A DNA stretch of 63,229 nt, filler included, from Planctomycetota bacterium (GTDB lineage Bacteria > Planctomycetota > Planctomycetia > JALXBF01), in NCBI GenBank assembly GCA_026991575.1. It is 6 parts of 6 records of this genome, joined end to end, with 100 filler letters (N's around TTAATTAATTAA, not from the genome) between each part and the next. Parts side by side here need not be neighbours in the genome. Positions count along the whole stretch, not along the records: positions 11,916 to 20,895 come from JALXBF010000012.1; 5 more parts are not named here. The stretch is one strand, 5' to 3'. Of the stretch, positions 1 to 63,229 are shown in pieces. The notes under the pieces were generated by a model. It worked only from the letters and a program-made list of their open reading frames with translations. It did no database searches and was not told where the DNA came from. A program made the position numbers and the translations under genes. Position 1 is the stretch's first letter. The number at the start of each line of letters is the position of its first letter.

Positions 1-327
1 CCGCGCGACGCTTCGCCCGTCAGCACGCACTTCTCGGGCCACGATCAGCTCTTCGTCGCTGTCCAGCAGCTCTTCGGCCGCGAGCATCTTGCGCAACGTC
101 TCGGCCCACGCGCCACGGATCAGGAAACGTCCCTCAACCATCGCCGCACGCGACCCGGCGCGGACGATGCTGCCATCGGCACGAGCTCCCATCAGCAACT
201 CCATCGCTTCAACCAACAGCGACTTGCCCGCTCCGGTCTCGCCCGTGAACACCACCAGGCCGTTGCCCAGCTCAAGCGCAACGTGCTCAAAGATCGCCAG
301 GTTCTGTACACGGAGCTCTGCCAGCAT
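1..327 (-). CDS. recN: DNA repair protein RecN, N-terminal part (runs off window start)
   Basis: Not in the ORF track. Manual translation from ATG at 327 gives MLAELRVQNLAIFEHVALELGNGLVVFTGETGAGKSLLVEAMELLMGARA (RecN Walker A); GGGAGG RBS upstream. Confidence 0.9.
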   Translation of the reverse strand, partial: MLAELRVQNLAIFEHVALELGNGLVVFTGETGAGKSLLVEAMELLMGARADGSIVRAGSRAAMVEGRFLIRGAWAETLRKMLAAEELLDSDEELIVAREVRADGRSVAR

Positions 328-486
328 GGCTGTTCCTCCCTGCTTGAGCTACCGGCGCAAGGATATGTGAACATTTGTTCAGCGTCAAGCCCACTTGAAC
401 CAGTCCGTGCTGGTCACCGAACGACGCTGCCGGTCTTTCCCCTAACCGCTTGGATTAGGCCATTGGCAGACCGGTTGCCGGCGTGG

Positions 487-1914
487 TTAGCCGAAGAGGA
501 GCTTCCAGCCCGTGAACGCACCGGCCGCCCCCAATGCCAGCGCGCTGGCCACAAGTCCCACGTCCCACAGCCGGGTGGGCCGCAGACCGGAGGGCACACG
601 ACGGAGCCGGAAATAGACGGCCACCGCGGCGATCATCGGAAGGGTTACGCTCTGTGCCAGCCCCCCCAACTGAACCATGAACACGGGCTTGCCCACGAGC
701 ACGTACAGCAGGAACGCAATCGCCGGGAACACGAAACAGAAGGCGCGGATAAGCATCAGCCGGTGACGGTGGTCCGAACGGGGATAGACGCCCATGACGT
801 ACAGGAAGTCGGTCGTTAGCCGCGCGTTTGCCGCCGAGGAGACGAATAGCGTTGAGAACAGCACGGCGATCGCGCCGACGACGAAAAGCACTCTGGCCCA
901 GAACTCCCCGAGCACCGGCGTGTACATGGCAATTAGCGAGGGTACTAGCCGGCTGCCTTCGCCGAGTCCCTGGCCGCCGAACACATCGAACAGCACACCT
1001 GCACCGAGAACGTAGAACGCCACGGTTGCCGTCGTGTAGATGACCATGCTGCCCCACGCATCCAGCCGCATCACCCTCAGCCACCCCCGCGCCCGCTCGA
1101 ACCACCCAGCGCTCCCATCTGGTGGCCCGGTCCAGCGTGCGTAGCCTTTCTCGATACACCAGTACGGATAGCTGATCAGTTCACTGGCTCCAACACCGGT
1201 GATGCCGAACATGGTCATCGCTTCACGCCAACTGTCAGAGGTGATCCGGAAGGTGAACCCTTCCAACAGGCGCGCGAAGGAAAACCCCTCATGGGCCCAC
1301 GGCAGCGCCACGACGCACGTAATGGTCATGAACGTAAAGAAGCACACCAGGACCAAGCTGACGTTCTGGACAATGCGGTAACTACCGGTCACCAGCAGGG
1401 CAATTGCCAGCACCGTTGTGACGACAGCCCAAGGCAGGGTCTGGGCCCGTGTCGCATCGTCCACAAACAGGCCGGACTGCTGCACGAACCCTCCCAGGCG
1501 CTCGGTTACCGCCGGGGTCAGCTGGCCGAACGCCTGGGCCACGCCGTCAACCATTGCACCGAGCTGGAAGAGCGTCATCAGCATCATGACCAGCCACCAG
1601 ATGACCAGCAGCTTGCCAACGGTCGGCACTGAGTGGAACGCTTCCAGCGTTGTCTTCCCACTGGCGATCGCGTACCGCCCGAGTTCGATTTGCACGAAGA
1701 CCTTGATGAAGCAGCTGAAGATGACGAGCCACAGCAGCACGAAACCGACTTTGGCGCCGAGGTCCGTGGTCGCGATCAGTTCGCCCGTGCCAACAATGGA
1801 TCCGGCCAGGATGATTCCCGGACCGATTTCTCGCAAGGCCTCCCGTAACGAGGCCGGGGGCTGACGTATCTCGGAGGGATCCAGCGCGTACGGATCGCGT
1901 AGCTCTTTGCTCAT
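487..1914 (-). CDS. Nramp/APC-superfamily transporter (MntH-like)
   Basis: 475 aa, about 11 TM segments, motif IGPGIILAGSIVGTGELIATT. Confidence 0.8.
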   Translation of the reverse strand: MSKELRDPYALDPSEIRQPPASLREALREIGPGIILAGSIVGTGELIATTDLGAKVGFVLLWLVIFSCFIKVFVQIELGRYAIASGKTTLEAFHSVPTVGKLLVIWWLVMMLMTLFQLGAMVDGVAQAFGQLTPAVTERLGGFVQQSGLFVDDATRAQTLPWAVVTTVLAIALLVTGSYRIVQNVSLVLVCFFTFMTITCVVALPWAHEGFSFARLLEGFTFRITSDSWREAMTMFGITGVGASELISYPYWCIEKGYARWTGPPDGSAGWFERARGWLRVMRLDAWGSMVIYTTATVAFYVLGAGVLFDVFGGQGLGEGSRLVPSLIAMYTPVLGEFWARVLFVVGAIAVLFSTLFVSSAANARLTTDFLYVMGVYPRSDHRHRLMLIRAFCFVFPAIAFLLYVLVGKPVFMVQLGGLAQSVTLPMIAAVAVYFRLRRVPSGLRPTRLWDVGLVASALALGAAGAFTGWKLLFG

Positions 1915-2124
1915 CCGGTATGCTCCCGTAGGCGTTGAGCCGCCCTCGCGCCGCTTCGCCCTGCCGCCCGACCGCTTCGCCTATCGCTGCGCCCCCCTAC
2001 CGTGGCCATAAGCTGCGGTAGCCGCACCGACCGCTGCCAGGGCAGAGCTCTGTTCAGCGATTCATGCCATGCAGGCGTTCGGTCAGCGACAGGCAAGCGT
2101 TTCAGCCAAGCCGCAGAGGCAGGG

Positions 2125-2700
2125 TTAGTGTAGCGGATTGAGCACCCGCAGACGAAGCAGCATCGGTAGCAGGAACAGATTGCCGGCCAGACCACCGAGC
2201 AAGGCAATCGAGATGAGGATACCGAAGTGGATGGTGGGGATGAAATTCGACAGGACCAACGCCGAAAAACCGACGACGATGGCCGTGTTGGCAAATAGCA
2301 GGGCAAGGCCAACCGAGTGATGGGTGCGTTCGATGGCCTCCTCAAAGCTGAGGCCGCCAAGACGCAGCAGTCGGAAGCGGTACACGTAGTGGATTGACGA
2401 ATCGACGGCCATACCAATCGACACGGCAGCTAGCATGGCGGTAGCCACGTTCAGCGGCAACCCAAACCATCCCATGGCGCCGACGACCATGGCAATCGGC
2501 GTGATGTTTGGCAACATGGCGAGCATGCCGAGCCGGATGCTACGGAATGCGGTGGTCAGCATGAGCAGACAGCCGATGGATGCAATGGCGAAGGTTCGCT
2601 TCTGGTCTTCCAGCAACCGGCCCACCAGGTGATAGAGCAGCACGTAATGGCCGGTGACGATCGGGTTGCCACGCAGACGATAGTACTGCTGCGTGTCGCG
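2125..2700 (-). CDS. MMPL/RND family transporter, C-terminal part (truncated by contig end)
   Basis: Motifs LPNITPI, SIGMAVDSSIHY and GFSALVLSNF; frame open to the contig edge at 2700. Confidence 0.85.
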   Translation of the reverse strand, partial: RDTQQYYRLRGNPIVTGHYVLLYHLVGRLLEDQKRTFAIASIGCLLMLTTAFRSIRLGMLAMLPNITPIAMVVGAMGWFGLPLNVATAMLAAVSIGMAVDSSIHYVYRFRLLRLGGLSFEEAIERTHHSVGLALLFANTAIVVGFSALVLSNFIPTIHFGILISIALLGGLAGNLFLLPMLLRLRVLNPLH

Positions 2701-2800
2701 NNNNNNNNNNNNNNNNNNNNNNNNNNNNNNNNNNNNNNNNNNNNTTAATTAATTAANNNNNNNNNNNNNNNNNNNNNNNNNNNNNNNNNNNNNNNNNNNN
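2701..2800. other. Artificial contig spacer (N run with TTAATTAATTAA)
   Basis: 100-nt N block with stops in all frames. Confidence 0.99.
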
Positions 2801-3101
2801 CCGCTGCCAGCCTCGGCAAGTGCTCGCAGATCTGGATACCCGGAACCTTTGTCTGGATCGGTCGGAACTCACCGCGGTACTGCTCGGGCGCCTCTGGCTT
2901 CATGTCAAACGTGTCCATGTGAGACGGGCCGCCCTGGAGGTAGACCAGGATGGCGCTCTCCGCCGTAGTGCCCGCCCGCCGCACCGCTCCGAGCGCCGTC
3001 AGCTGCAAGTATTGGCTCAGGCTCACGCCGAGTCCGGTGAGAGTCCCGACCTTCAGGAAGTCTCGTCGCGGAACACCGTCGCAGTACCAGTTCACAGCCA
3101 T
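2801..3101 (-). CDS. DUF1501 domain protein, N-terminal part (Tat-like leader)
   Basis: YCDGVPRRDFLKVG leader and ILVYLQGGPSHMDTFDMKP motif. Confidence 0.9.
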
Positions 3102-3150
3102 GGTCCGCTCCTTTGCCGTCGTTTCGGCGTCAGCCGGCGTGGTTACTGCC

Positions 3151-5889
3151 CTAGTGGTTCGTGCCGAACTCCTTCGTGTTGACCAGTGCCCAAAGTAGAT
3201 CTTCCAGGCCCCTGCGCAAGGAGTCCGCTTCGCGCAGATAGGCTATCGACCGGGTCATCTCCTGCTGATCTGGCTCGCGACTCAGCGTCCGCAGGAACGC
3301 GGATCGGACCAGCTTGCGCAACTGGCCGGTAGGCGGCTTCTTTGCCGCACGACGCTGTTGCTCCCGGCCGCTGTTTGCCGAGCCGCGATCGGAGAGAACC
3401 TGCAGCTTTTGGCGAATCTGAGCGATCCGCAGGCGGAGGAGTCGAGCTTGTCGGCTGCGCCGCTGGCGCTGGAGTTGCCGAACGCGCTTCTCCAGCAGCC
3501 GAACTGCCCGTTCCAGCCGCTGCCGTTCACGCTCGCTAGGCGGTCTGAGCCGGTCTTGGTTTGCGGCCGGAGCTGGCTGTTCGGCTCTGGCCACGGCCGC
3601 CGCCCAGCCGTCTGAGCGGCTGATCATGCCGAGCACCTCGCTGTCGTTCTGCAGCAGCAGCGTCTGCAACAGGTTTGGCTCATTGGAGCGTTCACAATCG
3701 CAATTGGTGCTCCGCGCCGGTTTGCCGAAGGCGGCAAGCAGGTACTGGGTGCCTCTGCTCCGGCGGAAGTCGACACCTTGGCCGCCGGCCAGTCCGATGG
3801 CTCGGTCGATCGGGTCATTGCGAAGCCTCTGCTCCAGTTCCGGGCCGGCCGTGGCAAGTTGCAGGGCGTCATAGAGGACTTCGGCCGGAAGCCGTCGGAT
3901 CAGGTAGCGGCTGAAGTTCCGTTGGTCGTGGACGTTGGTCTCATTGGGCTCGGCGCTAAGCTGGTAGGTTCTGCTGTTGAGGATCGTGCGGTGCAGCCAT
4001 TTCATGTCGTAGCCGCTACGGATGAAGCCGCGCACCAGGTAGTCCAGCAGCGGCTTGTTGCTCGGGGGGTTTCCGGCGCTGAGCTCGTCAGGTGGGTTGA
4101 CGATGCCGACACCGAAGTAGTGAGCCCAGACGCGATTGACGAACGCGGCAGCAAAGTACGGGTTATCTTCCTGCCGCAGCCACTCCATGAATGCTTCCCG
4201 CGGGTCGCTGTAGCGAGTCACGTCAACCACGTCACCGCCGAGCAGCTTCGGCTGCACAGCACGCTGGCGACCGCGACCACGCCCACGGCGGAGGAGGCTA
4301 CGGTTGACAAACACCTCACGCCACGGCACGGTCTTGCCCTGCCGCGCCAGCTGAAGGACGCGCCGCCGGAGCTGTCCGCCCCGTTGGCCTTCGAGCCCGA
4401 GTTCGCGTAGGAGAGCGCGCAGCTCAGGGCGACTCTCCGGCGCGTAGTTGTACGAGATCGGGGCAAACAGCGCGGCGAATTGTTCGAAGTCTCGCTTACT
4501 CCAGCGGTCGAATGGATGCTTGTGACACTGCGCGCACTCGATGCGCATGCCAAGAAATGCGTACGCGACCCAGATGGCACGGTCTGCCGGCTGCCGCATG
4601 TTGGTGCGCGCCCAGAAATGCGGCAGCGTGGGCCGCCGGCCGAATTCGGGCAGCTTCTCCGGCCGCAGGTAGCCGGTCATCTCCGCGCAGTACTCGCGGT
4701 AGCTCTGCCCGGGCTGCTTGCCCGTCGCCAGCACGATTCCTTCCACGATCTTGTCGTACGGCATGTTCGTTCTCACTCGGTGGTACATCCAATACCACCA
4801 CATCTCTGCCTGCTGGCGGCGGATGGCAGGCTCGCCCATCACGGCCGCGTTATTGCCCGTGATGTCGCACAGCTTCGTGGCCCACCAGGCTGCGTACTCG
4901 TCGCTGTCGAGCAACTCATCGATCTTGCGGGCCCGCTTGTCGGGCCTGGTATCGGAGAGGAATTCCAGGACCTCGGCCTCGGAGGGAAGCGTTCCGGTCA
5001 GATCGAGCCGCACGCGCCGGAGGAATTCAGCATCACTGCACAGCTTTGACGGCACAATGCCCAACTTGCGCAGCTTCGCAACCACCAGCCGGTCAATCTC
5101 CGTGGGGGTGGGCACGTCGGGATAACGGTCACCGGTGAGATCGGTAACCGGCAGCAGCACCGGCACCGGGGCAACGCCATTGTCGTAATAGACAACCACG
5201 TGCGTATCACCGCCACCGGTAGCCACCACGATCCCATCCTGGTTGACCTGTGCTACCGCGTCGTCCTTGACCTCGTAGCGGCACAGGGGCGTGACGTCCT
5301 CCACCGTCCCATCTGCCCAATGGGCAAGCACCCGGAGCTGGACCCGTTCGTTGACCCTCCCGAACACGATTTCGCTGGGTTCGACGGCAAGCCGGACCAA
5401 TTGGTGCGGCGGCTGCTTCGGCCCCGGTGCCCCGGCTTCGATCCAGCGCAGCAGCAGGTTATACTCCCAGCCGTCTACCTCCATGCGTTTGCCCCCCTTG
5501 TGGGGTTGGAGCATGGTTGGTTTTTCCAGGATCAGGCTTGCTTCGGGGTCATCGACACGCACGCGTTGATCCGACTCGCGCACCAGCGCACGGTAATCCG
5601 CTTGGAAGTCGTAGCCGAACAAGGACAGCCGAAATCCCCCCTGCCCCTGGAACGACCCGTGGCAGGCTCTGCCGTTACAACCGAGTCTGCCCAGCAGAGG
5701 CGCCACGTGGCGTTGGAAGTCGGGGACTTCGTCGGTGGTTGCATCCGCAAAGCGTGCGCTGACGGGGGCAAGGCCGCCCTCGGCGCCGCGACTGCCCGAG
5801 GCGCCGGCCCAGTAGACGGCAAGGCCCATGATGAGAGGAAGAACTCGCCTGCTCACGCTACCGCTCCTCCCGAGAGTTCTTGTCTGCAC
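3151..5889 (-). CDS. DUF1549/DUF1553 (PSCyt2/PSD1) protein with Ig-like domain
   Basis: Signal peptide, GCNGRACHG, FLRRVRLDLTGTLP, IECAQCHKHPFD and NPYFAAAFVNRVWAHYFGVGIV motifs. Confidence 0.92.
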   Translation of the reverse strand: MQTRTLGRSGSVSRRVLPLIMGLAVYWAGASGSRGAEGGLAPVSARFADATTDEVPDFQRHVAPLLGRLGCNGRACHGSFQGQGGFRLSLFGYDFQADYRALVRESDQRVRVDDPEASLILEKPTMLQPHKGGKRMEVDGWEYNLLLRWIEAGAPGPKQPPHQLVRLAVEPSEIVFGRVNERVQLRVLAHWADGTVEDVTPLCRYEVKDDAVAQVNQDGIVVATGGGDTHVVVYYDNGVAPVPVLLPVTDLTGDRYPDVPTPTEIDRLVVAKLRKLGIVPSKLCSDAEFLRRVRLDLTGTLPSEAEVLEFLSDTRPDKRARKIDELLDSDEYAAWWATKLCDITGNNAAVMGEPAIRRQQAEMWWYWMYHRVRTNMPYDKIVEGIVLATGKQPGQSYREYCAEMTGYLRPEKLPEFGRRPTLPHFWARTNMRQPADRAIWVAYAFLGMRIECAQCHKHPFDRWSKRDFEQFAALFAPISYNYAPESRPELRALLRELGLEGQRGGQLRRRVLQLARQGKTVPWREVFVNRSLLRRGRGRGRQRAVQPKLLGGDVVDVTRYSDPREAFMEWLRQEDNPYFAAAFVNRVWAHYFGVGIVNPPDELSAGNPPSNKPLLDYLVRGFIRSGYDMKWLHRTILNSRTYQLSAEPNETNVHDQRNFSRYLIRRLPAEVLYDALQLATAGPELEQRLRNDPIDRAIGLAGGQGVDFRRSRGTQYLLAAFGKPARSTNCDCERSNEPNLLQTLLLQNDSEVLGMISRSDGWAAAVARAEQPAPAANQDRLRPPSERERQRLERAVRLLEKRVRQLQRQRRSRQARLLRLRIAQIRQKLQVLSDRGSANSGREQQRRAAKKPPTGQLRKLVRSAFLRTLSREPDQQEMTRSIAYLREADSLRRGLEDLLWALVNTKEFGTNH

Positions 5890-6670
5890 CGTCCGGCTCA
5901 GCCGCCGGCCGCACCTGCCGGCTGCGCTTGGGGCCCGTTACGCTCGCATCGCCACGCATCTGGCGGCGTCTCTGGCGTGCGGTGGCGTGCTCGGCTTCCT
6001 TCTGCCGCTTCAACCGCCCGACTTCCCGGCGTAGATTCGCCTCCGAACGGCGCAGGCTCTCTTCGAGCCCTTTCAGCCGCTGCTTGAGTTTGTGACGCGC
6101 GGTGCGGACCGTTCCCTTCAGCCGCTTCAACCGCTGCTCGACTTCCCGGTCCAGATTCGCCTCCGAGCGGCGCAGGTTCTCCTCGAGCTCTTCAAGCCGC
6201 TGCTTCAGTCGGTCGCGGAGAAACTTCTGCAGTGCGATGCGAGCACGGAGCTGCTCGCGGATCGCCGCACGCAGCTCCGTTTCCAGAGCTGGATCGTCGC
6301 CCATACCCAGGCGGGCGGCAAGCAGCTTGACCTTCATGCTCGCCTTCCAGACGGCAAGCTCCAGTTCGTAGCGGCGTGGGTCGCGCTTCTGCAGCGCCTT
6401 CAGCTGCCGCACGGTGCGTGTCAGCTCGCGCAACGCGACCCGGTACTGTTGCGGTCGCGTTCGGCGGAGCGCGTCCAGCACACGCGCGAGCTCGGCGTAG
6501 TGCTGGCGGGCAAACGTCAACGCCTCCTGCTCCATCTGCGCCGTCACCGCCCGGCCCCGCGTCGGCCGCCCGTCGCGCCGCTTCCCGCCGTCACCGGCCA
6601 GCACGGCGAACGACAACAACACCAGGACAAGACCGACTCCTGCACCAATTCCCCGTATCAGCCGGTTCAT
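5858..6670 (-). CDS. Exported/membrane-anchored coiled-coil protein with internal duplication
   Basis: N-terminal hydrophobic leader, charged helical body; overlaps both neighbours in the operon. Confidence 0.75.
   Translation of the reverse strand: MNRLIRGIGAGVGLVLVLLSFAVLAGDGGKRRDGRPTRGRAVTAQMEQEALTFARQHYAELARVLDALRRTRPQQYRVALRELTRTVRQLKALQKRDPRRYELELAVWKASMKVKLLAARLGMGDDPALETELRAAIREQLRARIALQKFLRDRLKQRLEELEENLRRSEANLDREVEQRLKRLKGTVRTARHKLKQRLKGLEESLRRSEANLRREVGRLKRQKEAEHATARQRRRQMRGDASVTGPKRSRQVRPAAEPDGADKNSREER
6004..6208. repeat. Imperfect ~85-bp direct duplication within CDS
   Basis: 6004-6088 resembles 6121-6208; encodes LKQRL..LEE.LRRSEANL.REV..LKR twice. Confidence 0.85.
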
Positions 6671-7173
6671 CGCCAGTGTGCCTCCTCAACGCCAGCCAGC
6701 AGCCATTCGGGCACGGTCATCTCGTCCGCGGGCTCCAGCATGCTGTCCGCCTCAAGCCAGTCCAGTTCCGCCGGCTGCTGCTCGTCCTCGCTGGCCAGAT
6801 CGGCCCACAGTGCGGCTACTGGTGCCAGTGCCCGATCGGCGACCGGCTTCTTTTGACCGACTGCCCAGAGGGCCAACAGGGCCAGCAGCAGGACCGTAGA
6901 AAGAACGGCAAGGGTCCCAGCCAGCGTGGCACTGGAACTCGTGGGCAGCGTGCGAATGGGAGTCGAGTGCGCGTCCACTGGCTGGGACCGACTTGCCCTG
7001 ATTGCGTCCACTAGCGCCACGGCCTCGGCCACCGCTTCGCGCGCCGGCTGACTATGGCCAAGCAGCTCTTCGAACGCCAGGCGTTGCTCGAGCGGCAGCT
7101 CATCAAGCACGTAGCAGACAGCCGTCCACCAGAGATCGGTTTGTTTCGCGCTGTTGTGGTCCATCGGCCTCAA
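6667..7173 (-). CDS. Putative anti-sigma factor (single TM)
   Basis: Directly downstream of the ECF sigma gene; N-terminal YVLDEL..EQRLAFEELL helices, then one TM. Confidence 0.7.
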   Translation of the reverse strand: MRPMDHNSAKQTDLWWTAVCYVLDELPLEQRLAFEELLGHSQPAREAVAEAVALVDAIRASRSQPVDAHSTPIRTLPTSSSATLAGTLAVLSTVLLLALLALWAVGQKKPVADRALAPVAALWADLASEDEQQPAELDWLEADSMLEPADEMTVPEWLLAGVEEAHWR

Positions 7174-7179
7174 TGTCCC

Positions 7180-7707
7180 TCATAGCGTGTCGGCTTCGTC
7201 CGGAGGACGCAGAGCGTCCCGCAGCTTGCGCAGCGCCAGCCTCATGCGGGTCAGGACCGTACCGAGCGGTACGCCCTGCTCGGCAGCAATCTGGGCAAAC
7301 GTCTTGTCACGATAGATCCGCTCCTGCACGACCATCCGCTGTGGCTCGGGCAATCGTTCGATCAGGCGCCGCAGCCGATCGGCCCGCTCGCGTTGCAGCA
7401 GGGCGTCATCGGGGGCAAGCTCCGGCGACGCAGCGGTGCGCCGTGACCGTCGGAACCGCTCGGCCACGCCCTCGCGGCGCCGCAGCGCAACCGCTTCGCG
7501 GTACGCAACCTGAAAGAGCCAGCTTCGCAGAGCCGACGGTGCCACCTCCGCGCCCCGCTCGGTGAGCCGCAGGAACGTAGTCTGGAGGACATCCAGCGCC
7601 GCCTGCTCGTTGCGGAGCACGCCGCGCAGGAAACGCAACAGGTCCGATGCGTGCTGCCGATAGAGCTCCTCGACGCTGGCAGCGTCCAGTCGGTTGTCGT
7701 CTCCCAC
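7180..7707 (-). CDS. ECF RNA polymerase sigma-70 factor
   Basis: Region 2 DVLQTTFLRL..LRSWLFQVA; region 4 TFAQIAAEQGVPLGTVLTRMRLAL. Confidence 0.93.
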   Translation of the reverse strand: MGDDNRLDAASVEELYRQHASDLLRFLRGVLRNEQAALDVLQTTFLRLTERGAEVAPSALRSWLFQVAYREAVALRRREGVAERFRRSRRTAASPELAPDDALLQRERADRLRRLIERLPEPQRMVVQERIYRDKTFAQIAAEQGVPLGTVLTRMRLALRKLRDALRPPDEADTL

Positions 7708-7911
7708 CGGTTCACGCTCGTCTCTGAGTTGAGCCTCCGCGCGGGCTCGGCCACCGAGCCGCAGTCGCCTGTCCGTCCGTACGATAGGATGCGCAGCAAG
7801 GCCGGATTATTTTCCGCCCGCACCATCCCCGCGGCCTTCAGCTGCGTATGAAAGGCAGCGGCTGCCGGAGCAGCGTCCCGCGGGCCGAACGCACAGGTTC
7901 TGAGATCTGCG

Positions 7912-9159
7912 ATGACCGAAGGCACCCAGCCCAGTACCGGTCGTGCCAAGGCACTGGCGTGGACGTTCTGCGCGGCGCTGGTCTTCGGCGCCGCGATGTA
8001 CGTGGGAATGCAACTGCGTGCACCGACCCAGTCCCCTGCCCTCGTTTCAGAGGCCGACGAGTACCGTTACTTCCGACAGGTGCGCCGGCTGGTGGAGCAG
8101 CGACGTTACAACGAAGCGCTCCGCCGCCTGGCAGCGGTCCCGGATCACAGCCCGCTGGCCGCCGAGGCGCGGTTTCGCCAGGGTCAGATCTACCACCGTC
8201 TGCACCGCTGGTCGCTGGCGGAGCAACTCTGGAAGAAAGCCCTGCAGCTTGATCCTAAGTTGCCCGAGGTCGGCTGGTATCTGATCGAAATGTATTTCGT
8301 CGAAGAACGGCTCAAAGAGGCGGCCGAGTTTGCGCTGCAGCAGTTCCGGATCGAGCCGGAACCGCACGATCGCGTGCTGTGGTTGCTGGAGATCGTGCGG
8401 CAGGAACACGAACGGATTGCCCCCGGCGAAGCGATCCGGATGCTGGAACCGGTCCGCCTGCATGATCCGGCAAACTATTACGTCCTTCGCCTTATCGGCC
8501 GCAACTACATCATGCTGGGGCGAGTCTCAGAAGGAATTGACCTATTGAACGAAGCGCTCCAACTCAACCCGGACGACCTCGACACGTGGTTCTTTCTGGT
8601 GTGGGCACTGTACGAGCAGGGCGAATTCGGTCGCGTGGGCAAGTTGTGGCAGGTTGTGCCGGCGGCAGCTTGGCAGGATGCCCGCTTCCTGCGCTACCAC
8701 GGCATGTGGCTGGAAACCCAAGGCCGTCAGCAGGAGGCGCTGGCACAGTACCTGAAGGGGATCCAGCTGGCACCGTTTGACCGCAAGCTGCGCTACCAGC
8801 TGGCTCAACTGCTGCGCCGCCAGGGCCGGGCCGACGAGGCGGACCGCCACGCCCAGAAGGCGGTGGCCATCGACGACGCGCGCGAACGACTCGGGCAACT
8901 CTTCCAGCGGACGCGCGCGATTCAGAACGACCCGCTCCCTGAAGTTTGCCTCGAATTCGCACGGTGCTGGGAGGAAATGGGCCGAGCGGAACAGGCGGCC
9001 GCCTGGCGGGAAGAAGCCGCATTCCGGGCGAGCCGCAAGATGGGGCGCCCGCTGGCAGGGGTGGTGCACACGGCAACCAGCACCGGCTCAGCAAGCCCCT
9101 CATCACGGGCCCAGCAGAACGTGACGCAACGCGTAGATCGGGGGAAGCGCGGTGACTAA
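7912..9159 (+). CDS. Membrane-anchored tetratricopeptide repeat protein
   Basis: N-terminal TM and multiple TPRs (ALQLDP, ALQLNP, IQLAP). Confidence 0.85.
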   Translation: MTEGTQPSTGRAKALAWTFCAALVFGAAMYVGMQLRAPTQSPALVSEADEYRYFRQVRRLVEQRRYNEALRRLAAVPDHSPLAAEARFRQGQIYHRLHRWSLAEQLWKKALQLDPKLPEVGWYLIEMYFVEERLKEAAEFALQQFRIEPEPHDRVLWLLEIVRQEHERIAPGEAIRMLEPVRLHDPANYYVLRLIGRNYIMLGRVSEGIDLLNEALQLNPDDLDTWFFLVWALYEQGEFGRVGKLWQVVPAAAWQDARFLRYHGMWLETQGRQQEALAQYLKGIQLAPFDRKLRYQLAQLLRRQGRADEADRHAQKAVAIDDARERLGQLFQRTRAIQNDPLPEVCLEFARCWEEMGRAEQAAAWREEAAFRASRKMGRPLAGVVHTATSTGSASPSSRAQQNVTQRVDRGKRGD

Positions 9160-11080
9160 GTTGCGTGCGGCATGCGCGTTGGTGTTCTTAACTCTGGCCG
9201 GGCTGGCAACCGGCTGGCTCATCTCCGGTCCGGTTGCCCCGCCCGAAGCCGGCGAACCGGGCCCGGACCACGCAGCTGAGCTCCCCTCGGTGGATGCACT
9301 CGCGCAGGCAACAACCGCGGAAGCACCTTCCGTCCCGGCAAGCCGGCGCCCCGAAGCAAGCATTGACCTGCGCTCGCTGCTCGGGGGCAGCCAACGCAGC
9401 AGCCGGAGTCAACCGGCTTTTCGGGAAGTGACCGAAGAGTTGAAGGTGCACTTCGTCTATTTCCGGGGCGAAACGGGCGAGTACTGGCTGCCGGAAGCGC
9501 AGGGTGGGGGAGTCGCCTGGCTGGACTACGACGGTGATGGCAGACTGGATTTGTTCTTCACACAAGGCTGTCAGTTGCCGGTCGACCGCAGTGGTACGCA
9601 TGTCGACGTGCTGTACCGAAACGTGGAGGGCAGACCGTGGCAGCGGGTTCCGCAGTGGGCGGCCCCATCCGACCCGGGCTACGGCATGGGAGTGGCTGTG
9701 GGGGATTTTGACAACGACGGCTTCCCCGACGTGTTCGTTGGCAACTACGGCGTCGATTCGCTCTACGTCAACAACGGCGACGGTACCTTCAGCCTCCGGA
9801 CCGGCGTCGGCATCGGCTCGCCAGGATGGACCTCCAGTGCGGCAACCGCAGACCTGGACCGAGATGGCGACCTGGACCTGTACGCAGCAACCTACATTCA
9901 GTTCGTACCCTACATCCAGTGCGCCACGCCCACAGGCCGCGGCAAGTACTGCGGCCCGGACTACTACGACGGCGAACAAGACCTGCTACTGGTCAACGAC
10001 GGCCGTGGCATATTCTGGAACATGGTGGAACCGGCCGGCGTCGTCGTGCCCAAGAAAGGGAAAGGATTGGGCGTCGTGATCGCCGATCTGATCGGAAACG
10101 ATGGCTGGCCCGAGATCTTTGTCGCCAACGACCTGCAGCCCAACTTCCTTTTCGTGAACCTGACCGGCAAGCGTGAGCCCGTCACCGGCTCGGACGGGCC
10201 CTGGCGTGCACTGCGGTTCGAAGAGAAAGCGTTCGAGCTGGGCGCGGCGGTCAATGCCGAAGGGGTCCGCGAGGCGAACATGGGGATTGCGTGCGGCGAC
10301 TTTGACAACGACCTGGACCTCGACCTGTACGTCACCCACTACTTCATGGAACACGACACGCTGTGGCGGAACGAGTCCAATGACTACTTCCTGGACGTGA
10401 CGAAACCGGTTGGGCTCAGCGTCCCAACCCTGCAGCAGCTGAGTTGGGGCACGCAGTTCATCGACTACGACAACGATGGCTGGCTGGACATCTTCATCAC
10501 CAGCGGCCACATCAACGATGACGGCGTCCCGGTCATCCCGTACGCTATGCGGCCGCAGCTGATGCACAACCTCGGGGGGACAACGGTGCGGTTCGTGGAA
10601 GTCAGTAACCAGGCGGGGCCGTACTTCCAGCGCAGCTATGTCGGTCGCAGCTCAGCCGCCGGGGACTTTGACCGCGACGGCCGCGTCGACCTTGCCGTCC
10701 TGCATCACCACGTCCCTGCCAGCGTGCTACGGAACGAGACCGACGCGTCGTACCATTTTCTTGGGCTGCAGCTCGTAGGGATCCAGTCGCCACGGAGCGG
10801 CATCGGAGCACGGGTCCTCGTGGAGCTGGATAATCCAACAGGCCCCAACACGTTGCTGCGCGAAATCGTCGGCGGGGGAAGCTACCTGTCCAACGACGCC
10901 ACCGAGCTGCTTATCGGGCTAGGCAGCGCGCAGCGGATCGTCCGGCTCTCGATCCGCTGGCCCTCCGGCCGCGAGCAAAGCTTCACGGATGTCCCGCTGG
11001 ACCGGTGGCTGAGAATCTACGAGGGCCGACCCGAGCTGCACGAACTGCTACCCGGCTCCCGCCCAACTGCAGCAGAGTAG
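9152..11080 (+). CDS. CRTAC1 family protein (FG-GAP/VCBS repeats plus ASPIC/UnbV)
   Basis: Repeated DYDGDG/DFDNDG motifs; C-terminal IGARV...GGGSYLS...IRWPSG. Confidence 0.92.
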   Translation: MTKLRAACALVFLTLAGLATGWLISGPVAPPEAGEPGPDHAAELPSVDALAQATTAEAPSVPASRRPEASIDLRSLLGGSQRSSRSQPAFREVTEELKVHFVYFRGETGEYWLPEAQGGGVAWLDYDGDGRLDLFFTQGCQLPVDRSGTHVDVLYRNVEGRPWQRVPQWAAPSDPGYGMGVAVGDFDNDGFPDVFVGNYGVDSLYVNNGDGTFSLRTGVGIGSPGWTSSAATADLDRDGDLDLYAATYIQFVPYIQCATPTGRGKYCGPDYYDGEQDLLLVNDGRGIFWNMVEPAGVVVPKKGKGLGVVIADLIGNDGWPEIFVANDLQPNFLFVNLTGKREPVTGSDGPWRALRFEEKAFELGAAVNAEGVREANMGIACGDFDNDLDLDLYVTHYFMEHDTLWRNESNDYFLDVTKPVGLSVPTLQQLSWGTQFIDYDNDGWLDIFITSGHINDDGVPVIPYAMRPQLMHNLGGTTVRFVEVSNQAGPYFQRSYVGRSSAAGDFDRDGRVDLAVLHHHVPASVLRNETDASYHFLGLQLVGIQSPRSGIGARVLVELDNPTGPNTLLREIVGGGSYLSNDATELLIGLGSAQRIVRLSIRWPSGREQSFTDVPLDRWLRIYEGRPELHELLPGSRPTAAE

Positions 11081-11101
11081 CACTACTGAGCAGCAGCCGC
11101 G

Positions 11102-11353
11102 TTACTGTACGGGCAGTGGTGCGGGCGCGTTGGACTGGCCAGAGTCCCCCTCATACACCTCAGGTGGGCTAAACGGTGCAGGCTCGCCCGGAACACCCGC
11201 AGGCGCCCCCGGCGCACAGCAGGCACCGGCCGAAAACGGATGCTTGAGGCTGTGCAGCGTGGAGTGTACGGAACTGGCCAGATTGCCCACACAGGCACAA
11301 CCAGCCAGCAAAGAACAGGACACCGCGGCTAGCACCCACAGTAGACGTCTCAT
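11102..11353 (-). CDS. Small Pro-rich lipoprotein
   Basis: MRRLLWVLAAVSCSLLAGC lipobox. Confidence 0.6.
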   Translation of the reverse strand: MRRLLWVLAAVSCSLLAGCACVGNLASSVHSTLHSLKHPFSAGACCAPGAPAGVPGEPAPFSPPEVYEGDSGQSNAPAPLPVQ

Positions 11354-11552
11354 CGGCTCGTCTCCGACAACACCGAGTGCGCGCGTGGTCATCGTCCGAC
11401 CAAATGTAGGTCACACACCGGCACCCGTCCACGCGCATGCCCGCCGCGAACTCGTTCGTTTTGCCACATCTGGCGACGATGCCGCTGGCGCAAGCCGGGC
11501 AAACTGGTCGGCTGACACGACGGTCTAGCTACGTATCGCCCCCGTCATGGCA

Positions 11553-11813
11553 TCACAGGGAACGATACTCCGCCGTGCCGGCCACGACCGGATTACTCAA
11601 CACACCGATCCCCTCGATCTCAACCTCGCAGCGATCGCCCGGCTTCAGGAACACGGGCGGCTTCCGCGCGAACCCTACCCCGGGCGGCGTCCCCGTGAAG
11701 ATGAGGTCGCCCGGCTCCAGCGTAAACACCTGTGAGATGTACGCGACTAGCTCCTCCACCTTGAAAATGAACTCGCGCGTGTTTGAGTCCTGCATCACCT
11801 CCCCGTTCAGCCT
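11553..11813 (-). CDS. Fumarylacetoacetate hydrolase family protein, C-terminal part
   Basis: [17 protein letters not shown] motif; truncated by contig end. Confidence 0.92.
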
Positions 11814-11815
11814 CA

Positions 11816-11915
11816 NNNNNNNNNNNNNNNNNNNNNNNNNNNNNNNNNNNNNNNNNNNNTTAATTAATTAANNNNNNNNNNNNNNNNNNNNNNNNNNNNN
11901 NNNNNNNNNNNNNNN
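11816..11915. other. Artificial contig spacer
   Basis: N block with TTAATTAATTAA. Confidence 0.99.
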
Positions 11916-11917
11916 AT

Positions 11918-13483
11918 ATGATCTTCGCCGACCCCCCCTACAACATCGGTTACAGCTACGACATCTACAACGACGCACGGCCCGACGAGGAGTACCTCAC
12001 CTGGCTCAGGCAGTGGATCAGCCGGTGCACGGCGCTGCTGGCCGAACATGGCTCATTCTGGATCGCGATCGGTGACGAGTACGCCGCCGAGGTCAAGTGG
12101 ATCGCTACCCGCGAAATCGGCCTCGTGCTGCGCAACTGGGTAGTCTGGTACTACACCTTCGGAGTGCACTGTCAGAGCAAGTTCACCCGATCGCACACCC
12201 ACCTTCTGCACCTGGTCAAGAACCCCGACCGGGCCATCTTCCACGCAGACGCCGTACGCGTTCCATCCGCCCGGCGGCTCATCTACCACGACCTCCGCGC
12301 CGACCCAAAAGGCCGGGTCCCTGACAATACCTGGATCCTCCGGCCACAACAGATTCCACACGCGTTCCGACCCGATGAAGACACCTGGTACGTACCGAGG
12401 GTTGCAGGCACCTTTTCCGAACGTGCGCGGTTCCACGGTTGCCAGCTTCCCGAACGGCTCGTTGCCCGAGCCATCCTGGCTTGTACGGACGAAGGCCACG
12501 TCGTGCTGGATCCGTTCGCCGGAAGCGGTACCACGCTTGCCGTCGCCAAGAAACTGGGCCGCCGTTGGGTCGGCATCGAACTGTCGGCCAACTACGCAGC
12601 CCATGCGGAGCGCCGGGTCCGGGCGGTTCGCCGCGGAGACCCGCTGGAAGGTCCCGAGGAGGCAGTCATGCCCGTCCAGCGACGCCGCTGCGCCGTATCG
12701 AGACGGCCGCTGCTGGAGGCAAAATGCCGTGTGCGTGAGATGCTCGGCGAACTGGTGCGCGATAGCAGCGTGGAACGTTGCCTGACCGACCCGGTGCATA
12801 ATGCGGTGTTCCTCGAGCGCTGCCGCCACGCAATGCTGCCCGGTCGTCCGTTCGATTGGAACAGCGTCCTGCTGAGTGAGGCCATGGGGCGAGCACTGCC
12901 GCTAGAGGAGCTGCTGGACGACCTGGCGGACGTGCCGGCAATGGCCGCCGACCTTGCTGCCGGCCGGCTGCTGGCTCAAGGTTACCCCGACGTGCGGACG
13001 CTGCTGTGTGAACCGCGAGTGAGTTGTCTCTTTGATGAACTGGCCCAGGAGCTGTGCCCGGGCACCGCTGCGGCACGCCTGCGCCGCTGCCTTCTCAGCG
13101 CGCTGCGGCTGACGCAGCTGGCCGGGAAGATCACCGCGCGCAGCGATCCAGGGGAGCTTGCGCTGGAGCCACTTGCTTCAGCGCGGCGTGCGCCGGTTGC
13201 AGCCGGCATCGTGGCTATCGGGTCGCGCAACAAGCGACGAGATGCCGTCGTCTGGCACCTGGCATTGACCAGGGATCTTGCACGCGCTGTGCAGTGGTGC
13301 CGTGAGTCGCTGGCAACGCTGCAGGCGATCGCACCGGTGCCCGGTGAAATCGTCGTCGGATGGCAGCCGCTTGCCGGTGAACCCGCGGATCAGCGATGGG
13401 CTCGCCTGTGGACACTCCTGGAGCAGACACGTCCCTGGTTGAGTGCGCTCTGGCGCGAATCTAACCAGGCAGACACCCACTGA
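11918..13483 (+). CDS. N4/N6 DNA methyltransferase (beta class) with long C-terminal extension; probably 5'-truncated
   Basis: DPPY (motif IV) precedes DPFAGSGTT (motif I); ~270 aa extra C-terminal region; ORF begins at the contig edge. Confidence 0.9.
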   Translation: MIFADPPYNIGYSYDIYNDARPDEEYLTWLRQWISRCTALLAEHGSFWIAIGDEYAAEVKWIATREIGLVLRNWVVWYYTFGVHCQSKFTRSHTHLLHLVKNPDRAIFHADAVRVPSARRLIYHDLRADPKGRVPDNTWILRPQQIPHAFRPDEDTWYVPRVAGTFSERARFHGCQLPERLVARAILACTDEGHVVLDPFAGSGTTLAVAKKLGRRWVGIELSANYAAHAERRVRAVRRGDPLEGPEEAVMPVQRRRCAVSRRPLLEAKCRVREMLGELVRDSSVERCLTDPVHNAVFLERCRHAMLPGRPFDWNSVLLSEAMGRALPLEELLDDLADVPAMAADLAAGRLLAQGYPDVRTLLCEPRVSCLFDELAQELCPGTAAARLRRCLLSALRLTQLAGKITARSDPGELALEPLASARRAPVAAGIVAIGSRNKRRDAVVWHLALTRDLARAVQWCRESLATLQAIAPVPGEIVVGWQPLAGEPADQRWARLWTLLEQTRPWLSALWRESNQADTH

Positions 13484-13623
13484 GGGCAGCCAGGCAGTCA
13501 GGTATCGACGGGCCTTTTACCAGGCCACTGGTGGAGCATCGGCCGGGGTTGGGCTCTGTTTGCGGCAGCACGACGAGTCCGAAAACCGCCCGCTCGGTGA
13601 CTGACCGGTTTGGTTGTGGTTTG

Positions 13624-14706
13624 TCAGCGACTGGACGAGACGTGTTCGGGACGGCCGGATTGAGCCGAGCGGTACGCGGCATCCAGCAACTCGACGCTGC
13701 GGCATGCGACCGTGCCTGGTGACCAGTTACGCTCGGTCCTGCCCAGGATTAGATCGATGAAGTTGTGTACGGGGCCGGAGCATTCGTAGGCGCCGGCGTC
13801 CGGCGCAACGGGCATCGTATGGGAGCCGTCCGCCCGATGGAGCTCGGCCCGTGCCCGTTCGCAGTCGACCAGCAGCATGCCTTCGGTACCGTAGACCCGG
13901 ATGTCAACCTGGAATCGCTTCTGGTTCTCCGGGACGCCGGCCGAGCCGGAGACGGTACCAAGGGCACCGCCGCCGAACTTGACGGTCATCGCATCGTGCA
14001 GGTCGACGCGGGCCCCAGGGGCAGTCATCCAGCAGAAGACCTCTTCGGGACGTAGGTCTGTCAGCAGGAAGAGCAGGGCAGTGGCGTGCGTTAGCTGGGC
14101 ATGACCGTAGCCACCACCGGCCACGGCAGGGTCGGACCAGGTGCGCGGATCGGGTTTGAATAAGGCCGTTCCAGCAGCTCCCCCGTCGGCGTCGGAGCGG
14201 GTGCGTGGCCGTCCGGTGAGCATCGTGCGGATCGGTGACGCCATGTGGCACAGGACGTATTCGACGGTTCCGACACCGCGAGTGCGCATCTGCTCCCACG
14301 CGAACTGGATGAACGGCTTGTAGTGCCAGCCATAGGGCACAAGCAGGTGGCGCTGCTTCTGGGCAGCTAGCCGCACGAGTTCGCGGGCATGCTCGGCCCG
14401 AAGTGCCATCGGCTTTTCCACCATGACATGGATGCCACGCTCTAGGGCCGCGCGCGCATGCTCGTAGTGCAGTGCGTGGGGTGAGGCGACGATCACCCCG
14501 TCCAGCTCAACGCGGTCGAGTAGCTCCAGGTAGTCCTCGGTCGCGAACCGGAACCCGAACCGCTCCGCAACTGCGCGCAGCTCCGCCTTGCCCAGACGGC
14601 ACACCCCAACGAGCTCGACGTCCGAGCGAGCGGCCAGAATCGGCAGGTGGTTTGCGGTGGCCCACCAACCGGCACCGATCAGTCCGATCCTCGCTTTACC
14701 CGCCAT
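13624..14706 (-). CDS. Gfo/Idh/MocA family oxidoreductase
   Basis: RIGLIGAG, HVMVEKPM motifs; GAGGAGG RBS before ATG at 14706. Confidence 0.9.
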   Translation of the reverse strand: MAGKARIGLIGAGWWATANHLPILAARSDVELVGVCRLGKAELRAVAERFGFRFATEDYLELLDRVELDGVIVASPHALHYEHARAALERGIHVMVEKPMALRAEHARELVRLAAQKQRHLLVPYGWHYKPFIQFAWEQMRTRGVGTVEYVLCHMASPIRTMLTGRPRTRSDADGGAAGTALFKPDPRTWSDPAVAGGGYGHAQLTHATALLFLLTDLRPEEVFCWMTAPGARVDLHDAMTVKFGGGALGTVSGSAGVPENQKRFQVDIRVYGTEGMLLVDCERARAELHRADGSHTMPVAPDAGAYECSGPVHNFIDLILGRTERNWSPGTVACRSVELLDAAYRSAQSGRPEHVSSSR

Positions 14707-14714
14707 CGGCCTCC

Positions 14715-15422
14715 TCAGATCAACCGGGTCCGCACCAGCGTTACGGCAGCCAGCGCGGCCGTTTCGGTACGTAACGTCGTCGGGCCAAGCGATGCTGGCC
14801 ACCAGCCCGCTGCCAGGGCCGCCGTCAGTTCCTCGTCTGCCCATCCCCCCTCAGGCCCGACCGCCAGCCACGCTTCATCGTACGCCATCTCCCGGACCAG
14901 CTCCTGCAGCGGGCGGCCCTCCGGATGGCATACGAACCGGGCAGTGGTCGCCGGGGCCGGCGCGGCGCAGGCCTCCGACCAAGCGATCGGCTCGCGCACC
15001 GCCATGAGGCGATTGCGGCCACACTGTTTCGATGCCTCGATGACCCAGCGCCTGAAGCGTTCGATGCGGACCGCGCGGCTGTGCCGGTCGGCATAGCGGG
15101 TGACGATCAGCTGAAGCGTGTGCACGCCCAGTTCCGTGGCCTTCTCCACCAGCCAGCGCTGCCGATCGCCCTGCGGGGCAGGCACGAACAGCCACACCGT
15201 GCCACGTAGCTCACGGTTCACCGGGCAGCGCTGCTCGACACGGAGCCGGGCACGCCGTCGCTCTAGGGCCACGACACGACAGCGTGCTTCCAGGCCCCTG
15301 CCGTCAAAGACCGTCACCACGTCGCCCACCGCCACACGGCTCACCCGCAGATGATGGGCCTCGTCGGCGGTGAGCTCGAACTCGTCTTCGGTCAGGTCAC
15401 CGTGGAAGAAACGCTGCGACAT
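14715..15422 (-). CDS. rsmE: 16S rRNA m3U1498 methyltransferase
   Basis: EKATELGV, EASKQCGR, VGPEGG and SLGPTTLRTETAA motifs. Confidence 0.93.
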   Translation of the reverse strand: MSQRFFHGDLTEDEFELTADEAHHLRVSRVAVGDVVTVFDGRGLEARCRVVALERRRARLRVEQRCPVNRELRGTVWLFVPAPQGDRQRWLVEKATELGVHTLQLIVTRYADRHSRAVRIERFRRWVIEASKQCGRNRLMAVREPIAWSEACAAPAPATTARFVCHPEGRPLQELVREMAYDEAWLAVGPEGGWADEELTAALAAGWWPASLGPTTLRTETAALAAVTLVRTRLI

Positions 15423-15559
15423 GGCCGGTCGCTCACGGAGGTTGCTCCACCCCAGGGGGGCAGCGGTGCTTGCCAGGATCGTCCGGGGCGATCCTAAGAA
15501 TGCTATGTGTTGTGCAAGCTCCCGCCGCCGGTGACGCGTCCAGTCAGACTTGGAGCCCG

Positions 15560-17008
15560 ATGGCTGACGAGCCGGTTGCCCAAGCAGTGCGCCCCCGACG
15601 TTCCCAGCTGGTTGCCCATGCTGAACGCGCCATGGGCGCGACCATTCTCTATCTCGCACTGCCGGTCCTGAGCGAGCAACTGCTGACGTCGTTTGTCGGG
15701 CTGGTGGATACGTTCATCGCGGGCAGATTGAGTCGAGCGGCGACGATCGCCGTCGGCCTGGCCAGCTACGTTAACTGGTTCGGCATGCTGTTGAGCAACC
15801 TGGTCACGGCTGGCACGCTCGCGCTGGTGGCACGACACTGGGGGGCCGCCGAGGAGGCCCAGGCAAACCGCGTTCTCAACCATTCGCTGCCGCTGGCCGC
15901 CGTGGCGGGAATCCTGCTGACGGTAACCTTCTACACGATGGCCCCCTGGTTCGCGTGGCTGCAGGGCTTGGAGGGCGACGCATACGAGATCACCGTGCAG
16001 TACCTAAGAATCACGTCATTCGCGCTACCGTTCACGTCCACGCTCCTGGTTGCCGTTGCCGCACTGCGCGGCGCCGGTGACATGAAGACGCCCCTGGCGG
16101 TCAATGCACTGGTTAACCTGATCAACGTTGTGGCCAGTTGGTTGCTGACCTTCGGGCTGGCCGGGTACGTCCCGGGCATCGGCGTGGCAGGGATCGCGGT
16201 GGGCACGCTGGCGGCCCGGATCAGCGGCTGGACCGTGCTGACGGTGCTGATGAGTTCCGGGGTGCTGCGATTGCGGGTGCTCTGGAGCGGGTGGCGGTGG
16301 GAGAGTCGCCTGGTACGGACAGTGCTTCGCATCGGCTTGCCCGCAGCGGGCGATGGCATCGTGATGTGGGCCGGCCAGTTCGCGTTCTTGACCGTGATCG
16401 GCCACCTGGCGGAAGGAGCACTTGGAGAAGCGTACTTCGCGGCCCACGTCGTTGGCATCCGGGTTGAATCGCTTACCTACTTGCCTGCGGTCGCCTGGGG
16501 CGCAGCCGGTGCCACCCTGGTCGGGCAATTCCTCGGGGCAGGCAGCGTGCATCGTGCCCGACAGGCCGGTAACCTGGCCGCACTGCAGGGGGCCACCCTC
16601 GGGACATTCTGTGGCATCGGTTACTTCCTGTTCGCCGAACCTCTGTACCGGCTTATGCATCGCGACCCTCTGGTCTGGGAAGTCGGTATACCGGCATTCC
16701 GGATGCTGGCCTGGTTCCAGCCGTTGCTCGTGGCTGCGATCGTCTACATCGGTTGCCTCCGCGGCGGCGGCCAAACGAAGGTTCCGCTGGCAATCACAAC
16801 GACCGGAGTGCTCGGCCTGCGGCTGCCGCTGGCTTACACCGGGGGAGTGCTCCTGGGGCGCGGCCTCGTGGGAGCATGGGCTGGTATGTGTGCCGACATC
16901 ACGGTCCGCGCAGCAATCGCCTGGTGGGCGTTTCAACGCCAGCGCTGGCAGCGACTGACCGAAGCGGAAGGAGCAGAGCTGACCGGGGGACCAGAGCCGG
17001 TCGAGTAG
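15560..17008 (+). CDS. MATE family efflux transporter
   Basis: About 12 TMs; LRGAGDMKTPL, RIGLP and LVGQFLGAG motifs. Confidence 0.92.
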   Translation: MADEPVAQAVRPRRSQLVAHAERAMGATILYLALPVLSEQLLTSFVGLVDTFIAGRLSRAATIAVGLASYVNWFGMLLSNLVTAGTLALVARHWGAAEEAQANRVLNHSLPLAAVAGILLTVTFYTMAPWFAWLQGLEGDAYEITVQYLRITSFALPFTSTLLVAVAALRGAGDMKTPLAVNALVNLINVVASWLLTFGLAGYVPGIGVAGIAVGTLAARISGWTVLTVLMSSGVLRLRVLWSGWRWESRLVRTVLRIGLPAAGDGIVMWAGQFAFLTVIGHLAEGALGEAYFAAHVVGIRVESLTYLPAVAWGAAGATLVGQFLGAGSVHRARQAGNLAALQGATLGTFCGIGYFLFAEPLYRLMHRDPLVWEVGIPAFRMLAWFQPLLVAAIVYIGCLRGGGQTKVPLAITTTGVLGLRLPLAYTGGVLLGRGLVGAWAGMCADITVRAAIAWWAFQRQRWQRLTEAEGAELTGGPEPVE

Positions 17009-17329
17009 CACTCCCGCCGGAACTGCAGCTCATTTGCCCACGCTCGGTCGGTTCTGACGGCCGATCGCCCCGCGATCGCCGCGTGGTGCCGTCAGGCTGC
17101 GGCTCTGCGGTAGCAAGCTGCAGCCTGCGCCGCCAGCAGCCGGCCAGGCTCGTCTTGAGCGGACCGGGCATGCTCGCGGCGCATCACGACGCCTGCGGTC
17201 GGTCTCGCCTAGAGGGAATTGTCAGACGCAGTGACGGGCAGCCGCGGTCGGCCGCAGCCAGGCTTGCGGCTCGTGCGCGTAGGCCTGAGTGGGCCGCGGG
17301 CGGCCCAGAACGGTCGCAGACCGGCGCGC

Positions 17330-17393
17330 AAAAAAGGAGCCAAGGTGACACCACTTCGTGCTGCCCGCCGTGCCACACGTCACCTTGGCTCCT
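17330..17393 (-). terminator. Intrinsic terminator-like hairpin for a minus-strand transcript
   Basis: Perfect 15-bp inverted repeat AGGAGCCAAGGTGAC (17335-17349) / GTCACCTTGGCTCCT (17379-17393), 29-nt loop, then T6 on the minus strand. Confidence 0.75.
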
Positions 17394-17518
17394 CCGGGCG
17401 CGACTCACTCAACGCAGAGGGGCGGGGAAGGCAGGCGGTCCGTCCGGTCGTGCGCGTCCTCAGGCTCGCGGTGGTGGGTCGCCTGTCTGCGGTCGGCTTC
17501 CGCCAACCCTCCCACGCC
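17330..17518 (-). ncRNA. Candidate sigma54-dependent small RNA (~190 nt)
   Basis: Bounded by a consensus sigma54 promoter and a terminator; no convincing ORF; internal hairpin GGTTGGC-GGAA-GCCGACC. Confidence 0.5.
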
Positions 17519-17528
17519 GTGATGTGTG

Positions 17529-17545
17529 TGCAAGCTGCGTGCCAA
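17529..17545 (-). promoter_or_regulatory. sigma54 (-24/-12) promoter
   Basis: Minus strand reads TTGGCACG-CAGC-TTGCA, an exact match to TGGCACG-N4-TTGC. Confidence 0.8.
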
Positions 17546-17729
17546 GAGCCTCCAAGCCGCGCGGACCAAGGCGGCCGCGGGATTAAAAGTCGTTAATGGA
17601 GCTTGCCTTTGCGGCGTTCCCCAACTTCGCGCAGCCTGCGGCCCGTTGGAATGGCTTGGTCCGCCGAGCGCCCGGTTCCGCGCGCCCTGCGGCACACTCT
17701 GTCCCACTCTGACCCACGTTGGCCCTAGC

Positions 17730-17744
17730 TGCAACAGCGTTGCA
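17730..17744. promoter_or_regulatory. Candidate enhancer (bEBP) binding palindrome
   Basis: TGCAAC-AGC-GTTGCA perfect dyad ~185 bp upstream of the -24 element. Confidence 0.4.
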
Positions 17745-18139
17745 TGAGCCGGGTGCCACGAAGCCGTGCAAACTGACGGCGAGGCGGACGGCTCGAGAGC
17801 AAGGAGGCGGCGGCAGCCGGGAGGGAGTTTCCCCAGGGGCCGGCCCGACGCCCACTGCGCTTGCGCGGATTCGGCGGGCCGGTGAGGGGGACTTCCCGGG
17901 CGCCCGCTTCATCGAATAGCCGCCACGAAGGCGTCTTGTCCGCCGCTTCTTCCTTTACCCGATGCCGTGCGCGTTCCGCTGCGTCCGGCGTTACGGCCCG
18001 CCATTGCCCCCCGGGCGATCCGGACGCTGCTCTCGCTGCCCACGCCACGTCGCGCGTGTCATAGAGCCCCTAGAGCGCCCGACGCCGCGGACGGGGTCCG
18101 CGGCGTCGGCGGGCCTGCAAATGGCAAGGTGAGAAAAAA

Positions 18140-18156
18140 CTGGTATTGCCCGTGCT
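18140..18156 (+). promoter_or_regulatory. sigma54-like promoter
   Basis: CTGGTAT-TGCCC-GTGCT with correct GG-N10-GC spacing, ~25 nt before an ATG with RBS. Confidence 0.45.
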
Positions 18157-18181
18157 ACCCATCAACAGAGCGGGAGGGAGC

Positions 18182-18355
18182 ATGAAGCCCCCCTCCCGTG
18201 AGTTCACGGCAGCTGGCGAGTTGAACGGTGCTCCGATGCCGGCGAAACCAGCGGCCAACGTAGCCGAAACCAACCCGGCAGCGCAGGCGAGACCATCGCC
18301 CAAACGTAGGCGAAGCGAACCCGCGCCGAGGGGTTCGCGTCGGAGCAGCGGTTGA
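18182..18355 (+). CDS. Putative 57-aa small basic, low-complexity protein
   Basis: GGGAGGGAG immediately before ATG; preceded by a sigma54-like promoter; no recognisable domain. Confidence 0.35.
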   Translation: MKPPSREFTAAGELNGAPMPAKPAANVAETNPAAQARPSPKRRRSEPAPRGSRRSSG

Positions 18356-18446
18356 ACAACGCAACTGGCACCGTTGATGCCGGTTGCGACCCAAACGCGC
18401 TCGCTGCAACAGGCCAGCGCGCGATACCTGTCCACCGGGGACACCA

Positions 18447-19280
18447 CTAGAACCAGCCGGTTGCCCTGCTTGCGGCCTGCTGTCGGCGTTCGGATTCGCG
18501 CCGCTCCTGCCGGTGGTGTTCCTTCTTGATGTTCCTTCTTGACCCGTGCTGAGCGGCAAGCTGTGCAAGCGCGCGATCCGTCAGCTGCATGATGAGAAAC
18601 CGCTCGCCGAGTTGCCGATCCAGCGCCCGCGAGAACTCCGGACGCGTTCTCCGATCCCGGACCAAGCCACTTGTGGTCCCCCGGCGGTGAGTTTCAACAA
18701 TTGCGGGCGCAACCGATCGATGAGTTCCGCTTCCAACGCAGCAGACGTGGCGCGGCCATCTGTTGCCCTCTGGCGATCTCGGCGCGCCACCTTCCCCAGC
18801 TAGTCGGCCAGCGCACGTGCTTTGTCGTCATCCGCGGCGGCAGCGTCCTGATGTGTGCTACCGTCGCCTGCCCGATCAGCAAGCTGCCGTGTGGAGAGAC
18901 CGCTTGCTGACCGCAGTCAGCAGCCCGGCGTCAGCGTGGATGCGCCGCTAGCGGACGGTGCCGGTCGCTAGTCCGGGCGGATCGGGTACAGACATCGACG
19001 CGTCTTCGCGGTCCCGGCAGGCCGTGGCATGGTCCGTCGGCACTCGACAGCACGGCAGATGTGACAGCGTGGAAGGGAGCGGCTGTTCGCTGGCGAGCCA
19101 CGGTCAGCGGCAATCCTGTCCGTCGATCAGGTAGACGCGGTGATAGGTTAGCCGCTCAGTCAAGAAGCGGCCGGTGATCCTCATGGCTTACTGCGGCTGA
19201 AACTCGCCGGGGCAAGCTTTGGCCAGCCATGTCCGGGAACTTCTCCGGAGTCACGGTGTCAAAGAAGCGTACGCTAGCTT
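18447..19280 (-). pseudogene. Possible decayed gene remnants
   Basis: Protein-like fragments in shifting frames (ALEAELIDRLRPQLLKL; FSRALDRQLGERFLIMQLTDRALAQLAA), internal stops, and a 13-bp tandem duplication at 18517-18542. Confidence 0.3.
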
Positions 19281-19909
19281 AGCCGGATCGTTCCAGACCT
19301 AGGCGGAAGGCGGCCGGCGTACGACGACTTCTCAGGGCAAGTCCGCTGCTCTTGCGGCGGGCCTCTTCGGCCCTAACCGGCGCCACCCCGACTACGGCAA
19401 CCAGAGATCCAACGGACGAATCTCCGACGGGTGAAGTGCCATGCGTGATGGCTGGCCCGGAAAATGGCGAGCCATTCGGACACACTCGGTGGCGGCAAGC
19501 CGCTCGCACCGGGCGGGGGGGCGACTGCTACGTTCGCCCGCGCTCTGGGGCGTGCTTGCCGAGGCCTTCACCCAGCCCAGAATCCGGCATACGTTGGTAA
19601 TGTCTCCTCGGTCCGTCGCCCGGCTTGGTCAGCCAGGCAATCGTGCCGCGGGGACACGGCAAAAGGTGCAGTTGTGGTATGGGGCAACGTGTCGTGGGGC
19701 AGCGGCCACACTTCGACGTGATGGCTGGTGCCCGGGGAGGCGCAAGACCCTATGAGCCGTTTCGTTCGACGATGGCACGCGTAGCCCGCTTGGGGTATGC
19801 GCGATGGGCCGGTCTGACTCGCGCGCACGCAGCGCCGCGAGTGTCCAAGTGGGCTTCTCCACGGGAACGCTCTGCGCATGGGTGAACGGCTAGATAAGGA
19901 GACATTAGC

Positions 19910-20644
19910 GTGCCAGGAACGACATACATGCCAAAGAACGTCTCGCGCGGCGCCCGACGCCGCCGGCTAAACAGGCTGGTTGCCGACTGCAGAAACCAGC
20001 AACTACCCAACGCTACGCGGAACCACGCTGCGGAACAGATTACGGTCGTGCTCCAACGAATTGCTTGGCGTGTGAACATCGCCGACTTCAACGGTTCATT
20101 CGACAGCCATACATTGGAGGACGTCGTACAAACTACGATCTGCAAACTTCTTGACGAGACAAAGTACTCGACCAACGACCGTAGCGGATCGCTGCTAGGG
20201 TGGGCCTGGACCGTCATCCGGCACGAGTTCTTCGACCGGCTTCGCAGACGCGAGCAGGTGCGTCCTGGCCCCGACGACGAAGATGCTCTCGAAGAACTCG
20301 TTCCCGATTCGAGAGAAACCTGGGGAAACTGGTTCCAACAACCTTTCCCCGACCCGGACCTGAAGAAACTCGAAGCCATCCAGCCGGCACGTGACCGGCT
20401 CATCGTCGTGGCCTACATGGGACTGCACCGGAAGGTGCCTCAAATGGTCTGGCACCGATGGTGCCAGCAGGCGGGGGTAACGAACTTCCCGCCGCCACAG
20501 ATCGCCGGATTCGGGCCGGAGCGTGGGATGGCCAAGACGATTGCCAGCGCACTGGGAATTCGGCAGGATGTCGTCCACCAGGTGGTCTGTCGCAAGGGAG
20601 GTGTTTTGCGTGAGCTGGCAGCGATCCGAGACCTGAGGTACTGA
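19910..20644 (+). CDS. Divergent ECF-like sigma factor
   Basis: EDVVQTTICKLL...SLLGWAWTVIRHEFFDRLRR (region 2-like); C-terminal HTH KTIASALGIRQDVVHQVV; AAGGAG RBS. Confidence 0.7.
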   Translation: MPGTTYMPKNVSRGARRRRLNRLVADCRNQQLPNATRNHAAEQITVVLQRIAWRVNIADFNGSFDSHTLEDVVQTTICKLLDETKYSTNDRSGSLLGWAWTVIRHEFFDRLRRREQVRPGPDDEDALEELVPDSRETWGNWFQQPFPDPDLKKLEAIQPARDRLIVVAYMGLHRKVPQMVWHRWCQQAGVTNFPPPQIAGFGPERGMAKTIASALGIRQDVVHQVVCRKGGVLRELAAIRDLRY

Positions 20645-20706
20645 GCCAGTGCGGTCGCAGCGATGAAGGACGCGCTGCGTGGCACAAGTTATTAGTGGGA
20701 AAGCCG

Positions 20707-20747
20707 ACCGGGGTCCCAGCCCGACTGCCGTCGGGCTGGGCTCCGGT
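20707..20747 (+). terminator. Strong hairpin downstream of the sigma-like gene
   Basis: CCCAGCCCGAC-TGCC-GTCGGGCTGGG 11-bp perfect stem, extendable by 7 bp past a bulge; weak U tract. Confidence 0.5.
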
Positions 20748-20895
20748 TCTGCTGAGTCAAGCCTACATGACCGACTTCCCGCACATCCTCACAACAAACC
20801 GGTAGGATCCATGTCAGAGTTCGATGGCGTTGAACGTGAGTCGGTCGGGGTCTGTGAACAGCGTAACTGGCGGCAGCATGTCGGCTGCCGGCCCC

Positions 20896-20995
20896 NNNNN
20901 NNNNNNNNNNNNNNNNNNNNNNNNNNNNNNNNNNNNNNNTTAATTAATTAANNNNNNNNNNNNNNNNNNNNNNNNNNNNNNNNNNNNNNNNNNNN
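20896..20995. other. Artificial contig spacer
   Basis: N block with TTAATTAATTAA. Confidence 0.99.
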
Positions 20996-20997
20996 CA

Positions 20998-21495
20998 GCA
21001 GTCTGCCGGCTGCGCGACCGGTTCGTCTACAGTGGTCAGCCGATCGACCGGGACAACATCCTGCATCTGCGTGAGAAGCAGGTTCAGGAGCTGACGCAAA
21101 AGGGGGTGCGGAACGCGAAGTACAGCTGGGGTGGGCTGGTGGACGTTGAGTACTACACGCAGGCGCGTCAGATCGAGGCTGGAGCGACGGACCGGTCCGT
21201 GCGTGTCACCGGGACCCTGGAGGCGATCGAGCGGTTGGTGGCTGGGGGATGGCTCGAGCCGGACTTCGCCGGCCGGCTGGCGGATAGCTACCGGTTCTTG
21301 CGGAAGTTGATCGATGCGCTTCGCGTGGTTCGGGGCAATGCGCGCGACCTGAACCTGCCCCCTCAGGACGACCCGGAGTACCGCTACCTTGCCTCCCGAA
21401 TGGGCTATGGGCCCGAACAACTCACCGAGGAGCTGCACCGCGTGTTCGCCTTCACGGCTAACCTCTGGCGTGCCGAAGGGGCGACGGCCCGCTAA
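20998..21495 (+). CDS. glnE: Glutamine synthetase adenylyltransferase, C-terminal part
   Basis: NAKYSWGGLVDVEYYTQ and LADSYRFLRKL motifs; frame open from the contig start. Confidence 0.8.
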   Translation, partial: AVCRLRDRFVYSGQPIDRDNILHLREKQVQELTQKGVRNAKYSWGGLVDVEYYTQARQIEAGATDRSVRVTGTLEAIERLVAGGWLEPDFAGRLADSYRFLRKLIDALRVVRGNARDLNLPPQDDPEYRYLASRMGYGPEQLTEELHRVFAFTANLWRAEGATAR

Positions 21496-21640
21496 GTGGC
21501 CGCTGCCCTGGCAGGTGACCGGCGGCGGCTGGATCATAATGTAAAGCGGCAGCGACCAGACAAACTAGGTGAGGCCTGAGGACCTTTCTCTCCAAGCGTG
21601 CTGTCGCTATGGCAGGCGTACCGGTACGGGGATACGCACC

Positions 21641-23062
21641 ATGAGGAAGCGAGTTGCCATCCTTGTCACCGCCGTGGCACTGGGCTTTGGGCTGATCGCG
21701 GTCGGCACGTTGTCGGCGGATGAGGGGGCCTGGCAGGCCGGTGCGGCCCGTGTGGACATCACGCCTGACGAGCCGTTGCCGATGGCCGGGTATCGGAGCA
21801 GGGGGAACCGTCCGTTCCAACGGGTGGCTCAGCCGTTGTTTGCGCGCGCGCTGGTCCTCCGGGACGGTTCTGGCGAACCGGCCGTGCTCGTGACGCTGGA
21901 TCTGGTCGGCATCCCGCGCGCCTTTGGACAGCGGTTGGCTGAAGCGTGTGCGCAGCGATACGGGGTGCCGACTGAGCGGTTCATGGTGGTCTGTAGCCAC
22001 ACGCACACGGGACCGGCTGTCTACGATCGGTTTGCTTATCTGCTGGGTGCCACCGAGGCACAGCTTCAGGCGATACGCCGGTATTTGGACCGCGTCTTCG
22101 ACCGGGTAATGACGGCAATTGGCAAGGCGCTTGGGGAGACGGAGCCGGTGTCGCTCGCCTATGGCGAGAGTACGGCTGGCTTTGCGATGAACCGGCGTGC
22201 GCGCCGGGATGGACGGGTCGTGCTCGGGGTGAACCGCAAGGGTCCGGTGGATCGCAGCGTGCCGGTGCTGTGGGTGCGGGACGGAGCGGGCCAACCGCTT
22301 GCGGTGGTCTTCGGGTATGCGTGCCACTGCACGACGCTGACCGGGGAGTCGTTCGAGATCTCGGGCGATTTTGCCGGCTATGCCGCTGAGACGCTTGAAG
22401 AGCGCTTTCCCGGCGTCACGGCACTGTTCGTCACCGGCTGTGGCGGTGATGCGAATCCTTACCCGCGCGGGAATCTGGCGCTGGCCAAGCAGCACGGCGC
22501 GTCCCTGGCCCGGGCCGTCGAGGCGACGCTCAGCAGGCGACTGAAGCCGGTGCGTGGCCCGCTGCGAGCCGTGCGACGCACGGTGCCGCTGCGTTTCGCG
22601 CCCGGCCCGTCGCTGGAGGAGTTCCGCCGGCGAGCCCAGGGCGATCCGGCCCGCTACGCCACGCGGCACGCCCGCTGGATCCTGGAAGTCGCCCGCCGTC
22701 ATGGCGGCCAACTGCCCAAGGAATACCCGTACACGATCCAGGCGTGGCGGTTTGACGAGGACCTGGTCATGGTGGCCCTGGCAGGCGAGGTCGTGGTGGA
22801 GTATGCTCTCAACACGAAGCGCCGCTACGGCACGCAGCAGCAGCCGGTATGGGTGATCGCATACGCCAACGACGTCTTCGCGTATATCCCGACCGCAAGA
22901 ATGCTGGAAGAGGGGGGCTACGAGCCGATCGGATCGATGCAGTCCTGGGGCTGGCACAGCATCTGGGCAAAGGACGTGGAGCAGCGTGTGTTGCGTGGCA
23001 TCGCGGCGGCGCTACATGAGCTTGGTGCCGCGCCACCGGACGAGAAAGGTAACAGCCGCTAG
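21641..23062 (+). CDS. Neutral/alkaline ceramidase N-terminal-domain family protein
   Basis: Signal peptide; AGAARVDITP, CSHTHTGP, YACHCT, GCGGDANP and EGGYE motifs. Confidence 0.85.
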   Translation: MRKRVAILVTAVALGFGLIAVGTLSADEGAWQAGAARVDITPDEPLPMAGYRSRGNRPFQRVAQPLFARALVLRDGSGEPAVLVTLDLVGIPRAFGQRLAEACAQRYGVPTERFMVVCSHTHTGPAVYDRFAYLLGATEAQLQAIRRYLDRVFDRVMTAIGKALGETEPVSLAYGESTAGFAMNRRARRDGRVVLGVNRKGPVDRSVPVLWVRDGAGQPLAVVFGYACHCTTLTGESFEISGDFAGYAAETLEERFPGVTALFVTGCGGDANPYPRGNLALAKQHGASLARAVEATLSRRLKPVRGPLRAVRRTVPLRFAPGPSLEEFRRRAQGDPARYATRHARWILEVARRHGGQLPKEYPYTIQAWRFDEDLVMVALAGEVVVEYALNTKRRYGTQQQPVWVIAYANDVFAYIPTARMLEEGGYEPIGSMQSWGWHSIWAKDVEQRVLRGIAAALHELGAAPPDEKGNSR

Positions 23063-23123
23063 TTACGGCGATCGGACCTGACGGCTCGGGCCGCTGCGGT
23101 ACAATCCCTTGGTTCAGGCCACT

Positions 23124-24656
23124 ATGAGCAAGTCTCAGCAGGATCCAAGCATGACGGAAGGAATGGTTCTAGTACGCCTTAGCGGCGAGGTGAGCACGAA
23201 GTCGGCCCGAGTACGCCGTCGCTTCACCCAGAAGCTTCTCGACAACATGCGGGCGGCGCTTGAGGCGGTCGGCGTTCAAGCTCGCCTACGGAACGAGTGG
23301 AGCCGCGTCTTTGTCGAGGCGGCCGATGTGGACTCGGCCTGCGACGTGCTGCGCCGCGTCTTCGGTATCGCTTCTGTGTCGCCGATCGATCGGACCTGCG
23401 CCCCTGAGCTGGACGAGATCGTGCGCGTAGGCGAGGAGACCTACCGCGACGTGGTTCGCGGCAAGAGCTATGCGGTGCGGGCACGGCGTGCCGGAAAGCA
23501 CCGCTTCTCTGCCCAGGATGTCAACGTTCAACTCGGCGCAGCGCTGAATCCGTACGGCAGCGTGAACCTGGACAACCCCCAGGTGACCGTGCACGTCGAG
23601 GTCCGCCATGATGCCGCTTACCTGTTTACGCGGGTCATCCCGGGCTATGGGGGGCTGCCGGTGGGGGTTGAGGGCAAGGCCGTGTGCTTGATCTCGGGCG
23701 GGTTCGATTCGGCCGTATCGGCCTGGTTGATGCTCAAGCGGGGGGTCGAACTGGATTACGTGCTATGCAACCTCGGTGGCACCGCGTATGAGCGGCAGGT
23801 GCTGGCCGTGGTAAAGCTCCTGGCCGAAGCGTGGAGCTACGGCAGCCGGCCGCGGCTCTTTGTGCTCGATTTCGAGCGGCTGGTTCCGGCCTTGCGCGCC
23901 AAGGTGAAGCAGCAGTATCTGCAGGTCGTGTTGAAGCGGCTCATGTACCGCGTTGCCTGTCGAGTGGCTGAACTGGCCGGCGCCCACGCGGTTGTCACGG
24001 GCGAATCCGTAGGTCAGGTGTCGTCGCAGACGCTGGCAAACCTGCGCGCCATTGACGCGGTGGCAAACTACCCGGTCCTCAGGCCGGTGATCGGCTACAA
24101 CAAAGAGGAGATCACACAGCTGGCCCAGCAGATCGGCACCTACGCGCTTTCGGCCGTGGTCCAGGAATACTGCGCACTGGTCCCCAAGCACCCGGTCACG
24201 GCGGCCACGCCCCATGCTGCGGACGTTGCCGAGCAGGAGCTGGACCTGGCGATACTGGAAGAGATCTTCCGCGACCGACGCACGATCGACGTGCTGGCCG
24301 TGGACCAGGCCGACTTGGCGCTGTCGTACGTCTTTCTGGACCGGATCCCCGAAGGGGCGGTTGTGATCGACTGCCGCCCGGAGCCACTTTACGAGCAGTG
24401 GCATTACCCGGGTGCGCTGCGACGCGATGTAGAAGACCTGCTACTGAACTACAAGCAACTGCCGCGCGAGAACGAATACGTTCTGTACTGCACGTGGGGC
24501 CTACAGAGTGCTGCCCTGGCAGAAGCGATGCAGCGTGCGGGCTACCGGGCGTACAGCTTCAAAGGGGGCGTAGCGGCACTGAGACGCTACGTGGTCGATG
24601 AGAAGCGGAGCACCAGTGAGCATGATCTCGGTGCGGAATCTGCGAAAAGAGTATGA
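23124..24656 (+). CDS. thiI: tRNA 4-thiouridine synthase (THUMP, PP-loop, C-terminal rhodanese)
   Basis: GEVSTKS, GGLPVG, LISGGFDS, TGESVGQVSSQTLANL motifs; rhodanese YCTWGLQS. Confidence 0.93.
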   Translation: MSKSQQDPSMTEGMVLVRLSGEVSTKSARVRRRFTQKLLDNMRAALEAVGVQARLRNEWSRVFVEAADVDSACDVLRRVFGIASVSPIDRTCAPELDEIVRVGEETYRDVVRGKSYAVRARRAGKHRFSAQDVNVQLGAALNPYGSVNLDNPQVTVHVEVRHDAAYLFTRVIPGYGGLPVGVEGKAVCLISGGFDSAVSAWLMLKRGVELDYVLCNLGGTAYERQVLAVVKLLAEAWSYGSRPRLFVLDFERLVPALRAKVKQQYLQVVLKRLMYRVACRVAELAGAHAVVTGESVGQVSSQTLANLRAIDAVANYPVLRPVIGYNKEEITQLAQQIGTYALSAVVQEYCALVPKHPVTAATPHAADVAEQELDLAILEEIFRDRRTIDVLAVDQADLALSYVFLDRIPEGAVVIDCRPEPLYEQWHYPGALRRDVEDLLLNYKQLPRENEYVLYCTWGLQSAALAEAMQRAGYRAYSFKGGVAALRRYVVDEKRSTSEHDLGAESAKRV

Positions 24657-25551
24657 CGAGGACACGGTCGCGCTGAAGAACCTGTCGCTCGACATCGAGG
24701 AGGGGGCCATCTACGGACTGATCGGGCCCAACGGCGCTGGCAAAACAACGCTGCTGCGCATCCTGGCCACGCTACTAGAGCCCACCTACGGGCGGGTCGA
24801 GATCGCCGGGGTTGACGCACTGGAAGAGCCGGAGCGCGTGCATCCGTACATTGGTTTCATGTCCGATCGGTTCAGCCTGTACGAGGACTTGCTTGTCTGG
24901 GAATACCTGGACCACTTTGCCCGCTGCTATGGCATTGCCCCTCGGCAGCGGCGTCGGCTTATCGACGAATCGCTGGAGCTGGTCGGGCTGACGCCAAGGC
25001 GGGACAGTCTGGTCAGTTCACTATCACGCGGCATGCGCCAGAGACTGTGCTTTGCGCGCACGCTGCTGCACCAGCCCAAGGTGCTCATCCTCGACGAGCC
25101 GGCCAGCGGCATCGACCCGGCCGGCCGTCTTGAGTTCCGGGAGCTGTTGAAGACGCTCCAATCCATGGGACACACCATTCTCATCTCCTCACACATCCTG
25201 ACCGAAATGACCGACTTCTGCAGCCACATCGGCATCCTGGAGAAAGGCGAGCTACTGGTTTCAGGGCCGTTGGAGGAGGTGTTCCAGCAGCTTCACGGTG
25301 GCATTGTCGTCCGTGTCGGCCTGCTGGGACGACACGAACAGGCGGCCAGGATCGCTCGCACGCACCCGGCCGTTCGGAATGTGACGGCCAACGGTGCCGA
25401 CATCGAGATACTCTTCAACGGACCTAAGGAGGAGATTCCATCACTCGTAAAGCTGCTTGCCCAGGAGGATGTGCCGCTCATCAGGGTCGAGCTCGTGGAG
25501 CGCGACCTGGAGAGCATCTACTTGAGGTTGGCTTCGACAGAGATCAGTTGA
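24622..25551 (+). CDS. ABC transporter ATP-binding protein (ABC-2 type)
   Basis: GPNGAGKTT, LSRGMRQR, LILDEP and ISSH motifs. Confidence 0.95.
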   Translation: MISVRNLRKEYDEDTVALKNLSLDIEEGAIYGLIGPNGAGKTTLLRILATLLEPTYGRVEIAGVDALEEPERVHPYIGFMSDRFSLYEDLLVWEYLDHFARCYGIAPRQRRRLIDESLELVGLTPRRDSLVSSLSRGMRQRLCFARTLLHQPKVLILDEPASGIDPAGRLEFRELLKTLQSMGHTILISSHILTEMTDFCSHIGILEKGELLVSGPLEEVFQQLHGGIVVRVGLLGRHEQAARIARTHPAVRNVTANGADIEILFNGPKEEIPSLVKLLAQEDVPLIRVELVERDLESIYLRLASTEIS

Positions 25552-25572
25552 CCGGGGCGTGCGGAGGCAATC

Positions 25573-27204
25573 GTGCGAACGCTGCACCTGATGTTCATCG
25601 ACAATCCGTTCCTCATCAAAGCGCTCCGCGCCCGACGGCACGGCGGAAAGATCTACTTACTGCCCGTGCTTCTCGTCCTTCTCGGACTGCTCGGTATCGG
25701 CGCAACCTTCGAGTTGGCCCGCCGCTTCGGTGAGCTCCACAGCAACTTCGCGTATTACATGCAGACCTTCGACGCGATCTATCTGACCGCCGTCATGGGC
25801 ACCGTGCTGATCCTGGCCGTAACCGCGGCATCCCAGGGGATGGTGCAGGAGGTGGTCAGCGGCACACTGGAATTCCAACGGCTCACCACGCTCACCGTTC
25901 GCCAGATTGTGCTCGGGAAGGCCGTCGGGGAACCGATCGTTGCCTACCTGGTGATCTTCGCCACCTTCCCCATCCTGGTGATCACCACGCTGCTGGGGGG
26001 CTATCCATTGCGGTACAAGCTGATGGCGGTGCTGCTGAGTCTGACGACGACCTTCTGCATGGCCTGCATGGCGACGATCATTCCGGTGCGATCGGTGGAG
26101 AAGAGCGGCAAGGGGTGGAGTCCTGTGGCCGGCTTGCTGTTCGGCTTCGGCTGGTTCCTGTTACCCGTCGTGGTTGCAGCACAGGCTGATGGCATGATCG
26201 GATTTCTCGTGGGCCTGGTCCTGCCGCTGCCCTTTGTCGTCGAGCTGTGGCTGGGCGATTTGTTTTCACGATCAATTGCACTGTTTGGGTCCGTCCAGGT
26301 CATCATCGACTTCGTGACACCATTTGCTCAGGTGCTGCTCGGGCTGTTGGCGGCGACCATGGCCGCGCGCCTCCTCAGACAAGACGAGCGGCCACCGATT
26401 CACCGGGTCGTAGGATACCTGATCGCCGTCGTACTGAGCATCGCCTACGCTGCGCTGGTGCGGTCCCCGGGAATACCGACCACCCTGGAAAGCTCCTGCG
26501 TCTATCCCCTGGGGCTGTCCGCAATGGTATTGATCGTTTTCCTGCTTTCGGTTCCCGACAGGGATGGCTACAAGCGATGGATCTGGCGTGACTCTGAGAA
26601 GGAAACGAGCATCCTTCGGTACCTTTACGCGGATCGCAGCCCCGGATGGATGGCGCTGACCGTGTATGCGTTCATCGTCGCATGGGCAAGTATCCTGTTT
26701 CTGGTGGCGAATCCGCAATGGCCGGCAGTTTACCGGCAGATGTACGAGGTGGCAGCCATTACAGGCTTCTTGTCGTTGGTGGCTTACGGAGCAGTTGCGC
26801 ACGCCGTATCGCTCGCATTCGGACGCGTCGCTGTGGCCACCATCGTACTGTGTGAGGTGGCATTCCTGGTGGTAGGCCTAGGTGTGGAGTTCGTATTGCA
26901 TGGCTACATCACCGACGCGCCGCACGATTGGAATACGCTTACCGGCATGTCCCTCCCGCTTTTCTTCGCCGTCCTGTTCGACGCGTTGAGGTGGACCGAT
27001 GCGGGCGACATACCGTGGATGCACCTGTCGGTTTTCGTCGTCGTGCGGCTTGCGTTGCTAGTGCTGGCAGTCGCCTTTATCGCCTGGTGGACACCGCGAT
27101 GCTGGCGGCGGATCCTGGTTAAGAAGCGGAGCATGGGGGTGCTGCCTGAGCAGAGGGATGGCGGTCCGATGATGGCCGGGCCGGTAGAGCTGGCGGGGGC
27201 GTAG
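25573..27204 (+). CDS. ABC-2 type permease-like polytopic membrane protein
   Basis: DNPFLIK..R, E..SGTLEFQRLT...IVLGK; more than 10 TMs; follows the ATPase gene. Confidence 0.8.
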   Translation: MRTLHLMFIDNPFLIKALRARRHGGKIYLLPVLLVLLGLLGIGATFELARRFGELHSNFAYYMQTFDAIYLTAVMGTVLILAVTAASQGMVQEVVSGTLEFQRLTTLTVRQIVLGKAVGEPIVAYLVIFATFPILVITTLLGGYPLRYKLMAVLLSLTTTFCMACMATIIPVRSVEKSGKGWSPVAGLLFGFGWFLLPVVVAAQADGMIGFLVGLVLPLPFVVELWLGDLFSRSIALFGSVQVIIDFVTPFAQVLLGLLAATMAARLLRQDERPPIHRVVGYLIAVVLSIAYAALVRSPGIPTTLESSCVYPLGLSAMVLIVFLLSVPDRDGYKRWIWRDSEKETSILRYLYADRSPGWMALTVYAFIVAWASILFLVANPQWPAVYRQMYEVAAITGFLSLVAYGAVAHAVSLAFGRVAVATIVLCEVAFLVVGLGVEFVLHGYITDAPHDWNTLTGMSLPLFFAVLFDALRWTDAGDIPWMHLSVFVVVRLALLVLAVAFIAWWTPRCWRRILVKKRSMGVLPEQRDGGPMMAGPVELAGA

Positions 27205-27209
27205 CGGTG

Positions 27210-27671
27210 ATGGCTGCGCGTTGCCGACCACGCCGCCAGGATCCCTTGCCCGCGCACAGTTGGTGGCAGCATGCGGAGTCAGCGCTAGCGGCAGCCGACA
27301 CACTGGCAGGCGCTGCCCTGTACCACTGGGCGTGTTTCTGCTGCCACCAAGCAGCTGAGGCTGCGCTGAAGGCTTTGCTGATTCACCTTGGCCGAACCGA
27401 CCTGCTCGAACATCACTCCCTTGCCGATCTCCTCCGCCATGCCGCCCGCCGCCGTCCGGGGCTGCGATCGGTTCGACCTGCCGCTCGCGCCCTGGACTGG
27501 CACTACCTCAAGGCCCGCTATCCGCAGGCGCGGTACCGGTGGCGACCACCCGCCGAGCTGTACAACCGCAAAGACTACGAGGTCTGCTCAGAGTTCGCCC
27601 GTTCGATCCTGGCTGCGTGCCGAACCGCGGCTACAGAAGTGGCTCCGGGATCAGGGGGACAGAACGGCTAA
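27210..27671 (+). CDS. HEPN domain protein
   Basis: WACFCCHQAAEAALKALL, HSLADLL and LDWHYLKARYP motifs. Confidence 0.85.
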   Translation: MAARCRPRRQDPLPAHSWWQHAESALAAADTLAGAALYHWACFCCHQAAEAALKALLIHLGRTDLLEHHSLADLLRHAARRRPGLRSVRPAARALDWHYLKARYPQARYRWRPPAELYNRKDYEVCSEFARSILAACRTAATEVAPGSGGQNG

Positions 27672-27944
27672 GCACGCCGAGAGTTCCGGCACGGCGATGG
27701 TCACGGCCTGCTCGGCCGCCGGGCCTAGGTCAGCTCTTGTGGTGTTGGCGGTGGAGAGATGTCAGGCGGGTCAAGGGCGCTGCCGCCGTTGTGCGCGTTG
27801 TTGGCCCCGGCGTTGCGCCTCGTGGGGAGCGGTCAGAGAGGTTTCATGCGGTGGGATGCGCGGCAGAGACGGCGGCGTGGAGCTTTGCGCGCCCGGCAGC
27901 GGGACGGCCAGCCCTCTGTCGGGGCACGTACACACCAGGTGGCC

Positions 27945-28150
27945 GGGCGTGGCACCGGACGCCGCCCCCGCGGCGGCGCGGACCGCGTCGGGCGAGGGAA
28001 AAAAAGACACTGCGTGACCGAGGCCGCGATTCAGTCAACGTGACGTCCAAGGGGAAAGAATCCCCTGGCCACTGATCCATCACGGCGGCACACGCAGGAA
28101 CCAAACGGCCCGTCCCGCCGGCAGGTGGCCGCGTGACGATTACCACGCCC
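27945..28150 (-). ncRNA. Candidate structured RNA or long-stem terminator
   Basis: 88-nt imperfect hairpin 28010-28097 followed by T7 on the minus strand; outer 10-bp pairing of 27945-27954 with 28141-28150. Confidence 0.4.
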
Positions 28151-28214
28151 CGCCTTGTAGTGACCCACCACGGAACCTGAGAATCGGACGCTCAGTTGCC
28201 ACGGGCCATGCCGC

Positions 28215-29615
28215 TTACTGCGGCCGCGCGCGGTCTTCCGTGCCCTCGATGTGGATTGCCCGACTATCGCGGATCACGACGGCGTCGCGGTCCTCGGCGT
28301 GGTACAGGCCGCTAATCCGGCAGTTGCTGCTACCTTCGATCAGCACGGCGGGCATCCCTTTCGCGAAGACCGTGCAGCCAGACAGATGGATCCAGTGGCA
28401 ATTGCGTATCACCAGCGCCGCAGGCTGGTTGCGAACCCGTGCGATCTGCACGCCGCTCAGTGTACAGTAGCGGCTGTTCCGCAGGAGGATTCCCCCGCGA
28501 GCCGGCCCGCGCCAGTAGTCGTAGCGTGGATTCTGGTCGAAGTTGTTCGGGCCAACGACGACATGGCTTGAGTCCTCAACGAGCAGGTCTGCCGTGTACG
28601 CCTGCCAGAATGTATTCCCGGTGATCACGACGCCACGAGCTGCCTGCACATGCACATTGATCTGCACGTCGCTGAAGACGTTGCCCACAATCGTGACATG
28701 ACCTTCCTGCGTACGAGCCGACCCGGTGCGCCGGCGAAGTCCGGGGTCGGTACCCATGCCCACGATGCGGACATTGGCCGACAGACGCCCTTTCGGGTGA
28801 TGCTGGATCGTGCAGCCGGTGATGGCCACCTCACCTACCGATCCGCCGGTGGAATCGAGCAGGATGTTTGCCGTCACAGGACCACCTTCGGCCATGTTCG
28901 CTTCGATGTCGCACGCGCTAATGTGGATGTTACGGACGTTACCCCCGCGCGAAACGATGCCACCGCCCCGGTTGTAGCTAATGTGGCAGCCGACGATGTT
29001 GGACTGATGGAGGTTGACATCGTCGTAGTAGATGCCCACGCCGGAGTTCTCGTAGATGTGGCAGCTTTCGATGATCACGTTGCGATTTCGTCGGACCAGA
29101 TGGATGCCGTGGCGGACCCGCCGGATGAGCACCTGGCTGATCACCGCTTGCATGGTTCCTTCCAACGCGATGCCGTCTGCCTCGGGATGTTCGCCGACAA
29201 TTTCTAAACCGCGCACCAGTGGCATTCGCTCGCGGTCCCACACCTGGGGCTTGACCGTCGGCGGGTCGGCCGTGCCGTTGTGGCTGCCGCGTAGCAGCAA
29301 CGCCGGTCCGGGGCCGGCCATGATCAGCCGAGCGTTTGCCAGCCCGACAAGGGCCTTGTAGCCATGCTGCTGAAGGTCCACGACCACGGTCCGCGTGATC
29401 CGGTAGCGGCCAGCAGGGAAGCACACGGCCTGCGCTTCGGTCCGACACGCCTGTTGGATTGCGTCCGTGTCGTCATGCCGGCCATCACCACGGGCTCCGA
29501 ACTGCCGCACGCTGACGGCGCCGGCTATCGGGGTCGCCTCTTCTGCCACAGCCGCGCTCGACGCGAGCGCTACGTGTAGAAGCGCGATGCCTATCACGTC
29601 CAGGTAGCGAAGCAT
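28215..29615 (-). CDS. Secreted right-handed parallel beta-helix (pectate lyase fold) protein
   Basis: Signal peptide, SVRQFGARGDGRHDDTDAIQ motif, repeated I.GC.I/I.GN strands. Confidence 0.88.
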   Translation of the reverse strand: MLRYLDVIGIALLHVALASSAAVAEEATPIAGAVSVRQFGARGDGRHDDTDAIQQACRTEAQAVCFPAGRYRITRTVVVDLQQHGYKALVGLANARLIMAGPGPALLLRGSHNGTADPPTVKPQVWDRERMPLVRGLEIVGEHPEADGIALEGTMQAVISQVLIRRVRHGIHLVRRNRNVIIESCHIYENSGVGIYYDDVNLHQSNIVGCHISYNRGGGIVSRGGNVRNIHISACDIEANMAEGGPVTANILLDSTGGSVGEVAITGCTIQHHPKGRLSANVRIVGMGTDPGLRRRTGSARTQEGHVTIVGNVFSDVQINVHVQAARGVVITGNTFWQAYTADLLVEDSSHVVVGPNNFDQNPRYDYWRGPARGGILLRNSRYCTLSGVQIARVRNQPAALVIRNCHWIHLSGCTVFAKGMPAVLIEGSSNCRISGLYHAEDRDAVVIRDSRAIHIEGTEDRARPQ

Positions 29616-29769
29616 GGCAGCGGAATCCAGATGTCAACCGTCTCGGTTTCATGCAGGCGACCCTGCTGACACCGATCGACCGGAGGGGCGCCTGCGCCGT
29701 GGCGTGAAACGGAGTAGGCGGAAGGAACACTATAGCGAATGCTGTTGCGGGCGCGCTCTGGTACCCCGC

Positions 29770-32700
29770 TCAGCGTGTCGAGCTTGGGCGTGGCCTGACG
29801 GCGGTGAGGTAGGTCATGGCTGCGAGCAGAACCGCTCCGCAGACCAGCAGCACCAGGGCAAGTGGCGGGGCCAGGTCGCCGATCAGCATCGTGCAGGCGG
29901 CGCACGCCAGTACCGCGCCCCCCAGCCACGGCTCTTTGGACGAGCTGCGTGTCCAGCGTCTCACGATGATCCCCACCAGCACCGCCAACAACGCTGTTAC
30001 CACGGCGCGGGTCACCGACCAGGCCCAACGCGATACCAGCCGGCGGTCCACGACGACCAGTGTCAGCTTCGGCCCACCGGATTCCTTGCTGAACCGCAGC
30101 CGTTGCGGTAGCGTGGCCAAAGGCGGGCCGATACCCAGCCGCGCAGTGCGCTGCTCTGCTGGTGCGGCACGCTGTGCTAGCTGCTCTGCGAGATGCTCCT
30201 CGGCTGCGCGGCCCCGCTGCTGCGTGCCAGGTCGAGCCTGCTTCGCGGCAGGCTCCCACTTCTGGCGAGCCAGGCTATCCAGCGCCGCCGCTGCTTTTCG
30301 CTGCAGCTTGCCAACCTCGTCCTCTGGGATCCCGACCCGAGGTTGCGTCCCGTGTTCGGCACCGCGCATCGCGGTTCGGCTCGGCCTCATGTGACTGAAA
30401 TAACGATCGGCTCGCGCACTGCCAGCCCGCGTGGCGCTCGTCGCCCCTTTGCCGACTTCTTCTAACAGCTTTTCCACACGCACCGTGCCCATCTGGTACT
30501 CCTGCACCATCCGAAACAGCATCGGGTGGTCCCGGGCCAGCTTCGACGGGGCAAGTCGGACCAAGGTTGCCTGCTGCCAGTCCCGGAGCTCCGACAGTTC
30601 GCGTTGCCAGCGTAGAACTGTCTGCCGGCTGACCGCTCCGCTCTGGCGGGCTACCAGCAGCGCTCGACGCAGCGCTTCGAGCCGCGCCAGAGCCGTGGAC
30701 AGTTCGGCCTGGTACTCGTCGGCCGGTTCCATGTTGCTGGCGGCACGGCTGGGTCGGGCCATATATCCGTCGGGCAGGAACACAGTCCAGAGCGTGCGCC
30801 GGATGGGGACATCGTCGGCTAATTGCGGCGGGGGGAGGGCGATCTGGGCTCCAAAGCCTAGCCTCTCGCTGAGTCTGCCTTCGTAGACGACCTGGACGTA
30901 CTGTAGCGACTGCTGCAGGCCGGCGCGTGGCAGAGGCACCAGCAGGCCGGTTCCATCGGCCGGCCGGACCACCGGCACCGGACGTCCGTCGACGTATGCC
31001 CCCCACAGGCGTGTCCCGATCGGGAGCTGGATCCACAGGTGTTGGCGCGCTTCGTTACGGGCCAGCAACCGCATCTCGGTGCGGTAGGTTCCGCTAACGT
31101 CCAGCTGCGTGAGCAGGTGAAGCAGGAACACTTCGATGTCTGGCACGGCTGCTGGTGTCAGGACCTCGCGCGCAACGAGCAGCTCGTATCTGGGTGCAAC
31201 GACGCGGAACAGCCAGGCGGCCCGGCGCAGGACGTCAGCCGAGACCAATCCTTCCAGCCCGGTCGCCTGCGTTCGTTGCACGCCGCGGGTGCGAACCAGG
31301 TTGAGCCGCAGGTTTCGTCCGGGCAGCACGACCACGGTGTGCTTCACGCTGTCGGTGCCAAGGAGCCGGATCCAGGGCACGGGGGTCGGCTGTCGCTGCT
31401 GGCGCGCGGGTAGTTCGAGCCGTTGCCAGACGGTGAAACGGTACCGGCCGGTGATGCCGCGACGCAGCCGCACGGACCACGTCGTGCTCGATTCGCTGCG
31501 GCGCGCGATGACAGCTTCAGCAATCTCTGGTCCCTGAATGTCGATGTCCTCACCCAGCGCTGCTGGCACTTCGAACTGCAGTTGCCAGACCGTGCCGGTG
31601 GTAATCGACAGCTCGATCGCCGACGCAAACTCCAGCCATCGCTCGGCGATGTCGGCAACGGTTACCGCCCGGGCCGTCACCCGCGGCCTTGCATCCAGGA
31701 CCGTTAGCTCGATCGGATCAGGAACGCCGCGGTAGCGTGCCGCAAGCACGACGATCGCCCCGGGCACGAGGCTCTTGCGTCGTGCTAGAGTCCTTGCAGG
31801 TCCGTCACCGCTCAGGGGGACCATGCTCTCGGGCAGCTGCACTTGGAGCCGACAGTCACGCGTGTGCCGGATCAGCACCGTGCCGGATCGGTGCTCTGCC
31901 TCCACCTCCGGAAGGACCAACTGAACCGCTTGGGCGTTGGATGGGACGGCCATCGTGCCGCGCAGCGACCAGAGGATGCGGCCGACGAGTGGCTGGGCAA
32001 ACCGCAGGCGGAGGATGCGAGTCGCACTGTCAAAGCTCCACCGTGCCCCGTCCTGGTCGATGTCCACCGACAGCACAGCCATTCCCCTGGGCAGGCGCAC
32101 CCGCAGCTGCTCAACCGGCGCGCGCTCGACGTGCAGCTCGTAGTAGGCCGTCAAGTCGATGCGGTAGCGGCTGACGACCACTTCTGTCTCTGCGCGGACC
32201 GTCCGCTCGCTCCGGTACCGTTCGATCGACAGCATCAGGGACCAATCGCTGCCGGCGAAATGGTAGGCGCCTAAGGCGGCACAGCCGGGGTGAGGTCCCG
32301 GCCCGGGCACGACCGCCGCCTCTCGTGCGATCTGGGTCAGGCCGCGATGCTCGATGACGTCGACCCTGAACTGGTCCGCACAGCCGATCAGAATCGTACC
32401 ATCCTGACGCTGCGCCTGCGGGTCCTGGAGCAGCGTGAGCATGAACCGGCCCCGGGCTGGCGCGGTTGGGTCCAGGGCATGGAGCTCGATCGCCGTACGG
32501 TCCGCAACCGGTCGTTTCAGGCGAACTTGTAGCGTTCTGTCGTCCCCGCTCAGACGCCACCCTGCGACGTCCTGCCCGGCAACCTCCAGCACGACGAGCC
32601 CCGTGGGCACTTGAAGCCGGACCTGATCGGTCGTGCCGTTATGCACCTCGTACTCAAGCCGCTCGTACAGGTGGGCGCCACTGTCGTGTATGTCGACGAG

Positions 32701-35700
32701 CAGGTGGCGCCGGAGGGCAACCGCGACGCGAGCCGTAGTGCGCAGGCGGGGGCGCCAGCGGACGCGCACCGAATCGGCCCGACCAAGAGCGGCCGTCACG
32801 CGCGTTTGGCCATCGGACGGCTCGGCCCGAAAGCCCCCCTTCAGCCCATGCACCGTAACCTCGCGGCCCGCGCCGGGCAGGGTCAGCGTTAGCGTGCCGG
32901 CGGGAACTGACGCCACGGGAATCAGCAGCTCGCCCGCGGTCTCGTCCCCTTGAACCGGTAGCACGGCCCGGAGCCTGAAGCGATGAGTGCCTCGCTCCGT
33001 CACCACCAGCGCGGTTCGTTCCCCGCCGTCGCGCGCGTCGTCCTCGGCGGTGATCCGTACCAGACGGGCTGGCCGATCATCATCACCGCGCGCTTGTTCG
33101 AGCGGCAGTGTGCCCACGGGAAGGATCGCCAATGCGGGGCGATCCACCAACGACACCACCGTTACGTCGAGCATCACCTCGGCTCGCGTGCCGGCGACGG
33201 TAGCTGATACATCCATCGCGGTCACCGTCGCCAGCGGCACCGGAGGAGGCGGGAGGTCTGAATCTGCTGTCAGCCCCAGTAGCCGAAGCGCTGCCTCGGG
33301 AACGTAGACCACCTCGGGCTTCGTGGACGGCAGTCCGTTTGCCGGATCGTAGGGCACGTAGACGACAAGGGCCCGATCCTGGAGGGAAGCAGTAGTTGCG
33401 GGTTCTTTACCCTCTTCGCCCGCGCACACGTTCGGGCGGAGCAGCAGAGCGGATGCCACAGCGATCACCGCTGCGGCACCAGCGCTCGTGCCGGTGGCAC
33501 CGTGGCGGGCTAGGCCTCGCAGCGCGATGACCAGGCGCCGGGCAAGGCAGCTGACCAGCAGCGCCACGCCACCAAGTGCCAGACCATCGGACAGGGGTGT
33601 CAGGGTTGCCGGCAACAGCTCGCTCATTGCCGCGCCGGCTGCTAACAACACGGCACCGGCGAGTAGCATGCGGCCAAGTGCGCGGTGAGGCCAGAGCCAG
33701 CCGAGCAGCGAAATGGCCACTGTCAGGCATGCGATCAGCAGCATACTCATGTGGCGGTTGCGTAGCGCGAGGGTGATCTTCTGCGGCTGCGCGACGCCGC
33801 CAAAGACCACACTCGGCCAATCGGGCCAACGCACGGTCGGTCGCAGCGATAGCCGAGCGCCGCCGCGCTGCGCGTGGGCGTGGCGGCGTCCTGCCTGCGG
33901 CGATACCGAAGGCGGACGCTGTACGGCTGCCTGTTGCTGACGTTGCTCGTAGAGCTCAGCCGGCTGCCGTGGCCCCTGCTGGCTGACTTGCTCCGCTCCG
34001 GCTGCTGTTTCAGGAGCCTCCGCGGCGGCAACCGATGCAGGCTCGGCTTGCGCTTCGAGCGCGACGGCCGCGCGTGTCCGTTGGTCGCTCAGAAGGGCAT
34101 CCGTGTCAAGGAGATGCTCGCGGAGCTCCTCCAGGCTCGGTCCATCCCCGCGACGGGCGGTCGCCAGGCGCTGCCAGAACGTGTCGTCGCTAGGGGCCAG
34201 CTGGCGAATCTGGCCGTCGGCGAACAGGACGCGGTGGTGTGCGCTCTGCAGCCCGAGCGCCTCGGGCGACGCCGGGAGAAGGATGGCCGCTTCCGTGGCC
34301 ACATACCACGGACCGCTGCCGCGCGCTTCGATAAGCAGCGCCGTGGTACCCAGTGGATCGGTGATTTCGCTCTTGGACAGGCTTTGTTGCCAGCCGAACA
34401 CCCCCGACGCGCTCGGGCTATCGGACAGCCCGCTGCCCAGCACCGCCAGGAAACTGGTCGCTGTCGTGACCGGATCCTCAGGACAGATAAGCACGCTCAA
34501 CGCGCGGTCGCGCAACGCCAGCTCATTGATCGGGTGGTCAACGGGTAGGTCCAGGCGAAGCTTCTCGTAGAGCTCCTCACGCTCCAGGAACGGCAACAGG
34601 GCGACGACCCAGGAGAACTGGCGGTTCAGCGGCACGTTGTGTGGGCCGATAGCCGCCGGCGGATAGCGACCGTACTGATCATGGTACGCTTGCAACGCCG
34701 CGGCGAGCTGTCGCAGCATTGGCCGGCACGAGCGCGAGCCGACTCGCTTTACCGCCACCGTGGCCGGCAGCAGGCAGATTGCAAACACCAGTACCAGGGT
34801 GATGGCCACAACTGCCAGCAGGCCCACCACGGCCGCCGGTTGCTTCCCACGCACCATCTGACGGAGGCCGGCCGCGAGCGGCCCGGCTACCAGGGCAATT
34901 CCGTAGAGCACCACCAGAGCTGGCAGCCAATCCTGGTGACCAGTAACTAAGCGATCAAGCAAAGACGGGGCCGGCAGCGGCGTACGAAGGCGTAGGTCTC
35001 CTGTGGCAGCCACCGGTTCGTACTCAGGTGCGTAGGCCACCTGCCAGGTGACCCGCTCAACGGGGATGTCGAGCTCTGGTGCCGCGAGGTCGATGTCTGC
35101 CACGAGGCCGAGGCGGGTTTTCCGGGGCGGCGTCTTGTAGAACAGTTCAACCGCACAGCGGTTCTCCGGGCGAGAACCTTCCAGAGGCACGGCGAGACCG
35201 GCCGAACTGAGCCGGCGCACCACGACGGCCTGACCATTGACCTGGACGGCTATCAACCTCGTTTCGTCCGGTAGCGTCACGGTCAGGAACTGCCGGCCGG
35301 GTGCGATCACTCGCAGCACGGCGTGATGCTGGGCCGAGCCGTCGGCTGCGATCGCGGTGCGAACCGAGAGCTTGCGGCAGACCGCGCCGGCGAGCGGCAC
35401 GGAGCGGTGAGACGTAAGCCTCAGCTGCACGCTCTTGCCGGAGCCGGATCCGCGGAAAGCGGCAATCAGATGGTCCTTTCCCTGCAGCTCGGCCGGAAGC
35501 GTCACGCCGGCCAGAGGGGCCGGAACGAGTCCGTCGGCACTTGCCGAGACGCTCAACTCTGGATGCCCGGCCACGGCAACCAGTAGCCGCTGGCGCTCGG
35601 CGCTCGGCACAGAGAGTAGCGGAACGGTCGCAAGTCGCCGGCCGTTGTCCGCGCGCTTGGGCCGAACGGCAGCGCGAAACAGGAACCTGGCTGTACCACG

Positions 35701-37722
35701 CAGGGGGGACTCAAAGGTAAGTGTCAGTTGTGGGTACCCGTTCTCGGCCTCCGTCCAGCGCTGCTCGGCGATGCGGTGCGTTGGCGTCAGCGGCTCCATG
35801 TAGAACTGAGGGCGCAGGCCGGTGGGCACCAGTAGCGTTAGCCGGTCCAGGGGGGCCTGCCGATTCGTCACCACCAGGACGCCGTCAACCGATATGTAGT
35901 CCGGTTCGGGGCGCAGGACGACGTCGATCTCGGCAGCCACCCTCGAGCTGCGTCGCGTCAGCTCAACCCGCCCGGCGTAGCCACCGCGGTACCGGAACGA
36001 CTGAATCGGTTGGAGCAGGTTCTGGTGCTCGATCGTCTGGTGCACGCTTCGAACCGGCACGGGCTCCAGTCCGGAGACGTCGACAACGTGCACGGACAGA
36101 TCAGGATGGGCCAACACCGTCAGCGTGCCCTCGAACGCAACCACGCCAGGGTCCAGTTGGATTGCGGGCAGCTGGAACGACGCGGTGCGCTGGGCCGATT
36201 CCAACGGTCGCCTTGCGATGACGCTCAACAGAACCGCCTCTCCGGGGGAGACGTCATCCGGCAACGTTGCGGTGACCTGCTGGGTCGGCTCGCCTTCGTT
36301 CCCGCGGTGTACCGTCCAGGAGAGCCGACCCGGGCGATCGACAAGTTGAACGGAGTCGATCTGCCAGCCTGTCGGTAGCCGCAGCGTGAGCTGTCGCAGC
36401 GGCGCTCCGCGCGGGACAACCGTGAGCGAGGTTCTGAGCGTGGCGTGCCGGGGCACGATCTCCAGCAGGGCGGCGATCCCGGCGAACAGCTCTGCGGTCA
36501 CTACCCGCGCGTGCAGCCTCAGGCTGGGCTGCTCTTGCCAGAAGGCGTAGGCGAGGGTGTCCGGCTCGTCGGAGAGTCCCAGTTCCTTGCGCTCCTGTGC
36601 AGAGAGCGTTCGGGCATGTTCTGCGCTGACCACATCCACTCGAAGCCCAGCAGCGCTGCGCAGAACTAGGACGCCGGTTTCCGCAGCCGCTCCAACCAGC
36701 CGGAAATGCGGCAGCACGACGGATGGTTCCAGCAGCGGCAAGCGGATCAGACCGCGGAGGCTGAGTGTGAACCGCCCACGGAGCGGCTCGCGGAACGAAA
36801 GCGTCAGCTGTTTCCGCCGGGGCTCGGAAGCGCCCGCCAGCGTCCAACGCTCAAGCTGAGGGGCGTCCACCGCGGCGATCTCTGCCTCAGCCGGAATCGA
36901 ATAAGTCACTGTCCGGATGCCGGCGCCGTAGACGGTTAGGTCGGTCCTGAGCTGAAAGTCGAACCCATCAGGTCGCGCCAGGTAGTCGACACGGTGGCGT
37001 GCCACCAGCACGGCCTGCCGGCGTGACTCGTGTTCCGAAGGCAGTAGCGTCAGCACGGCAGGCACGGCTGGTTGCAGGGACAAGACGAGCAGCGGTTGCT
37101 GAGGCGAGGGTTCGATCAGGGCACCGTTCAGGAGGATCCGCCGCTGGCCGAGATCGGCCAGAGCCAGTTTGGTGGCGGCCCCGGTAGGCAGGCGAAAGCG
37201 GGCCACCGGATTGCCTTCCTGCTGCTCGAACCGAACGCTCCCTTCGAGCCGCAAACGATGGGTGCCGATCTCCTTCAGCGGCAGTACCGCATTGTCTCCG
37301 TCCAGGTACATGGGCCACGGCTGCCCGTCTAGCTCAGCGCGGCTGAGTGCAACACCCTGCAGGGGCAATCGAATCAGCGACCAGCCGGCCGAGAGCTTGG
37401 CAAGTTCCAGATCGCCGGACAGTACCAGCACGTCGTTGCCGACGATCGAGCCGTGGTACTCTGCATCGAGCACGATCGAAGCGCTCAAGTCAAATGGGGC
37501 CCTCAAACGCTGTTGCAGGCCGTGCAGGGCCTTGAGCAATTCCTTTCGAGCAACGAATCGGCCTCCGGGGTGAGCTTTCAGCACGGCGGCGAACTGCTCA
37601 TGGGGGACGTAAAGGTAGCGCAGCTGGAGGGGGCGGTTGCTGGTGCCGTCTGCTGGCTGATCGGGACGGGCCTCGGTAGCCAGCAACGCGGCCAGGATCA
37701 GGCAAGCGATGCGCCTCGTCAT
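29770..37722 (-). CDS. Giant (2650 aa) exported membrane protein: two ~1000-aa beta-rich units around a DUF1559 domain
   Basis: Single long ORF; GGGAGG RBS, ATG 37722 and signal peptide; internal repeats; QLAAALQAYHDQYGRYPP, FSWVVALLPFLE and VLFADG motifs. Confidence 0.88.
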   Translation of the reverse strand: MTRRIACLILAALLATEARPDQPADGTSNRPLQLRYLYVPHEQFAAVLKAHPGGRFVARKELLKALHGLQQRLRAPFDLSASIVLDAEYHGSIVGNDVLVLSGDLELAKLSAGWSLIRLPLQGVALSRAELDGQPWPMYLDGDNAVLPLKEIGTHRLRLEGSVRFEQQEGNPVARFRLPTGAATKLALADLGQRRILLNGALIEPSPQQPLLVLSLQPAVPAVLTLLPSEHESRRQAVLVARHRVDYLARPDGFDFQLRTDLTVYGAGIRTVTYSIPAEAEIAAVDAPQLERWTLAGASEPRRKQLTLSFREPLRGRFTLSLRGLIRLPLLEPSVVLPHFRLVGAAAETGVLVLRSAAGLRVDVVSAEHARTLSAQERKELGLSDEPDTLAYAFWQEQPSLRLHARVVTAELFAGIAALLEIVPRHATLRTSLTVVPRGAPLRQLTLRLPTGWQIDSVQLVDRPGRLSWTVHRGNEGEPTQQVTATLPDDVSPGEAVLLSVIARRPLESAQRTASFQLPAIQLDPGVVAFEGTLTVLAHPDLSVHVVDVSGLEPVPVRSVHQTIEHQNLLQPIQSFRYRGGYAGRVELTRRSSRVAAEIDVVLRPEPDYISVDGVLVVTNRQAPLDRLTLLVPTGLRPQFYMEPLTPTHRIAEQRWTEAENGYPQLTLTFESPLRGTARFLFRAAVRPKRADNGRRLATVPLLSVPSAERQRLLVAVAGHPELSVSASADGLVPAPLAGVTLPAELQGKDHLIAAFRGSGSGKSVQLRLTSHRSVPLAGAVCRKLSVRTAIAADGSAQHHAVLRVIAPGRQFLTVTLPDETRLIAVQVNGQAVVVRRLSSAGLAVPLEGSRPENRCAVELFYKTPPRKTRLGLVADIDLAAPELDIPVERVTWQVAYAPEYEPVAATGDLRLRTPLPAPSLLDRLVTGHQDWLPALVVLYGIALVAGPLAAGLRQMVRGKQPAAVVGLLAVVAITLVLVFAICLLPATVAVKRVGSRSCRPMLRQLAAALQAYHDQYGRYPPAAIGPHNVPLNRQFSWVVALLPFLEREELYEKLRLDLPVDHPINELALRDRALSVLICPEDPVTTATSFLAVLGSGLSDSPSASGVFGWQQSLSKSEITDPLGTTALLIEARGSGPWYVATEAAILLPASPEALGLQSAHHRVLFADGQIRQLAPSDDTFWQRLATARRGDGPSLEELREHLLDTDALLSDQRTRAAVALEAQAEPASVAAAEAPETAAGAEQVSQQGPRQPAELYEQRQQQAAVQRPPSVSPQAGRRHAHAQRGGARLSLRPTVRWPDWPSVVFGGVAQPQKITLALRNRHMSMLLIACLTVAISLLGWLWPHRALGRMLLAGAVLLAAGAAMSELLPATLTPLSDGLALGGVALLVSCLARRLVIALRGLARHGATGTSAGAAAVIAVASALLLRPNVCAGEEGKEPATTASLQDRALVVYVPYDPANGLPSTKPEVVYVPEAALRLLGLTADSDLPPPPVPLATVTAMDVSATVAGTRAEVMLDVTVVSLVDRPALAILPVGTLPLEQARGDDDRPARLVRITAEDDARDGGERTALVVTERGTHRFRLRAVLPVQGDETAGELLIPVASVPAGTLTLTLPGAGREVTVHGLKGGFRAEPSDGQTRVTAALGRADSVRVRWRPRLRTTARVAVALRRHLLVDIHDSGAHLYERLEYEVHNGTTDQVRLQVPTGLVVLEVAGQDVAGWRLSGDDRTLQVRLKRPVADRTAIELHALDPTAPARGRFMLTLLQDPQAQRQDGTILIGCADQFRVDVIEHRGLTQIAREAAVVPGPGPHPGCAALGAYHFAGSDWSLMLSIERYRSERTVRAETEVVVSRYRIDLTAYYELHVERAPVEQLRVRLPRGMAVLSVDIDQDGARWSFDSATRILRLRFAQPLVGRILWSLRGTMAVPSNAQAVQLVLPEVEAEHRSGTVLIRHTRDCRLQVQLPESMVPLSGDGPARTLARRKSLVPGAIVVLAARYRGVPDPIELTVLDARPRVTARAVTVADIAERWLEFASAIELSITTGTVWQLQFEVPAALGEDIDIQGPEIAEAVIARRSESSTTWSVRLRRGITGRYRFTVWQRLELPARQQRQPTPVPWIRLLGTDSVKHTVVVLPGRNLRLNLVRTRGVQRTQATGLEGLVSADVLRRAAWLFRVVAPRYELLVAREVLTPAAVPDIEVFLLHLLTQLDVSGTYRTEMRLLARNEARQHLWIQLPIGTRLWGAYVDGRPVPVVRPADGTGLLVPLPRAGLQQSLQYVQVVYEGRLSERLGFGAQIALPPPQLADDVPIRRTLWTVFLPDGYMARPSRAASNMEPADEYQAELSTALARLEALRRALLVARQSGAVSRQTVLRWQRELSELRDWQQATLVRLAPSKLARDHPMLFRMVQEYQMGTVRVEKLLEEVGKGATSATRAGSARADRYFSHMRPSRTAMRGAEHGTQPRVGIPEDEVGKLQRKAAAALDSLARQKWEPAAKQARPGTQQRGRAAEEHLAEQLAQRAAPAEQRTARLGIGPPLATLPQRLRFSKESGGPKLTLVVVDRRLVSRWAWSVTRAVVTALLAVLVGIIVRRWTRSSSKEPWLGGAVLACAACTMLIGDLAPPLALVLLVCGAVLLAAMTYLTAVRPRPSSTR

Positions 37723-37789
37723 CGTGCGTTCCTCCCGAGGAGGCCACCGGAGTCGGCGTGCTGTGACAGAGCGCCTGCGCAACAGCTGC

Positions 37790-40700
37790 CTACTCGGCGT
37801 CGGGCTGCGCCACGTCTGGTTTCGCCTTGCTATCGCCGGCTTCGGGTGCTGTGTGGTCGTTTGCTGCGTCGGCCGTGGCTGTCTGCGGTGAGGTTCTCGG
37901 GCGGTTCGCCACGTGGCGCAGGATGCGTACTCCCCCTACGGTCGTCCAGAGGAGGAGGCCGAGGAGGGCCCCGGGTAGCGACGCTTGAGCAAGCAGGAAC
38001 GCGTACTCAGACCGCGCAAAGCTCACCGCCAGCAGGCTGAGGAGGGCCAGGCCAGTCGCGGTCGCGCGCCATTCGAACCGCACCGGCAGCAGTACAACTG
38101 CTAGCAGAAACAGCGCGCCGGAACAGACGGCTACGGCCACCGGCCAACTGACGTAGCGTACCGTGACCTGGTCGCGATACTTGTGCGACCGGTACAGCGC
38201 GTAGCGCTGTGTGGACGGCCCCGCGGCGAGCCATCCGTTCAGTTCGCTCTCAATTTCTGCCAACTCTGGTGGCAACCCCGCCGGGCGTGCCGGTATGAAG
38301 CCGAGCACTTCGGACCAGCTGCTAATGTCCTCCATGCCGCTGGCCGTGACGGCATACCAGCGTCTCGGCAGCCAACACAGCAGGAGCTGTTCGTCCTGAG
38401 CCACGTCGCCGCCGAGCACCGGCATGTACAGGGACAGTGCCCCGAGAGTGCTGAGCTGGACGCTGCCACGGAGCTGGTACTGCACTACCAGGGCAAACTC
38501 GTCATCAACGTCGGATTCCCGTGTGACCGGCACGTAGTAAGTCAACCTGCCGGCGGCGTCCGACTCGGCATCGGCCACCTCGGGCAGCACCGCCCGGCCG
38601 GCGACGCTGACGGCAAGGATACGTGCGTCGCGGTGCAGGGATAGCCGCAGGCGCTGCCGCTCGGTGGTCTTCATCAGGTAGACGGTGCGGCAGGTGAGCT
38701 GCCCTTCGCTGGGGATGAGGCACTCGGTGAGCGTACGGCGGACGAGCGTCTCGGCAACCCGATGCACGGGGGGCCGAGTAACGGACAGCGTAATGGTGAC
38801 CGGGTGCCGCACGTAACGGTACGCCAGACGAGCGCCCTCACCAGGGCTGACCCGGCGCAGTTCGCGCGGGTCGATCTCCTCGGCGCCGTCGGCCCGCGCC
38901 GTTACCGACAGACCCTCGTCGCGGCTGATGCCTACTTCCCCCTCCTGACGGGCCACGTTCAGCAATTGCACCGGCTGCCACCGGGCCGTGCTGGCTTCGG
39001 CTCCCTCCTGCTGGCGTAGCGGGAGTTCGTATTCGAGCATCAGGCTGTAGTGACCAAGGGCTAGCTGCTGCAGATCGACCGTGACACGGTGCCAGCCCTC
39101 TTGCTTCGGATACGGTTCATGCCGCCACTGGCGCACCGGCGGGTCCGAGACAGCCTGCAGGTGCAGTCTCTCGACGACGCTTTGCGGAGCGAGGAACTCG
39201 AGCCGACTGATCCCGGAGTAGTCGATACGGTAATGGATCGTCGTTCGTACCGTTGCTGTCGACTCATGGACGACCAGCACCGTTGCCACGTCCGCCAGCA
39301 CGCGAGCCGGGCGACGACTCAACTCCAACGCGATCCGTGCAGGATGCGCTACGACCCGGAACAGAGCGGTCGTCCGTGCCGAGGGCGGCTCGGGCTGCTG
39401 TTGCGCAAGCTCGCCCAGCGTGACCGGAACCACCCCCTTAGATGCGTCGGACACGAAGACCGCTGTCAGTGATTCCGGCAGCGTGACGCGCACGATGGTG
39501 TCTTCGCGGTCAACCTCTTCGATCTGGGGCAGTTCAATCAGGGCGCGTTGCGGTCTTGGCGCCGGGACCAGTCCCAGCGGTACGACGCCGACGAGCTCCA
39601 GCGCGAACTTGCCAAGCTGCCGCTTGCGGAATGTGATTCGCAGTTGGCGGCCCTGGTCGAGGTCACGCACGTCGTAGCGGTCCATGTTGGGGCAGCGGAC
39701 CGACTCGACCACGAACGAGGATGGCAAGCGGACGCTCAGTGCGAAGATGCCCGCGCGCTGCACTTCGAGCGACGCGGTCATGCGCAGGTGGAGGTCGCCG
39801 CGGCGGAATGAGAGATCGGTCCATGAGTGGCTGCGCAGCCACGGTTGCAGCGGCTCGATGGTGACCGGAAGTCGCATCTCCGCGGTGTAGAAGCGGAAAT
39901 ACAGATCCGCGTCGCGCAGGCGATCGGGCATTTCCGCGCGGTGCACCTGCACGACCCCCTCGGCCGTGCCCGGCACCACGAGCAGATCGTCGGAAACGTC
40001 CACGGCAAGGGCGCCCGCGACCCGCGCCACACCCTGCGGTAACGGAAGCTCAATGGTAGTCTGCTCTCCCTGCAGTGGCCGGTCCGTTCGAACCTGGACC
40101 GTGAAGTCCTCGCTGACGGGCCGATACAGCTCCAGCTGTAAGCGGCGTGAGCCGGCCATCGCGTGCACGGTCCAGCGACGCAGCTCTTCGGACTCGACCG
40201 ACAGGATCCGGTGACCTTCGGGCACGACGAGCTGGAGTTGTTCGACGGCGCCCCGCAGCACACGGAAACGGATCAATGAGTCTGTCTCAAGCACAGCGGA
40301 CTGCACCTGGGCCTTCGCCTCAACGTCAGCCGTCAAGAGGCTCGTGCCTTCGATGCCGGCCGCCTTCGGGTACCAGGACACCGTCAGACGTTGCTGACCA
40401 CCAAGATTGACCCGCACAGTCGTATGGCCGTCCGCTTCGCGCATGCCAAACACCAGTTCCGGCGTGAGCTTGACCGTTAGGTCGGTCCCGGGCAGTTCTA
40501 CCTCCAGAGTGGCGACACCCGCGGGCGGAAGGAAGAGGGTGAAGTGACGGGCCCCGGGCTCGGTGCGCACCGGGGAGAGCAACTCCAGCTGCAGCGACAC
40601 GGTTCCCGGACCAGCCACGAGCAATTGATAGCGTGTGGGACCAAGCGCACGGACCAGCGTCCGATTCGGCGAAACACCGCGCACGGACGCAATGGCTCCT

Positions 40701-41083
40701 CTGAGAAGGTTCCATTCCAACGCGGCCCAACCGGCACCGAGGGCTTCAAGCTCCAGTTCGGCGTCCACCAGCAAGCGGTTCCCTTCGACACGGCCGCGGT
40801 AGCGGGCACGCCGCAGCACGGCCTTGCGCGTCGGCAGCGCACGCAGCAGCACGTCAACCAGCTGAGCTCGCTCGACCAGCTTGCGGTACTCGCCAGCAGG
40901 CAGGATGACCTGACCGTCGCGTGCAATGCCAAGTTGGTCAAGCCGCTGGAACGGAACAAGGATCACGTGCGACTCGCCAACACCGGTTCCTGGCGTCTCA
41001 GGCTGCTCGGGCGCGGGTTGCTGTTGGGCAAGCAGGCCAGTCGAGGCAGCTAGGAACCATAATCCGGCAGCGGCACGAAACAT
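37790..41083 (-). CDS. 1097-aa exported beta-rich protein with C-terminal TMs; paralog of each half of the downstream giant protein
   Basis: Signal peptide, same module order as the units of the giant protein, three C-terminal TMs. Confidence 0.88.
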   Translation of the reverse strand: MFRAAAGLWFLAASTGLLAQQQPAPEQPETPGTGVGESHVILVPFQRLDQLGIARDGQVILPAGEYRKLVERAQLVDVLLRALPTRKAVLRRARYRGRVEGNRLLVDAELELEALGAGWAALEWNLLRGAIASVRGVSPNRTLVRALGPTRYQLLVAGPGTVSLQLELLSPVRTEPGARHFTLFLPPAGVATLEVELPGTDLTVKLTPELVFGMREADGHTTVRVNLGGQQRLTVSWYPKAAGIEGTSLLTADVEAKAQVQSAVLETDSLIRFRVLRGAVEQLQLVVPEGHRILSVESEELRRWTVHAMAGSRRLQLELYRPVSEDFTVQVRTDRPLQGEQTTIELPLPQGVARVAGALAVDVSDDLLVVPGTAEGVVQVHRAEMPDRLRDADLYFRFYTAEMRLPVTIEPLQPWLRSHSWTDLSFRRGDLHLRMTASLEVQRAGIFALSVRLPSSFVVESVRCPNMDRYDVRDLDQGRQLRITFRKRQLGKFALELVGVVPLGLVPAPRPQRALIELPQIEEVDREDTIVRVTLPESLTAVFVSDASKGVVPVTLGELAQQQPEPPSARTTALFRVVAHPARIALELSRRPARVLADVATVLVVHESTATVRTTIHYRIDYSGISRLEFLAPQSVVERLHLQAVSDPPVRQWRHEPYPKQEGWHRVTVDLQQLALGHYSLMLEYELPLRQQEGAEASTARWQPVQLLNVARQEGEVGISRDEGLSVTARADGAEEIDPRELRRVSPGEGARLAYRYVRHPVTITLSVTRPPVHRVAETLVRRTLTECLIPSEGQLTCRTVYLMKTTERQRLRLSLHRDARILAVSVAGRAVLPEVADAESDAAGRLTYYVPVTRESDVDDEFALVVQYQLRGSVQLSTLGALSLYMPVLGGDVAQDEQLLLCWLPRRWYAVTASGMEDISSWSEVLGFIPARPAGLPPELAEIESELNGWLAAGPSTQRYALYRSHKYRDQVTVRYVSWPVAVAVCSGALFLLAVVLLPVRFEWRATATGLALLSLLAVSFARSEYAFLLAQASLPGALLGLLLWTTVGGVRILRHVANRPRTSPQTATADAANDHTAPEAGDSKAKPDVAQPDAE

Positions 41084-41227
41084 GAAATCTCTCCCGAGAA
41101 GCTTGGTCGGCCCGGGCAGACGTGCGTACGGTGACCCCGCAGTTCGATCCTATCAAGGCCGCGGGCCACATGCAATCGGATGAGCCGCTCAGGCGGCCGA
41201 CCGTGCCACGCCGGCGCCGGGTGAGAG

Positions 41228-42214
41228 TTATCCGGTCGGCAGCGTACCTAGATGGACGGCACGGTAGTAGATGTAACCCGCATAGGCAACCAACAGTGCC
41301 AGTCCCTCCCAGCGAGTGATTCGCCGTCGATTGGTCATCGCAAGCGGGAAGAGCACTGCCGATAACCCGAACATCACGGCCATGTCCAGGCCGCCACTGC
41401 GCGGGACCGGCACCGTTCCGATCGTCGACGTGACCCCAAGGATGAACAGAAGGTTGAAGACGTTAGAGCCCACGATATTGCCCAGAGCGATGTCCTCGTG
41501 TTGACGGTACGCTGCAACCAGCGACGTGGCCAGTTCCGGCAGACTGGTGCCGAACGCGATCACCGTCAGACCGATGACCGCCTTGCTGACCCCCAGCGCC
41601 TCGGCAACGCCGACCGCACCGCGCACCGTGGCTTCCCCCCCAAGCCCGACCATGACGATACCCGCCAGCGTGATCAGCAACAGGATGCCGATACTGCGAT
41701 CGCTGGCCGGGATCTCTCCGACGCGCTCCAGCAGCTCTGCCCGATCTTCCTGGGCGGCGACGAACGAGTAATAAAGGAAGATGCTGAAAAACAGCAGCAG
41801 CGTGATACCGTCGTTACGCGAGAAGCTCCAGGTGGCACCGTCCCAGAGCCCGTCACAGGCGAGGTTAATAGCGGCAAGCGTGGCCAGGAGCATGAACGGG
41901 ATCTCGCGCGTGATGACCTTGAGCTTCACGTCGACGGGCCGGATCAGCGCAGCAGTGCCCAGGATCAGTCCGATGTTGGCGATGTTCGAGCCGATAATGT
42001 TGCCGAAGCTGATCTCCCCCTGCCCACGCACTGCGGCGAGGACGTTGACGGCGAGCTCAGGGGCACTGGTTCCGAACGCCACCACGGTGAGGCCTACGAC
42101 GAGCGTCGAAACGCCTAGGGCACGGGCCAGTCCGGCAGCACCGCGCACAAGCGTGTCGCCGCCGAAGACCAACAGGGCAATGCCAACCAGAAGATAGATC
42201 GCGTCTAGAAGCAC
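41228..42214 (-). CDS. Calcium/sodium antiporter (CaCA, YrbG-like)
   Basis: Two alpha repeats: AFGTSAPE...GNIIGSN and AFGTSLPE...GNIVGSN. Confidence 0.93.
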   Translation of the reverse strand: MLLDAIYLLVGIALLVFGGDTLVRGAAGLARALGVSTLVVGLTVVAFGTSAPELAVNVLAAVRGQGEISFGNIIGSNIANIGLILGTAALIRPVDVKLKVITREIPFMLLATLAAINLACDGLWDGATWSFSRNDGITLLLFFSIFLYYSFVAAQEDRAELLERVGEIPASDRSIGILLLITLAGIVMVGLGGEATVRGAVGVAEALGVSKAVIGLTVIAFGTSLPELATSLVAAYRQHEDIALGNIVGSNVFNLLFILGVTSTIGTVPVPRSGGLDMAVMFGLSAVLFPLAMTNRRRITRWEGLALLVAYAGYIYYRAVHLGTLPTG

Positions 42215-43267
42215 TGGTGCGCCTCCGCGGCTGTGCCGTTCATTCTAGAAGGGTCTTCGACACGAAAGCGTTTCTGCTGTGTCCGAATGCGCTCCCGCGG
42301 AACGGACACGCGGTGGGCCGACGGGCATCCCACCGGATGCGGCCACCGACGTGCTCGATTTGCGCTCGTCCACAGCGAGCACAACCAATTTGCCGACTAT
42401 GGCTGCCTGCCAGTGCTAACGGTCGAACAGCCAGTCGTGTCGTCCTCCAGGCAGTAAGGCGCTGGAACCTCCAGCCAGCCGGGCGACACCAGCACTTCAT
42501 GCAGCGGCCCCGCGTCCCCTGCCGCCGGCGAGCCGGGCTGATCCTGTCCTGCCAGTACTTCCTTGTCCTCTCGGGTCAGTCGCCGCAGCGTGGCTTTCGC
42601 CAACAGTGAGGGAATCCATCCCTGGGCTGCCATTGCTATCAGCCCTGCGGCAGCGGTTACCACCCGAGCAGCCTGCTCGGCAGCAGCGGCGCTTGGATCG
42701 CCCTTGCGCAGCTGAGCAACCGCCGCGTGGGCAGGAGCCAGGACACAAGCACGACAATGGCCCACAGGCAGGCGGGGAATCACTTCGCCACATAAGCTTG
42801 CCCTTGCCCGTACACGTGCTGGGCCTCATGCTTGCGGTGACACACCCGTGGCTGGGCAGGACGCATGGCTGTGCTAGAGGCGCAGGTTGTGGGCGAGGTT
42901 TTCTGAGCCGCTTCCGTCAAGTCAGTTCTTCAGCGACCAGCGTCTGGCACTTCCCGCTCGCCGTGCCCTCTCACGTGGGCGGCCTGATCGTTGCGCCACT
43001 CGGCGCCCGCGTCGCTAGCCGCTTTTCATCTGATTTGGGAGCAGTGCTGCGGGGATCGGACGGCCACTCGGGTCGAACCAAGTGCGTGAGCTGTGACGGC
43101 GCGAGGGCTGCTGGGTGCGGTCGATCCGCTTCGAAGAGGGGCACGCCGAGTGTCGGTTCATCTAGGTTCGTGCCGTCCCAGCGCATGGTGAGCCGAAGAC
43201 TGGCACGGCTGGCGTGGACGTTGCGATAGGATTGGGGCGTGGCCTGGCAAGAGCTGGAGAGACGGAG

Positions 43268-44461
43268 ATGGGTGCCAGAGAACGGGAAATCCGACCGGAG
43301 TGGCTGCCGCGTGGGGTGAGGGTTGCCGGTGTGCATTGTGGCGTGAAGGCCGCGACGCAGGCCAGGGATCTGGCGTTGTTCGTTTCCGATGGGCCGGCGG
43401 TTGCCGTCGGCACGTTCACGACGAATCGCGTTGTGGCGGCACCTGTGGTTCGTACGCGTGCTCTGGTGCCGACGGACGCTGCGCGCGCGGTGGTGGTGAA
43501 TTCTGGCAATGCAAACGCGTGCACGGGCGAACAGGGTATGAAGGACGCTGAGGCCATGGCGCGGATGACAGCCGCGCGCATTGGCTGTGCCCCGGAGCAA
43601 GTTCTGGTCTGCTCGACCGGCCTCATCGGGGTACCGTTGCCCATGCAGGCCATTGAGCGGGGCATCGATGAGGCTGCGCGACAGCTCGACGATTCCGTGC
43701 AATCCTGGCGTGATGCGGCCCGCGCGATCCTGACCACCGATACGACGACAAAGGTTGCTGCCTCCGGGGGCGAGGGCCCTCGTGTGTTTGGCCTGGCCAA
43801 GGGAGCCGGCATGATTGCGCCCCGAATGGCCACGATGCTTGCGTTCCTCTTTACTGATGCCCGCGTGCGCGATCCGGAACGGCTCCAGAAGGTGCTGCAG
43901 GCGGTGGTTTCGGAAACGTTCAACTGCATCACCGTCGACGGCCACACGAGTACGAACGACACGGTACTGCTGCTGGCAACGGGTGCGTCGGAGCAGGAAG
44001 TCGATGCCGAAGCGTTGAGCTGCGGGCTGTTGACCGTGTGCACCGAGCTGGCGCGTCAGATCGTCGCCGACGGTGAGGGGGCAACGAAGCTTGTGACCGT
44101 CTGCGTCGAGGGGGCGGACAGTTCCCGGGACGCACTGCTTGCTGCTCGCGCGATCGCCGAGAGCCTTCTGGTTAAGACGGCAATCTACGGATGTGACCCG
44201 AACTGGGGCCGGATTGTTTCCGCGGCGGGCTACTCAGGGGCGAGTTTCCAGCCAGAGCTTGTTTCCGTGAGGATCAACGGCGTTGTCGTCTATGACCGTG
44301 GCCGCCCCGTGCCTTTTGACCGCCGCGCGCTGTCGGAAGCGATGCGTCAGTCGAAGGAGATTACGCTGCAGGTGCACTTGGGCGGTGGGTCTCAGCGGTG
44401 CACGTTCTGGACGTGTGACCTGACGGAGGCCTACGTGCGGTTCAATGCGGAGTACTCCTAG
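43268..44461 (+). CDS. argJ: Bifunctional ornithine acetyltransferase/N-acetylglutamate synthase
   Basis: NSGNANACTG, KGAGMIAPRMATML, DGHTSTNDT and DGEGATK motifs. Confidence 0.96.
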   Translation: MGAREREIRPEWLPRGVRVAGVHCGVKAATQARDLALFVSDGPAVAVGTFTTNRVVAAPVVRTRALVPTDAARAVVVNSGNANACTGEQGMKDAEAMARMTAARIGCAPEQVLVCSTGLIGVPLPMQAIERGIDEAARQLDDSVQSWRDAARAILTTDTTTKVAASGGEGPRVFGLAKGAGMIAPRMATMLAFLFTDARVRDPERLQKVLQAVVSETFNCITVDGHTSTNDTVLLLATGASEQEVDAEALSCGLLTVCTELARQIVADGEGATKLVTVCVEGADSSRDALLAARAIAESLLVKTAIYGCDPNWGRIVSAAGYSGASFQPELVSVRINGVVVYDRGRPVPFDRRALSEAMRQSKEITLQVHLGGGSQRCTFWTCDLTEAYVRFNAEYS

Positions 44462-44588
44462 GCCGGCCCTATCGGACGTGCGGCCGCCTCCTTGCTTCCG
44501 CGTCGCCGAATCTGGCCTATTCTGCCAGTGGCGGATCGCCTTTGGTGGCGACCGCTAGGCGCGGGGGCCGCTGCGAGCGCGGGGGGCT

Positions 44589-46631
44589 TCAGGCGCCTGT
44601 GGCTGCTCCGGTGGGCAGTTCGAGTTCTTCGGGCTCTTGCTGGTGCTCGCCTGCGGCAAGCCAAACGCGGGCGTACCGCCAGGAAGCCAGCGCTGCGAAC
44701 AGCAGGTCCGCGGCTACGCTGGCACTGACCACCCCCAGCCCACCGCGGCCAAGCGCATAACCGTGCAACCCCACGGGTCGACCTTCGTTAAAAAGCGGCA
44801 GCACGAAGTTGACGCCGTACCAGGACATCAGGATCGACAGGAAGCAGAGGTGGCCGCCCAGCAGCAGGCCAAACACGTTCCACATTCCTGTGTACCGCCC
44901 GTGGAGCACGATCATGTAGCACAGTAGCGAAATCAGCGCCCAGACTTCCTTCGGGTCCCAGCCCCAGAAGCGGCCCCACGAGTCGTATGCCCAGACGCCG
45001 CCCAGGATGGTACCGGCGGCCAGCAGTACGACGGCTGCCTGGATACAGCGGTAGGTAGCCTGTGCCAGGTCGCGCGCCAGTGCGCGGCGTTCGGGGGTGG
45101 GGCGGGTGAACAAGTAGAGGGCAAGGCCCCCGAGGCTGATGGCCCATGCCAGAGCACCGGCGGCGTAGCTGGAGACGATCGTCAGCACGTGCACGACGAG
45201 GTAAAGATTCGTGCGCAGCACCGGCTCGATGGGCGAAATCGTGGGGTCGAGCACCGAGGGAGTATTTGTGGCGATGAGCATGGAGACGGCCGCGACGGCC
45301 GCTGCCGCGGTGGCAAACCACCAACGCCGGTAGTACAGCTCGTAGCCGAGACCGAACAGGGCGCCGGAGAACGCCACCCAGACGACGGTCTCGTACAGGT
45401 TGGTAACCGGCCCCCGCCAGCTGGCGCCCATGGCGTGTCCGGCCACGATACTACGGAGCACAAAGCCGTAGGTGGCCACGGCTGTGGCGGCAGCCGCGAC
45501 GGCCATGCCGCTCCAGTATGCCCAGCGGGGCTTCTTCAGCAGGAGGCCGAGCGCAAAGAGCACCGTGGCCAACACGTACAGCACGGTCGCTTTGCCGAAC
45601 GGATCCACCAGGTTGTACTGGACCTCAATGTCCAGCACCCGGGTGCTGGCTGGATAGGCGGCGGTGTCCCGCTGGGAGAAGACGACCGTGCCCTGAGCGG
45701 CCCGCTCGCGCTTACGCACCTCGTTTACCTTCAGGCCCAGATCGCGTAACGCGTTCACGAACCGCCAGCTGGCCTCGGCGAAGCGCTCGGATGCGATACC
45801 CTCTTTCAGGTACGCAGCACGTGCCTGAAAGAACGCGTGCCGGATCTGCTGGAGTGCCTCGTCACTGTAGGCGTCCTCCAGGCGAGACGCGATGGCTTCC
45901 GGATCGGCAGCCAGCAACACGGCCAGCGGCAGCCACCTCTCACGGCTCGGGTCCGGTGGCGGAGCCGTTGCCATCAGCCCGATCTCGGTGCCCATGCGCA
46001 GCGTGATGAATGTCATGTAACGGTTCCATAGCTCCCAGGCCTTTTGCTCGACCGTGGTGAGCTTTTCCTCCTGAGCCAGTCGATCGCGCAGTTGGCGGCC
46101 CCAGTCAAAGAACGTGATCGGCCCGCTCTGTTTCTTCCCCTCCGCTGCTCGTGGTGCGCTCGGCGGCGTTACCTTCGCGCGATAAAGGGCCACCGCGCTG
46201 ACCCGTTCCACCTCGTCAGCGAAGCCAAGCATCCGCTTCAGTTGGTTATGTTGGATCAGCAGCACCGGTGCCTTGTCCCAATCATCCGGTTCGTGGCTAG
46301 CCCAGTAGTCTGCGTGCAGGTCCATCCACTGGATCCGAGCGAGCCGTTCCTGATCCCAACCTGGCCAGGTGAAGATCAGATCCAGGGCGAGGGCGACCGG
46401 ATCCCACCGGTGGTTGATCCGTTGCGCAACGTCGGGCGCATCGGGACGGTACGATTCGCGCCCGGTCATGATGCGCACGGTCTCACGGGCGTAGGTGTCG
46501 AACGGCTTCACTCTGCCGCCGTGTAGCACCGGCAGGTGTCGCCACGGTTTCAGCGGGTCAGCTGCCTGGACAGCCGTCGCAGCGGCAGGCAGGATCAGCC
46601 ATGCGATCAGGAGGGTCAGAAGCCGCTTCAT
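44589..46631 (-). CDS. ccsA: System II cytochrome c biogenesis protein CcsA/ResC
   Basis: WWD motif GGVWAYDSWGRFWGWDPKEVW, GGRVKPFDTYA and GLHGYA. Confidence 0.93.
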   Translation of the reverse strand: MKRLLTLLIAWLILPAAATAVQAADPLKPWRHLPVLHGGRVKPFDTYARETVRIMTGRESYRPDAPDVAQRINHRWDPVALALDLIFTWPGWDQERLARIQWMDLHADYWASHEPDDWDKAPVLLIQHNQLKRMLGFADEVERVSAVALYRAKVTPPSAPRAAEGKKQSGPITFFDWGRQLRDRLAQEEKLTTVEQKAWELWNRYMTFITLRMGTEIGLMATAPPPDPSRERWLPLAVLLAADPEAIASRLEDAYSDEALQQIRHAFFQARAAYLKEGIASERFAEASWRFVNALRDLGLKVNEVRKRERAAQGTVVFSQRDTAAYPASTRVLDIEVQYNLVDPFGKATVLYVLATVLFALGLLLKKPRWAYWSGMAVAAAATAVATYGFVLRSIVAGHAMGASWRGPVTNLYETVVWVAFSGALFGLGYELYYRRWWFATAAAAVAAVSMLIATNTPSVLDPTISPIEPVLRTNLYLVVHVLTIVSSYAAGALAWAISLGGLALYLFTRPTPERRALARDLAQATYRCIQAAVVLLAAGTILGGVWAYDSWGRFWGWDPKEVWALISLLCYMIVLHGRYTGMWNVFGLLLGGHLCFLSILMSWYGVNFVLPLFNEGRPVGLHGYALGRGGLGVVSASVAADLLFAALASWRYARVWLAAGEHQQEPEELELPTGAATGA

Positions 46632-46687
46632 AGCAAGCACTCCAGCGGGGCAGGCCCGCGGTGGTGGCAGGAATCGATGCGGCGCGC

Positions 46688-48856
46688 TCAGCGTTTTCGA
46701 GCCGCAAGCGCTTCGCGCGCCGTACGCGCCCGACCAAACTGCTTCTTCCATTCGCTACGCGGCGCGAAGAAGTAGGTTTTCATGTAGAACATCACCACGA
46801 TCCCGAGCACGATCATCAGCGACCCAATGGCCTTCAACGGGTAGCCCGGGTCCCGGCCCACGGCGAAGACAGAGGACATGGACCCGTCAGGGTTCTGAAA
46901 GTAGCTGCTCTGGTAGAACTTCAAGCCGCGGTGCTTCAGCGGGGCGTTCATCGTGATGATCCGCTGCTCGTCAATGCCCTTTTCCTTATCGATCAACTGC
47001 ACAACGCTCGTGTAGCTAGCCGGGCGCCCTGTGCCGGGATCGTATCCGATGGCGAAGTCAATCAGCTTGATCGTGAACGGCAGCCGCAGTGAGCGGGTGT
47101 CATAGCTGACGCGCAGGACGTGGTGCGGATCGGCCGCACCCAGAGACACCGTCCGGGTTTCGAACCGCTGCAGCCAGAACTCGTCCTCAATCCGGTTGCT
47201 TCCTTCGCCGATCCCGATGCGAACGCGTATCGCCGGGGGTGCGTTCTCGTTCTCCCATTTCGGTACCAGGTGGAACCGCCGCTGCGGCACAACCTGCCAG
47301 TCGACGGCCACCAGTCGCAGTTTCAGGCCCATCCACGCGTCGATGTCGTCACCCACGTCCCAGCGGCCGGCTGCCCGGAGGCCGCTGTTGGTGCGGAGGC
47401 GGTAGTAAACCTGCCGATCCGGGGCCAGGCCGATATCCAGCCGCGCCATGCTGCCGCGCGGGATTGCCGTCGGGTCAACCTCCGGGTGATAGTAGCTCAG
47501 TTTGAACGGTTCCACGGGCGGCCAGAGGCGATAGCGCGCAAACGCCTCACCGAACGACACGGAATGCCCCTTTTGCTGCTGGTCCAACAGCCAGCCAAGG
47601 GCGTCGCGCCAGATCCGGACGTCCGTGGGATACTCGTCCCAGCCAGCGAACACGACGTGCTGCAGGGCACTGTCTTCGTCGTCGCCCTGATACAACAGGA
47701 CGCGAACGACCGGCCGCGCCAGGTCCCGTTCACCCCCCTCCGCCTCATCACCGATATGGGCCGTATAGTCGATGATCTTGACCTTCCAGTCGGTCTCCGG
47801 TACCTGTACCGCCTTGTTCAGGTACTCGGTTACGGGAAGAGTCAGCACGCCGCCGTCATGATGCACTCGTAGCACCCCCTTGCCTTCCGCCTGAGGGGGC
47901 TCTAGGAAGTCGCTTACTTCGCTGGCGAAGCGTAGGCGACGAACCGTCGTGAAGGCCGGGGCCAGTTCAGCGGCACTTTCCAGAAGGTAGCCGTTCGCCA
48001 CGTAGAGCCCCGCTTCCTGGTGCACGTTCATTCCGCCGCTTTCCTCTTCGTCGCGGTGTGGCGGCGTACCGGGCGGGTGAATGTGGCCGTGCATAAGCAG
48101 CCGGACATAAGGCGCACCTTGCGGGTCCTCGACAAAGACCACCTCCGTCTTGCTTCTCGGGTAGAACCCGGTCAACTGCACCTGGATATCGTCGCGGCCG
48201 GTCTCGATCGGCACGACCGTGCCATCTGGCCAGGCCAGTCCGCCGAGCCGCAGCGGGATCTCGATCTCCTGAGCGACCCCGCCATGGGCCGCATCGCCCA
48301 TGACCGAAGCCCACTGGAGCCGCAACACCTCCTGGTCCAGCAAGATCACCTCATCCCCGGCCTCGCCCTCCCGCAGCGCCATCTGGCCATCGATGCCGGC
48401 CAGCAGCGTCAGGAACGAGCCTGCCAGCAGCACCAGGAGCCCGGCGTGCGTGATAACGAATCCGGTGTGCCGCTTCTGCCAGGGGAACCGGCTCAGCGTC
48501 GCGCAAAAAATATTGACTGCCAGCAGCGGCAGCAGGAGCATGAGCCCGGGAAGCAAGATCGGTATTGGCACCGGGCCGAGCCGGACTACGGTGAAGAACA
48601 CCCAGCTCTTGTACAGGTCTGCCTGGGCGGCACGAGTACCGAAGCGGGCTTCCCAAATGGTGCCGACGGCTAGGACGATCACCAACAGACTGAGCAGGAC
48701 GATGGCCAGCTTCAGGGATGACAGAAAATCGAACGTATCAGCCAGCACCCGCTCGATGAAGCTCAACTCGGGTTCTGCGCCGCTTCTGGCTGTGACTGGC
48801 GGCTTCGTGCCCTGGTGGCGGGGACGCTGTTCTTTCGCGGCAGCATGCCTTGCCAT
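46688..48856 (-). CDS. resB: Cytochrome c biogenesis ResB/CcsB-like protein
   Basis: FLSSLKLAI, GFVITHAG and ITMNAPLKHRGLKFYQSSY motifs; upstream of ccsA. Confidence 0.88.
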   Translation of the reverse strand: MARHAAAKEQRPRHQGTKPPVTARSGAEPELSFIERVLADTFDFLSSLKLAIVLLSLLVIVLAVGTIWEARFGTRAAQADLYKSWVFFTVVRLGPVPIPILLPGLMLLLPLLAVNIFCATLSRFPWQKRHTGFVITHAGLLVLLAGSFLTLLAGIDGQMALREGEAGDEVILLDQEVLRLQWASVMGDAAHGGVAQEIEIPLRLGGLAWPDGTVVPIETGRDDIQVQLTGFYPRSKTEVVFVEDPQGAPYVRLLMHGHIHPPGTPPHRDEEESGGMNVHQEAGLYVANGYLLESAAELAPAFTTVRRLRFASEVSDFLEPPQAEGKGVLRVHHDGGVLTLPVTEYLNKAVQVPETDWKVKIIDYTAHIGDEAEGGERDLARPVVRVLLYQGDDEDSALQHVVFAGWDEYPTDVRIWRDALGWLLDQQQKGHSVSFGEAFARYRLWPPVEPFKLSYYHPEVDPTAIPRGSMARLDIGLAPDRQVYYRLRTNSGLRAAGRWDVGDDIDAWMGLKLRLVAVDWQVVPQRRFHLVPKWENENAPPAIRVRIGIGEGSNRIEDEFWLQRFETRTVSLGAADPHHVLRVSYDTRSLRLPFTIKLIDFAIGYDPGTGRPASYTSVVQLIDKEKGIDEQRIITMNAPLKHRGLKFYQSSYFQNPDGSMSSVFAVGRDPGYPLKAIGSLMIVLGIVVMFYMKTYFFAPRSEWKKQFGRARTAREALAARKR

Positions 48857-48910
48857 GACCTGTCGCCGAGCTCAAGGGGTTAGCAGTGGTGGGCTTTGGA
48901 AGGCTGTGGA

Positions 48911-48916
48911 ATTATA
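48911..48916 (-). promoter_or_regulatory. Candidate -10 box of the resB-ccsA operon
   Basis: TATAAT on the minus strand ~55 nt upstream of the resB start. Confidence 0.4.
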
Positions 48917-49061
48917 AGCCACGGTGCCGGGGAGGGCAGACCAACGGCAGGTCCGGGCATGTTCACGACTGCTCGTTGCGCGGGGCGCACTCTAGAGGGC
49001 TCAAACCAGGGCATCACGCACGCGAAAGCTCCAGCGCTGCATAGATTCCCGCAGGCAGCGT

Positions 49062-49161
49062 NNNNNNNNNNNNNNNNNNNNNNNNNNNNNNNNNNNNNNN
49101 NNNNNTTAATTAATTAANNNNNNNNNNNNNNNNNNNNNNNNNNNNNNNNNNNNNNNNNNNN
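49062..49161. other. Artificial contig spacer
   Basis: N block with TTAATTAATTAA. Confidence 0.99.
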
Positions 49162-49998
49162 TGTGTTTCCACCGTACCACGACACGGTGGCCGTGCGAGC
49201 CTTGCTCCGATGAGCCCGGACAAAGTCGACAGGCCGGGGCAGTCGCTGGCCTAGCTTGCGTGGCCGACCGCGGCGTCGCTGGGAACGGACAGGCGGAGCC
49301 GCGTAGAGCAGGCAGCGTGGATGGCATTTGCCGACCAGGGTGACGCAGTCGGCGTGACGCACTGCGAAGCGGGCGAGCAGGTGCGTGCTGAAGCCGCCGT
49401 CGACGGCCAGAGTGAAGCGAACTCCTGGCAGCCAGCAAAAAACCCTGTACAACAGGCCAATCGCCAGCTCGCTGGGACTGCGGTACTTCCGGCCCAGGGC
49501 TTCGCACACGTCTTTGGGCAGGTACAAAGCCACGGCAAGCGGTAAGGCAAGCTTGCGGGTGGTCCAGGGCACAGGTACCAGAAGAGCCAACACGATCCAG
49601 CGGTGCCCGTAGACGGTTACCGTGTGTGCCTGCGAAGAGCGGACCCCGTCGCGATGGCGTCCCTTGCCCCAGACATGTTTGCCGCGGTGTTCGACGGTCG
49701 TGTCATCCAGAACAAGCTCCAGCACGCCCACTCTGGCCCGGAACGTCTTGACCAGCTGCCTGGCCAACACGCCGCCCACCACCCATAACTTCCACGGAGC
49801 CTCGGACAGGAACCGGCAAAAGCTGCAGAGGTGCAAGTCAGCGATCGGCTCGATGGTCCGGACGATGTTTGCCACCGTGCGTCGCCCGTTGCATACAACC
49901 GCACCGAGCAGCAGGACGATGAACCGACGGAACGACCGCTCGGTGAAGGCAACCGCGAAGGGCTCAACCACGCTAGCGAGCGAGTTGCTGAGGCGCAT
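49162..49998 (-). CDS. DDE transposase (IS701/DDE_5-like), 3'-truncated
   Basis: FCRFLSEAPW, LVLDDTT, GRHRDGVRSS, YGHRWIVL and LAVDGGF motifs. Confidence 0.88.
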
Positions 49999-50170
49999 CT
50001 TCGCCCTCCCTGGCTGGTGGTTTCGGTTTTTCTCACCGAGGCCCAGGTGGCCTCACTCACAAGAATCCTACCGCCAGGGAGGTTTTTTGTCCCCCTCTGC
50101 TGCCCCAAGAACCGGTTCCCTCAGCCCCTACCACGCCCACGCCGGATGACAAGAAACCCCAAGAGTCGAG
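49162..50170 (-). mobile_element. IS701-like insertion sequence (left end plus partial transposase)
   Basis: DDE transposase ORF cut by the contig end; candidate left terminus CTCGACTCTTGG at 50170 abutting CTGAG (terminus inferred). Confidence 0.7.
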
Positions 50171-50760
50171 CTGAGGTACGCTCTCGCTACAGCTCGCTTT
50201 CATCACCACGCCCCCTGTTGCGTATACCCTGCCCCCGCAGCTCTTGTCTCAGATCAGACTGCCCGGACCAGCTCTTCCCAGCCCACACAGCCAGATCAGC
50301 TCTGTTCCTCCGGCAGCAGATCCATCAAGCCCACCACCCGCCGAGCTCCGGCCGAAAACATGTGCCGCGTACGCTGCCGCCACGGGCCCCGCTGACGTCG
50401 GAAGCGAGAATTCGGCCGCCGCTACCCTGGGCGTCCATGGCCAACCGCAACGCCTGACGCTCCGGACCCGGACGCGGCAATGACACCAGCACAGACAAGC
50501 AACACGCGAAGATCAACCGCACCTCGTCCGTGCCTTTCGCCCCGTGTAACGCCCCGGGGCCGAACGGCCAAGCCGCCGATCCGGAGCAGCCGCCCTGGCA
50601 GCGCGCTCTTTGGGCCAGCCTATCGGCCCCCCCAGCCGCCTCACCGCCTATCCCGTCCAGGGCCCAGACGCCCGAGAGCTAAATCGATCCCGGCCAACAG
50701 ATCCGCCAACCAGTCAGGTTACGCCGAAGCAAACAGACGGCTCCACGCTAGACACGCCTC

Positions 50761-50810
50761 TTGACAGCCGCGGGCCGTGCTGGTGTAATTAATTCGGAGT
50801 CCGATATAAT
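50761..50810 (+). promoter_or_regulatory. sigma70 promoter of protoglobin with adjacent palindromic operator
   Basis: TTGACA (50761), 17 bp, TGTAAT (50784); dyad TCGGA-G-TCCGA at 50794-50804. Confidence 0.7.
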
Positions 50811-50832
50811 CGGGTAACGTGGAGGTCGAGCG

Positions 50833-51414
50833 ATGGCTACAGCGATCCCCGGCTACGAGTACGGCACCGTCCAACGATCGCCTGTCACCCTCGCGCAGCT
50901 TGCCGAACTGAAGCAAGCCGTTGGCTGGAGTGACGAAGACGAGCGTTACCTGAAGCTCGCTGGCGAAGTGCTCGCCGATCAAGTCGACGCCATTCTGGAC
51001 CTGTGGTATGGCTTCGTCGGCTCCGTCCCCGCCCTGCTGCACTACTTCACCGGACCCGACGGCCGCCCCCTTGAGAACTACCTCCAGGCGGTGCGCAAGC
51101 GGTTCGGACAGTGGATCCTCGACACCTGTCGGCGCCCCTATGACCAGCAGTGGCTCGACTACCAGCACGAAATCGGCCTCCGCCACCACCGGACAAAGAA
51201 AAACCAGACCGACCGCGTTCAGGCTCCAGAACACATCCCTCTCCGCTACCTGATCGCTCTGAGCGCGCCGATCACACTGACCATCAAACCGTTCCTCGCC
51301 TCCCGAGGCCACAGCGAAGAAACGGTCGAGAAGATGCACGCAGCATGGACCAAGGCAGTCATCCTTCAGGTCGCGCTCTGGAGCTACCCGTACGCCCGAG
51401 ACGGTGATTGGTAA
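50833..51414 (+). CDS. Protoglobin
   Basis: IPGYEYG N-terminus, WLDYQHEIGLRHHRTKKNQTD and MHAAWTKAVILQVALW motifs; GGAGG RBS. Confidence 0.93.
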   Translation: MATAIPGYEYGTVQRSPVTLAQLAELKQAVGWSDEDERYLKLAGEVLADQVDAILDLWYGFVGSVPALLHYFTGPDGRPLENYLQAVRKRFGQWILDTCRRPYDQQWLDYQHEIGLRHHRTKKNQTDRVQAPEHIPLRYLIALSAPITLTIKPFLASRGHSEETVEKMHAAWTKAVILQVALWSYPYARDGDW

Positions 51415-51886
51415 CCCGGCGCCGCGGCCGGCCCTGCAGCCATTCTGCCCGAGCAGTCCGAGCCGGTTCGGAGGCAACGGACGCGGCACGGTACGAATTC
51501 GCCTACCGCCACCTGGGCCGTTCCGCAACTAACTGTCCCCTTGCACGCGCTGCCGACGGGCCAGGCGAACCGGTGGCGGATGCCTGGTCCCCGGATTCCC
51601 CCTGCCAGGGTTCGATATCCGACTGGCCGCCGGCCTGGTTGTCCCCTCTGCCGACAGAAACAGCGTCGCCAACGGCATGTTGCGGTGGACCTCATGTTGG
51701 CCGGGCGCGGTGCCTCTAGCGGTAGGACCGCGCGCAGCGAAATCGACCCGGCAGCCTCACTTGTTGTACACTCGAATGCGCCCACCCGAGGGCTGCCGGT
51801 GCCGTGTTGGTCGGTTGAGCATCTCGAGCGGGCGGCTCTGCGCGAGGGAAGAGGCACCCGCCAGGTACGCAACACGAGAACCATAA

Positions 51887-52468
51887 ATGCATGAGCTGGA
51901 CAGTAAGATCGTTGCTGCCCTTGAACGGTTAAGCGAAGCGCTGCGCGGGGAGCTCGCCCGGCAGGCACGTCAGTACGGACTGAGTCGCCTGCAAGCCCAG
52001 GTCCTCATCTATCTCAACTTAGCGCAACGACGGGCGGCAACCGTAGGCATCCACGAACTGGCCACCGCCTTCGGCCTCGTGCCAGCTACCGTAAGCGAAG
52101 CGGTCGCCACGCTAGCAGCCAAGGGGCTTCTGACCAAGCAGCCTGGCCGGCGGGATGCGCGGGCGGTTGAGCTGAAGCTGTCGCGGCGCGGTCAGGTGAT
52201 CGCCGGCAAACTGGCCGGTTGGACCGCCGAGCTGAGCGAAACGCTCAACACGCTGCCGCGGCACCAGAAGGAAGCCACGCTCCGGGTGTTGCTGGAGCTC
52301 ATCGCCGCGCTGCAGCGGCACGGCCGTGTGCCCTACGTTCGCATGTGCCTGACATGCGCATATTTTGAACGGCCGTCCTTCTGCCACCTGCTGAACCGCC
52401 CGCTTGCCACCCACGAGCTGCGGGTCGATTGCCCCGACCACGTCCTATCCGAAGAGTTCAGTCATTAG
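51887..52468 (+). CDS. MarR family regulator with C-terminal Cys cluster
   Basis: wHTH with TVSEAVATLAAKGLL..DAR; tail RMCLTCAYF..FCHLL...LRVDCPDH. Confidence 0.88.
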   Translation: MHELDSKIVAALERLSEALRGELARQARQYGLSRLQAQVLIYLNLAQRRAATVGIHELATAFGLVPATVSEAVATLAAKGLLTKQPGRRDARAVELKLSRRGQVIAGKLAGWTAELSETLNTLPRHQKEATLRVLLELIAALQRHGRVPYVRMCLTCAYFERPSFCHLLNRPLATHELRVDCPDHVLSEEFSH

Positions 52469-52748
52469 CGTAGACACCGTGGCAGCGCCGGTCGCGGTTG
52501 CGGCCACCAGCACTGCCGTCGGCCCGTGCTCGTTGCTGCTGCGCTCATGGGACGGGGTTGGCAGTAGCCTGGCACGACGGCACGGACCTCGGCTGGGTGA
52601 GCAAACGTTCAGTAAGAGCCCGCCTCCGAAGGCTTTTTCCCGCGTGGTCGCACTTGTGAGGGCGTCTGCGGCCATTAAAATCGTTATCGCGTTGCCATCG
52701 CGTCGTCGTCCTGTTGTGCGGACAACCCGACACACGGAGGTGTCCACG

Positions 52749-53981
52749 GTGGAGCACACCATCTCGTACGCGTCAGCCCTGCTGGAGCGGGCCGACTACC
52801 TCTGTGAGCACCGGCTATACGAGCACGCCCTTCCTCTCTTGGAGCGTCTGTTGGAGCTTGAGCATGCTCCGGTGTGGGTGCGCCGTGAGGTGCTTGCCCT
52901 GCTTGCGGAGATCGAACTCGACCGCGGTCGCTACTACAAGGCGCGTCGCCACCTGACGGCCGCCCTGGCTTACGAGCCACGCGACGCCCATGTGCTGTTT
53001 CTGATCGGGCTATCGTTCGAATGGCAAGAAGAGCCGATGCTGGATCGGGCCTACCAGCACTACCGGCGTGCTGCGACGCTCAACCCAGAGAACCCGCTCT
53101 ACCTGGCCGCCCACCAATGCTTAAGAGCGGAGCTGTTCCAGAGCCACGCGGTACGTCGTGCGGCGGTTCGGCGGCTGGTTGAGGCGTACCATGCGGATCC
53201 GGACAGCCCGGAGGTTTGCTACTACTTTGCGCGGGGCCTGTTGGCAGCCGGCAAGGTGGGTCAGGCCGAATGGGTTGTGCGCCGGTCGCTGCGCCGGTGG
53301 CCGGAGCTGCCCGAGTTCGCTGAGCTCATGCAACGGATCCGCTTTGCCCGCGGCGAGCGAGCGCAGGGCACGGGCCGGCCGCAACTGAACGTTTATCACC
53401 CCCCGGCCGAAGGCGCTGCAGGAGCTGCCGACCGAGCGGACGACGCGCGCCCGATCCTCCGCTTTCCCGGCCTGGAGCCGCGTCGGCGTCAGCCTCGTCG
53501 GACGCCACGCCCAACGGGCCACTCACTCGTCGAGCTGCTCAGCCAGTGGCCCCAAGAGCGGCTCGCCGAATTGGCCGCCACGCTGCAACTACCGCCGCAG
53601 CAGGCAACACCGGCCGTGGTCGCCGAACGTCTGCAGGATCCTGCGACGCTGCGGCAGCTTCTGGCGCAGCTGCCGCGTGCTTCGGTCGATTGCCTGGCCG
53701 CTCTGTGCTGCCGCACGGTGTTCACGCCTGAGGGTTATGTGACCAGCGCCGAGCGCCCCTGCCCGAACGTGAGCCGACGGCGGCAGCAGCGGTGTCTTCA
53801 GGTGCTTTTGCGGCATGGTCTCGTCTTTGCCCTGACGGCGCGCGGCAAGGTTACTTTCCGCGCCACCCGGCGCACGACGCTGCTGGTTCCTACCCCTCTG
53901 TGGCCTGTGCTGCAGAACCTGCTGGATCAATGGGGGCGTGTGGAAGTTCCTCGCCCGGCTGCTGCCACGCAGGCCATGTAG
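52749..53981 (+). CDS. TPR protein with C-terminal helical/winged-helix-like domain
   Basis: GGAGG RBS before GTG at 52749; about 5 TPRs, Pro/Arg linker, C-terminal domain. Confidence 0.75.
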   Translation: MEHTISYASALLERADYLCEHRLYEHALPLLERLLELEHAPVWVRREVLALLAEIELDRGRYYKARRHLTAALAYEPRDAHVLFLIGLSFEWQEEPMLDRAYQHYRRAATLNPENPLYLAAHQCLRAELFQSHAVRRAAVRRLVEAYHADPDSPEVCYYFARGLLAAGKVGQAEWVVRRSLRRWPELPEFAELMQRIRFARGERAQGTGRPQLNVYHPPAEGAAGAADRADDARPILRFPGLEPRRRQPRRTPRPTGHSLVELLSQWPQERLAELAATLQLPPQQATPAVVAERLQDPATLRQLLAQLPRASVDCLAALCCRTVFTPEGYVTSAERPCPNVSRRRQQRCLQVLLRHGLVFALTARGKVTFRATRRTTLLVPTPLWPVLQNLLDQWGRVEVPRPAAATQAM

Positions 53982-54251
53982 ATGCCGGCAGCCGGTCCGC
54001 CGGACGGCCGGGCTGCTAGTCGCTTCGGCCGTCATCCCGCTCAACTCCGCGTCCGGTCGTTTTTCCCGAAGCGGCTTTGGCGTGCCAGCTTGCTCGTCGG
54101 TCGGCACAACCGCTCGCACACCGGACGCGCACGCGCTGAGCGCCGGCTACAACGGCGCGGTGCTCCTGGAGCGGCCAGCCGTTCAACGGGTTCGTGGCCG
54201 CGGGTGCTATCATGGGGTAAGCCGGTCTGTCGCTTGCAGGTTTTCACCGAC

Positions 54252-55205
54252 ATGGCAGCAGTACCCCAGGTCGTGTGCATCCATGGCATCACGAGCCGCG
54301 TCAGTGACCTGCCGTATCGGCCGTTCGCCACCGCGTTGCGCGACGAAGTGGATCAGGTCGAGTTTCACTTCACCGACTGGCGGCGTCACAGCGCCCGCCG
54401 GCTTGACGTGCACCGGGTGCTGGGCGAGGAGCCCTTTCGGCCCCCGTTTGACGAGCTGCTCCAAAAGTACCGCCCGCCGACGCTCTCCGAGCGGGCTGCC
54501 CTGTGGCTGGCACGCTACGAGCGAGACGTGACAGCGCAGCATCCCTGCTGGAATCCGGCGACGATCGCGTTCAAGGGAGAGCTGAGGCTGCTGGGTTGGC
54601 TGCTCGATTACGTGGCCGACGTCGAACTCTATCTGCGGGACGAGGACGCACGCGAGGCGATCCAGCAGGATATCGAGTTGGCCATCCGCGCCGCTGCCCA
54701 GCAGGGCCCGACGATCGTGGTAGCGCACAGCCTAGGCACGGTGATCGCTTACGAGGTCTTGCATCAACGCGTGCCGCTGGATCGCGTGGTGCTGTTCGTC
54801 ACGCTGGGTTCACCGCTGCAGCTTCTGCTGTACGAGTTTCACGGTTTCGGCCTGGTTGGCTTCGAGCTGCTCCTGCCTGAGCACATTGCCTGGCTGAACT
54901 ATCACGACATTAAGGACGTGGTTGCTTCCGAGCTGGTAACCGGCGATTTCCAGCGACACCGCCGCCGCGACTTGTACGTGCGCTCACTGCTCGGTTTCCG
55001 AGAAGTTGGTCTTGGCGAGTTCGGCGGTGACCTGAGCATTCGCTTCGAGCAGTTCTGGCAGCACGTCACCCGGCCGGTTCGGGCCAACATTGCGCTGAAC
55101 CGCTATCCCAGCGCCCTGCTGGCGCATAACGGCTACTGGCATTTCAGCGCCAATTACGTGGCCATCGTGCGCATGGTGGCCGCGTTCCTGAGAGAGCTCC
55201 TCTGA
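54252..55205 (+). CDS. Alpha/beta hydrolase (lipase-like)
   Basis: CIHGI, VAHSLG nucleophile elbow, VTLGSPL, KDVVA and AHNGYW. Confidence 0.82.
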   Translation: MAAVPQVVCIHGITSRVSDLPYRPFATALRDEVDQVEFHFTDWRRHSARRLDVHRVLGEEPFRPPFDELLQKYRPPTLSERAALWLARYERDVTAQHPCWNPATIAFKGELRLLGWLLDYVADVELYLRDEDAREAIQQDIELAIRAAAQQGPTIVVAHSLGTVIAYEVLHQRVPLDRVVLFVTLGSPLQLLLYEFHGFGLVGFELLLPEHIAWLNYHDIKDVVASELVTGDFQRHRRRDLYVRSLLGFREVGLGEFGGDLSIRFEQFWQHVTRPVRANIALNRYPSALLAHNGYWHFSANYVAIVRMVAAFLRELL

Positions 55206-55222
55206 CGCCCGCGCGCCGGGTG

Positions 55223-55453
55223 TCAATCGCCTCGGACGTCGTGCCCTCTGCGCAGGATCAGATACACGGTCAGCGCCACGTAGAGGAGGCAGAGCACGGT
55301 GAGCGTGTAACCGCTATGCTCGTGGGCCATACGGATGCCGATATCGGCGGTTCCGGTCAGCAGCACGCGGCCCAGCACGAACTGGACCACGGCCAACAGA
55401 CCGACGGCCATGCCGAGCACGACGACAAGTCCTTTTTGCCACAGTGGGATCAT
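55223..55453 (-). CDS. Small two-TM membrane protein
   Basis: 76 aa, two hydrophobic helices, GGAG RBS, directly downstream of tmk. Confidence 0.65.
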   Translation of the reverse strand: MIPLWQKGLVVVLGMAVGLLAVVQFVLGRVLLTGTADIGIRMAHEHSGYTLTVLCLLYVALTVYLILRRGHDVRGD

Positions 55454-55475
55454 TGCTCCGCACCGTTCGACGCGG

Positions 55476-56180
55476 TCATTCCTGGGATGCAGCACAGCGG
55501 CTCTGAGCCAGGAGCTCGGTGACCGCGTGCCAAACGTCCTCGTGCACCTCTTCGATGGACCGAAGCGCGCCGCCCGGTTCGCGCTCCAGCGGGACTCTGC
55601 GCCAGTGGCGATCGGCAGCTAGCCGACCGTACATGGTCCGCACGGCGGCCAGATACTCGACGTCGGCTTCGTGCAGGTCCGCTTTCAGGGCCGTGTACCG
55701 CCGCGCCCCCTTGCGGGCCACGAGCTGTTGCGCCACCTCCGGGGGAACGTCCAGCCAGATGACCAGCTCCGGCCGGGGCAATTCGTAGACGTCGTACTCG
55801 ATCTGTTCCAACCAACTGCAGAACTCCGCGCGACGCTCGCACGGTACGCGCGCCCCCTGATGAGCGACGTTCGACGGGACGTAGCGGTCGAAGATGACGC
55901 AATCGTACCGCCTGCGGCATCGCTCGATCAGTTCGCGCGATTCGAACCGGTCGCCCGCAAAGAGCAGCGCGGCGAACTCGGGAGGAATCCGCTCCAGCGG
56001 TCCGAACTCACCGTTCAGGTAGCGGGCGATGGCACGTCCGAAGAGCGTTTCTTGATAGCGTGGGAAAGCGATAATGGTGCTCGAGACGCCCGACTGCTGG
56101 AGCCGCTGATGCAGCAGGCGTGCCTGCGTGCCCTTGCCCGAGCCATCGATCCCTTCCAGCGCCACTAGCAGCCCGGCCAT
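55476..56180 (-). CDS. tmk: Thymidylate kinase
   Basis: LEGIDGSGKGTQ, FPRY, LFAGDR and FDRY motifs; TAATG coupling to ribBA. Confidence 0.93.
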   Translation of the reverse strand: MAGLLVALEGIDGSGKGTQARLLHQRLQQSGVSSTIIAFPRYQETLFGRAIARYLNGEFGPLERIPPEFAALLFAGDRFESRELIERCRRRYDCVIFDRYVPSNVAHQGARVPCERRAEFCSWLEQIEYDVYELPRPELVIWLDVPPEVAQQLVARKGARRYTALKADLHEADVEYLAAVRTMYGRLAADRHWRRVPLEREPGGALRSIEEVHEDVWHAVTELLAQSRCAASQE

Positions 56181-57487
56181 TAGCACGACTCCGCATGTCC
56201 GGACCGCTGTTCCCGCTGGCTGTCACCATCGACCGACGGTCCTTCTGCCGTTTGTTCCGGCGCCTGTTGCGGGGGCAACAGGTGTCCCATCTTTTCGCGT
56301 TTGGTCTCCAGGTAGCGCGCCCGTGCCGGGTCGTAGGGGGCCAGGATGGGGATCTGATCAACCACCTCCAGGTCGAAGCTGCGGTACAGGAAGTTGATCG
56401 CTTCGATCTTCTTCGGGTTGTTCGTCAGCAGGCGGATGCGGGTCAGGCCGAGGTCTTTGAGAATCTGGGCGCCGATGCCATAGTCACGCCGGTCGGCCCG
56501 ATAGCCCAGTGCCCGGTTTGCTTCGACCGTGTCGAGCCCCTGGCGCTGCAACTGATAGGCCCGCAGCTTCTCGCTGAGTCGCCCGATGCCCCGGCCTTCT
56601 TGTGGCAGATAGACCAGCACGCCACAGCCTTCCTGACGCATCATCTCAAGCGCCTGGTGCAACTGGTCACCGCAGTCGCACTGCAGCGACGCCAGGAGGT
56701 CGCCCGTAAAGCAGGAGGAATGCATCCGGACCAGCGGCATCGGGTGAGCCGTTGGGTCGCCGATCACCAACGCTAGCGGCTCCTGATCCTCATAGGCAAC
56801 CTCGTAGCTGATTACCCGCAACGTGCCGTAGCGTGTCTTCAACGGCACTTCGACCGTGCGTCGGACCAGCCGTTCCGTGCGGCGGCGGAACCGGATGAGG
56901 TCCTCGATGGCCACGACCAGCAGACCGTGGCGCCGGGCGAACTCGAAGAGCCGCTCACCGCGGGCCATGTCCCCGTTGTCGTCCAGCACCTCGCACAGCA
57001 CGCCGCACGGCCTCAGCCCGGCCAGGCGGCACAGATCCACGCTGGCTTCCGTGTGCCCGGCACGGCGAAGCACCCCCCCTTCCTTGGCGATCAACGGAAA
57101 CACGTGCCCTGGTCGCACGAAGTCTTCCGCGACGCTCTCAGGATCCGCTAGGGCACGGATCGTCCGAGCCCGCTCGAAAGCCGAGATGCCCGTGCGACAA
57201 CTGACGTGGTCGACCGTGACGGTGAACGCGGTGCGCAGCGGGGCGGTGTTGTCTTCGACCATCAGTCGCAGGCCCAAGCGGCGTGCCGTCTCGGGCAAGA
57301 CCGATGTGCACAGCAGGCCGCGGCCGTGCGTGATCATGAAATTGACGGTGCTCGGTGTGATCCGCTCCGCCGCACCGATCAAGTCGCCTTCGTTCTCGCG
57401 ATCCTCCGAATCGACTACGATCACGAGCTTGCCGGCGGCGATAGCGTCGATTGCTTGTTCGATCGGAGCGTACTGTGGTTCAGACAT
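56180..57487 (-). CDS. ribBA: Bifunctional DHBP synthase/GTP cyclohydrolase II
   Basis: DRENEGDL, RAGHTEA, RMHSSCFTGD..CDCG, QEGRGIG and LLTNNPKK motifs. Confidence 0.96.
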   Translation of the reverse strand: MSEPQYAPIEQAIDAIAAGKLVIVVDSEDRENEGDLIGAAERITPSTVNFMITHGRGLLCTSVLPETARRLGLRLMVEDNTAPLRTAFTVTVDHVSCRTGISAFERARTIRALADPESVAEDFVRPGHVFPLIAKEGGVLRRAGHTEASVDLCRLAGLRPCGVLCEVLDDNGDMARGERLFEFARRHGLLVVAIEDLIRFRRRTERLVRRTVEVPLKTRYGTLRVISYEVAYEDQEPLALVIGDPTAHPMPLVRMHSSCFTGDLLASLQCDCGDQLHQALEMMRQEGCGVLVYLPQEGRGIGRLSEKLRAYQLQRQGLDTVEANRALGYRADRRDYGIGAQILKDLGLTRIRLLTNNPKKIEAINFLYRSFDLEVVDQIPILAPYDPARARYLETKREKMGHLLPPQQAPEQTAEGPSVDGDSQREQRSGHAESC

Positions 57488-57668
57488 GCGGTCACCTCTC
57501 GTCTGTGCCATCTTCCCGCTGATTATATTTGCCGCCTGCGGCGGCAGCCGCCTCGGCCGACCGGGTGCTGGGGCGTGACGCAGCGCACGGTGTAGAATGC
57601 GCCATGCACGCGGCGTGCGTGGCACCGACAGCACTCAAAGCTGCACAGCCGTGCCGGAGTTAGCCGGA

Positions 57669-58253
57669 ATGGACGTTCACGAGCGGATTGAGCGGTTTCG
57701 CCAGATGGTTGAGGCCGACCCGGAGAACGACCTGGGCCACTTCAGCCTGGGTCGCGCGCTTATGGACGCGGAGCGCTACGACGAGGCCGCCGGGGCACTG
57801 CGCCGAGCCATCGAACTGAATCCCCGCCTGTCGAAGGCCTACTACCTGCTGGGCCAGGCACTCCTGCGTCTGGACCGCCGCGACGAAGCGATCCAGACGC
57901 TAGAGCGCGGACTGCAGGTAGCTGCCGAACGGGGTGACGAAGGGCCGAGGGCCGAGATTGCGCAGCTGCTGGGCGAACTGGGTGTCGAAGTGTCCCAGGC
58001 GGAGGCAACCGCTCAGCCGACCAGCGGCGGGTTTCGCTGTCGACGCTGCGGCGCCGCGGGACCACAGCTCGAGGAACCGCCTCTGAGCGACGCGTTGGGC
58101 CAGCAGATCCAGCAGCACATCTGCACCGCATGCTGGCAGGAGTGGCTGGCCATGGGGATCAAAGTCATCAATGAACTCCGCCTCGACCTCAGCCAGCGGC
58201 GCGGCCAGGAGATTTTCGATCAATACATGAAGGAATTCCTCAACCTGCCCTGA
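57669..58253 (+). CDS. TPR plus Fe(II)-trafficking (YggX-like) fusion protein
   Basis: N-terminal TPRs; C-terminal LGQQIQQHICTACWQEWL...KVINELRLDL...MKEFL. Confidence 0.85.
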   Translation: MDVHERIERFRQMVEADPENDLGHFSLGRALMDAERYDEAAGALRRAIELNPRLSKAYYLLGQALLRLDRRDEAIQTLERGLQVAAERGDEGPRAEIAQLLGELGVEVSQAEATAQPTSGGFRCRRCGAAGPQLEEPPLSDALGQQIQQHICTACWQEWLAMGIKVINELRLDLSQRRGQEIFDQYMKEFLNLP

Positions 58254-58280
58254 ACACGACAGCACGGACAGGTAAGCACG

Positions 58281-59027
58281 ATGGCCAGGTTCGCCGTTAT
58301 CTTCCCGGCAGCGGGCCTATCACGCCGGTTCAAGGATAAGCGCAAGAAGCCGTTCGCCGACCTGGAAGGACGGGCGGTCTGGATCCGATCGGTCGAACCG
58401 TTCCTGAACCGCGACGACGTCTGTCAGCTGCTGCTGGTCATCGCGGCCGAAGACCGGGAGGAGGTGACCAGGCGGTACCGAGCGAACCTTGCGTTCATGG
58501 GTATCCGCCTGGTAGAAGGCGGCGCGGAGCGGCACGATTCTGTGGCAGCCGCGCTGAACGAACTGGATGACGCGGTTGACTTCGTGGCCGTGCACGACGC
58601 CGTGCGACCGTGCGTGACCAAGGAGTTGATCGACGCGGTCTTTGCCGCCGCCGTCGAACACGGTGCCGCCATCCCGGCAATCCCGGTGGCCGACACGCTG
58701 AAGCGTGTGGATGAAAGCCGGAAGGTGGTGCAGGAGACCGTGTCGCGGGTAGGTATCTGGTGTGCCCAGACGCCACAGGCTTTCCGCCGCGATTGGCTAG
58801 TGGAGGCATACGCTCAGCGGCCCCCCGGTCCGGACGTTACCGACGACGCACAGCTCGTCGAGCGGGCCGGGCACCCTGTGGTCGTCGTGCCAGGCAGCCC
58901 GCTGAATTTGAAGATCACCACCCGTCAGGACCTGACCCTGGCGCGGGCGATCCTGCAGGCCATGCCCAAGCCGAAGGCGAAAGGGCCAATCCATCCGTTT
59001 GCCGAAGACCAGATGTGGCAGAGCTGA
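58281..59027 (+). CDS. ispD: 2-C-methyl-D-erythritol 4-phosphate cytidylyltransferase
   Basis: PAAGLSRRF, GGAERHDSV, VHDAVRP, QTPQAF, TDDA and NLKITT motifs. Confidence 0.95.
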   Translation: MARFAVIFPAAGLSRRFKDKRKKPFADLEGRAVWIRSVEPFLNRDDVCQLLLVIAAEDREEVTRRYRANLAFMGIRLVEGGAERHDSVAAALNELDDAVDFVAVHDAVRPCVTKELIDAVFAAAVEHGAAIPAIPVADTLKRVDESRKVVQETVSRVGIWCAQTPQAFRRDWLVEAYAQRPPGPDVTDDAQLVERAGHPVVVVPGSPLNLKITTRQDLTLARAILQAMPKPKAKGPIHPFAEDQMWQS

Positions 59028-59032
59028 CGACC

Positions 59033-60627
59033 ATGAGCGACGCGCCAACCGCATGGACTCTCGAGGAACGCGACCGCATTGCGATCCTGACACTGGATGT
59101 TCCCGGCGAGCGGGTCAACACACTCAATGCAGCGCGCATCGAAGAGCTGGCCGTACACCTGGACCGACTTGCACGGCGCAACGACCTGCGCGGTCTGCTG
59201 GTGGTCAGCGGCAAGCCGAACAACTTCATCGCGGGCGTGGACCTGAAGGAGGTCCAGCAGCTCTTCCGCTCACCTGATCCGCAGAAGGCCGATCGACTGA
59301 CGGCTCGCGGCCAGGAGGTGTTCAACCGATTCGCGACGCTGCCGTTCCCGTCGGTTGCCGTCATTCACGGCGCGGCCGTCGGTGGAGGCCTGGAGCTAGC
59401 GCTGGCATGCGACTACCGAATCTGCTCCTTGAACGGCGTCACGCAGCTGGGCCTGCCCGAGACCCAGATCGGCATCATCCCGGGCTGGGGTGGCACGCAG
59501 CGATTGCCGCGAGTGGCCGGCGTAAGCAAGGCGCTGGAGATGATCACTTCGGGCCAGTCGGTCGATGGTCGCACGGCTGCAGCGATCGGCCTGGTCTGGG
59601 ATGCCGTGCCCCAGGAGGGACTCATCGAGGAGGCCGAGCGCCTGCTGGAGATTGTCGCCGAGGACGAGCGGTGGCGTGCTCAGCGAGAGCGACTGGCCGG
59701 ACCGATCGGACTGACAGAGGATCAGCTACAGTTCATCGTGGCCGTTGCCGAAGGCATGCTCGCCCAGCGGGTCAACCGCCGGCACTACCCTGCCCCTTAC
59801 GTGGCCGTGGACGTGGTGCGGCGTACGGTGAACTTGCCGCTGGCCGAGGGGCTGGCCGTAGAACGCGAGGCGATTGTGCCGCTGTTGGGGAGCCCAGCGT
59901 CGCGCGAGCTGGTGCACGTGTTCTTCGCGACCCGGCGTGTGGAGAAGAACCCGGGTGGAGGCATCGCTGCGGTGGAAGGCAACAAGGTGGAGACGATCGC
60001 AGTCATCGGCGCCGGTGTCATGGGCTCGGCGATCACGTCCGTGATGGCACGACGTGGCTATCCGGTCATCCTGGTGGACCTCAACCGCGAGCTCCTGGAC
60101 CGCGCCATCGAACGGATCGATGCCATCTATCAGACGCTTCAGCAACGCGGTCGCCTGAGTAGCTCGGCCCGCACCCAGGCTCTGGGCCGCATCGCACCGA
60201 TGACCGATCTGGAAGCGGTTCGCGCGGCCGACTTCGTGCTCGAAGCAATCATCGAACGCGAAGAAGCCAAGAAGGATCTCTTCCGCAGACTCAGCGACAT
60301 CGTCCGGCCGGACTGCGTGCTGGCCAGCAACACGTCGACGATCTCCATCAGCCGACTGGCCGAAGCGGTGCGCCATCCGGAGCGGTTCGCCGGCATGCAC
60401 TTCTTCAACCCGGCGGAACGGATGCGGCTGGTTGAAGTCATCCGGGGCACGCAGTCCTCGCCGCAGGCTCTGGCCACCATTGCCCAACTGGCTCGAAGCC
60501 TGGGCAAGACCCCGGTGGTGGTCGGCGACTGCGCCGGCTTCCTCGTCAACCGCATCCTGGTGCCGTACATGCTCGAAGCCCTGATCCTGCTGGAAGAAGG
60601 CGTGCCGGCCGACCAGCTCGATCGTGT
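59033..60627 (+). CDS. Fatty-acid oxidation complex alpha subunit (enoyl-CoA hydratase/3-hydroxyacyl-CoA dehydrogenase), 3'-truncated
   Basis: FIAGVDL, GGGLELALAC, PGWGGTQRLPR, IGAGVMG, ASNTST and GMHFFNP motifs. Confidence 0.93.
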
Positions 60628-60727
60628 NNNNNNNNNNNNNNNNNNNNNNNNNNNNNNNNNNNNNNNNNNNNTTAATTAATTAANNNNNNNNNNNNNNNNN
60701 NNNNNNNNNNNNNNNNNNNNNNNNNNN
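60628..60727. other. Artificial contig spacer
   Basis: N block with TTAATTAATTAA. Confidence 0.99.
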
Positions 60728-61879
60728 AACGATACCGAGAACTTTGTGTTCCGGCCGAATACGATCTACATCCCGTTTGGCGAGCCGCCTGAGAAGTTCC
60801 TGATTCCGTTAAGCAAGCCGGCGGACCGCCAGAAGATCGAGCTGGTTGTCGACCAGGTGGAGGCGATTGATCCGGAGCGCCGCACGGTGGCGCTGAGGGG
60901 CCGTGAACTTGGCTACGATTTCCTGGTGATTGCCACTGGTGCGGACATGCGGCCGGAGGAGATTCCCGGGCTGAAAGAGCATGCCATCACCCCTTGGACG
61001 ATTGAAGACATGCTCCGGCTGCGCGACGCATTGCAGCAGACGGTGGAACGGGCCAAGGGTGGTGAGCGCCTGCGCTACGTGTTCGTGGTGCCGCCGAACA
61101 ATCGCTGCTCGGGGCCGCTTTATGAGCTGGTCTTCATGATCGATACGTGGCTTTCGCGGCAGGGTGTGCGGGACAAGGTCCATCTGGTCTGGACCACGAT
61201 GGAAGAAGGCTACATCCAGGCGTTCGGTCCGCGGCTGAATACGGTCGTTGAGGAGGAGTTCCGCGAGCGTGGCATTGAGGGGCACAAAGGCTGGGTGGTT
61301 GAGCGCATCGAGCCGGGTAGGGTTTACTATCGCAACGGTGAGAAGCTCGAGTTTGATTACTTGCTGAGCTTTCCGCCGTACGTGGCGGCGCGTCGCTACG
61401 AGCTGCTGCCAATCGATGAGCGTGGCTTCATCGAGGTGGAGCCGGACAGTCGCCGGGTGCGGGGCCGTGACCGGGAGTTTGCCGTGGGGGATACTGCCAA
61501 CTTCCCGATCAAGCAGGCGTTCCTTGCGCTGCTGCAAGCCGATGCGGCTGCTGACCATATCGCCGCGGAGATCGCGGGCAAGCAGGCGGAGGTAAAGTTT
61601 GAACCGATGAGCATGTGCGTCATGGAGGAGATGAACAAGGCAACGTTTGCTCAGGTGCCACTGCGCTACACGGGAGATCCGCTGAAGCCGGTGGCGGTGG
61701 ACGAGGAACATGAGCAGGATTATCGAGTGGGGGTTTCCCCGCTGTGGCGGCTGGGCAAGAAGGTGCTCGGTTTCTACTTGCCGTGGCGGTTCAGCCGTGG
61801 GGAGCCGTTCCATGCGGGCTTTGCCTGGGAGGCCATGGATCTGGGGCTAAAGGTGATGTCGAAGCTGCTTGCTAAGTGA
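60728..61879 (+). CDS. FAD-dependent oxidoreductase, sulfide:quinone oxidoreductase-like, 5'-truncated
   Basis: YDFLVIATG, RCSGPLYE, FAVGD and SMCVME (two candidate catalytic Cys). Confidence 0.78.
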   Translation, partial: NDTENFVFRPNTIYIPFGEPPEKFLIPLSKPADRQKIELVVDQVEAIDPERRTVALRGRELGYDFLVIATGADMRPEEIPGLKEHAITPWTIEDMLRLRDALQQTVERAKGGERLRYVFVVPPNNRCSGPLYELVFMIDTWLSRQGVRDKVHLVWTTMEEGYIQAFGPRLNTVVEEEFRERGIEGHKGWVVERIEPGRVYYRNGEKLEFDYLLSFPPYVAARRYELLPIDERGFIEVEPDSRRVRGRDREFAVGDTANFPIKQAFLALLQADAAADHIAAEIAGKQAEVKFEPMSMCVMEEMNKATFAQVPLRYTGDPLKPVAVDEEHEQDYRVGVSPLWRLGKKVLGFYLPWRFSRGEPFHAGFAWEAMDLGLKVMSKLLAK

Positions 61880-61905
61880 CGCCTCCCGCCATCCTGCCCG
61901 ACGAG

Positions 61906-61939
61906 CTCCCCGGGCCGGCGCCCCCGACGGCCCGGGGAG
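61906..61939. other. Intergenic 12-bp GC hairpin
   Basis: CTCCCCGGGCCG / CGGCCCGGGGAG perfect stem without a long U tract. Confidence 0.55.
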
Positions 61940-61977
61940 GAGTTTATCGGCTCAGAAACGCGGAGGAGCGGTAGACG

Positions 61978-63102
61978 ATGAAGCAGACAGTCCGCTGGCT
62001 GGCAAACCTGCTGCCGCCCGCAGCAGGACTCGTTGCGCTGGTCCTGGTTCTGATGGCCATGGCCGGCAAGTTCCACGAAAAGGTCCACCCCGGCCTCGTC
62101 CCGTACCAACGTGCCAAGGCTCCGACGGAGGCCGTTGCCGATGTGCTGGAGCAGGTTGTGGTGGAGACGGTGCCGGCCGTGGCCACCGTTCAGCCAAGGC
62201 AGCGCGTGGACGTGGCCAGCCGGATCTTGGCCACGATCACTGCCGTGCATGTCGACGCGGCTGACCGCGTCAAGAAGGGCCAGCTGTTGGTTGAACTGGA
62301 TGACCGCGAAGTGCAGGCCCAGCTCCGCGAGGCCGAAGCTGGCCTGGCGGCCGCTCAGGCTGACTATGATGTCCGCTTCCGTGACTTCCAGCGGGCCGAG
62401 CAGCTGCTCAAGGAGAAAGCGATTACCAAGGAAGAGTTCGATCGCGTCCGCGGTGCGTTCGAGATTGCCAAGGCCCAGCTTGAACGGGCTCGCCAGCAGC
62501 TGGAGCGCGTTCAGGTAGTGGCCAGCTACACTCAGATCCGCGCCCCCGCCGACGGCATCGTCTCGGACCGTTATGCCGATCCGGGTGACCTGGCGGTGCC
62601 CGGTAAACCGTTGCTTTCGCTGTACGACCCGCGCCAGCTCGAGCTGCATGCCAGCGTGCGTGAGGGCCTGGCGAACTTGCTGGAAGTTGGCCAGAAGCTG
62701 CAGGTACGTATCGATGCGGCCAAGCTCGAAACAACCGGCACAGTGCGGGAGATCGTGCCGGAGGCGGACATCGTCAGCCGAGCCGTGACGGTCAAAGTGC
62801 AACTGCCCACCGATAGCGCCACCAGGCTGTACCTGGGCATGTTCGGGCGCATCTTCATTCCTGTCGGCGAGCGTAAGGTGGCTGTGGTGCCTGCCGCGGC
62901 GATCCGATACGTCGGCCAGCTGGAGCTGGTTGACGTGGTGTTGGCGGACGGTTCGACCGAACGGCGTTTCGTTCGGGTTGGCCGTCGGCTGAACGGGACC
63001 GTTGAGATCCTCGCGGGGCTGCGTCCCGGTGAGCGGGTGTTGCTGCACCGTTCAGTCGATGGTTCGCGGGACGAGCAGGCAACGGCGGGACAGAGCGATT
63101 AG
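61978..63102 (+). CDS. RND efflux periplasmic adaptor (MFP)
   Basis: DRVKKGQLLVELD, helical hairpin, IRAPADGIV and EILAGLRPGERV. Confidence 0.93.
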   Translation: MKQTVRWLANLLPPAAGLVALVLVLMAMAGKFHEKVHPGLVPYQRAKAPTEAVADVLEQVVVETVPAVATVQPRQRVDVASRILATITAVHVDAADRVKKGQLLVELDDREVQAQLREAEAGLAAAQADYDVRFRDFQRAEQLLKEKAITKEEFDRVRGAFEIAKAQLERARQQLERVQVVASYTQIRAPADGIVSDRYADPGDLAVPGKPLLSLYDPRQLELHASVREGLANLLEVGQKLQVRIDAAKLETTGTVREIVPEADIVSRAVTVKVQLPTDSATRLYLGMFGRIFIPVGERKVAVVPAAAIRYVGQLELVDVVLADGSTERRFVRVGRRLNGTVEILAGLRPGERVLLHRSVDGSRDEQATAGQSD

Positions 63103-63121
63103 CGGGAGGGAGAAGCCGACG

Positions 63122-63229
63122 ATGACCGCGACACGCAGGGGCGGTACTCTGATCGACCGGATCGTCGCGACGTTCCTGAAAGGCAACTTTACCGTCCTCT
63201 TCATTCTCATCACCCTTGCCCTGGGTGCT
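63122..63229 (+). CDS. RND efflux permease, N-terminus (runs off window)
   Basis: GGAGG RBS; MTATRRGGTLIDRIVATFLKGNFTVLFILITLALGA directly after the MFP gene. Confidence 0.7.
   Translation, partial: MTATRRGGTLIDRIVATFLKGNFTVLFILITLALGA

Follow-up and report, generated by a model that had tools for sequence, protein, structure and literature searches.

Qrr1-5 of Vibrio are LuxO/sigma-54-dependent small RNAs (sRNAs), and in gamma-proteobacteria CrcZ/CrcY (CbrB/sigma-54) and GlmY (GlrR/sigma-54) act by protein sequestration or mimicry via repeated motifs. The C-rich or anti-Shine-Dalgarno sRNAs include RsaE/RoxS, the UCCC loops of the RNAIII type, and the alpha-proteobacterial CCUCCUCCC RNAs. 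In full-text literature searches, the titles and the beginnings of abstracts mentioned no regulatory RNA of Planctomycetota with a sigma-54 promoter, and the studies of sigma-54 regulons that were found concerned, as far as these titles and opening lines go, other phyla.

The locus described here comes from a planctomycete MAG (G000; 4.96 Mb, 191 contigs, 97.8% complete). As in the case of Qrr1-5, the sRNA gene stands alone, has a -24/-12 promoter and an intrinsic terminator of its own, and contains a presumed seed that is conserved and unpaired. In contrast to Qrr1-5, the planctomycete RNA has no sequence or structure match (0 in Rfam), is present in a single copy with no paralogue in G000 detected by blastn or the covariance model, has no adjacent activator gene in this genome, and measures about 189 nt, its 5' domain being variable; moreover, no match to Hfq was found in G000. 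With CrcZ/CrcY and GlmY it would share the principle of a non-coding regulator driven by sigma-54 and an enhancer-binding protein, but it contains no conserved repeated motif and again no Rfam match. Like the RsaE/RoxS group, it has C-rich stretches that are conserved and unpaired and that, without Hfq, could cover G-rich ribosome-binding sites, whereas homology is absent, the promoter is of another type, and any targets are putative.

We consider it very probable that the locus is a real sigma-54-dependent non-coding RNA gene. Comparison with relatives shows, on sequence grounds, the gene with its promoter, boundaries and terminator, as well as its non-coding nature, while its transcription, activator, seed and targets are what we infer. 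To the reading as a whole, i.e., an independent, sigma-54-driven and terminated gene whose RNA most likely base-pairs in trans via a conserved core, we assign a probability of roughly 0.6. The boundaries are sharp, with promoter, +1 and terminator all fixed by comparison with relatives, which is unusual for an sRNA gene.

Architecture of the locus

The stretch of DNA that was analysed, referred to as the window (63,229 nt), consists of contigs of one MAG strung together with N spacers. The sRNA locus lies on contig C12 (8,980 bp, window positions 11916-20895) and comprises the following features, all in window coordinates.

15470..17008, plus strand: MatE-family efflux gene (Pfam MatE, E = 7.3e-44), convergent with the sRNA; context, outside the RNA
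17673..17698, minus strand: weak candidate enhancer (UAS) patch AGTGTGCCG...CGGAACCG, which precedes the -24 element by about 130-155 nt; putative
17545-17529, minus strand: sigma-54 promoter TTGGCACGCAGCTTGCA, TTGGCAC-GCAGC-TTGCA (-24 GG / -12 GC), exact match to the TGGCAC-N5-TTGCW consensus
17518..17330, minus strand: predicted 189-nt non-coding transcript, from G17518 to the last T of the T-run
17508-17491, minus strand: 5' hairpin GGUUGGC-GGAA-GCCGACC, 7 pairs (one of them G.U), part of the variable 5' domain
17469..17478, minus strand: 10-nt word CCCACCACCG, common to the sister-genus genome within an otherwise diverged 5' domain
17430-17416, minus strand: C-rich stretch CCTTCCCCGCCCCTC, as read in the sequence
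17389..17433, minus strand: conserved core, C-rich UGCCUUCC(C/U) followed by the 36-nt invariant block CGCCCCUCUGCGUUGAGUGAGUCGCGCCCGGAGGAG; candidate seed region
17330..17393, minus strand: intrinsic terminator with a 15-bp perfect stem (arms 17379-17393 and 17335-17349), a structured apical extension and T6
17358..17376, minus strand: 19-nt invariant apical block GUGGCACGGCGGGCAGCAC inside the terminator hairpin, the same in both genomes

The initial annotation had proposed a stand-alone, unannotated sigma-54-dependent regulatory RNA of planctomycetes, and this proposal holds with regard to the promoter, the +1 boundary, the terminator and the lack of a common ORF. The exact promoter that it placed at 17545-17529 of the minus strand is there, with the consensus TGGCAC-N5-TTGCA, and the start that it predicted near 17518 falls on G17518 if position -12 is assigned to the C of the -12 GC, the very position at which similarity to a contig of run X2 begins. 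A predicted RNA of about 190 nt with the GGTTGGC-GGAA-GCCGACC hairpin and the C-rich stretch was also found as described (17508-17491 and 17430-17416, respectively), and so was the 15-bp perfect stem followed by T6, whose arms of 15 nt each are 100% complementary and 29 nt apart, with T6 at 17335-17330 ending the transcript at 17330.

Exact TGGCAC-N5-TTGCW sites occur 24 times in G000, compared to 4.0 expected from composition and to 5.5 +/- 4.6 in scrambled-hexamer controls (n = 200) for the sigma-54 word. Most of the 24 sites are thus likely genuine sigma-54 promoters; the chance expectation of the exact word is about 0.05 per 63-kb window. At 20 of the 24 sites, an ORF of at least 100 aa starts upstream or no more than 500 nt downstream and reads past the site. 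The sRNA promoter belongs to the four sites without such an ORF, and two of the other three are located near contig ends. The genome encodes one rpoN (PF04552, 208 bits) and contains 26 matches to the PF00158 sigma-54 interaction domain, 16 of them above 130 bits, corresponding to about 16 strong enhancer-binding proteins. Immediately next to rpoN, and convergent with it, is one of the two CsrA genes (C36:12289-12444 on the plus strand, 12850-13326 on the minus strand).

The candidate UAS patch comprises a 9-mer at -153 in G000 and -144 in the sister-genus genome, together with an 8-mer at -135 and -137, respectively, without clear dyad symmetry. By a rough estimate, sharing of the 9-mer has a chance expectation of about 0.05. 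The patch is missing upstream of the other 23 sigma-54 sites of G000, no enhancer motif common to the sRNA promoter and the other sigma-54 promoters of this genome was found, and no enhancer-binding protein gene is linked to the sRNA in G000.

The predicted RNA folds as a whole with an MFE of -95.5 kcal/mol (z = -2.29 compared to shuffles), and its counterpart in the sister genus is likewise more stable than shuffled sequences (z = -2.4). The CUCUGCGUUGAGUGAGUCGCGCC portion of the core is mostly unpaired in the MFE folds of both RNAs. The word CCCACCACCG, at +41 in G000 and +36 in the relative, is located in a hairpin loop in the former fold and is largely unpaired in the latter. The MFE fold of the G000 RNA pairs the C-rich stretch with the G-rich 5' end, which makes the accessibility of this stretch uncertain.

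The sRNA gene is situated in a region of about 2.9 kb (17009-19900) that contains no ORF longer than 140 aa and holds, besides this gene, a repeat element. On the same strand there is no ORF of at least 100 aa 3' of the sRNA in G000, and the small ORFs tested 5' of it (17.6-19.9 kb) and across 17009-19900 gave no Pfam match.

Conservation in the sister genus and in vent metagenomes

When the locus was compared with 41 genomes by blastn, matches were obtained only in G000 itself and in G001, a Planctomycetota MAG from a sister genus and the sole family-level relative in the comparison. Between the two contigs, blastn aligned only MatE (66%, 1286 nt) and the 3' domain of the sRNA (86%, 123 nt), which means that the non-coding element is much better kept than the adjacent gene; the MatE proteins are 62% identical, with 66% identity at the DNA level. 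Apart from the sRNA 3' domain, the 17009-19900 stretch has no counterpart in G001 in this blastn comparison. MatE is the sole neighbour of the sRNA that is retained and it is convergent in both genomes, while the remaining neighbours in G001 have their best G000 matches on other contigs.

The promoter in G001 is TTGGCACGCAGGTTGCA, in which 16 of the 17 bases are kept, and the differences among the promoter versions of G000, G001 and the X2 contig are confined to the spacer and the W position. The following ~65 nt in G001 (~85 nt in G000) are largely unalignable with the exception of CCCACCACCG, and the 5' hairpin could not be aligned in G001. The 3' part aligns over 108 columns with 92% identity. 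Within it, the conserved core is the same in both genomes save one C/U, and contigs from runs X2, X5, X6 and X10 show no differences there. The terminator of G001 ends in T7. Loop bases beside the invariant apical block vary, namely at 17354 and 17378 in the contigs and by a 2-nt indel in G001. Two of the 40 predicted pairs of the whole RNA keep their pairing via double changes in G001, both in the terminator hairpin (A-U to G-C in the stem and U-G to A-U in the apical extension), and a one-sided C-G to U-G change occurs in the stem. With two full-length sequences plus contig fragments, the covariation signal comprises 2-3 pairs.

The runs that bear this DNA carry the label of hydrothermal vent metagenomes, and none of the 11 is recorded as RNA. 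The 557-nt contig of run X2 shows 2 differences from G000 across 17330-17518, and neither of its flanks resembles the G000 contig. On the RNA strand its upstream flank reads CGCTTGGCACGCTAGTTGCTCTATAAGCGG, which provides a different consensus sigma-54 promoter in the same register, TTGGCACGCTAGTTGCT, placed 10 nt before the first matching base. The similarity between the two contigs thus extends from the predicted +1 to the final T of the terminator. The X5 contig matches 17395-17547, ending 2 nt beyond TTGGCAC, and contains small compensating indels between the -12 element and +1. In the X6 contig the match ends at 17330 and the stem of the 5' hairpin is the same, with the loop GGCA in place of GGAA. 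The few differences in the 3' half of the contigs fall in the apical loop (17354, 17378) or correspond to the G001-type stem change (17388). In both X2 and X6, the DNA 3' of the T-run did not align to G000 at the 80% setting. These contigs show selection on the predicted promoter-to-terminator unit; being DNA assemblies, they inform on such selection and are silent on expression. The comparison with relatives by blastn suggested in the initial annotation thereby showed that G001 and the vent contigs retain the promoter, the body of the transcript and the terminator.

No Rfam 15 family matched at the gathering threshold anywhere in the window; the four sub-threshold matches include MH_s15 as the best one near the site, at the noise level of 18.8 bits compared to a threshold of 123. 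A covariance model of the sRNA 3' domain, run over 151 genomes of the class, matched only G000 and G001. The scan of genome contigs with a 23-mer returned 1 locus, which is that of G001, and no further homologue, while a 19-mer scan of genome contigs returned 36 loci, of which the covariance model scored only G001 (131 bits vs at most 24.7 for the others). In metagenome contigs, a 20-mer scan yielded 2 loci, the G001 contig and L005, the latter having the word alone in common. The predicted RNA is a new, well-delimited sRNA family, so far from one planctomycete family at hydrothermal vents, and the locus could seed a new RNA family model.

Proposed mode of action and competing explanations

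We propose that the locus is an independent 189-nt RNA gene (17518-17330, minus strand) with an intrinsic terminator of its own that would end the transcript. RNA polymerase carrying sigma-54 would transcribe the gene once it is activated by an enhancer-binding protein of G000. The RNA would be built of three parts. Its structured 5' domain evolves fast, its C-rich core is conserved and for the most part unpaired, and its terminator hairpin is long and has an apical block that is invariant. The core, made up of CCCACCACCG and then UGCCUUCCYCGCCCCUCUGCGUUGAGUGAGUCGCGCCC, would pair with mRNAs in trans, probably at G-rich ribosome-binding regions and without the help of Hfq. Base-pairing through the core is a tentative part of this model, which we rate somewhat short of an even chance. 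The C-rich, anti-Shine-Dalgarno idea of the initial annotation is plausible, as the C-rich stretch and the adjacent block are the conserved parts of the RNA.

The same annotation had also considered the GGA trinucleotides of the RNA as CsrA-binding motifs, which would make it a CsrA-titrating RNA similar to CsrB/RsmY/RsmZ that sequesters one of the CsrA proteins. G000 has two genes for homologues of CsrA (93 and 83 bits), the conserved core ends with GGAGGAG, and the RNA does contain the seven GGA that had been counted, one of them in a hairpin loop, a number that was rightly called modestly above chance. However, shuffled sequences of 189 nt contain 3.98 +/- 1.71 GGA, so that the excess is not significant (P(>=7) = 0.07), and the G001 RNA has 2 compared to 2.67 expected (P = 0.79). 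The two of the seven that are kept in G001 are those of GGAGGAG, which are spaced by 3 nt where the terminator stem begins, and the loop GGAA is changed to GGCA in the X6 variant. We therefore abandon the CsrA reading as quite improbable. With the sponge failing, and with a C-rich core that is conserved and largely unpaired in a genome with no Hfq found, base-pairing in trans is favoured. Binding of some other protein through the 19-nt apical block, e.g., as a decoy for a transcription factor or sigma-54, could explain why the block is invariant while neighbouring loop bases vary, since an ordinary terminator loop needs no such conservation, and the block contains the -24 word UGGCAC. Yet the block is largely base-paired in the consensus fold, UGGCAC may have arisen by chance (about 0.06 per 189 nt by a rough estimate), and no precedent is known to us; we regard such a role as unlikely.

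The constant convergent position of MatE, together with the dispersal of the other G001 neighbours over different G000 contigs, could also point to a local element tied to this gene, acting for instance by read-through antisense transcription or transcriptional interference upon sigma-54 activation. This is unlikely, because a strong terminator precedes the MatE stop codon by 320 nt (G000) or ~155 nt (G001), the intervening spacer lacks conservation, the DNA beyond the T-run in X2 and X6 is unalignable to G000 at the 80% setting, and the high conservation resides in the body of the RNA, not in the flank that faces MatE. That the transcript is a small-protein mRNA or a dual-function RNA seems extremely unlikely. 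A 36-codon GTG ORF at +4 to +114 fits inside the G000 transcript, G001 has a 33-codon TTG ORF, and GGAGGAG precedes a GTG at 17383 by 6 nt. Against this, no candidate ORF has an in-frame start codon in the other genome, the frame of the GTG that follows GGAGGAG meets no stop codon as it crosses the terminator and is shifted in G001 by the 2-nt indel, the 36-nt invariant block has stops in all three frames, and Pfam found nothing in ORFs overlapping the sRNA. The 33-codon TTG ORF that had been reported inside the G000 transcript proved to be an ORF of 31 aa at 17555-17460 that starts upstream of the promoter. Finally, since 4-5 of the 24 exact sigma-54 words of G000 are expected by chance, a promoter-like word might merely lie beside a stray terminator without forming a functional unit; we consider this very unlikely, given that promoter, spacing, body and terminator persist in another genus as well as in contigs whose flanks are unrelated, and that conservation of the sRNA far exceeds that of the neighbouring protein-coding gene.

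The search for targets in G000 yielded nothing that stands out statistically. Complementary words of at least 11 nt to the seed, counted outside C12, numbered 88 vs 75, 75 and 88 for control seeds, and a placement resembling a ribosome-binding site was found for 8/88 vs 3/75, 8/75 and 5/88 in these controls and for 7-17 of 125-275 in 12 shuffles. RNAduplex was uninformative in this GC-rich genome, where everything scored about -50 kcal/mol. The most notable lead is a pair of complementary sites in the same cytochrome c oxidase operon of G000: the 11-nt AACGCAGAGGG, which can pair with the invariant CCUCUGCGUUGAG, stops 8 nt short of the coxB start codon, and the 13-nt CUCAACGCAGAGG, which can pair with the same segment, stops 13 nt short of that of coxA. 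The G001 contig with the sRNA copy (18.5 kb, with the sRNA promoter as its only sigma-54-like site) carries a possible activator:

L006 (G001:C194) 1683-5219: NtrC-type activator (REC-AAA-HTH_8), convergent with a protoglobin-domain histidine kinase, ~4 kb from the sRNA copy

From the presence of this kinase and activator near the G001 promoter and from the coxB and coxA pairing, it could be reasoned that a sigma-54 circuit which senses oxygen or redox state has the sRNA as its output and in this way shuts the terminal oxidase down. We give this idea little credence, as the pairing sites are not kept at the sole cox operon found in G001 (its CoxA shares 53-56% identity with that of G000 and may be a paralogue), the orthologues of the activator and the kinase are unlinked in G000, being on separate contigs (C115 and C120), and the matches are not above those of the controls. 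The locus nevertheless offers a concrete start for finding the targets and the activating signal.

Other sigma-54 sites and a dispersed repeat

A further exact sigma-54 promoter of G000 is followed by a short predicted RNA and a terminator:

G000:C138:23592, plus strand (locus L013, ~2592-2730): sigma-54 promoter TTGGCACGGTTTTTGCA, then ~125 nt and a terminator with the loop CCCCCUCC

This locus is flanked by a comEA-like HHH gene plus uvrB on one side and by a DUF1559 gene on the other. It resembles the sRNA gene on C12 in having an exact promoter, a short C-rich RNA and a terminator in the same genome, but differs in locus, length and sequence, and the two have no upstream motif in common. 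We consider both as sigma-54 sRNA candidates of G000. The presence of two such genes suggests that riboregulators may often be driven by sigma-54 and its enhancer-binding proteins in a phylum that is rich in such activators and lacks a detectable Hfq.

At C104:42784 on the plus strand, an exact sigma-54 promoter, TTGGCACGCTAGTTGCA, has no ORF of at least 100 aa starting within 500 nt downstream, and may give rise to a further non-coding transcript or a long leader. The sigma-54 word at C35:7325 on the plus strand, near a contig end, is followed by ~200 nt of G/T-rich low complexity with GGTGGTGGG repeats, and these repeats are complementary to CCCACCACC. We did not retain this site as a promoter, because an antisense ORF spans it and the word may be there by chance.

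The repeat element in the neighbourhood of the sRNA gene is ~295 nt long (window 18079-18371, plus strand) and dispersed in the genome, with 65 blastn matches in G000 at 72-95% identity, the long ones being 77-87% identical. It was not found in six relatives. Copies are often located near contig ends. The element opens with a 14-bp perfect palindrome (CCGACGCCGCGGAC/GTCCGCGGCGTCGG) and looks like a MITE or REP-type element.

Follow-up and report, generated by a model that had tools for sequence, protein, structure and literature searches.

The 1097-aa protein and both halves of the 2650-aa protein encoded by two adjacent genes of a planctomycete genome are end-to-end homologues, with a similarity far above chance. 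Each of these three units is modelled as a signal peptide, an N-terminal tip motif, five beta-sandwich domains of about 170–200 aa and a C-terminal three-helix membrane module. The locus most likely constitutes a self-contained operon for three ancient paralogues, and we consider, with about even confidence, that these paralogues assemble 1:1:1 into a non-enzymatic, inner-membrane-anchored periplasmic scaffold.

Two genes encoding three homologous units

The window analysed here is a 63,229-nucleotide stretch of DNA; both genes, and all the features described below, are located on its minus strand. Gene 1 (37790..41083, defined by its ORF and translation) encodes a single-unit protein of 1097 aa, unit 1. 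Gene 2 is contained in an ORF spanning positions 29770-37782, whose likely start is the ATG at 37722, with the SD sequence GGGAGGAA ahead of it. The resulting 2650-aa protein (29770..37722), which also receives two profile matches, consists of units 2 and 3 fused; amino acid positions within these two units are numbered on the translated ORF 29770-37782. Both protein sizes agree with those given in the initial annotation, and all 25 peptide strings cited there were found, in an identical order in units 1, 2 and 3.

A profile of 55 single-unit homologues matched unit 1 with an E of 1.1e-303, unit 2 with 1.8e-78 (window 34951-37710, profile 9-962) and unit 3 with 7.6e-97 (window 30637-33468, profile 9-957). 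In BLASTP comparisons, unit 1 aligned with unit 2 at 24% over 817 columns (E 2.9e-7) and with unit 3 at 24% over 831 columns (E 6.4e-16). The units had been proposed to be homologous and to share one module order, and the profile similarity on which that proposal depended is significant for all three. The proposed parse into a beta domain, three repeats and a closing domain had to be replaced, since profile self-alignment (residues 257-966 onto 96-759, E 3.2e-36; residues 595-966 onto 250-579, E 4.7e-20) and the AF2 model reveal five copies of one repeat. In the AF2 monomer of unit 1 (mean pLDDT 85.6), five beta domains span about residues 86-240, 249-411, 415-590, 594-770 and 779-979, with a pTM of 0.46; the model therefore does not establish how the domains are positioned relative to one another, nor that they line up as a straight rod.

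Unit 1 begins with a putative signal peptide (aa 1-19, ...LLA/QQQ; 41027..41083), recognized by eye as a hydrophobic N-terminus with a presumed cleavage site. It is followed by the tip (40829..40978), comprising HVILVPF..QVILP and a helix at residues 63-82; the tip shows low pLDDT in the AF2 monomer, and a tip motif of the form xIYVPY..L..-G.V.LP..EY..LW is common to units 1, 2 and 3 across genomes. The ectodomain of five tandem homologous beta-sandwich domains (aa 86-979; 38147..40828) was defined by self-profile alignment and AF2 strands, and the membrane module (37907..38146) by hydropathy and AF2, with three helices within aa 980-1059 (980-997, 1003-1023 and 1025-1059 in the model) preceding a disordered tail of about 38 aa. 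Residues E1004, G1038 and W1046 of this module are kept in orthologues, and in the predicted topology the conserved Glu sits at the end of helix 1 that faces the cytoplasm, the conserved Gly within helix 3.

The tip and five-domain ectodomain of unit 2 (aa 39-950) occupy positions 34933..37668, according to the hmmsearch envelope. Unit 2 ends in a closing beta-hairpin and a three-helix membrane module, followed by a retained signal-peptide-like helix of unit 3 (33421..33858; hydropathy 1345-1454). In relatives this closing region matches profile positions ~960-1090 with E between 1e-7 and 1e-5, the window's own protein reaching only an i-E of 0.75, and unfused forms terminate in this region. 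The tip (VVYVPYD..VVYVPE) and five-domain ectodomain of unit 3 were located by hmmsearch at 30724..33420. They are followed by an Ala/Arg/Glu/Gln-rich insert of about 200 aa (30100..30723, read from the sequence and placed by motif positions), which is probably helical and shares its insertion hot spot with the insert of unit 2, and by a closing hairpin and membrane module (29770..30099; hydropathy 2589-2659) with a weak profile match. Conservation is lowest in the membrane modules (E from 1e-8 to above 1), and all membrane helices and signal peptides are predictions from hydropathy and AF2 helices only. Each unit is predicted to carry a signal peptide of cleavable appearance and hydrophobic helices at its C-terminus, in keeping with the membrane anchoring first proposed, and the topology is self-consistent, with three-helix membrane modules and with the former signal peptide of unit 3 retained within the fusion. 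We infer this topology, and a rod shape, for the units.

Fold comparisons and family searches

Domain 5 (aa 775-979) has the N-domain fold of M1 aminopeptidases and LTA4H (5fwq_A, Z 14.1, rmsd 3.3, 172 aligned; 3qnf_A, Z 13.1; over 15 other M1 entries with Z 10-13; 1z1w_A), a fold also present in TAF2. Unlike these proteins, the units lack a thermolysin-like catalytic domain or zinc motif and carry the domain as a five-fold, membrane-anchored repeat; there was no match to Peptidase_M1 or M1_N in Pfam, and the unit 1 model consists of beta domains and membrane helices only. Domains 1-2 resemble ribophorin I and Ost1 (6c26_1, Z 11.0; 8b6l_O; Foldseek E 4e-9 to 2e-7), the best alignment, with 6s7o_E (VIA Z 12.4, 302 aligned), having an rmsd of 19.6 over the domain pair, which indicates a domain orientation unlike that of ribophorin I. 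A weaker likeness to PIG-T (Z 6.0) was also found. Both ribophorin I/Ost1 and the units are non-catalytic and present tandem non-cytoplasmic beta-sandwiches followed by a membrane anchor, but the former are eukaryotic ER proteins with two domains and one helix, whereas the planctomycete units are bacterial, with five domains and three helices, and no STT3-type partner was seen among the neighbouring genes (5 genomes scanned, 25 loci clustered). No match to the Pfam Ribophorin_I family was obtained for the 1097-aa protein at E 0.01 or for single domains at E 10. Domains 2-4 align with SpaD, SpaA, cohesins, SdrD and integrin alpha-M at Z 6-7, a range that the tool rates as a common arrangement, and Foldseek matched integrin alpha chains with E of 1e-8 to 1e-6. 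Integrin alpha legs, Gram-positive pilin shafts and cohesins are likewise beta-sandwich stalks, from which the units differ by their C-terminal helix-bundle anchor. A fold shared with ribophorin I or M1 N-domains is uninformative on function. BatD-type 'oxygen tolerance' proteins, compared by sequence profile only, were rejected as candidates, as a search of all Pfam-A gave no family for the 1097-aa protein and DUF1559 alone for the 2650-aa protein; no BatD structure appears among the Foldseek and structure-comparison matches listed.

The repeat units gave no sequence match in Pfam, NCBIfam or the PDB with either single-protein or profile queries; the best PDB sequence match, PsaE at E 0.013, was taken as chance. 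The claim that the proteins carry no enzyme motif is thus upheld (no enzyme family by Pfam or NCBIfam, no catalytic domain), and the repeat units fall in none of the curated families searched. The initial annotation was incomplete in one respect, since it missed a DUF1559 domain in the 2650-aa protein. The stalk family formed by these units comprises 2140 cluster representatives, whose cluster names are all 'hypothetical' save one, 'general secretion pathway protein G'. A word-index homologue search returned 5-6 matches, every one 'hypothetical', and the nearest ESM Atlas clusters are unnamed. In the portions of the literature covered, dealing with crateriform structures and cryo-ET, DUF1559/H-X9-DG pseudopilins, planctomycete ribophorin and Akkermansia MUL, no such family is described. 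The stalk family fits no protein family described in the sources covered, and therefore probably represents an unstudied cell-envelope complex.

A pilin-like module inside unit 2

Between its ectodomain and its closing hairpin, unit 2 contains an extra helix pair (34774..34920; hydropathy 955-973 and 985-1003), the second helix resembling a pilin alpha-1 (..LLPATVAVKR..). A partial DUF1559 (SBP_bac_10, PF07596) pseudopilin-like head follows at aa 1018-1163 (34294..34731), covering profile positions 11-184 of 268 with an E of 1.9e-19 and 71.2 bits against a cut-off of 23.3, and with a conserved R..DG; the match was recovered in the genome search (E 4.6e-20). A low-complexity Ala/Pro/Gln-rich linker without family match (33859..34293, by sequence reading) completes the insert. 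In the AF2 model of the module (mean pLDDT 56.3, too low for a fold comparison), the pilin-like helix extends over 55 aa, with low confidence.

The module occurs at a fixed position, with a fixed motif (hydrophobic-LLPAL..AKAKA...NNLKQIGLA), in 27 of 44 double proteins, 13 of which were seeds of the detection model; among 142 other proteins it was detected in 2. Its invariant residues are G33, P67, R245, D250 and G251. The helix went undetected in the other 17 doubles, six close orthologues among them. In one relative (P0063) a T2SSG domain lies in the same place (E 4.7e-25), in another (P0099) the start of a DUF1559 domain. In an unfused trio, the product of the second gene is matched by the models for PilA (E 4.6e-8) and for GspG (E 0.001), in each case under the cut-off.

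An alpha-1 with LLPA, the DUF1559 head and the R..DG are features that unit 2 shares with DUF1559/H-X9-DG pseudopilin-like proteins and T2SS GspG; in contrast to those proteins, its module is internal, with another membrane module and the whole of unit 3 after it. The type IV pilin signature consists of a prepilin leader (G/F) with F+1 and E+5. This F+1/E+5 signature is absent at the unit 2 helix, where the local sequence is ..VRGKQPAAVVGLLAVV.., and the domain is not a full-length DUF1559 placed directly after an N-terminal prepilin leader, the helix lying behind about 950 aa and another membrane helix. The window's own genome contains 31 DUF1559 matches. A co-occurrence of the stalk family with DUF1559 was considered and rejected, DUF1559 being found in 23 of 151 genomes and the stalk family in 60 of 151.

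Conservation of the trio and its possible assembly

The trio is kept together in many planctomycetes and some verrucomicrobia, including the culturable Gimesia, Blastopirellula and Planctomicrobium. The profile matched 29 of 31 related genomes and, within the phylum, a minimum of 60 of 151 genomes; the remaining 91 gave no match at E 1e-10, a stricter-than-usual first look, and the module is therefore not universal. Among 28 informative loci, defined by a whole single gene with at least 8 kb downstream, 22 carry a single and a double gene and 3 carry three separate genes, so that a total of three units is found at 25 of 28. A double protein without the single was found in eight genomes (G034, G036, G037, G040, G043, G068, G114 and G129), and many genomes possess a second, diverged pair that splits in the tree into unit 2-like and unit 3-like halves, with the caution that the branches are long. 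Units 1, 2 and 3 form three clades (UFBoot/SH-aLRT 100/99, 100/99 and 99/100), indicating that the triplication is old and that each copy has been retained. Three separate old orthologous lineages are what a fixed hetero-oligomer would predict, and the finding of units 2 and 3 in both fused and unfused forms is a classic sign of interacting partners. The three paralogues are probably mutually dependent. No neighbouring gene is conserved beyond one genus (5 genomes scanned, 25 loci clustered), and neither of the two flanking genes in the window, one NosD-like and downstream, the other a Na/Ca exchanger gene and upstream, recurs at related loci.

Complex prediction was run on the three N-terminal tips (aa 26-250 of unit 1, 39-256 of unit 2 and 1455-1690 of unit 3). 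It gave an ipSAE of 0.33 (runs 0.50, 0.31 and 0.33; best control 0.00), which lends weak support to contact between the three units. Of 157 solved complexes, 116 pass this mark, as do 2 of 215 mismatches; passes at ipSAE 0.60 or under comprise only 18 of the 157 solved complexes plus both passing mismatches. The runs have at least 28% of contacts in common, with partner pLDDT of at least 69.

In the arrangement that we propose, a Sec-type signal peptide would direct the export of each unit and the C-terminal three-helix module would anchor it, leaving only a short disordered tail in the cytoplasm. The five tandem LTA4H-N/ribophorin-I-type beta-sandwiches would form a stalk with the N-terminal peptide motif at its membrane-distal end, and the fusion would fix the ratio of units 2 and 3. 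Accessory modules would share one membrane-proximal hot spot; that of unit 2 consists of a pilin-type helix, apparently uncleaved, and its DUF1559 head, and may connect the base with membrane proteins of the pilin type. The stalks might then serve, through the tip motif, as struts or tethers from the inner membrane to the wall or the outer membrane. We infer both the assembly of the units and this scaffold role. Of the pseudo-trimeric scaffold originally envisaged, the homology of the units is supported, and the conserved trio and old clades fit it; its domain parse has been revised and the DUF1559 module added.

That the locus belongs to a type IV filament apparatus, whether pseudopilus or pilus, appears unlikely. 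In this reading the unit 2 module would act as a membrane-tethered primer, anchor or dock for the many free pseudopilin-like proteins while the stalks guide or cage the fibre, and the RRGxxG before the helix in relatives could be a prepilin-peptidase site at which the fusion is cleaved. The DUF1559 head at aa 1018-1163, the T2SSG and DUF1559 matches in the two relatives, the sub-cut-off PilA/GspG matches in the unfused trio, the LLPAL-type motif in 27 of 44 doubles, the conserved R..DG and the 31 DUF1559 matches in the genome all fit such a role. However, no gene for a secretion ATPase, a platform protein, a secretin or a prepilin peptidase is a conserved neighbour, the helix is without F+1/E+5 and escapes detection in 17 of 44 doubles, the module is modelled at a pLDDT of 56.3, and DUF1559 is present in fewer genomes (23/151) than the stalk family (60/151). 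We rate as rather improbable three independent envelope proteins, for instance redundant binders or spacers, held together only through tandem duplication. The adjoining duplicates, the weak tip prediction, the genomes with only two units and the second diverged pair in many others would accord with this, but all three lineages are kept (bootstrap support 98-100%), whereas redundant tandem copies are usually lost or variable; the order is fixed in 22 + 3 of 28 loci, and the second pair likewise divides into one half like unit 2 and one like unit 3, long branches calling for caution.

It seems very unlikely that the locus encodes a membrane transporter or channel in which 9-13 helices would do the work and the beta stalks would form a periplasmic funnel or substrate-binding arm. 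Three helices per unit, the extra unit 2 helices and the conserved Glu (helix 1) and Gly (helix 3) could suit it, yet no transporter family matched in Pfam or NCBIfam, the units are least conserved in their membrane modules, and no conserved ATPase or energy-coupling gene lies nearby. Ribophorin I scaffolds the oligosaccharyltransferase and PIG-T the GPI transamidase, and little probability can be given to a similar scaffold holding a periplasm-facing membrane enzyme, such as a glycosyl- or other transferase. The fold scores (Z 12.4 and 11.0 to ribophorin I/Ost1, 6.0 to PIG-T) and a PMT-type glycosyltransferase gene adjoining the second pair in one genome point that way, against which stand the lack of a Ribophorin_I sequence match, an enzyme neighbour in only 1 of 5 genomes with none recurring among 25 loci, and five domains and three helices rather than two domains and one helix.

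A bolder and doubtful extension of the periplasmic scaffold is a heterotrimeric, periplasm-spanning machine of PVC bacteria, with a pilin built into its base; the complex would be the missing membrane platform or anchor for the large pseudopilin-like families of these phyla. A glycine-ended, leader-like loop before the helix in many lineages might serve as a cleavage point for prepilin peptidase, so that the half headed by the pilin is set free or activated. If true, the machine would represent a new class of apparatus related to type IV filaments, lacking the usual ATPase or secretin genes next to it, and it might connect with fibre-based macromolecule uptake in these phyla.

The envelopes of Planctomycetota and Verrucomicrobiota are unusual: the periplasm is enlarged, the surface bears pits with fibres, and orphan pseudopilin-like genes number in the hundreds. 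To our knowledge, few of the structural proteins of these envelopes are characterized. The present analysis finds the ribophorin-I/LTA4H-N fold repeated five times in a bacterial membrane protein, and the internal pilin module of unit 2 offers a handle on the DUF1559 question. With a large unannotated family, a confident unit model and a fixed trio, the locus provides a concrete candidate for a major envelope complex.

Three related units in two adjacent genes

Unit 1 is encoded on the minus strand as an ORF of 1097 aa (37790–41083), and the ORF of the double protein (29770–37782, minus strand) starts 8 bases downstream of its stop. The likely start codon of the double is the ATG at 37722, located six bases after GGGAGGAA, in agreement with the length of 2650 aa proposed for this protein in the initial annotation. 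All 25 peptide strings quoted there were recovered, and they are colinear across the three proposed units. The similarity claimed among these units is real. Pairwise BLASTP aligned unit 1 with unit 2 over 817 columns and with unit 3 over 831 columns, at 24% in both cases (E 2.9e-7 and 6.4e-16, respectively). The match between units 2 and 3 is split into several pieces, part of which are not in register. A family profile built from 55 single-unit homologues gave exactly three matches in the window's genome, corresponding to unit 1 (E 1.1e-303), unit 2 (34951–37710, profile positions 9–962, E 1.8e-78) and unit 3 (30637–33468, profile positions 9–957, E 7.6e-97). With unit 1 as query, exhaustive phmmer searching yielded 2140 homologous cluster representatives at E ≤ 1e-3, 327 of them at E ≤ 1e-30.

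The next gene downstream of the double (28215–29615, minus strand) codes for a right-handed beta-helix protein of 466 aa (Beta_helix, NosD, pectate-lyase-like) and does not recur beside the pair in other genomes. Elsewhere in the window, two long membrane proteins belonging to cytochrome c biogenesis system II are encoded on the minus strand, one at 44589–46751 (Cytochrom_C_asm, aa 450–651 of 720) and the other at 46688–48856 (ResB, aa 589–661 of 722), both with large N-terminal parts lacking a match. A DDE_5 transposase gene (49114–49998, minus strand) is situated just past position 49061, where contig C13 of the genome copy stops; at both ends the window extends beyond this contig. A 912-aa PSCyt2 and PSD1 (DUF1549/DUF1553) protein is encoded at 3151–5889 (minus strand) and, taken with the 31 DUF1559 matches of the genome, is consistent with a Planctomycetota origin. 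A 543-aa ORF without Pfam or NCBIfam match (25573–27204, plus strand), directly behind an ABC ATPase gene (24598–25551), is possibly its unrecognised permease partner.

Architecture of the units and of the double protein

The module order first described is shared by all three units. However, self-alignment of the family profile (residues 257–966 onto 96–759, E 3.2e-36; residues 595–966 onto 250–579, E 4.7e-20) resolves the parts listed there as a beta domain, three repeats and a closing domain into five copies of one repeat. The AF2 model of unit 1 (mean pLDDT 85.6) comprises 60 N-terminal residues of low confidence, a helix (aa 63–82), five all-beta domains (about aa 86–240, 249–411, 415–590, 594–770 and 779–979), three helices (aa 980–1059) whose assignment to the membrane agrees with hydropathy, and a disordered tail; with a pTM of 0.46, the model does not fix the arrangement of the domains relative to each other. 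A tip motif, ~xIYVPY..L..-G.V.LP..EY..LW, follows the signal peptide in all three units and in all genomes examined. The signal peptides and the topology of the units are predictions.

Foldseek and a Foldseek-independent structure search were concordant on the folds. Domain 5 adopts the M1 aminopeptidase/LTA4H N-terminal domain fold (5fwq_A, Z 14.1, rmsd 3.3, 172 aligned residues), with many more M1 entries at Z 10–13. Domains 1–2 resemble ribophorin I (6s7o_E, Z 12.4, rmsd 19.6 over 302 aligned residues) as well as Ost1 (6c26_1, Z 11.0), with Foldseek E values of 4e-9 to 2e-7, domain 1 resembles ITIH1 (Z 8.8), and domains 2–4 gave generic stalk matches only (Z 6–7). No catalytic domain was found in the units, and Pfam and NCBIfam models gave zero matches to the individual domains, even at E 10; thus, as far as the tools used can tell, the units are non-enzymatic.

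In the double protein, units 2 and 3 are simply fused. Unit 2 ends in its own membrane module, which in relatives matches the profile at about positions 960–1090 (E 1e-8 to 1e-5); the window's own copy gave no match (i-E 0.75). The double probably retains what was the signal peptide of unit 3 as a fourth helix, so both ectodomains would stay on the same side. Unfused three-gene versions also exist, for example in genomes G119 (1128, 1237 and 1138 aa) and G041. All three units share one hot spot for extra material, which separates the domain 5 core from the final beta-hairpin preceding the membrane and holds about 40 aa in unit 1, about 200 aa, probably helical, in unit 3, and a pilin-like module in unit 2. 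An orthologous double of 2898 aa (L029:54-8750, genome G052) carries repeats of squalene-hopene-cyclase type (SQHop_cyclase_C) in its unit 3 insert (aa 2467–2583, E 7.5e-10), and other doubles carry PKD (P0130) or MORN (P0094) in the unit 3 or unit 2 insert; this membrane-proximal hot spot therefore takes varied modules. Some of the doubles (P0063, P0074, P0077, P0101, P0110, P0117, P0126 and P0138) have an extra N-terminal domain of about 230 aa (consensus ..NAPGVWGN..) before unit 2, which is absent from the window's double and had no Pfam match in the members scanned.

The module of unit 2, overlooked in the initial annotation, consists of a helix pair (aa 955–973 and 985–1003) ahead of a DUF1559/SBP_bac_10 domain (aa 1018–1163, E 1.9e-19, profile positions 11–184 of 268), one of 31 DUF1559 matches in the genome. 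At the equivalent position, relative P0063 has a T2SSG domain (E 4.7e-25) and P0099 a DUF1559 start, and, in the unfused trio of G041, gene 2 encodes a PilA/GspG-like segment (E 4.6e-8 and 0.001, both below curated cut-offs). Many doubles share ..RRGxxG-hydrophobic helix-LLPAL..AKAKA...NNLKQIGLA..Y.., a pseudopilin pattern that is nevertheless internal and lacks the F+1/E+5 signature of type IV pilins. With a small custom model of 13 seed segments, the element was detected at a set position in 27 of the 44 proteins of at least 1900 aa (seeds included) and, among 142 shorter proteins, in two, namely a double-protein fragment and the product of G041 gene 2; the named loci gave 10 further, weaker matches. 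Nine residues (G33, P67, P102, G188, F190, P231, R245, D250 and G251) are invariant across the window's segment and 16 others. AF2 modelled this segment poorly (pLDDT 56.3), with only a 55-residue helix visible. The topology of the module would be that of an uncleaved prepilin, with a basic cytoplasmic loop, an inside-to-outside helix and a periplasmic head.

Distribution, gene order and history

The family was found in 29 of 31 related genomes and in at least 60 of 151 sampled genomes of the phylum (E 1e-10), the latter being a lower bound because the first look was stricter. By their record titles, 61 loci include Planctomycetaceae (Gimesia, Thalassoglobus, Fuerstiella, Planctomicrobium) and Pirellulales (Blastopirellula, Thermoguttaceae), as well as two Verrucomicrobiales and two Anaerolineales-labelled MAGs. 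Members from Verrucomicrobiae are also present in one protein cluster. The Anaerolineales-labelled loci (L070 and L078), each with a complete single and double pair, could reflect mis-binning or transfer beyond the PVC group.

Among 59 loci with long matches, 18 had less than 8 kb downstream and another 13 had as their first match something other than a complete single gene. The remaining 28 comprised 22 with a single followed by a double, three with three separate genes and three arranged otherwise. A second pair, strongly diverged, occurs in many genomes (singles of about 1130–1250 aa, doubles of about 1980–2740 aa), for example at G022:C1:6617500-6626956 (L032) and G010:C1:3502001-3512000 (L033); the window's genome has one set only, and in some genomes only a double was seen. 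A Pfam scan of five genomes identified no conserved flanking gene, and clustering of 116 flanking ORFs from 25 loci showed sharing only inside one Gimesia-like group.

A maximum-likelihood tree built from 37 unit ectodomains resolved three groups, each forming one side of a branch: all singles (UFBoot/SH-aLRT 100/99), all N-halves with the second genes of unfused trios (100/99), and all C-halves with the third genes (99/100). The halves of the second pairs fall inside the unit 2 and unit 3 groups, on long branches. These three supported groups indicate that the triplication is older than the divergence of these lineages and that no copy has replaced another.

Proposed assembly and role

Given a fixed set of three in a fixed gene order, the repeated fusion of units 2 and 3 and the absence of any other conserved partner gene, we infer that the units form an obligate 1:1:1 assembly of non-redundant subunits. 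Complex prediction with the three tips and first domains gave an ipSAE of 0.33 (runs 0.50, 0.31 and 0.33) versus 0.00 for the best control, with at least 28% of contacts in common between runs and a partner pLDDT of at least 69. In calibration, 116 of 157 solved complexes passed the mark, as did two of 215 mismatches; at values ≤0.60, only 18 of the 157 did so, along with both passing mismatches. The prediction weakly supports contact among the three tips.

The folds and the DUF1559 domain were already known. The family, the five-fold repeat, the three-paralogue set and the internal pilin have no coverage in Pfam, NCBIfam or PDB sequences and do not appear in the literature titles and abstracts searched. 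The database names seen for members are all 'hypothetical' except one 'general secretion pathway protein G', and the locus is assigned to no known system.

A signalling role is unlikely, given that the cytoplasmic side has only short disordered tails. This, together with the lack of a catalytic domain and with membrane modules that are the least conserved part of the units, favours a structural role. The main rival explanation takes the pilin-like module as its cue and places the three-unit set in a type IV filament system; however, no machinery genes lie nearby, the element was undetected in 17 of the 44 doubles, and DUF1559 is narrower in distribution (23 of 151 genomes). We favour a structural stalk complex, possibly rod-shaped, that would stand on the inner membrane. 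Its conserved distal tips may contact one another, or a partner in the wall or outer membrane, and its base would bear lineage-specific adaptor modules, mainly the pilin-like one.
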